Shown here one piece after another: positions 1-24,000 of a stretch of 24,000 bases of DNA. Positions within the stretch are counted from its first letter, which is position 1; every line of letters begins with the position of its first letter. Under the pieces are notes generated by a model that did no database searches, had not been told where the DNA came from, and saw nothing but the letters and a program-made list of their open reading frames with translations. Source of the DNA: an uncultured Acidobacteriota bacterium (lineage in GTDB: Bacteria > Acidobacteriota > Blastocatellia > Pyrinomonadales > Pyrinomonadaceae); NCBI GenBank assembly GCA_963748155.1, contig CAVVHV010000006.1, positions 562,648-586,647 of the forward strand, read 5' to 3'. Made by a program: the position numbers and the translations under genes.

Positions 1-206
1 TCTAAACACTAGCTGCGAATAGCCTGTTCAGTTTACAAAAGAAGATGAGCAAGATCATCTCGCTGGATAAGTTGGACGCGGATATCTGCTCCGCGCAATA
101 AATTTTCAGCGATCAGTCCTGTGAGATTTAAGTTGTTAGTGCAGAGGAATTTCAATCCATGCTATCGCGCTGCCCGTGCGACCCGTTTGACGATCCCTGA
201 AGGCGA

Positions 207-683
207 CTAGCACCTGATAGAGGCCCGATTAGCCGGCCCCGTTTGAAACTCCTTCATCGTCGCCTCCACTAGATACGCAAAGAGACCGCGATCACTATGA
301 TTGGCGATGAGATTCGCATCTACCTCACTGATCGAGACCTGGCTCGCCGTTGTCTCAGGATTGTATCTGTAGTTGAGTCGACTGATGGCTTCGCGCAACA
401 CGGCTTTGTTGTCAGTGAGCTCTGCAAGCAACCGATTTGCCCGCTGGTCGATACAACATCAATCGGTCCTTAGCCGTCATCTTGTTTTCTACGAAATGAG
501 TTAAGACGGAGCGGGCGCGGCTCAAGCCCTCGCCCGTCAAGTGAACGTCATCCACGAAAAAGAAAATTACACGTCCGCGATTGGATCCTCGATCTGCCGT
601 TCCTGGCGACGTTGCGAGAGCAGCGGAGAATAGGCGAGGCCGATCAAAAGCACGTTCAGGGAAAGAACGCTAAATATTCGCAT
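207..683 (-). pseudogene. Remnant of a secreted VWA-domain protein (acidobacterial VWFA-related type), split over three frames
   Basis: Minus-strand ATG at 683-681 opens a signal-like peptide MRIFSVLSLNVLLIGLAYS... that stops after 38 codons. The next frame continues VIFFFVDDVHLTGEGLSRARSVLTHFVENKMTAKDRLMLYRPAGKSV. The tracked ORF 207-431 then continues LAELTDNKAVLREAISRLNY...ISEVDANLIANHSD. The hydrophobic-strand-DD start and the following segment order resemble VWA folds as I remember them. The signal peptide is joined directly to the VWA core, so N-terminal sequence also seems to be missing. Not searched. Confidence 0.4.
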
Positions 684-824
684 TGGATCTTCTTTCGTTG
701 GTGAAACCTCGCGTCTCGTTCACAGAACGCTAGAGTACCACTCGAGTTGTGCTGCTACCATCTCTGTAGAGCCTTTGACGCGACCAAACCAACTGCTGCT
801 CCTGTTTTATTTGAGCACCATTTG

Positions 825-853
825 TTGACAAGATTTCATCACCGCACTAGGAT
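825..853 (+). promoter_or_regulatory. Candidate sigma70-type promoter for the lipid operon
   Basis: TTGACA (825-830), 17-nt spacer, TAGGAT (848-853), inside the 313-nt gap upstream of the first operon gene. Pattern match only. Confidence 0.3.
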
Positions 854-996
854 GCGGCCGCACAAAATCTCACTGTTGCCTTAGGTACCGACGTGAGACT
901 TCGGTTCCTTCTGCACACCCTCGTCCGCGTTGATTTTGTGCCTTACACCTCCCAGGCATTGCATCGATGTAACTTGCTACTTAGACAGTCGGAATA

Positions 997-2061
997 GTGT
1001 CACAGGCGTTGCTCTGTCAGCGTAGGGTTGCCCTTACGCTAAGTAACAGAAGCGGCATGTGTAAGTGTAATCATTCGACAGTAAAAACAACGGAGGGATC
1101 GGTGATAACACACAAAGCAGAGCCCTCTCCGGCCGTGATGGGCCACCTGCGCTCATCGAACCGGGCCGGCGGCCTACTGTTGACTTCAGCAGTGGTACTC
1201 ACGGCGCTTGGTGTCGTGCTGTCTCTCCAACCAAACGCGTTAGTGTGGTTACTGGGACAGTTGCTCCTTGCTATCACGATGGTCCAATGGTTCGCGTTGC
1301 TTCATGAATGTGGCCACGGAACGCTCTTCCGCTCCAAGGCACTTCATGCACCCGTTGGTAGAGTAGCTGCCTTTTTCTCGCTCATCCCTTTCTACTGCTG
1401 GAAACGAGTCCATGGCCAGCATCACAAGTGGACTGGATGGCAGGATTTGGATCCAACCACCGCCGCGCTCGTCCCCCGTACCCTCGGCCGCGCTGAGCAG
1501 ATTTTGATGAACGTTTGCTGGAGATTCTGGATCCCGCTTTTCGCCACCCTATACCGGATTAACAACTACTGGCACTTGCCTCGGCTACGTTCGCTGTTCC
1601 CAAAACGAGAAGACCGCAGGCATTTCACGATCAGCATCATCGGCTACTTCCTGGTCTACGTGGCTGTCGCCATTCTCCTCGGTCCCAGGACGCTGCTGCG
1701 AGTCATGGGTCTTGCGACTGTGCTCGCATTTGTCGTGGAGGATCTTCTGATTCTGAGCCAGCACACGCACATTCCTCAGAACCTGAGTCAGGGAAGGCAA
1801 GTTCCTCCCTTCCCCGCTCTCGAGCAAGAGGTATTCACGCGATCTCTCATCATCCCATCGTGGCTTTCGACGATGTTGCTGCACATCGACGCTCACGAAC
1901 TCCACCATATGTACCCATCCGTGCCCGGTTATCACCTACGCGATATCCCGTACGACACGCGCAACGAAATAGACTGGTGGGTGTGGGTGAGAGACGCACG
2001 CGCAGTGCCTGGTGAGACGTTGATGTTTCACAACCGGATCGAGACTGGCCTCAACATTTGA
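997..2061 (+). CDS. Membrane fatty-acid desaturase family protein (three His boxes)
   Basis: Intact 354-aa ORF. His boxes HECGHG, HGQHHKWTG and HELHHMYP sit between hydrophobic helices, the classic FA_desaturase layout. Start uncertain: GTG 997, ATG 1057 or ATG 1138. Confidence 0.85.
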   Translation: MSQALLCQRRVALTLSNRSGMCKCNHSTVKTTEGSVITHKAEPSPAVMGHLRSSNRAGGLLLTSAVVLTALGVVLSLQPNALVWLLGQLLLAITMVQWFALLHECGHGTLFRSKALHAPVGRVAAFFSLIPFYCWKRVHGQHHKWTGWQDLDPTTAALVPRTLGRAEQILMNVCWRFWIPLFATLYRINNYWHLPRLRSLFPKREDRRHFTISIIGYFLVYVAVAILLGPRTLLRVMGLATVLAFVVEDLLILSQHTHIPQNLSQGRQVPPFPALEQEVFTRSLIIPSWLSTMLLHIDAHELHHMYPSVPGYHLRDIPYDTRNEIDWWVWVRDARAVPGETLMFHNRIETGLNI

Positions 2062-2073
2062 GCCAACGCAACC

Positions 2074-2652
2074 ATGTACGATCCACTTCACTGTGCTCTC
2101 TTCCTGATTCTGGCCTTCATGCTTGCCGGCGTTTTGCATTCGCTGTGGCTGCATAATCGCCTCTCTCAGGCCCTGGCTATTCCGCTTGATGGTGGCCGCA
2201 TGTTTCGCGGGCGGCCGATTCTTGGCGAGAACAAGACACTGCGTGGCTTTGTAATGATCCCGGCCGCGGCGCTGGCTTTTGCCGCAGTCGCCGCCATGAT
2301 TTCTCTTCCACAAGGAGTGCTTCCCGCCACGCTGTGGCAATTAACTCCAACAGGATACGGCGCGCTTGGCGCCCTGGCCGGGTTCGGTTTCATGGCCGGG
2401 GAGCTCCCGAATTCATTCGTCAAGCGCCGGCTGGGCATTTCGCCCGGGCAAGCGCCAGCTTCTGGTCTAACAAAAGCGATCTGCTTCACGATCGATCACA
2501 TCGACTCCATTGTCGGAATGCTTGCCGCAGTGACAGTTGCAGTACACACGCCGTGGGCGACATGGCTGTGGGTGCTTGTCCTTGGACCTTCGATCCATTT
2601 GTTATTCAGTTGGTGGCTCTTCCGAATGGGCGTTAAAGGACGGCCTGCATGA
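2074..2652 (+). CDS. CDP-archaeol synthase-like cytidylyltransferase (CarS / DUF46 family)
   Basis: Intact 192-aa polytopic ORF, 12 nt after the desaturase stop. Segments PLDGGRMFRGRPILGENKTLRGF and GELPNSFVKRRLGISPGQ...IDHIDSIVG parallel the archaeal CarS signatures as I recall them (PIDGG..ILGDGKTWRG and GDL.GSFIKRRLGI..G...LDQLDF). Its stop TGA 2650-2652 overlaps the next ATG at 2649. Confidence 0.75.
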   Translation: MYDPLHCALFLILAFMLAGVLHSLWLHNRLSQALAIPLDGGRMFRGRPILGENKTLRGFVMIPAAALAFAAVAAMISLPQGVLPATLWQLTPTGYGALGALAGFGFMAGELPNSFVKRRLGISPGQAPASGLTKAICFTIDHIDSIVGMLAAVTVAVHTPWATWLWVLVLGPSIHLLFSWWLFRMGVKGRPA

Positions 2653-5338
2653 CGACCTCTTCCCTCCGAGCCGCGCCCGCGCTGAACAGCGCCGGCTACA
2701 TAGTTCCGCTCGACCGGGCAATGCTTCTCGAGCTCGTCGGTGGGAAAGCACATAATCTCTATCGCGTCCTCGATCTCGGTCTTCGTGTGCCTGGTGGCTT
2801 TGTCGTTACCACACGCGCTTTCGAGGACCACCTCGAAGAGAACGATCTTGCGGTGAAGATCCACGCGCTGTCTCAGCGACAGACTGGACAGCTTTCCAAC
2901 CAGCGGCAGTTAGCGACACGCATCCACGATCTCATTGTCAACACTGAGCTCTCACCAGGACTTCGCGATTTGTTGGAGCCGGCCGCCGAGGAGTTGCTTA
3001 ATCATGGACCAGTGGTCGTGCGCAGTTCGGCTATCGGTGAGGATTCCGCGCGAGCCTCGTTCGCCGGGCAGCTTGATTCCTTTCTTCACGTGCGGACGTT
3101 TCGCAGAGTTGGAAAAAGCCCTGCTTGCCTGCTGGGCTTCATGTTGGTCTGAGCGCGCGATCACATACCGCGCCGCTCAGGGAATGGAAGTTAGGGGCAT
3201 GGGTGTCGTCGTACAGACCCAGGTCGACGCGCTCGCCGCCGGCGTTCTGTTCACACGTACCGCCGAAGGAACAATACTCGTCGAGCACACGCCAGGACTG
3301 GGTGACGCGCTCGTGGCTGGGGCAATTAATCCCGGGCGTTTCGTGCTGCCGCGCAGTGGGAACGGCTTCGTGGTGCTTTCCGACGGGGAGCGACCTATTA
3401 CGAGCGTTGAGAACGTGTTGTTCTCCCAATCCATGCTCACTGAACTTCGCCGCGTGGCCGCAATGCTTGAAGAAGGACTGGGTGGAGCTCAGGACGTAGA
3501 GTGGGCGATCGACCGCTCGGGCTTGCTGTATATCGTGCAGTCGCGTCCGATCACCGCAATCCCGACAGTAAGCGCGCCGCAGCCAGGCGGATCGCCGATC
3601 CGTTGGTCGGATGCCAACGTCAACGAGAACTTTCCCGCGCCGATTTCTCCCTTCCTGTACTCGATCGCGAGCGCTGGTTACGCCCACTATTTTCGAAATC
3701 TCGCCCGTGCTTTCGGGCTGTCAAAGACGCGAATCGCCGCGATGGACGATGCGCTCCGTCACATCATCGGCGTTCACGGAGCGAGGATGTATTACAACCT
3801 GACGAATATCCACACCGTGCTTCGACTCGCGCCCTTCGGCGATGCCCTCGTTGACTGCCTTCAACAGTTTCGTCGGAGCGGGCGGCTCGTTTGGTGCGGC
3901 GGCGCGGACGAGAACCGGGCGGGTGCGTGAAGTTGTCGAACTGGCGGTGATAGCTGTAAAGGTCACGTGGCTCTATCTCTTCCTCGAGCGACGCGTGGCG
4001 TCGTTTGAACGGCTGGTTGACGATTTTGCTGAGCGCACGGAACCGAACCGGCTCGCGGCTCTGTCGCTTCGCGATCTGCGGCTACTGCTCAACGAGCTGA
4101 TGGACATCCGCTGTCATCGATGGACCAACGCGAGTCTCGCCGACGCCGCGTCGATGGTCTGTTACGCGATGCTGCGCCGGCTGGTGGAACAAGCCAACGA
4201 CGGTAAAGTTGGAAGCACTGCATAACACCCTCCTCAAAGCCATTCCCCAGCTTGTCAGTGGCCAGCCCGTGCACGAGCTCTGGGAGCTTTCGCGAACGGT
4301 TCGCGCTGACGCAGCCCTTCGCAATCTATTTGAGAGCGATTCGGAATCTGTCGTTAACCAGATCGCCGTCAACCCAAAGTTCGCGGACTTCCGTTCGCAG
4401 TTCGAGGAGTATTTGCAACGATGGGGCTTCCGCTGTTCCGCTGAACTCATGCTCACGGCTCCAAGCTTCCAGGAAGAACCTGCGCTGCTCGTCGACATTA
4501 TTCGCGCCTATGCGCGCCGGGATTGCGAATCGCCTGCTGCGGCGCTCAGCAGACAGCTTGCTGAGCGAGAGCAGGAAACCAAGTCCCTACTGCGAAGACT
4601 GCCGATGGCGCCGCGCCGCCGTCTTACGCATCGTCCTCCGCTGGACGCAAGCCGCCATTGCTTATCGAGAGCGGGCTCGCCTCAAACAGGCGCTGCTGTA
4701 CAGCCGCTGTCGCCGCCTGGCGCTTGCGCTAGGCGACCAACTGGTGATGCGCGGGCGCCTGGCGGAGCGAGAAGACGTCTTCTGGCTGACTGTTTCACGA
4801 GGTCGATGAGCTTGCTGCGGGACGCGCCATGTTCCCGCACCACGTGCAGGAACTGACGACCATGCGTAAGCGCGCGCACGAGCAACTCGCCGCGAGGCAA
4901 CCATTGAATGACTTCACTCTTCCCGAAGGAGAGTATCTGCCTCTGGATGGAGACTTACACGTTGGCAATGTCACACCGGCGCAACATGATCACTCTGGAT
5001 CACACACGCTACAGGGAGTAGGTGCATGCGGCGGCCGCGTGGTGGGCCGTGCTGTCGTTTTACACGACGCGAGTGAGGCGGGCGTCCTTACCGCGAAGAT
5101 ATCCTGGTTACACGTCAAACAGATCCGGGCTGGGCGCCAGTCTTTTTTCTAATTAAGGGCCTGGTCATCGAGCGAGGGGGAATGCTTTCACACGGCGCAA
5201 TTGTGGCGCGCGAATTCGGAATACCGTGTGTTGTCGGTGTACAGCATGCGACTCGTGAACTGTTCCGCGCCGGACAGATCGAAGTTGATGGCGATCAGGG
5301 GAAAGTTCATGTCTTCGAGGCTTTGCACAAAAGTCACT
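2649..5338 (+). pseudogene. PEP-utilising phosphotransferase (PPDK_N ATP-grasp + central domain + phosphohistidine swivel domain; rifampicin-phosphotransferase-like architecture), six frame changes
   Basis: One protein is readable across tracked ORFs in changing frames.
N-terminal ATP-grasp: GGKAHNLYRVLDLGLRVPGGFVVT and VVVRSSAIGEDSARASFAGQLDSFLHV (2649 ORF); LLACWASCWSERAITYR, MGVVVQTQVDALAAGVLFT and DVEWAIDRSGLLYIVQSRPIT (2935 ORF).
Central ~400 aa: ORFs 3842, 4209, 4252 and 4829.
C-terminal swivel domain: DILVTRQTDPGWAPVF...ERGGMLSHGAIVAREFGIPCVVG (from 5101, 5182 ORF).
Frame changes lie near 3100, 3850, 4210, 4605, 4793 and 5090. There is no in-frame stop after the conserved end (GKVHVFE, 5319); reading runs on into the repeat at 5339. 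Confidence 0.8.
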
Positions 5339-5618
5339 CAGCCTGCGAAGCAGGCGTAAGCATAAAGCCTGGGGCGCAAGCCCCAGGATCCGAAAATAAA
5401 AAAGCGTTGCGAGCCCGCGAAGCGGGCGGCAGCATAAAGCCTGGGGCGCAAGCCCCAGGATCAGATCACAAAAGACAAGCCGGAGCCCGTGAAACGGGCG
5501 ACAGCGTGAAATTTTCAGTCTTTCGCCCGCTGTCGCGGGCTCCGGCTTTTTTATTTGGCACGTTAACCTGGGGCTTGCGCCCCAGGCTTTATGCTTACGC
5601 CTGCTATCGCAGGCTAAG
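5339..5618. repeat. Composite MITE-like nested palindrome inserted between two operon genes
   Basis: The 49-nt left arm cagcctgcgaagcaggcgtaagcataaagcctggggcgcaagccccagg (5339-5387) is matched in inverted form at 5567-5618, with one extra base. A second direct half-copy (gagcccgcgaagcgggcggcagcataaagcctggggcgcaagccccagg) lies at 5411-5460, and an inner hairpin at 5478-5547. The sub-hairpins are gcctgc-gaa-gcaggc, gcccgc-gaa-gcgggc and ggggc-gcaa-gcccc. Confidence 0.8.
5478..5556 (+). terminator. Terminator-like module carried by the repeat (11-bp closing stem + T-run)
   Basis: agccggagccc (5478-5488) pairs with gggctccggct (5537-5547) and is followed directly by ttttttattt. The enclosed 48 nt form smaller GC hairpins. 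It lies inside the operon on the sense strand. Structure judged by eye, not folded. Confidence 0.35.
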
Positions 5619-5661
5619 AAATTTCATTCGATTTCGACTTTTTGAGCAAAGCCTGTCTTCG

Positions 5662-6320
5662 ATAAAACTGATTTACGCTTATTGGCGTGAGCGTTATTCC
5701 ATAAGCGTATTCTTACCCTTCGCAATCTTGATCGCCGCCGCGGGAGCCGCAGCGGGAGGGTCGCTCCCTCCAGTTCGCGACGCCTGGATAGGTTGCGTCC
5801 TCGCCTACACGCTGGTTTTGGTTTTCCGCATTGGTGATGACCTCGCAGATCTCAGTAGCGATCGCCTGCGCCATCCGGGCAGAGTGTTGGTCCAGGACAG
5901 CGAGTGTAACTCCGATCATTGTGTTTGCATTGGTGATCGCCGCCGGCGACATCCTGTTGATGCTTCGCCAACCGCAGCCCCGGCGCTCGCCTCGCTGTCT
6001 TTTTCGCGATTTCACTCTTCCTTTGGCTTTGGTATCACTGGCGGGCGCGCCTTCGCGTTGGTCCACTCGCCAGTGCGCACGTCGTGCTCGTCAAGTATCC
6101 CGTTATTTCTCTTTTGACATGCGCGCACTGGGACAAACTGTCACAACACACCGCGCTTCCCGCGCTCGGCGCGATCTATCTTGGCTTATGCATTTACGAA
6201 CAGGTTCATGACCGCGTGGTTCGCGAGTCGCGCGGAGCCGCTTGGATTTTCGCTGCGGAGGTGGTGCTCCTTGCCGGCCTTCCGCTGCTAATGCTTTCGA
6301 CTGGAGGTCTTCTTCGATGA
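5662..6320 (+). pseudogene. Short polytopic membrane protein with a UbiA-type Asp-rich motif (possible alkyl/prenyl transferase), two frame changes and no canonical start
   Basis: Frame 1 from 5662 reads (I)KLIYAYWRERYSISVFLPFAILIAAAG...LAYTLVLVFRIGDDLADLSSDRLRHPGRVLV. The frame starting at 5831 then reads SVTPIIVFALVIAAGDILLML. The frame from 5958 to 6320 reads RLAVFFAISLFLWLWYHW...VVLVKYPVISLL...ALGAIYLGLCIYEQ...IFAAEVVLLAGLPLLML.
DDLADLSSD fits [ND]DxxDxxxD of the UbiA superfamily, followed by HP.R.L. There is no ATG, GTG or TTG in frame between 5619 and 5727; ATA at 5662 sits where ATG-AAA-CTG would be expected. At ~219 codons it is short for UbiA. Confidence 0.4.
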
Positions 6321-7300
6321 CAGCCCCTGCCCTGCTGGTGAGTGGAGCGCTTCAGTCCGGACCGCCCGCTACACACTTTGAGAAAGTCTCGTGTTACTAC
6401 TGCGGGGCCACGGAATGGTCAGCCTTTCTTACGGCTCAGGACGATCTCACCGGGCGCCCAGGCACATTCACTTTTACCACCTGCAAGCGCTGCGGACTCC
6501 GGTATCAAAATCCGCGGCTTCGCATCGAGCACGTCAAGGCCTTTTACGATAACGAGTACATCGCCCACCGGAAAAAGACAGACTGGGGTCCGCTCAAAAG
6601 TTTTTTCAACTGGGTGATGGATCGGCACGATCGGCAGAAGGAAAAACTCGTGCGCCGGTACGTTGCGCTCGGCCCGGAGAGCGAAGTTCTCGACGTGGGC
6701 TGCGCAGTAGGAACCTTCCTGCAGAAAGTGCGTGCGCTCCATGGCGCTCGTGTTGTTGGCGTCGACTTCAAGGATCTACGCGGCTGCCAATCGCTCGAAG
6801 ACGTCGAGTTCTACTGCGGCCTGTTCTACGAACAACCGCTCGAACGCGAACGCTTCGACGCCATTACCATGTGGCATTTCCTCGAACACGATTACGATCC
6901 TCTACGCACACTTCAAACAGCACGCGACCTGATGAAGAAGTCTGGCTATCTCGTGATTGAGGTTCCACGTCTCGACTCGCTCACCTTTCGGCTCTACGGC
7001 GACCGGTGGCCCGGTCTGCAGGCGCCGCAGCATACAGTGCTTTACGACCGCGAGATGCTTTTGCGCATGGTCCAAAAAGCCGGGCTGAAGGTCGTCGATT
7101 ATTTGCCCTACGGCGCTTTTCCAGCATTTTTTTATTTCTTCGCCGGAGCAGCATTCAAGCTGCTCAAGGGTAAGGGTCTTAATCTCTCACGAGCCATCTA
7201 TCCCTATTTTGTTGGACAGATTTTATTTGCCCCAATCCTTGCTTTCGAGAAGCACCTCAACTTTGCGATGCAGACCGTTATCTGCAGGCGGGAGGATTAG
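6317..7300 (+). CDS. Class I SAM-dependent methyltransferase with N-terminal Cys4 zinc-ribbon
   Basis: Intact ORF. ATG 6317 overlaps the upstream stop TGA 6318-6320, although the tracked ORF begins further upstream at 6242. CYYCG...CKRCG lies ahead of motif I VLDVGCAVGTFL, followed by FDAITMWHFLEH and GYLVIEVP, typical of the Methyltransf_11/23 type. The C-terminal tail is hydrophobic. Confidence 0.85.
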   Translation: MTAPALLVSGALQSGPPATHFEKVSCYYCGATEWSAFLTAQDDLTGRPGTFTFTTCKRCGLRYQNPRLRIEHVKAFYDNEYIAHRKKTDWGPLKSFFNWVMDRHDRQKEKLVRRYVALGPESEVLDVGCAVGTFLQKVRALHGARVVGVDFKDLRGCQSLEDVEFYCGLFYEQPLERERFDAITMWHFLEHDYDPLRTLQTARDLMKKSGYLVIEVPRLDSLTFRLYGDRWPGLQAPQHTVLYDREMLLRMVQKAGLKVVDYLPYGAFPAFFYFFAGAAFKLLKGKGLNLSRAIYPYFVGQILFAPILAFEKHLNFAMQTVICRRED

Positions 7301-7302
7301 GT

Positions 7303-8090
7303 ATGCGCATGGGTCTCCGTATTGCACTGACGGGTTTGTTCATGCTGGCCGGCTCGATTCTTATGCTGGTCGTCGCGATTCCCACGCTTTTCCTGGCGCG
7401 CCGTTTCTATTCCGAGGTCATCGTCCGTTGGATGGGCCGCGTCGTTCTCAGGATCTGGAGGATTGACTACACTACGCACTATTCCGAGCCACTCCCAGAC
7501 CGCCAGACTATCTACATTTCGAATCACACCTCGACGCTCGATGTATTGCTCTTGATTGCGCTCGGTTTGCCGCGCGCGCGATTTTTTCTTTCCGGTTACC
7601 TGCGCAAATTCGCCCGTCGTTGCGATCATCGGATACATCATCCGTATCTTTTGGACCGTTCCTCAGAGGTTCCCGGAGCGAAGGCGCCAAATCTTCCAGC
7701 GCGCTGACCGCATCTTACGGCGCACTGGTGATTCGGTGTTCCTGAGCCCGGAAGGCAAGTGTGTAACGACGGGTGAGATTGGCCCATTCAATAAGGGCTC
7801 GTTCCATCTCGCCACAAGCCTGAAGGCGCCTATCGTCCCCATCTACATTCACATCCCGCCAAAAGTGCAGGGGTATAGAGGTTACCGCGCCAATCCGGGG
7901 ACACGTCGGCGTCTATTTTCTCCCTGCTATCGACACGTCGTCGTGGCAACTTGAGGACCTGGAAGCCAATCGAGATCGAGTGCACCGTCTTTATCTCCGC
8001 GTGCATGACGCGATGCGCGCAAACGGCAGGCTTCCGGCGGACCTTCGCATCGAGCCGCTGCAACCCGAACTTATGAGGGCCGCCGTATGA
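7303..8090 (+). pseudogene. PlsC/AGPAT-family lysophospholipid acyltransferase, two frame changes
   Basis: An N-terminal TM helix is followed by the HX4D motif in IYISNHTSTLDVLLL (7303 ORF). FLSPEGKCVTTGEIGPFNKGSFHLA and PIVPIYIHI follow in the 7556 ORF. A third frame gives GHVGVYFLPAIDTSSW...RLYLRVHDAMRANG, ending at TGA 8088-8090, which overlaps ATG 8087 of the next gene. Shifts lie near 7610 and 7865. Confidence 0.75.
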
Positions 8091-9932
8091 CCCACGACTT
8101 TCGCTCGCTGGTTGCCATGTTGCGTCACCGAGCGCTGCATCAGGGAAACTGTCGCGCCTATACCTTTCTTGCAGACGGCGAAACCGAGAGCGCCGCGCTT
8201 ACCTATGCACAACTGGATCGTCGCGCGTGCGCAGTGGCTGCTGCCCTTTCAGATCGAGGAGCGAGACCTGGAGATCGTGTCATCCTGCTTTACCCGCCGG
8301 GCCTTGATTTCATAACGGCGTTCTTCGGCTCGATCTATGCAGGCGTGATCGCCGTTCCGTGTTATCCGCCTCACCGCTTGCAGATCGCTCGTTCGCTCCC
8401 GCGCCTGACAGCGATCGTGGACAATGCCGAGCCCGGCATTGTCCTTTGCACAGCGGAGGTTGCTGCTGACGCACCCGCCTGGGTTGCGCATGTCCCAGCC
8501 CTCAATGCGCTTCCCTGGATCATCACCGATACGCTCGCGGATGACGCCGCCGCCACGTGGAAAGAACCTGATGTCGACTCGTCAACTCTGGCCTTTCTTC
8601 AGTACACTTCGGGCTCAACCGCCGCGCCTCGTGGAGTGATGGTTACTCACGGTAACCTCCTCCACAACCTCGCCGCCATCAATTACGTGCAGGAGAATGA
8701 CTCCGACAGCGTTTCCGTTTCCTGGCTTCCGGTGATCCACGATATGGGACTGATCGAAGGAGTTCTCGAGCCAGCCTATGCGGGTTACCCAGCCTATCTA
8801 ATGTCGCCTGCTACTTTCCTCCAGCGTCCCCTCCGCTGGCTGCGCGCGATTAGTAAGTATCGTGCCACGAACAGCGGTGGTCCAAACTTCGCGTATGACC
8901 TATGTGCTCGAAAGGTCAACGCCGAACAACGTAGCAACTTTCGATCTTTCCAGTTGGCGCGTCGCATATAACGGCGCCGAGCCGATTCGCAGCGAAACAT
9001 TGACTGCGTTCTATTAGAGCGTTCGCTGATTGCGGCTTCCGTTGGAAGTCCTTTTATCCGGTGTACGGCCTGGCCGAATCGACGCTTTTGGTCACTAGTG
9101 GGCGCAGGACCTACCAGCCAGTCTTTCTGGACGCCGATGCTTCTGCTCTTTCCGGTGGGCGCATTGAAGAAGCCTCGCCAGATGGGCCATCCCGACAAGT
9201 CTCACTGGTATCGACTGGGCCACCTGCACTTGATACGCGCGTTCTCATTGTAAATCCCGATACCTGCCGGCGTTGCGCGCCGCGCGAAATCGGTGAGATC
9301 TGGCTCTCATCACCGAGCGTTACAAAAGGTTACTGGCGACGCGAGGAGGAAACCTCGCAAACCTTTGGCGCTAGTGCTCACCGACGATGGGAGCGGACCG
9401 TATCTGCGCACGGGCGATCTCGGCGTGCTCATCGACGGCGAGCTTTTTGTTGCGGGACGACTAAAAGACCTTCTGATCGTCCGCGGGTTCAAACACTACC
9501 CGCAAGATCTGGAATTAACGGTTGAGCGCCAACACCCGGCTATCCGTCCAGGTTGTGTCGCCGTATTCGCCCTCGAGGCACACGACGAACACATCGCCGT
9601 TGCCGCTGAACTAGACCCGCGGCGCCTCGATATCACCCGGACGAATCCTCTGGAATTCCTCGCTCTTTCTCGCGCGAGGGCAATCTCGCAAACGCGATCT
9701 CCGATCTGATCGGCAGGATTTGCCAGGCTGTCGCGGAGATTCACGGTGTCCAACTCCACACGATCGCTCTGCTGAAACCGGGCGCGCTTCCGAAAACAAC
9801 CAGCGGCAAGATTCCCATCGTGCATGTGCCCAGGCCTTGTCCGGTGGGCAATTGGCCGAGCTTGTGCGATGGATCAAACCCGAGGTTGGACCATTGGATT
9901 CTGCAACTACGCTACAGTGGGCCACGATATGA
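8087..9932 (+). pseudogene. Fatty acyl-AMP ligase (FAAL, FadD32-like adenylating enzyme), five frame changes
   Basis: Motifs appear in canonical order across five frames: FLQYTSGSTAAPRGVMVTHGNLLHN, WLPVIHDMGLI, GGPNFAYDLC, DLSSWRVAYNGAEPIR, PVYGLAESTLLV, GEIWLSSPSVTKGYW, YLRTGDLGVLIDGELFVAGRLKDLLIVRGFKHYPQDLE and LPKTTSGKI..HRACAQAL. Shifts lie near 8940, 9015, 9372, 9620-9675 and 9812. Stop TGA 9930-9932 overlaps the ACP ATG at 9929. Confidence 0.85.
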
Positions 9933-10233
9933 CGACAACGCAACAGCTCACGGCAGGCGACGCGTTGCGCCCGAGGTTGGCGCAGCTTGCGGCCGATGTG
10001 CTGCGCATCCCCGTGGCCGATATTCATCCCACTGTGCCGTTCTCAGCCATGGGTTTGGATTCACTCGCGGCAGCTGAACTTACCGCGCTGAATTGAAGAT
10101 GAACTCTGCCACGAACTGCCACCGGCGGTGCTTTTCGAATGTCCCAGTATCGATTCGCTGTCGCGCTTCATCGAATCGCGCTTTGCTGGAGCGGCAATTG
10201 AGAAGAGCGAGAGAGAGACACGTATCTGCGCGA
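9929..10233 (+). CDS. Acyl carrier protein (phosphopantetheine-binding), frameshifted and probably once fused to the downstream reductase
   Basis: MTTTQQLTAGDALRPRLAQLAADVLRIPVADIHPTVPFSAMGLDSLAAAELTAL carries the GLDS attachment serine. The helix continues in another frame as IEDELCHELPPAVLFECPSIDSLSRFIESRF (shift near 10093). A further shift near 10215 leads into the reductase frame with no intervening stop or start signal. Confidence 0.7.
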
Positions 10234-11433
10234 ATGCTGACGGACGCGATCTTGCCGGCCGACATCGTGCCAGCCTGCCCTCAGGAATGTCTTAATGACA
10301 ATGTGCTTTTGACGGGCAGCACCGGTTTTGTCGGCGCTTATTTGCTACGCTCGCTCCTTCGCGACACGCCGGCCATGGTCCACTGCATGGTCCGGGGCAG
10401 CGACACAGAGGCGAGCGTTCGTGTGCGCCGAAATCTCGCGCAATACGGGCTCTGGGAGGAGCACTTTGCGTCGCGCATTCGCTATGTCTATGGCGACGTC
10501 TCGCATCCATTGTTGGGAATGGCGAGCCGAGATTTCAGCCAGCTCGCTAACTCTATCAGCGCGATCTACCACGCCGCTGCTGCCGTCGATTGGGTGCGGC
10601 CGTACGAGGACCTTCGGGATGTGAACGTCTTTGGCACGCGCGAGCTACTTCGTCTCGCCTGCTCAGGGCCGGCAAAATCTTTTCACTTTCTTTCGAGCCT
10701 GGCTGTTTGTTACTCCAACGGCGCGCCCGGTGACGCCCTCGAGGGTGATGATCCTCTCACCAATCTGAGGGGTTTGAGTCTGGGTTATGCGCAGAGCAAA
10801 TGTGTCGCAGAGTCGTTGGTGCGACAGGCGATCGAGCGTGGCTGCCACGCTACTATTGCCCGGCCGACCCTTGTTTCCGGAGATTCGACATCCGGAATCT
10901 CGAATGCCGATGACTTACTTTCTCGTTTACTTCGAGGCTGCATCCACATGGGCGCGGCACCCGATCTCGACTGGGCGATGGATTGTGTACCCGTCGATCA
11001 CGTCGCCGATGCGATGGTCCAACTTGCGCGAAACGGGGTTCCCGGCGGTGTCTATCATTTGGTTAATCCGAAGTTGCGGTATTGGCGTGAATGCGTACTG
11101 TGGATGTGTCTCCGGGGCTATCCACTCGAGCTGATGCCCTATCGCGACTGGACCATGCGCCTGCACAAGACAGCAACCAGCTCAAACCCGCTCTATCCCT
11201 TGCAGTCGTTCTTCCTGCGCACTATTCCCGAGGAAGGCGACCTTGCTATTCCCGAGCTGTACGAAGAAAAGCGCCGCCGCCGAACGCGATGCGATTTTTC
11301 CCGCGCTTTACTTGCACAAGCGGGAATAACCTGTGCGCCCCTGGATGCCCACCTCCTCGATCGGTACTTCGACTCGTATACGGAGCGCTGCTTGATTCCG
11401 ACGGTGGCGCGCGCGACCGCACGTACGTCGTGA
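10093..11433 (+). CDS. Thioester reductase (NAD(P)-binding terminal R domain, SDR-type)
   Basis: Rossmann motif VLLTGSTGFVGAYLL, catalytic YAQSKCVAE (YxxxK), then RPTLVSGDSTSG and VPVDHVADAMV, the order seen in NRPS/CAR-type R domains. The first ~45 codons of the tracked ORF are out-of-frame ACP sequence. ATG 10234 (MLTDAILPADIVPA) would give a stand-alone 399-aa protein. Confidence 0.85.
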   Translation: MKMNSATNCHRRCFSNVPVSIRCRASSNRALLERQLRRARERHVSARMLTDAILPADIVPACPQECLNDNVLLTGSTGFVGAYLLRSLLRDTPAMVHCMVRGSDTEASVRVRRNLAQYGLWEEHFASRIRYVYGDVSHPLLGMASRDFSQLANSISAIYHAAAAVDWVRPYEDLRDVNVFGTRELLRLACSGPAKSFHFLSSLAVCYSNGAPGDALEGDDPLTNLRGLSLGYAQSKCVAESLVRQAIERGCHATIARPTLVSGDSTSGISNADDLLSRLLRGCIHMGAAPDLDWAMDCVPVDHVADAMVQLARNGVPGGVYHLVNPKLRYWRECVLWMCLRGYPLELMPYRDWTMRLHKTATSSNPLYPLQSFFLRTIPEEGDLAIPELYEEKRRRRTRCDFSRALLAQAGITCAPLDAHLLDRYFDSYTERCLIPTVARATARTS

Positions 11434-12606
11434 CGCGCGTCTCAGCAGCCCGCTCGTCACGGCGATCGAGCAGTTCGCTGCGGCGTCGTAACTGCGATCC
11501 GGCATTGCGCATCACGAACGTGGAACTCTTTCCCATGAATGGCGACGACAGCATCGTTGCTGAGCTGACATCCTGGAAGCGCGGATCTCGACCAGGGCTT
11601 CGTCGCGCTCGGCTGACAACTGAATCGCGGGATGGATGCACGTCGGTGATCGATCTGATGTTGAAGTCCAAGCCTCCGGACACGGATGCAATAGCACGTA
11701 GGCGAACAGGTCGCGCGCCTGTGCGGACGTCAACTGGGCGACGCGTACGCAGCGTGGCGCGACCATATCGGGCTCACCAGGGGGCACCTCAGGGAATTGG
11801 CAATTTATGAGACCGATGATCAACGCTTTCTCGATCATGTTCCGGCGCCCCTTACTGTGTTGCGCGATGACGAACGAGGCGAGTGGCTGATGGCGCTCGA
11901 GTACGTGAGCGATGCCCCTGTGGCTAATGCGTGGGATCGCTCATGGACCAACATCGAGATCGACGTCGCTCTTCGGGGTCTTGCCGTTCTTCATGCCGTC
12001 TGGCGCGATCGTTGGGAGACGCTGATTTCGAAGAGTTGGCTTGCGCCGCGGCGCAGCTCGGCGCAGATGGCAGAGATGCTTCCCCTCTGGTCGGCTCTTG
12101 CCGCAAACGCGCGCCCGGCTTTTATGAACTGGGCGGGACCCGCGCTGGTTAAGGCCCACGAGTCCCTGTTATGTGGAATCGACCGCTGGTGGCAGCCGCT
12201 CGGCAACAATCTCCAGACCTTAATTCATAACGACTTCAATCCCCGGAATATTATGCTCCGCGGCCTCCCGTTGCGCCTTTGTGCCTACGACTGGGAGCTT
12301 GCAACTATCGGCGCTCCACAGCGCGATCTGGCCGAGTTTCTCTGTTTCACGCTGGCGCCTGAGACGTCGGCTGATGATGCGCCCGCCTGGCTTCAGCGTT
12401 ACTGCGGTCTGCTGGAGGAACAAACAGGAACAACCATCGATCGGATCGAATGGGAAGCGGGATTCCGGGCCGCGCTTTGTGACTTCCTGATCGATCGGCT
12501 GGCAATGTACGCGATGATTCATCGCTTCCGTCCACAGGCGTTTCTCCCGCGCGTCGTGCGCACCTGGCTGATGCTTCACAACCGTTTCCCGTGGCCTATC
12601 TCATGA
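11430..12606 (+). pseudogene. APH/choline-kinase-fold phosphotransferase, one frame change near 11692
   Basis: GTG 11430 overlaps the reductase stop (GTGA). The N-lobe (IVAELTSW...VIDLMLKSKPPDTDAIA) is in one frame and the rest is in the 11797 ORF frame. It carries the Brenner motif LIHNDFNPRNIML and the metal-binding YDWELATIGAPQRDLAEF. The exact start is uncertain. Confidence 0.7.
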
Positions 12607-13229
12607 ACAACGTCCCCGCTCACATGGAACCCGCTGGACCAGCGGGCACCATACACGTCAGCAACCTGATTACGTACATGGCGCTCATGGCAGGCTGTGG
12701 TGCTGCATATCTCGCCATGATCTCTCACCACCGCGCTGCGGCCGGGGCGTTCATGGCCGTCGCCGTTATTGCTGATACCTTCGATGGACTCTTCGCTCGC
12801 TTGTTTGATCGCACAAGCTTCCAGTCGGCGTTTGGCGTACAACTCGACAGCCTCACCGATGCCGTAACGTGCGGCTTCGTTCCTGTGATCGTACTCGCGT
12901 CAGACAGCACGCCAGCGACATTGGGCGCAGCCTTTGCGTGGTGGAGTTGCGCGTTTCTCTATACGTTCGCTGCTATCACGAGGCTCGGCTACTACAACCT
13001 CACACACGGCGACGGCCCTTGGTTCGTCGGCCTGCCAGCGCCTTTCTGCGCCCTGGTGATCTCGACATCACTGCTCTGGTCACCACACGCTCTCGCCGCT
13101 GCATTGATTTTGGTCTGCTGCGCTGTGGCCATGGTTGCACCGATCCGTCTACCGCGTCCGCGGGCCGCAGGGCTCATCGCCTTCGTGGGCTGGGCGCTGG
13201 TTCTCGTGGTGCTTCACGGCCTGGTTTAA
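12603..13229 (+). CDS. pssA: CDP-alcohol phosphatidyltransferase, phosphatidylserine/archaetidylserine-synthase-like
   Basis: Carries the signature D(x2)DG(x2)AR...G(x3)D(x3)D as ADTFDGLFARLFDRTSFQSAFGVQLDSLTDAV. FG.QLDSL.D..T.GF.P resembles PssA-type members. ATG 12603 overlaps the kinase stop (ATGA); the tracked ORF starts at GTG 12591. Polytopic, 208 aa. Confidence 0.75.
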   Translation: MNNVPAHMEPAGPAGTIHVSNLITYMALMAGCGAAYLAMISHHRAAAGAFMAVAVIADTFDGLFARLFDRTSFQSAFGVQLDSLTDAVTCGFVPVIVLASDSTPATLGAAFAWWSCAFLYTFAAITRLGYYNLTHGDGPWFVGLPAPFCALVISTSLLWSPHALAAALILVCCAVAMVAPIRLPRPRAAGLIAFVGWALVLVVLHGLV

Positions 13230-13241
13230 TTGAGCTTGGAT

Positions 13242-13394
13242 CGGGTCAGTACCACCTGCGGTAGCGGGTGGGTGCGTAGCTACGGGCGACTGCTCATCAT
13301 CTCGTTAGATCAACGCTGCGAGCACCTTGTGTTGATAGCACTGACCTGCTTGAGGGCTGCGCACCCACCCGCTATCGCAGGTGGTACTGACCCG
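13242..13394. repeat. REPIN-like inverted doublet (copy 1), between convergent genes
   Basis: The arm cgggtcagtaccacctgcggtagcgggtgggtgcg (13242-13276) is inverted at 13360-13394 with one G-T difference, around an 83-nt centre. Each arm contains its own hairpin, ccacctgc-ggta-gcgggtgg. The same arms recur at 20165-20265. Confidence 0.85.
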
Positions 13395-13410
13395 GTCCCA
13401 ATCACATTGG

Positions 13411-15525
13411 CTAAGGGAAACTCGTAGTACTCGGCTGGCGTCGAAGAGCGACCCCCGAACATCGTTCCACGAAGATTCGATTCACCAATCTCGCTATTTC
13501 TTCCACCGCTCTTTCAGGAGGCTTGCCACGGCGATGAATCCCACAAACGGCGGTTGTCGACGAATGGTCAAATCCTGGCGCCCAGCGCGATTGACCCCTC
13601 TCATCCAAACCATAGGTTAAGTATGCCGAAAGCGTATCGATCCCAGTGCCAGGCCGCTCGCCGATCAAATGAATGATCATTTCAGCCTTCAGCAGCGAAC
13701 CGACGTGATAACCCGCCCGCACTCTCCCATTCTCAATAACAATGTCTATCTCGCTAATATGATGACCTGCCGCCTGGAGTTCGCGCCGTATGCCCGGTAG
13801 GACCGAACGCAGATTCTCATTGACCGCGTTCGCATTGAGCCCATCCGAAACGACAACCTGCACTTGCGGCCGGCGCGCGGAATAGAGCGCCTGGATACGA
13901 ACCGTATCCTCGTCTGCGATCAGCTCGCCCGTTGCCGCGTGCGCCAGGTAGTCATCTCGGTCCAAAGACCTTGTATGCGCTCGAACGTGACGCGGCGACG
14001 AGTCAAAGACCACTGCCTCTTCCATTGTCGCGTAGAGTGCGTTCCTCGCATTTGAGTAGATCCCCGTAATTCGAGCGTTCGCTTCGGGCGGGTCACCGTA
14101 GTTTTCGTCACAGCCGTAACCAAGATCGGACCCTCGTTCGGCTAGCGCTCCAATCTTTTTTGCTCCTTCGTCGCGGAGCGTATCCAGCGAACGAGTGTCG
14201 CCACCAGCTTTGTGATAAGCCGCATACAGTACATCCGCACTCCTACCGGATACCGCGCCGAATTCAGTCATCGCGGACAGCTCGATTAATCTCTTCTGCA
14301 TTGCGGAGGCGATTTGGCGCCCGGTTTGGCGGCGCAACCTCGGATGCTCGCGAAACGAAGTTGTCATGTATCCAAGCATTGGATCCGCGTTTCCCGCGAC
14401 CGCCATCAAATAGGCCGGGGCAGCCTGGACCACGATGTGTTCCGTCAGGGTCTGCAATTCGACAGGTCCAATGCCCATATGAAAAGTGGCGCAGACATCG
14501 AGTCCCATTGTGATTCCGTGAAGCTTGGCCATCACAGTGTCTTCAAGGCACGCCCGTAGCAATTGCTCGCCGGTGCGGAAGACTTCGGGTCCGATGAATC
14601 CGGCGACATCGTTCACAATCATCCAACTGCCTGTCTGCTGTTGAATGAGTCTCGCAACCCCGTAGGCTCGCGCTTCGAGTGTAACCATATCAACACCCTC
14701 GGCAGCCTGATTGGTGACTGCGGAACCCTGACCCGTCTCGAAGTAGAGCCCGTCAAATCCAGGCGCAAGGGCGAGCAATCCATCAACATTGAGTCCCACC
14801 ATCCCCAATATTGCCTTCGAGGTTCCGGCAAGACTTTGAAAGCCAACATCCACTTTTGTTTGTGAGCGCGCAGTGGTCTGCTTCACGATGTCCGACAGCA
14901 CGCAGAATCGAGTAGGTAACTCAAGTCGCTCGACCACACTCTGCAGTAACTGCTCGAGCCTAATGATTGTGTCGACATCGTCGCTGGCAGGATTGAGACC
15001 GAGAATCACATCCCCGCAACCGTACGCGACCCCTTCGAGAATTGAAAGCAATATCTCGGTTTCATCGTCGCCTGGGGAGTTAGGCTGAATTCGCGAGCCG
15101 AGATGTCCCGGTGAACCTATAGCGATTCCTCCTCCCGGCAGCGGATTGAAGAGCTTGCAGGAAAGCGTTCCCAGCTCTTCATTAGTCATCACTTTCACCA
15201 CTGCAGCAGCGGCTTCGCTTGAGACACCATTGCGATGACGCTCGATCCAACTCGTGCCTTGCGGCGAAAGGAGAATTCGCTTGAGCTCAGCCACGGTAAG
15301 GTGAGCCACTTCACCGGCCAGTTGCGGATCCAAAGATCGATGAAGAGCTTCAGTGACTTGATCTTCAACGAAGTCCGTACTGGCAATATCTCCGAGTGAC
15401 AGAGCGGCCAGCGCGTCACGTGCTTCTCGGCGAACGTGGTCATCGCGCGTGCCGCCGACGTTCAGATCGCCTTCTTTGAACTCATTGGCGAGCGCAAATA
15501 TTTGGCTAAGCTGGTTGCGAGCCAT
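13411..15525 (-). CDS. eutBC: Ethanolamine ammonia-lyase, large and small subunits fused in one 704-aa polypeptide
   Basis: Intact ORF. The EutB part carries SRIQPNSPGDD, LGLNPASDD, FQSLAGTS, YFETGQGSA and NDVAGFIGPEVF. From about residue 500 the EutC part carries VQVVVSDGLNANAV and IHLIGERPGTG. There is no stop or frame change between the two parts. Confidence 0.9.
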   Translation of the reverse strand: MARNQLSQIFALANEFKEGDLNVGGTRDDHVRREARDALAALSLGDIASTDFVEDQVTEALHRSLDPQLAGEVAHLTVAELKRILLSPQGTSWIERHRNGVSSEAAAAVVKVMTNEELGTLSCKLFNPLPGGGIAIGSPGHLGSRIQPNSPGDDETEILLSILEGVAYGCGDVILGLNPASDDVDTIIRLEQLLQSVVERLELPTRFCVLSDIVKQTTARSQTKVDVGFQSLAGTSKAILGMVGLNVDGLLALAPGFDGLYFETGQGSAVTNQAAEGVDMVTLEARAYGVARLIQQQTGSWMIVNDVAGFIGPEVFRTGEQLLRACLEDTVMAKLHGITMGLDVCATFHMGIGPVELQTLTEHIVVQAAPAYLMAVAGNADPMLGYMTTSFREHPRLRRQTGRQIASAMQKRLIELSAMTEFGAVSGRSADVLYAAYHKAGGDTRSLDTLRDEGAKKIGALAERGSDLGYGCDENYGDPPEANARITGIYSNARNALYATMEEAVVFDSSPRHVRAHTRSLDRDDYLAHAATGELIADEDTVRIQALYSARRPQVQVVVSDGLNANAVNENLRSVLPGIRRELQAAGHHISEIDIVIENGRVRAGYHVGSLLKAEMIIHLIGERPGTGIDTLSAYLTYGLDERGQSRWAPGFDHSSTTAVCGIHRRGKPPERAVEEIARLVNRIFVERCSGVALRRQPSTTSFP

Positions 15526-15592
15526 GGTGAAGAATCATTCTAGACCGGAAGAGAATCAGGGAGAACCCGTCAAGAGTTGACTGCGCGTGCGG

Positions 15593-15621
15593 ATTGAAAT
15601 CGCAGATCCCTACCGTGTCAA
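15593..15621 (-). promoter_or_regulatory. Weak candidate promoter for eutBC
   Basis: On the minus strand: TTGACA (15621-15616), 17-nt spacer, TTCAAT (15598-15593), ~70 nt upstream of the ATG. Pattern match only. Confidence 0.2.
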
Positions 15622-15665
15622 TTTCCATCACGAGCGGGTAATGGTACAGGTTGAAATCGACTCAT

Positions 15666-15882
15666 TACGCCGAAGGCGTTGGCTAATTTAAGCCCAGGGT
15701 TGGAGCGCAGCGACAACCCTGGGTAAGAATCGAAAAATTTAGATTGAACCCTGAAAGGGTTCGGCGGTCGGCGAACCCTTTCAGGGTTTTCAATAATTAT
15801 CATTGCTTGACCCAGGGTTGTCGCTGCGCTCCAACTCTGGGCTTAAATTAGCCAACGCCTTCGGCGTTTCAAACTGAACCAG
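15666..15882. repeat. ~215-bp nested-palindrome MITE-like element, copy A
   Basis: Outer inverted arms: acgccgaaggcgttggctaatttaagcccagggttggagcgcagcgacaaccctgggt and its complement near 15810-15867. Central palindrome: aaccctgaaagggttcggcggtcggcgaaccctttcagggtt. A shared 15-nt tail ttcaaactgaaccag follows. It aligns base-for-base with 18144-18358. Confidence 0.9.
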
Positions 15883-15967
15883 TACTCACGAACGGGGAAA
15901 AGTTAGGTATGGTCCAAGCCTCAATATTAGCTTCAAGAATTCAACCTTCTGATCAGTTCTGAAATCG

Positions 15968-15996
15968 TTGACGCTATCTAATCGCGGGAGTATAGT
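15968..15996 (+). promoter_or_regulatory. Candidate sigma70-type promoter for the 16062 gene
   Basis: TTGACG (15968-15973), 17-nt spacer, TATAGT (15991-15996), ~65 nt upstream of the start. A strong SD, AAGGAG (16048-16053), lies 8 nt before ATG 16062. Confidence 0.4.
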
Positions 15997-16061
15997 CCGA
16001 GCATCGCTGGTCCTTTTCTGGTCTCCCTTTCTGAACAACAGTGGCTTAAGGAGTGCCTACC

Positions 16062-18113
16062 ATGAAACTCACCCCTGGATTTCTTAACAGGCAAAACGTC
16101 GTTGGTCTAATTTTGGTTGCGATAGCCTGCTCGTTTCTGATTTCTACATTCAGCAAAGTAGAAAGTGCTGTTCAAACAACGAAGCGCACTATCGAAAATA
16201 AAATTCCCGGTCACGTGCCGCTCCAGATCAAGTTTAAGAAAGACAAGGAGGACAAGATAAAGGGTAACAAAGAGTGGTATCGCGACTTTGAAATGGAGAT
16301 TACCAACACCGGTGATAAACCTATTTACTTCTTTTCCCTCTTTATCCAAATGCCCGGCGTTACCGGCGCAGATGGAGGAGTCATGGTGTTTAATGTTTTC
16401 TTCGGAAGAGCGGAACTGGTCGATGCTAACGTCAGACCGGGGCCTGATGACAAGCCGCTTATGCCGAAGGAAACTTATACTTTTGCAATTCCTGTAAAAA
16501 ACCAGATCGCGTGGGAGGCGTGGCAGAAGAGAAATAACAAATACGATGTTCCGAAACTAGAGATTTTGTTCAACCACTTGACTTTCGGTGATGGTACCGG
16601 ATTTATGTCACTCGGCGCGATTCCGTTTCCAGTAAAACAAGATCCGGAGGATTTGGCGCGTTGCCTGCAAAATTCTCCGCCAGCCGAGCGTTGGGCCACC
16701 AACCCGACAAATGCTTCCGGTCTATTAGCAACCGTGCTTGAGACACCGGCGGCTTTTGCGCCGGTGAATTTTTCTTCAGAGGAGTCCGCTGCTTCAACAC
16801 TTTCCATCCCACCGGATATTTGTTGTCCGAGCACATCCTGCAACAAATTCAAGAATGTTACATACACCTGCGTCTGTGACAGTGACCTGAGCAACGCTGC
16901 CAGTATTGCGACAACTCCTTGCAGCGATCCGGCCGGCGCCTGCGGTAATTCGGTCCCAATGAATAGCGCGTGTAGCTTTGCGGGAGTGGAGTGTCCGCAA
17001 AGGGCTTTTACCCCATGCGTTCCCCCGCCCACGCCTACTCCGACACCAACTCCCTGCCCGGCGACCTTCCCTTCGAGCTGTCCAAGCGGTATAGCCAAAG
17101 ATGTTTGTTCGGATCCGGAGAATGACGGATGTCCACCGTTCATGCATCCCGAAGGTGCGTGTTGTGTAATGGATGATTGTAATTATCCGGCTCTGACATG
17201 CCCGCTCGGAAAAACCAAAATACAATCTGGTCCACCAATATGCTCTCAGTTTTGTGCTGAGATCCTTCCCTTACCTGAAGCCGCGTGCCTCGAATTCGGA
17301 TTCGTGTTCAGCATTGCCGGTGGTTGTAGGGAGTCGGTGCCGATTGAACCCGAAGATTGCGAAGACTTCTTTTGGTTCTGGAATTATCAATTTAGTGGTT
17401 GTAATGCAGAACCACAGACATGCAGTGGGCATTGCTCGCCTTATTGGCCACTAGAGTCTGGCGGATGCGAATTTGGTCTGGACTACTGCGCTTTTCAATG
17501 GGGCTGCCCCTTTGGCTTTACTGATGGCGGGTCTGGATGTTGTTGTGGTCCAACACCCGTATTGATTGACGTCGCGGGAAATGGATTTGCATTAACCGAT
17601 GCGTATAGCGGTGTTAATTTTGATATGGGAGGCGATGGTCATAGTGAACCGATAGCCTGGACGACCAGCGGTACGGATGACGCCTGGCTGGTACTCGACC
17701 GTAATGGTAACGGTAAGATTGACAGTGCTAAAGAGATGTTTGGAAATTTCACCGAACAGCCAATTACCGCACCTCCGAATGGATTCCGAGCCCTTGCCGA
17801 GTATGACAAGCCCGAAAAAGGCGGTAATCGAGATGGTCGGATCCGCAACAGCGATGCCGTCCATGCATCACTTCGCCTCTGGCAAGATGTGAATAAGAAT
17901 GGTGTCTCGGAGCCTTCCGAGCTGCATTCGCTTTCAGAGTTCGGTCTAAATACGCTCGAGCTCACGTTTAAGGAGTCGAAAAAGACTGACCAATACGGTA
18001 ACCAGTTCAGATATCGCGCCAAAGTGAAAGATGAGAACTCCCGGATTAGTCGGTGGGCCTGGGATGTGATTCTCCAGGTGAATCCTCCGCCAAAACGTGG
18101 GGCTAAGAAGTAG
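16062..18113 (+). CDS. Secreted or lipid-anchored cysteine-rich protein with a C-terminal EF-hand-like Ca-binding repeat domain (function unknown)
   Basis: Intact ORF; ATG 16062 is preferred over the tracked GTG 16053 because of the SD spacing.
N-terminus: MKLTPGFLNRQNVVGLILVAIAC, a signal or possible lipobox.
Residues ~40-200: a beta-rich-looking module (FEMEITNTGDKPIYFFSLFI...).
Residues ~250-500: more than 40 Cys plus a PPPTPTPTPTPCP linker.
C-terminus: DxDxDG-like loops (FDMGGDGHSE, LDRNGNGKIDSAKEMFG, GGNRDGRIRNSD, QDVNKNGVSEPSEL). Confidence 0.8.
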   Translation: MKLTPGFLNRQNVVGLILVAIACSFLISTFSKVESAVQTTKRTIENKIPGHVPLQIKFKKDKEDKIKGNKEWYRDFEMEITNTGDKPIYFFSLFIQMPGVTGADGGVMVFNVFFGRAELVDANVRPGPDDKPLMPKETYTFAIPVKNQIAWEAWQKRNNKYDVPKLEILFNHLTFGDGTGFMSLGAIPFPVKQDPEDLARCLQNSPPAERWATNPTNASGLLATVLETPAAFAPVNFSSEESAASTLSIPPDICCPSTSCNKFKNVTYTCVCDSDLSNAASIATTPCSDPAGACGNSVPMNSACSFAGVECPQRAFTPCVPPPTPTPTPTPCPATFPSSCPSGIAKDVCSDPENDGCPPFMHPEGACCVMDDCNYPALTCPLGKTKIQSGPPICSQFCAEILPLPEAACLEFGFVFSIAGGCRESVPIEPEDCEDFFWFWNYQFSGCNAEPQTCSGHCSPYWPLESGGCEFGLDYCAFQWGCPFGFTDGGSGCCCGPTPVLIDVAGNGFALTDAYSGVNFDMGGDGHSEPIAWTTSGTDDAWLVLDRNGNGKIDSAKEMFGNFTEQPITAPPNGFRALAEYDKPEKGGNRDGRIRNSDAVHASLRLWQDVNKNGVSEPSELHSLSEFGLNTLELTFKESKKTDQYGNQFRYRAKVKDENSRISRWAWDVILQVNPPPKRGAKK

Positions 18114-18143
18114 AGACCTTCGACCACGCAGCGTCAATTGAAC

Positions 18144-18358
18144 TACGCCGAAGGCGTTGGCTAATTTGAGCCCAGGGTTGGAGCGCAGCGACAACCCTGG
18201 GTAAGAATCGAAAAATTAGATTGAACCCTGAAAGGGTTCGGCGGTCGGCAAACCCTTTCAGGGTTTCAATAATTATCATTGCTTGACCCAAGGTTGTCGC
18301 TGCGCTCCAACCTTGGGCTCAAATTAGCCAACGCCTTCGGCGTTTCAAACTGAACCAG
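18144..18358. repeat. ~215-bp nested-palindrome MITE-like element, copy B (same orientation as copy A)
   Basis: Aligns with 15666-15882 with about eight differences, including two 1-nt indels. It starts 30 nt after the stop of the 16062-18113 gene. Confidence 0.9.
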
Positions 18359-18380
18359 CACTCTATTTTACTTTCCCAAG

Positions 18381-18415
18381 AAAAAAAGGCCCAGTCGAGT
18401 TAAATCGACTGGGCC
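18381..18415 (-). terminator. Rho-independent terminator of the ABC exporter gene
   Basis: The perfect 11-bp stem ggcccagtcga / tcgactgggcc (18388-18415) has a 6-nt loop. On the minus strand it is followed by TTTTTTT (complement of 18381-18387). It lies 27 nt downstream of the stop at 18442. Confidence 0.65.
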
Positions 18416-18441
18416 AATTCTGACAAACTCAACAAAGTTAC

Positions 18442-20133
18442 TTAGGAAAGCATTTTTGCTGCTTGTGCCTGGTCGTGGCTGGGGAAGCTTACCGGCTCCT
18501 GCGACTCGAGTTGTTCGCAATCGTATTCCAACTTCCCGTCTTCAAGTTTGATCAGGCGGTCGGCCACATCGTAGTAGCGATCGTCGTGACTGATGACGAT
18601 AACTGTCTTGCCTCTCGCCTTCAGCTCAGGTAACAGTGACTGATAAAAGGTCTGCTTGAAAGTCGGGTCCTGATCGGCGGCCCATTCGTCAAACAGATAG
18701 ATCGAACGATCTTCGAGATAGGCTGTGAGCAGGGCCAGGCGTTTACGTTGTCCCTGTGAAAGCTGCGTCGTCGAAAGCACTCCTTCTTTGACGTCGAGCT
18801 TGTGATTGAGCTGAAGCTTGACGAGATACTCGCGGGCCTTATCGTCGAGCTTCGGTGCCTCCAGTCCGAGCAAACTGTCGAAAAGGAAAAAGTCGGAGAA
18901 GACCACTGTGAAGTGTTGGCGATACCAGTCACGATTCTCATCCGTAACTGGCTGACCATTAATGCGCAGCTCACCCTCCTCTGGCGGATAGAGTCCAATC
19001 AGAAGTTTTGCGAGTGTCGTCTTGCCGCTGCCATTGCCTCCGGTGATAAACACGAGCTCACCCGGCGTGAGTTTCAGATCAACAGGCCCAAGCGTGAAGC
19101 GACTGTTTTCGGCCTCGCGATAATAGCTATGAGCGACCCCTCGCAGTTCTACAGTCTCCCATGCGGGTAACTCTTCGGATGTCTCCGCTGCTTCTTTTTC
19201 CGTTGTATTATTTGCAAGCGACAGGCCCAACGAATCCACCCTCTCCAAAGCAATGTTGGCGCGAAACATCGTCGGCAACATGATGGAGACGAGTTCGATT
19301 GGCATCATTATGAAAAGCAGCAGAAGCGTGTAGCCGGTCAAAACGTCTGTACTTGTATTCGTGTATACCGGCACCGCGAAGACAAGCAGACCTATTAATA
19401 GAAAGAACAGAACTTGTCCCATCCCACTGGCGGCGGTGGTGATCCCACTACCGATAACATTATGACGCCGGTACGATTTGGCCGTCGCTTGTAGTATGCG
19501 CTCCATGAAAGACTGGCGACGGTTGCGATGGAGCTTCAATTCCTTGTTGCCGTCGATCAGAGCCCGAAAGTGTTTGAACAGCGAATCGTGATCTTCACGC
19601 GCGAGACGGAGGTAACGCGTCGCCTTTCGTACAGCCATCTGAAACATGAACATCCCTGCGCTCATAAAAATGACAACTCCGATGAGCACGGGCCACGAAA
19701 GCCAGCCCAGGTAAATCAGACTGGCGATCAAGATTGTAGACTGCATGATGATCGTAGGAATGCCGGCAAGCGCGCTGCTTACAGTTGTCACGTCGTCAGT
19801 GAGTGCAGCGAGCAGACGATGCGGGCCGACTTCTTCGAGTTGACGCAAGGGAGCGCCAAGGATTTGACGGCTCAAGTGCGTGCGCAGATCGTAAATTGCT
19901 GTTTGCACGACATGCGAAAGTGTGACCTGCGAAGCAACGCGACTGATCGGCAGAACAATCCAAAGTGCAATAAAGCCCCACAACAGATTTGGGGAAGCCG
20001 ATTTCCCGGCTGTGAGAGCTGCATGGATAATTGCCAGCAGCGCCGCGTTGCAAGCGCCACAAACAATGCCACCGAAGATCGCGAGAATAACGGTGCGCCT
20101 CGAGTAGCTCAACAATACAGATATGAGTTTCAT
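18442..20133 (-). CDS. ABC exporter, fused TMD-NBD half-transporter of the cyclic-peptide transporter type (SyrD/PvdE/YojI-like)
   Basis: Intact 563-aa ORF with an N-terminal six-helix domain. Walker A GGNGSGKTTLAKLL, signature LSQGQRKRLALLTA, Walker B IYLFDEWAADQDP, H-loop VIVISHDD. The size and the DEWAADQD form match the cyc_pep_trnsptr family as I remember it. SD TAGGAG precedes the ATG. Confidence 0.85.
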   Translation of the reverse strand: MKLISVLLSYSRRTVILAIFGGIVCGACNAALLAIIHAALTAGKSASPNLLWGFIALWIVLPISRVASQVTLSHVVQTAIYDLRTHLSRQILGAPLRQLEEVGPHRLLAALTDDVTTVSSALAGIPTIIMQSTILIASLIYLGWLSWPVLIGVVIFMSAGMFMFQMAVRKATRYLRLAREDHDSLFKHFRALIDGNKELKLHRNRRQSFMERILQATAKSYRRHNVIGSGITTAASGMGQVLFFLLIGLLVFAVPVYTNTSTDVLTGYTLLLLFIMMPIELVSIMLPTMFRANIALERVDSLGLSLANNTTEKEAAETSEELPAWETVELRGVAHSYYREAENSRFTLGPVDLKLTPGELVFITGGNGSGKTTLAKLLIGLYPPEEGELRINGQPVTDENRDWYRQHFTVVFSDFFLFDSLLGLEAPKLDDKAREYLVKLQLNHKLDVKEGVLSTTQLSQGQRKRLALLTAYLEDRSIYLFDEWAADQDPTFKQTFYQSLLPELKARGKTVIVISHDDRYYDVADRLIKLEDGKLEYDCEQLESQEPVSFPSHDQAQAAKMLS

Positions 20134-20164
20134 GTTCTTATGCTCCTACACTCTTGCTTGGAAG

Positions 20165-20265
20165 GGGTCAGTACCACCTGCGGTAGCGGGTGGGTGCGCA
20201 GCCATGCGGCGACTGCGCTGCTTGAGGGCTACGCACCCACCCGCTACCGCGGGTGGTACTGACCC
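20165..20265. repeat. REPIN-like inverted doublet (copy 2), inside the minus-strand gene string
   Basis: gggtcagtaccacctgcggtagcgggtgggtgcg (20165-20198) is inverted at 20232-20265 with one T-G difference. Its 33-nt centre shares gcgactgc and tgcttgagggct with the longer centre of copy 1. Confidence 0.85.
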
Positions 20266-20295
20266 GGTTCAGACGAAGTAAATAAGTAGTCTGGA

Positions 20296-21090
20296 CTACT
20301 GATCGGGCGTTATCTCATTGAGGTGCTTCGTTTGGCTGGGCGTGAGGATCTTGCGTGCGTCAAACAGGATTCCTGTATTCACCTCTATTTGTTCGGCAAT
20401 AATCGCAATCACCTCATCGCGGCGCTGGTTCACCGCAGCTTCGTCAAACTGCTCACTAAAAATCGCTTGCTCGAGAGCTTCACGGGCTGCTTTTTCCTTC
20501 TGGCTCAACGTCATCATCTTCGCCACGCGACTGTTAACCACAGTCCCCACTTGCGAATTCTGATCACTACTCAGGCCGATGTCAGAGAATTTTTCCGGGA
20601 GTTGCACAATCAATTGATAATCATTGCGCTCAAGCGGCAGTTCAGGACGAATGCGGGTTACCTGTTCGGAGGTGAGAACCTTGCGCATTGCTGTATGCAG
20701 TTCTATGTTGACCTGGACGCGTTTGGCATTGGCGGCAACTAATTCACCCTGACGTTGCTTTACGGCGCTTTCATCAAGTGCGTCATTCATGATCACCTTC
20801 GCCAAGGCGGTGAAGGCCCTGCGCTTTTCCTGCTCAGCACTTAACAAGTCGTCCTGAAATCTGCTGGGGACGGCCTGCAACTGAGCTTTCTGATCTGTTG
20901 AGAGAGCCAATAGCTTAGTGATGCGAGGCGGGAGGGTAATGACCAACCGAAATTTCGTGTTGTAGTCCTGGCGACCGGCCGCATTGGATGCAGCAGATTT
21001 GGAACTCTGTCCTTTAATAGCCGCAAATAAGAATACTGCGGCTAAAAACACCAGAGCCACGAGGTTGATTCCTAAGTACAATTGGTTCAT
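20296..21090 (-). CDS. Periplasmic Spy/CpxP-like LTXXQ-motif protein, internally duplicated
   Basis: Intact 264-aa ORF with an N-terminal signal or anchor (LGINLVALVFLAAVFLFAAI). Four LTXXQ-type motifs: LSTDQKAQL, LTSEQVTRI, LSSDQNSQV, LTPSQTKHL. The two ~90-aa halves align (ALDESAVKQRQGELVAANAKRVQVNIELHTAMRKVLTSEQ with QFDEAAVNQRRDEVIAIIAEQIEVNTGILFDARKILTPSQ). The ATG overlaps the upstream stop (ATGA at 21090-21087). Confidence 0.65.
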   Translation of the reverse strand: MNQLYLGINLVALVFLAAVFLFAAIKGQSSKSAASNAAGRQDYNTKFRLVITLPPRITKLLALSTDQKAQLQAVPSRFQDDLLSAEQEKRRAFTALAKVIMNDALDESAVKQRQGELVAANAKRVQVNIELHTAMRKVLTSEQVTRIRPELPLERNDYQLIVQLPEKFSDIGLSSDQNSQVGTVVNSRVAKMMTLSQKEKAAREALEQAIFSEQFDEAAVNQRRDEVIAIIAEQIEVNTGILFDARKILTPSQTKHLNEITPDQ

Positions 21091-22766
21091 AAACTCCTCC
21101 CCTCGTTAAGGGTTTGATTGTTAGCGTAATCTGCATCTCCGGCAAAGCCGCCTGAGCTCCAAACCGAGCCCGGCAGGCTGTCAAAATAAATGTCGCAATT
21201 GCCATTGAGGAGGCGGACTTCGACCAAACCGGCTTCGCGAGCCACACTCAGGAAGCGCTGTGCCTCCTTAATCTGCGTTGCGTCCGGTGTATAGGCCAGG
21301 CCGAGGAGAAATTCGAGCCACGGCTCAAGTCCCATTGCGTACACATAAAGTCGTTCTGCGCCGACAGCTTCAAGCAGGCAAAGACCTCTGTTTGAATCAC
21401 ATCCTTTGTACCTGCGAGATTGATTTATGCTGTGCTTGGGTTGGCGCGGCAGGATTGAGCCGCTGGTCCATGTAAGCGGAGCTCCAACACACTCCATTCC
21501 TAAAAACACAGTATGAATTGGACCAAGCACACGCCGAAGGTTTCGATACATTTCCTGATCGAGACAATCGGAGTCGGCGGCGAACAAAATCCGATGTTGA
21601 CCTGCGCGCACGACGTAGGCCGTTTTTCCATGAGGTAAATCCGCGTGCTCTCCCAGAAACGGAATCCCGATGATCTCTCCATCAGAAACACTGATCGATT
21701 CGAGAGCATCGATTTCGATCACGCGCTTGAAGCCAATCGCCTGCGCACACAACTTGAGCGAAAGATCTCCATAGAACGTTCCGTTTGAGCGTGGGACAAC
21801 CAGACATCCGATTTTGTGACGCAACCGCAACAGCGACTCCACGCAGAAGTGATCGTGGTGCGCGTGTGTGACCAGGACATAATCGATCCGCGGCGGGAGG
21901 TTCTCATACGTCAACCGTTCTGTGTTCACCTCTGCCGGTCTCACGCCTAGACACGGATCAGTCAAAATCGTGACTCCATTCCACTCAATCAGGACACAAG
22001 CGTGGCCCACGTAGCGAATGCGAGGCTCCGTGCCCTTCCACGTCTCGTATTCGGGAAGCTCTTCCGTAGTCAACAAAGGTAATAAAGAACTCTCTGCTGA
22101 AGACGGCAAGCCAAATAGTTCGCGTATGTATCCCAATTCCTGCGAAGTGGTATCGAGCCGGCAGAGTTCATCCACCTGCTCACTCTCAAATGGAACACTC
22201 CAATGAATCTCCTCCGGCTGCGGAAGTCGCGGGGTATTCATGAAGAACGGCCGGCTGTCGTCGCGTTGCCGGAATATCCGGAACGACTGAAGCTGTTTCT
22301 TGTGGTAGCCACTCTGGTAAAGCAGTCCTTCGAAGAACCGAACGATGGGATGATCGTAGTAGTCGTAAACCAGCTCAACATATCCTCTCAGCTCAGGAGG
22401 CAATTTTTCATAATAGGAATCGAGGCTAAGCCCATCAGCCTGGCTCGAAAGCTGATTGTGAAAAGCGATGACACTCTCCGCAAATCGCAGATTGTCTGCC
22501 TGCTCGGCTTCCGTATTTCGCAAAAAGTCTTTGACCTCAGCCGCTCTCGCAGCGGGAATGTCCACCACCCTGCCGCTGCGCAGACGCAGATTCTGGCATG
22601 CTTCAGCGTGAGATTGCGGGCTATCCAGATAGGACCGTAACAAATTGCTCTGATAGTTCCGCAGGTGCAGACTGGAGACCACTGGCCCCAGCACGTTCGC
22701 CCATGCCACCCACTTATTAACTAACGGTTCGATCGCCGTACTCGCATTCAACCTATACATAGACAT
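21087..22766 (-). CDS. Two-domain protein: ~255-aa N-terminal domain of unknown function + MBL-fold metallo-hydrolase
   Basis: Intact 559-aa ORF. The HxHxDH motif appears as LVTHAHHDHF (about 21846-21872), with downstream FLGEHADLPHG and LFAADSD as metal-ligand candidates. I could not place the N-terminal half (..LVNKWVAWANVLGPVVSSLHLRNYQ..YVELVYDYYDHPIVRFFEGLLYQS..) in any family. Confidence 0.75.
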   Translation of the reverse strand: MSMYRLNASTAIEPLVNKWVAWANVLGPVVSSLHLRNYQSNLLRSYLDSPQSHAEACQNLRLRSGRVVDIPAARAAEVKDFLRNTEAEQADNLRFAESVIAFHNQLSSQADGLSLDSYYEKLPPELRGYVELVYDYYDHPIVRFFEGLLYQSGYHKKQLQSFRIFRQRDDSRPFFMNTPRLPQPEEIHWSVPFESEQVDELCRLDTTSQELGYIRELFGLPSSAESSLLPLLTTEELPEYETWKGTEPRIRYVGHACVLIEWNGVTILTDPCLGVRPAEVNTERLTYENLPPRIDYVLVTHAHHDHFCVESLLRLRHKIGCLVVPRSNGTFYGDLSLKLCAQAIGFKRVIEIDALESISVSDGEIIGIPFLGEHADLPHGKTAYVVRAGQHRILFAADSDCLDQEMYRNLRRVLGPIHTVFLGMECVGAPLTWTSGSILPRQPKHSINQSRRYKGCDSNRGLCLLEAVGAERLYVYAMGLEPWLEFLLGLAYTPDATQIKEAQRFLSVAREAGLVEVRLLNGNCDIYFDSLPGSVWSSGGFAGDADYANNQTLNEGRSL

Positions 22767-22845
22767 GTTCTTGCCGTCCTTTCATGTCCACGATCCTCTC
22801 CTTCGTTTTCCTTCGTCCTGGCTTTGCACAAAAAGTCCTGAAATC

Positions 22846-23057
22846 CCACCCACGGCAGTGGGTGGTTCATTCAAATACTTTCTACAAACTTAGATAGTGA
22901 CTTCGGAATCCCACCAACGGTAGTTGGTGGATTGTTCAGGTTCTTTCTAAAAAGGATTTGAAGTATCCACCCACTACCGTGGGTGGGATTACCGTTGGCC
23001 TTCAGGAGATGTCTATAGAAAGGATGTGAATGATCCACCCACTGCCGTGGGTGGGAT
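22846..23057. repeat. Four REP-type hairpin units in nested inverted order (-> -> <- <-)
   Basis: H1 is ccacccac-ggca-gtgggtgg (22846-22865). H2 is aatcccaccaac-ggta-gttggtggatt (22907-22933). H3 is atccacccac-tacc-gtgggtgggatt (22965-22990). H4 is atccacccac-tgcc-gtgggtgggat (23033-23057). Each unit carries a ~20-nt tail of the form ttca..t.ctttcta on its outer side. The 30 nt around H4 are the reverse complement of those around H1, apart from one base. Confidence 0.85.
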
Positions 23058-23093
23058 TTCAGAACTATTGCGCAAAGGGCTTCGTCCTTGATG

Positions 23094-24000
23094 TCAAGGC
23101 AAAGCTGCTTTCCCCATTAACTGCGGCTGAGCCTCATTGGCAAATACCTCATTTCCTTTCTCAATGCAGGCGCGCATCTGTTGGCCCAGAACCCGCACGT
23201 ATGGCTCTATAACTATCTGGCCGTGGTGGCCCGGAACACGATAGATTTCGACTCGGTTCCGGCGAGAGCACGCCCCAGCCCATAGCTGGATCACCAAATG
23301 ACGGATGTTCCTCCATATGCTTGTAATACTCGACACCCACGTCAGTACTGCGGAATAGCGTTATCCGGTCCGGATAAACTCGCGGCTCGTATTTCCGGAC
23401 TGCTCGCCCATGATATTGATAAATCCTCAGCTTCCGACGTGCTTGTTGTAGTCTTCTTGGGTCGCTACCGAAGAGTTGAGTAGCTCTCAACTGATCCACA
23501 ACAAACTCCAGTTGGGCCTCGGCATTTTGCTGTCTAAATTCCTCCAGGGTGAGGGAAAGGTTTTTTCCACTGGCCTCGGCTGCCTCAGTGGCCCAGGCAA
23601 AGAGCACAGCGTCAGGGTCATGAGCGCGCTCATTCTCTTCGCGGTGAAAACTTGGCGCTATCGTATCTATGATCGCCAGCAAAGATACTGTCTGGTTCTG
23701 GTTGTATAACTGCTGGGCTATTTCAAAGGCCACAAATCCGCCAAACGACAATCCCCCGATTACATATGGTCCTTCCTGTTGGATTGAACGAATCTCATCG
23801 ACATAACGCGCAGCCATCTCTTCAATGGTTGTGTAAGGCTCGCGCTCTCCGTAACTTCCCACGGCTTGTAATCCATAGAAGGGTCGATCAGGAACGAATT
23901 GCCGCGCCAGATCAACCAGAGGGAGCACGGAACCGCCCGCCGCATGAACACAGAAAACCGGTGCTTTGGATCCACGCTGCTGAAGTGGAACCAGCGGCGC
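23094..24000 (-). pseudogene. Thioesterase domain (alpha/beta hydrolase, NRPS/PKS type), 5' end outside the window, one frame change near 23258
   Basis: The reading frame is open to base 24000 (APLVPLQQRGSKAPVFCVHAAGGSVLPLVDLARQF..DRPFYGLQA). The nucleophile elbow is GGLSFGG. The conserved C-terminus VEIYRVPGHHGQIVIEPYVRVLGQQM lies in the other tracked frame (23094-23336), so the true stop is at 23094, not 23161. Confidence 0.8.

Follow-up and report, generated by a model that had tools for sequence, protein, structure and literature searches.

The elb operon of Myxococcus xanthus is a lipid operon whose protein ElbD combines a fatty-acid-activating ligase, an acyl carrier protein (ACP), an NAD-dependent reductase and an AGPAT-type acyltransferase. 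In archaea, DGGGP synthase, CarS and archaetidylserine synthase act in this order. In the phytol salvage of plants and cyanobacteria, the kinases VTE5 and VTE6 are followed by the UbiA-type enzymes VTE2/ChlG, i.e., a lipid alcohol is phosphorylated twice in succession and the diphosphate is used by a membrane enzyme of the UbiA superfamily. Furthermore, rifampin phosphotransferases (RPH) consist of an ATP-grasp domain, a substrate domain and a C-terminal mobile histidine domain, and have no PEP/pyruvate barrel.

The window, i.e., the whole stretch of 24,000 nucleotides that was analyzed here, is part of a 1.03-Mb metagenome contig. We tentatively read its block 997-13229 as a self-contained nine-gene operon with one promoter, which would make a specialised membrane phospholipid; the chain of this lipid may derive from a fatty acid that is first reduced and then phosphorylated. 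The operon points to an undescribed lipid pathway.

Layout and conservation of the operon

The following features were assigned:

825..853, plus strand: sigma-70-type promoter (TTGACA-17 nt-TAGGAT) with a T-rich stretch just before it
854..1101, plus strand: conserved 5′ leader of ~250 nt upstream of des, including a conserved hairpin
1102..2061, plus strand: membrane fatty-acid desaturase/hydroxylase-family protein (des), intact, three His boxes
2074..2652, plus strand: CarS-like (DUF46) membrane protein (carS) of 192 aa, intact, PF01864
2649..5318, plus strand: rifampin-phosphotransferase-like dikinase (pep) of ~900 aa, ~7 indels in the window
5319..5653, no strand: inserted palindromic repeat (MITE-like) of 335 bp with the 9-bp target-site duplication TGTCTTCGA
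5654..6320, plus strand: small polytopic membrane protein (memb), 221 aa in orthologues, two +1 insertions in the window
6317..7300, plus strand: SAM-dependent methyltransferase (mt) of 327 aa, intact, N-terminal CxxC...CxxC segment
7303..8090, plus strand: PlsC/AGPAT-type acyltransferase (at) of ~261 aa, HxxxxD motif (NHTSTLD), two +1 insertions
8087..9932, plus strand: fatty acyl-AMP ligase (FAAL) of ~614 aa, ~4 single-base indels in the window
9929..12606, plus strand: ACP, thioester reductase (TR) and APH-fold kinase as one protein, ~5-6 single-base indels and at least four ORFs in the window
12603..13229, plus strand: CDP-alcohol phosphatidyltransferase of the PssA/archaetidylserine-synthase type, 208 aa, intact, PF01066
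13234..13398, no strand: closing palindromic repeat element, flanked by the stop codons of two convergent genes (the last gene and eutBC)

All coding ORFs in 997-13229 are located on the plus strand. The genes are translationally coupled by ATGA start-stop overlaps at 2649, 6317, 8087, 9929, and 12603, and the gaps between des and carS and between mt and at measure 12 and 2 nt, respectively. An earlier reading made from the sequence alone (the sequence-only reading) had described these genes as co-oriented and tightly spaced, with a repeat filling the sole large gap; the ORF map, the overlap positions and the palindromic element at 5319-5653 agree with this. Its count of eleven genes has to be lowered to nine, the number in intact Pyrinomonadaceae orthologues, because the ACP, the thioester reductase and the kinase form a single protein of ~900 aa there. 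The gene boundary "GTGA at 11430" is an artefact of a +1 insertion near 11420.

The promoter is the top consensus match (10/12) in a scan of 600-13500 and occurs once in the window. Both of its hexamers are invariant or almost so in eight Pyrinomonadaceae loci. The leader shares 72-84% DNA identity with the regions upstream of des in the related loci L001 and L003-L007/L012, and comprises the hairpin ACCGACGT-GAGA-CTTCGGT; no Rfam family matched 854..1101. The maximal ORF of des spans 997-2061; translation probably begins at 1102, where a GTG follows a GGAGG. The closing repeat has a second copy at 20156-20271. The GC content is 0.57-0.61 in the operon and 0.49-0.53 in its flanks.

The best 80 related loci were used for comparison. 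The full gene string is found in the same order in half of them (40/80), namely in Acidobacteriota, Gemmatimonadota, and Planctomycetota, and the order is therefore not unique to this genome. In Myxococcota, Nitrospiria, Gammaproteobacteria, and Binatia the operon is rearranged or partial. The invariant core across the 80 loci is des-pep-memb-mt-at. The loci of Nitrospiria, Solibacteraceae, and Binatia retain this core alone; in these lineages, CarS, FAAL and the reductase-kinase need not be its neighbours. Judged from these sequences, the shared arrangement far exceeds chance.

The sequence-only reading had asked whether the operon tracks ether-lipid producers, and the comparison gave no support for this: no named cultured subdivision-4 producer is among the best 80 loci, from which Myxococcus xanthus is absent as well. 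Alkyl ethers are not a known feature of Pirellulaceae or Gemmatimonadota. A literature search found no paper describing the operon or alkyl ethers in these two groups.

Frameshifts and a repeat insertion in the window copy

Of the nine genes, five (pep, memb, at, faal, and the ACP-TR-kinase gene) are disrupted by ~20 indels of 1-2 nt that are specific to the window and never a multiple of three. Single-base insertions away from homopolymers predominate: +1 insertions account for 15 events and almost always fall outside homopolymers. All catalytic motifs are kept. On the branch leading to the window since its split from L081, a relative with 94-95% identity, the changes at codon positions 1/2/3 number 42/37/110. 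Of the codon changes on this branch, 106 are synonymous and 72 non-synonymous, and none creates a stop. The L081 branch gives the same figures. L081, which is also a long-read contig, carries +1 insertions of its own at other sites. Due to the missing new stops and this pattern of purifying selection, most of the frameshifts look like assembly errors. Their most likely origin is errors in the consensus of a long-read metagenome assembly, and the source organism probably has an intact operon.

The repeat at 5319-5653 is absent from L081 and five other relatives. Its inverted arms, at 5349-5387 and at 5567-5605, are perfectly complementary (100%), and the copies of the target-site duplication are located at 5310-5318 and 5654-5662. 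The insertion parts the native ATG of memb (5309) from the gene body, and the dikinase frame stays open through the repeat into memb (ORF 5182-6117).

All frameshifts lie within the operon, and the genes in the 10.6 kb downstream are free of them. This counts against an assembly artefact, since a uniform error process would not be expected to act in this way. The window copy might instead be a truly decaying pseudogene cluster, in which the repeat was inserted first at the pep/memb junction and the frameshifts followed. This confinement would suit such a history, as would the true target-site duplication of a repeat that removes the start codon of memb and a GC content like that of an acquired island. 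We nevertheless regard decay as improbable, as the substitutions are third-position-biased and synonymous-rich on both sister branches, the mostly random +1 insertions outside homopolymers are unlike natural, deletion-biased decay, no motif or new stop marks a loss of function, and the repeat is crossed in frame.

Encoded enzymes and a candidate route

The domain identities are established: of the eleven Pfam families named in the sequence-only reading, ten were borne out, and only UbiA (PF01040) for the membrane protein was not. The FAAL matches the AMP-binding family (2.3e-47), and its best NCBIfam matches are FAAL families, e.g., FadD32 (4.6e-114). The protein encoded downstream contains PP-binding, NAD_binding_4, and APH/EcKL domains (Pfam) and is a single ORF of 895-914 aa in intact orthologues (seen in L003, L012, and L081). 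The reductase scores 289.6 against a TIGR01746 cut-off of 213, and the nearest PDB relative of the kinase is the ACAD11 kinase 8v3v, a lipid-hydroxyl kinase. This reductase-kinase fusion is established across phyla, with one ORF in Acidobacteriota, Gemmatimonadota, Planctomycetota, and Myxococcota; in gammaproteobacterial loci the TR-kinase is present without FAAL or ACP.

The product described earlier as a PEP-utilising enzyme has, by its domains, the architecture of a rifampin phosphotransferase without a PEP/pyruvate domain. It consists of an ATP-grasp PPDK_N domain, a central domain and a C-terminal swivel-histidine domain (908 aa in an intact orthologue); in the window, PPDK_N is divided between two frames, with the PEP-utilizers domain at 5182-5300. 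In the PDB, the dikinase matches 5hv1/5hv2/5fbs best (3.6e-67 to 6e-67). Its NCBIfam matches include the RPH and RedH/PigC families (PEP synthase / PigC-RedH swivel-histidine dikinases), all under the family cut-offs, with a best score of 474 bits against 883.

In some Pirellulaceae (L045, L048, L051, and L054) FAAL and ACP-TR-kinase are swapped for an unrelated acyl-ACP reductase (PDB match 6jzq, 1.6e-12) and a second dikinase. This non-orthologous replacement by a reductase and a dikinase indicates that "reduce, then phosphorylate" is the conserved logic of the operon. Together with the conserved fusion, it lends comparative backing to the corresponding steps of the sequence-only reading.

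The small membrane protein contains the motif D-D-L-A-D-L-S-S-D. An invariant DDxxDxxxD...R follows TM2 and an invariant ExxxD follows TM6; the invariant residues are R59, D62, D63, D66, D70, R77, Y127, K147, Y148, P149, E182, and D186. In relatives, its gene overlaps the dikinase gene. PF01040 was found neither in the window fragments nor in an intact orthologue or 25 family members, and neither a PDB profile search nor hhalign against E. coli UbiA gave a sequence link; an NCBIfam prenyltransferase match is weak. As a UbiA, the product at 5662 thus stays under the profile threshold, which is one half of what the sequence-only reading had said would tell against it. The other half concerned the 2074 product as CarS-like, and this one scores above its threshold (PF01864, 38.2 bits against 22). 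The AlphaFold2 model of memb (pLDDT 90.1, pTM 0.85) has 6m31, 7bpu, MoeN5, 4od4, and 4tq4 as top Foldseek matches, and all 50 matches listed are prenyltransferases or isoprenyl-diphosphate synthases, led by DGGGP synthase (TM 0.57-0.64; E-values no better than 8e-3). We are confident that the modelled fold is UbiA/DGGGP-synthase-like.

As far as we know, the described prenyltransferases of the UbiA and aromatic types depend on allylic or benzylic diphosphates; a diphosphate with a saturated alkyl chain would be a poor electrophile, and we know of no precedent for its use as one. Memb could instead be an orthodox prenyltransferase, which uses an allylic isoprenoid diphosphate, either from the cell pool or regenerated, in the manner of phytol salvage, by the CarS-like enzyme together with the dikinase, to prenylate an acceptor from the fatty-acid module and so form a mixed isoprenoid/fatty lipid. 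This is chemically the least demanding solution, the structural matches of memb are all enzymes of allylic diphosphates, and the cytidylyltransferase family is related to CTP-dependent prenol kinases such as VTE5 and dolichol kinase. However, none of the 80 loci has a linked polyprenyl synthase or other isoprenoid gene, and the conserved reductase-kinase pairing suggests that the fatty chain is the phosphorylated species; we consider an isoprenoid donor doubtful.

The desaturase-family protein matches PF00487 (E = 7e-22) and shares 72% identity with its L012 orthologue. The methyltransferase (Methyltransf_23, E = 1.9e-23) is the most conserved protein of the operon, with 59-88% identity across phyla. 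For the acyltransferase, PF01553 is divided over two frames in the window and reaches 3.4e-17 in an intact orthologue. The top NCBIfam match of the CarS-like protein is CDP-archaeol synthase (60.9 bits, cut-off 148), and its single PDB sequence match is CarS 5guf (E = 6e-4); it is a putative CTP-dependent cytidylyltransferase or lipid kinase. The PssA-like protein (PF01066, 1.7e-13), with a readable DG..AR...G...D...D motif, has archaetidylserine synthase (76 bits) and pssA (75 bits) as top NCBIfam matches. Both proteins fall under the equivalog cut-offs.

From domain content and comparison we infer the following route for the favoured phospholipid operon. FAAL would put a fatty acid on the ACP, and the thioester reductase would free it as a fatty aldehyde or alcohol. 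This chain would then be phosphorylated by two enzymes, the fused APH-fold kinase and the dikinase, possibly assisted by the CarS-like protein as a CTP-dependent lipid kinase, to an alkyl (or alk-1-enyl) phosphate or diphosphate. Memb would bind the Mg-diphosphate via its invariant acidic motifs and move the chain to a glycerol-phosphate-type acceptor, which would form an ether. The PlsC-type enzyme would then acylate the free hydroxyl, the CarS-like enzyme would form the CDP-activated lipid, and the PssA-like enzyme would attach a head group (probably serine), with the desaturase-family enzyme and the methyltransferase tailoring the chain. The ether-lipid route of the sequence-only reading is a plausible candidate.

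Several observations stand against this route. Memb has no sequence link to UbiA, partial loci have no adjacent CarS, FAAL and reductase-kinase, and a named cultured ether-lipid producer is missing from the best 80 loci. Additionally, no glycerol-phosphate supply gene, AGPS-type gene or other extra family is consistently linked in the 80 loci, and no G1P dehydrogenase or GGGP synthase is linked to the operon.

The product may also be a glycerol-free phospholipid with no ether bond, in which the fused kinase phosphorylates a fatty alcohol, possibly after the desaturase-family enzyme has hydroxylated it to a 1,2-diol, and the PlsC-type, CarS-like and PssA-like enzymes then acylate it, activate it with CTP and add a head group, respectively. 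The reductase-kinase fusion and the lack of linked glycerol-related genes fit this, and it gives a direct use to the kinase, the acyltransferase, the CarS-like enzyme and the CDP-alcohol transferase, and accounts for dedicated copies of housekeeping-type enzymes. It leaves, however, no role for the dikinase and the UbiA-fold protein, which are the most tightly coupled and always present, and the lineages with des-pep-memb-mt-at only are without precisely the genes it requires, which makes it a rather unlikely product.

Comparison with described systems

The ligase/ACP/reductase/AGPAT part of this lipid operon is the domain set of ElbD, as the sequence-only reading had noticed. Here it is distributed over three proteins, and the reductase has an extra C-terminal kinase; none of the other operon proteins (desaturase, CarS-like protein, dikinase, UbiA-fold protein, methyltransferase, CDP-alcohol transferase) belongs to elb. 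Identity with the elb operon is excluded by these extra genes and the absence of ElbA/E, ElbB, and ElbC. A split ElbD-type system, which forms the ether by Myxococcus chemistry while the other genes tailor the lipid or build its head group, would agree with the shared domains, the occurrence of the operon in Myxococcota and the gene calls of L081, where acyltransferase and FAAL are a single 879-aa product. We find it quite unlikely, since the elb partners (the NAD-epimerases ElbA/E, the HAD phosphatase ElbB, and ElbC) are all missing, Pirellulaceae variants lack FAAL, ACP, and TR and retain the rest, and the invariant core is des-pep-memb-mt-at and not the ElbD-like part.

The archaeal link drawn by the sequence-only reading is reflected in the nearest characterised relatives of three proteins, i.e., DGGGP synthase by structure (6m31/7bpu), CarS by Pfam, NCBIfam, and 5guf, and archaetidylserine synthase. 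All three operon proteins are distant from them, and the chain would come from a fatty acid and not from an isoprenoid.

The dikinase shares its domain architecture with RPH, of which 5hv1/5fbs are the Listeria structures. In contrast to RPH, it is encoded in a lipid operon by a gene overlapping that of a membrane transferase. The two successive phosphorylations before a UbiA-type enzyme resemble phytol salvage, but the chain here would come from a fatty acid, in contrast to the allylic phytyl diphosphate, and the second kinase belongs to another family. Finally, the reductase that substitutes for FAAL/ACP-TR in the Pirellulaceae variants is a homologue of the cyanobacterial acyl-ACP reductase (AAR), from which it differs in a 200-aa N-terminal extension and in its partner, which is a dikinase and not an aldehyde-deformylating oxygenase.

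Layout, promoter and conservation of the operon

The operon at 997-13229 is a real, widespread lipid gene cluster, which is apparently undescribed so far, and its description from the sequence alone was largely correct. Every substantial coding ORF in this interval lies on the + strand, in agreement with the single orientation proposed from the sequence alone, and the ATGA overlaps at 2649, 6317, 8087, 9929 and 12603 as well as the gaps of 12 nt and 2 nt were found as claimed. Ten of the eleven Pfam families named in the sequence-only reading were detected, the exception being the UbiA family (PF01040). The gene number, which had been given as eleven, is nine in intact orthologues. The surplus results from frameshifts inside gene 8, and the supposed GTGA gene junction at 11430 is likewise the product of a frameshift within this gene.

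Features of the operon in the window, assigned by Pfam
997-2061, + strand, FA_desaturase
2074-2652, + strand, CarS-like protein (38.2 bits, cut-off 22)
downstream, + strand, PPDK_N and PEP-utilizers mobile domain (dikinase)
6317-7300, + strand, Methyltransf_23
between the methyltransferase and the last gene, + strand, Acyltransferase; AMP-binding; PP-binding; NAD_binding_4; APH/EcKL
12603-13229, + strand, CDP-OH_P_transf

Genes of the intact Pyrinomonadaceae operon (MAGs L003, L012 and others)
gene 1, desaturase, 330 aa
gene 2, CarS-like protein, 193 aa
gene 3, dikinase, 908 aa
gene 4, small membrane protein, 221-242 aa
gene 5, methyltransferase, 330 aa
gene 6, acyltransferase, 261 aa
gene 7, fatty acyl-AMP ligase (FAAL), 614 aa
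gene 8, single ACP-thioester reductase (TR)-kinase protein, 895-914 aa
gene 9, CDP-alcohol phosphatidyltransferase, about 210-220 aa

Upstream of the operon, a near-consensus sigma-70 promoter (TTGACA-17-TAGGAT, 825-853) is followed by an approximately 250-nt leader that contains a conserved hairpin. Promoter and leader (825-1101) are kept in eight Pyrinomonadaceae loci with a DNA identity of 72-84%. The leader could be a regulatory element; an Rfam scan of the whole window for riboswitches matched no family. The 800 bp upstream of the promoter are otherwise non-coding and contain a 74-aa ORF (207-431, − strand), which is possibly a gene remnant.

For the analysis of conservation, species-representative genomes were scanned with the methyltransferase, which yielded 207 relatives, and the best 80 loci were compared. 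The sequence-only reading had named conserved gene order as a test, and the full string of desaturase, CarS-like protein, dikinase, membrane protein, methyltransferase, acyltransferase, FAAL and ACP-TR-kinase recurs in 40 of these 80 loci, the other patterns being mostly broken off at contig ends. The CDP-alcohol transferase follows the string in Acidobacteriota and Gemmatimonadota and precedes it in Planctomycetota, and Myxococcota carry the same string with the desaturase inverted. Only the genes for desaturase, dikinase, membrane protein, methyltransferase and acyltransferase are kept in Nitrospiria, in one Solibacteraceae locus and in a Binatia locus. When all ORFs of the 80 best loci were clustered, no extra gene family was common to more than 10 loci, and the operon is therefore a self-contained unit; AGPS, Psd and isoprenoid genes were not found as conserved neighbours in this clustering. 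Neither a named cultured subdivision-4 acidobacterium nor Myxococcus xanthus is among the best 80 of the 207 relatives, which is weak evidence against a connection with the ether lipids documented in these strains. Two loci showed individual deviations. In L005 the acyltransferase gene is broken by an insertion of about 1.2 kb (approximately 11540-12730), and in L081, a relative of the window, acyltransferase and FAAL are called as a single 879-aa product (6140-8779), explained either by a true fusion or by a shifted frame at the ATGA junction.

Directly downstream of the operon, the large and small subunits of ethanolamine ammonia-lyase (EutB and EutC) are fused in a 704-aa ORF (13411-15525, − strand). 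It was rejected as a part of the operon, being convergent and absent beside the operon in all 80 loci compared (the best 80 of 207), and is probably unrelated to it. Two palindromic elements of about 220 bp (15666-15887 and 18144-18363), 90-99% identical and with 58-nt arms that are 95-98% complementary, flank an ORF at 16053-18113 coding for 686 aa without a Pfam or NCBIfam match. The pair and this ORF may form a mobile unit or simply represent intergenic repeats; a related element is also present in L003 (2514-2658). Further families of palindromic intergenic repeats, with a core like CCACCCGC(T/C)A(T/C)CGC(A/G)GGTGG, were located at 13234-13398, 20156-20271 and 22831-23069. A palindromic repeat occurs in almost every intergenic gap of the window. 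Finally, the region 18442-23928 (− strand) encodes an ABC exporter, a Spy/CpxP-like periplasmic protein, a CmlA-type diiron beta-hydroxylase and a type II thioesterase and resembles the margin of a cluster for non-ribosomal peptides.

Frameshifts and an inserted repeat in the window copy

Five genes of the operon are discontinuous in the window, and the matches to PPDK_N, Acyltransferase and AMP-binding each extend over more than one frame. Mapping of intact orthologues by tblastn revealed at least 14 frame changes, and a comparison with five relatives about 20 indels private to the window, of lengths not divisible by three. Fifteen of the indels add a single base, almost always outside a homopolymer, and share no motif; owing to these heterogeneous contexts, homopolymers or methylation motifs were rejected as their cause.

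A frameshift load of this size could mark an old pseudogene, a reading that we disfavour. L081, which is 94-95% identical, lacks all but two of the window frameshifts and has other +1 insertions of its own. Since the split from L081, the window branch has accumulated 42, 37 and 110 changes at codon positions 1, 2 and 3, corresponding to 106 synonymous and 72 non-synonymous codon changes and no new stop codon, and the L081 branch gives the same picture. A long-dead pseudogene with 20 frameshifts could not have this pattern, and we therefore think that most of the frameshifts are consensus errors of a long-read metagenome assembly. The GC content steps from 0.55-0.61 in the operon and about 0.55-0.59 in eutBC to 0.49-0.53 in the rest (1001-15000 versus 15001-24000), which points to the operon as an island that was acquired or varies between strains. 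As its GC content (0.57-0.61) is above that of its flanks (0.49-0.53), it may be a low-coverage or strain-variable region, a plausible cause of consensus errors. The assembly-error reading does not fully explain that the 10.6 kb downstream of the operon contain no broken gene. The intact window proteins have exact copies on a public contig of 1,032,457 bp; an exact look-up of two frameshifted fragments for independent assemblies returned no record and was uninformative.

In addition, the overlap between the stop of the dikinase and the start of the membrane protein is hit precisely by an inserted palindromic element of 335 bp (5319-5653), flanked by a 9-bp target-site duplication; the element is missing in L081. 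The dikinase frame is open across the whole element into the membrane-protein frame (5182-6117), so that on paper both proteins are joined into a single chain by a linker of about 110 aa encoded via the inserted repeat. At 5309, the original start codon (ATG) of the membrane protein now leads into a dead end of 16 codons.

The small membrane protein and its partner enzymes

The small membrane protein had been called UbiA-like from its sequence, which sequence profiles did not bear out. PF01040 matched neither the window fragments nor the intact orthologue (E <= 0.1) nor any of 25 diverse family members (E <= 10), the family profile had no match among PDB sequences, and hhalign against an E. 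coli UbiA sequence entered by hand gave none either; membership at the sequence level was thus rejected. The only signals were the NCBIfam prenyltransferase PRK13592 (E = 0.0017, far under its cut-off) and a few JGI name labels. A profile search in 1.84 billion representative proteins delimited a family of 932 clusters at E <= 1e-3 and 649 at E <= 1e-10, hence about 650-930 clusters counted at 50% identity.

An alignment of 25 sequences, with identities to the first sequence down to 21%, showed R59, D62, D63, D66, D70, R77, Y127, K147, Y148, P149, E182 and D186 to be invariant. UbiA enzymes carry two Asp-rich motifs at the ends of the second and sixth transmembrane helices. The first of these, (N/D)DxxDxxxD, is present together with a conserved arginine (D62, D63, D66, D70, R77) and is placed in the AlphaFold2 model (pLDDT 90.1, pTM 0.85, i.e., confident) at the end of helix 41-65, the second transmembrane helix, and in the short helices after it. 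E182-x3-D186 ends helix 164-185, the sixth transmembrane helix, whereby the first acidic residue is Glu and not Asp as in the UbiA motif DxxxD. The model agrees with the all-alpha UbiA/isoprenoid-synthase fold of 8-9 transmembrane helices. All 50 matches listed by Foldseek against the PDB are prenyltransferases or isoprenyl-diphosphate synthases, with archaeal DGGGP synthase (6m31, 7bpu; TM 0.57-0.64) on top, followed by MoeN5, UbiA homologues of Aeropyrum and Archaeoglobus, and UBIAD1. From these findings we conclude that the protein has a UbiA-type fold and probably binds Mg-diphosphate; it defines an unannotated membrane-protein family with this predicted fold.

The CarS-like protein matched PF01864 above its cut-off of 22 in the window and, with 39.7 bits, in the L012 orthologue. 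Its only match among PDB sequences is the CDP-archaeol synthase CarS (5guf, E = 6e-4), and its single NCBIfam match, CDP-archaeol synthase NF003114, reached 60.9 bits against an equivalog cut-off of 148. By these scores it is a distant paralogous bacterial branch, a putative CTP:lipid-phosphate cytidylyltransferase or CTP-dependent kinase, two activities which the sequence does not separate. The last gene matched PF01066 (51.7 bits, cut-off 22), and the CDP-alcohol motif D-G-x2-A-R-x7-12-G-x3-D-x3-D is present in the window translation as DTFDGLFARLF...GVQLDSLTD. It is closest to archaetidylserine synthase (76 bits, cut-off 240) and pssA (75 bits, cut-off 107); as it stays under the equivalog cut-offs of these serine enzymes, its head-group specificity is a guess. 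The claim of archaeal-type lipid enzymes is supported by the nearest characterised relatives of the CarS-like protein and the last gene and by the modelled fold, but not by the equivalog scores or PF01040.

The dikinase (908-aa orthologue) consists of PPDK_N (26-308) and PEP-utilizers (834-902) with no further domain detected; the L081 product additionally carries Rph_4th. With an ATP-grasp domain and a C-terminal swivel-His domain, and without the PEP/pyruvate TIM-barrel domain, it is of the rifampin-phosphotransferase type. The best solved relatives are 5hv1, 5hv2 and 5fbs (3.6e-67 to 6e-67, the 5hv2 and 5fbs chains being matched in two stretches), which are structures of the Listeria rifampin phosphotransferase. 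In NCBIfam no equivalog score for RPH, PEP synthase or PigC/RedH was reached: the best model was PRK06241.2-2 (474 bits, cut-off 883), followed by RPH (323, cut-off 999), RedH (290, cut-off 1350) and PigC (255, cut-off 1300). The swivel motif GGMLSHGAIVARE is legible in the window translation, as are, in the window frames, the His boxes, HxxxxD, GLDSL, YxxxK, HNDxxxxN, DG..AR..G...D...D and the swivel His. The TR domain passes TIGR01746 (289.6 bits, cut-off 213.35), and NAD_binding_4 was matched in the window with 1.8e-63. The nearest solved relative of the kinase domain is the ACAD11 kinase (8v3v, 7.9e-5), an enzyme that phosphorylates a hydroxyl on an acyl chain.

A candidate lipid route and its relation to known systems

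The reductase-kinase fusion was found wherever the module occurs, and two gammaproteobacterial loci retain TR-kinase with FAAL and ACP absent. In four Pirellulaceae loci (L045, L048, L051, L054) the FAAL/ACP-TR-kinase module is absent from the following 5-10 kb, a pattern partly seen in the partial loci L033 and L057. Instead, these four carry a conserved pair downstream of the acyltransferase on the opposite (−) strand: an acyl-ACP reductase homologue, related to the cyanobacterial enzyme (6jzq, 1.6e-12) and extended at its N-terminus by 200 aa, and a second rifampin-phosphotransferase-like dikinase. Nothing speaks more strongly for phosphorylation of a reduced fatty chain than this supply of a reductase and a kinase by unrelated proteins, and the pair suggests that two phosphoryl transfers are needed.

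All chemical steps are our reading of the observed domain identities, fusions, coupling and conservation. The route proposed from the sequence alone found partial support, and the best-supported reading stays close to it. The fatty acid would be reduced first, the reduced chain phosphorylated to a mono- or diphosphate and then transferred by the UbiA-fold enzyme; acylation and CTP activation would follow in this order, and the head group would be added last. A more far-reaching and rather doubtful version is that several phyla make ether lipids, either alkyl or directly alk-1-enyl, by a route without a described counterpart. Here, a fatty acyl thioester would be reduced to the aldehyde or alcohol, and the PEP-synthase-like dikinase and the second kinase would O-phosphorylate it to a fatty alkyl or enol (di)phosphate, the enol phosphate arising from the aldehyde in analogy to PEP from pyruvate. 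The new UbiA-fold family would move the chain onto glycerol phosphate, and the CarS-like and archaetidylserine-synthase-like enzymes would complete the phospholipid. Such a route would mirror the archaeal pathway on the basis of fatty acids. We regard it as rather unlikely that the specific alkyl-diphosphate ether route is correct.

UbiA-type enzymes use allylic donors, which is the main chemical objection to a transfer of fatty chains. Speculatively, an allylic chain produced by the desaturase or a PEP-like enol phosphate formed from the aldehyde would ease it. Two of the rival readings are ordinary prenyl transfer and a glycerol-free product, i.e., an alkyl-phosphate or diol phospholipid. 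The 50 listed structural matches of the membrane protein are all prenyl-type enzymes, and the neighbourhoods of the 80 best loci contain no linked polyprenyl-diphosphate synthase, GGGP synthase or G1P dehydrogenase.

Non-isoprenoid alkyl glycerol ether synthesis in aerobic bacteria is only partly known, with elb, AGPS and PlsA/Ger as candidates, and branched tetraethers, which serve as palaeoclimate proxies, are presumed to be built from these ethers. The operon is a distinct, widely distributed candidate for this synthesis and unites a fatty-acid reduction module with two kinases and with three proteins distantly related to archaeal lipid enzymes. If the UbiA-fold protein truly alkylates with a fatty (di)phosphate, this would be new enzymology, and the operon would provide a marker gene by which lipid producers can be traced in the environment, as well as a data point for the 'lipid divide' debate. 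Even with another product, it points to an unstudied lipid of lineages that are abundant in soil and in the sea (Pyrinomonadaceae, Gemmatimonadaceae, Pirellulaceae) and defines an unannotated membrane-protein family.

A full-text literature search, with most subscription journals outside its coverage, found no description of the operon under the gene combination, bacterial CarS homologues, fatty alcohol phosphates or diphosphates, or ether lipids in Rhodopirellula or Gemmatimonas. In papers on the ether lipids of acidobacteria and sponge symbionts, homologues of elb, AGPS and PlsA/Ger are cited, not this gene set. The myxobacterial elb operon encodes the NAD-epimerases ElbA/E, the HAD phosphatase ElbB, ElbC and the multidomain ElbD (PMC9131029). 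ElbA/E, ElbB and ElbC families were not found in the present operon, and its identity with elb was ruled out by these different partner genes. The claimed ElbD domain set (PMC9131029) was confirmed, as ligase, ACP, reductase and AGPAT domains were all found, and an ElbD-type mechanism supplemented by tailoring genes is a further rival to the UbiA-fold transfer. This domain set is the only part common to both systems: whereas ElbD is one polypeptide, the domains are here distributed over three proteins, and a kinase is added.
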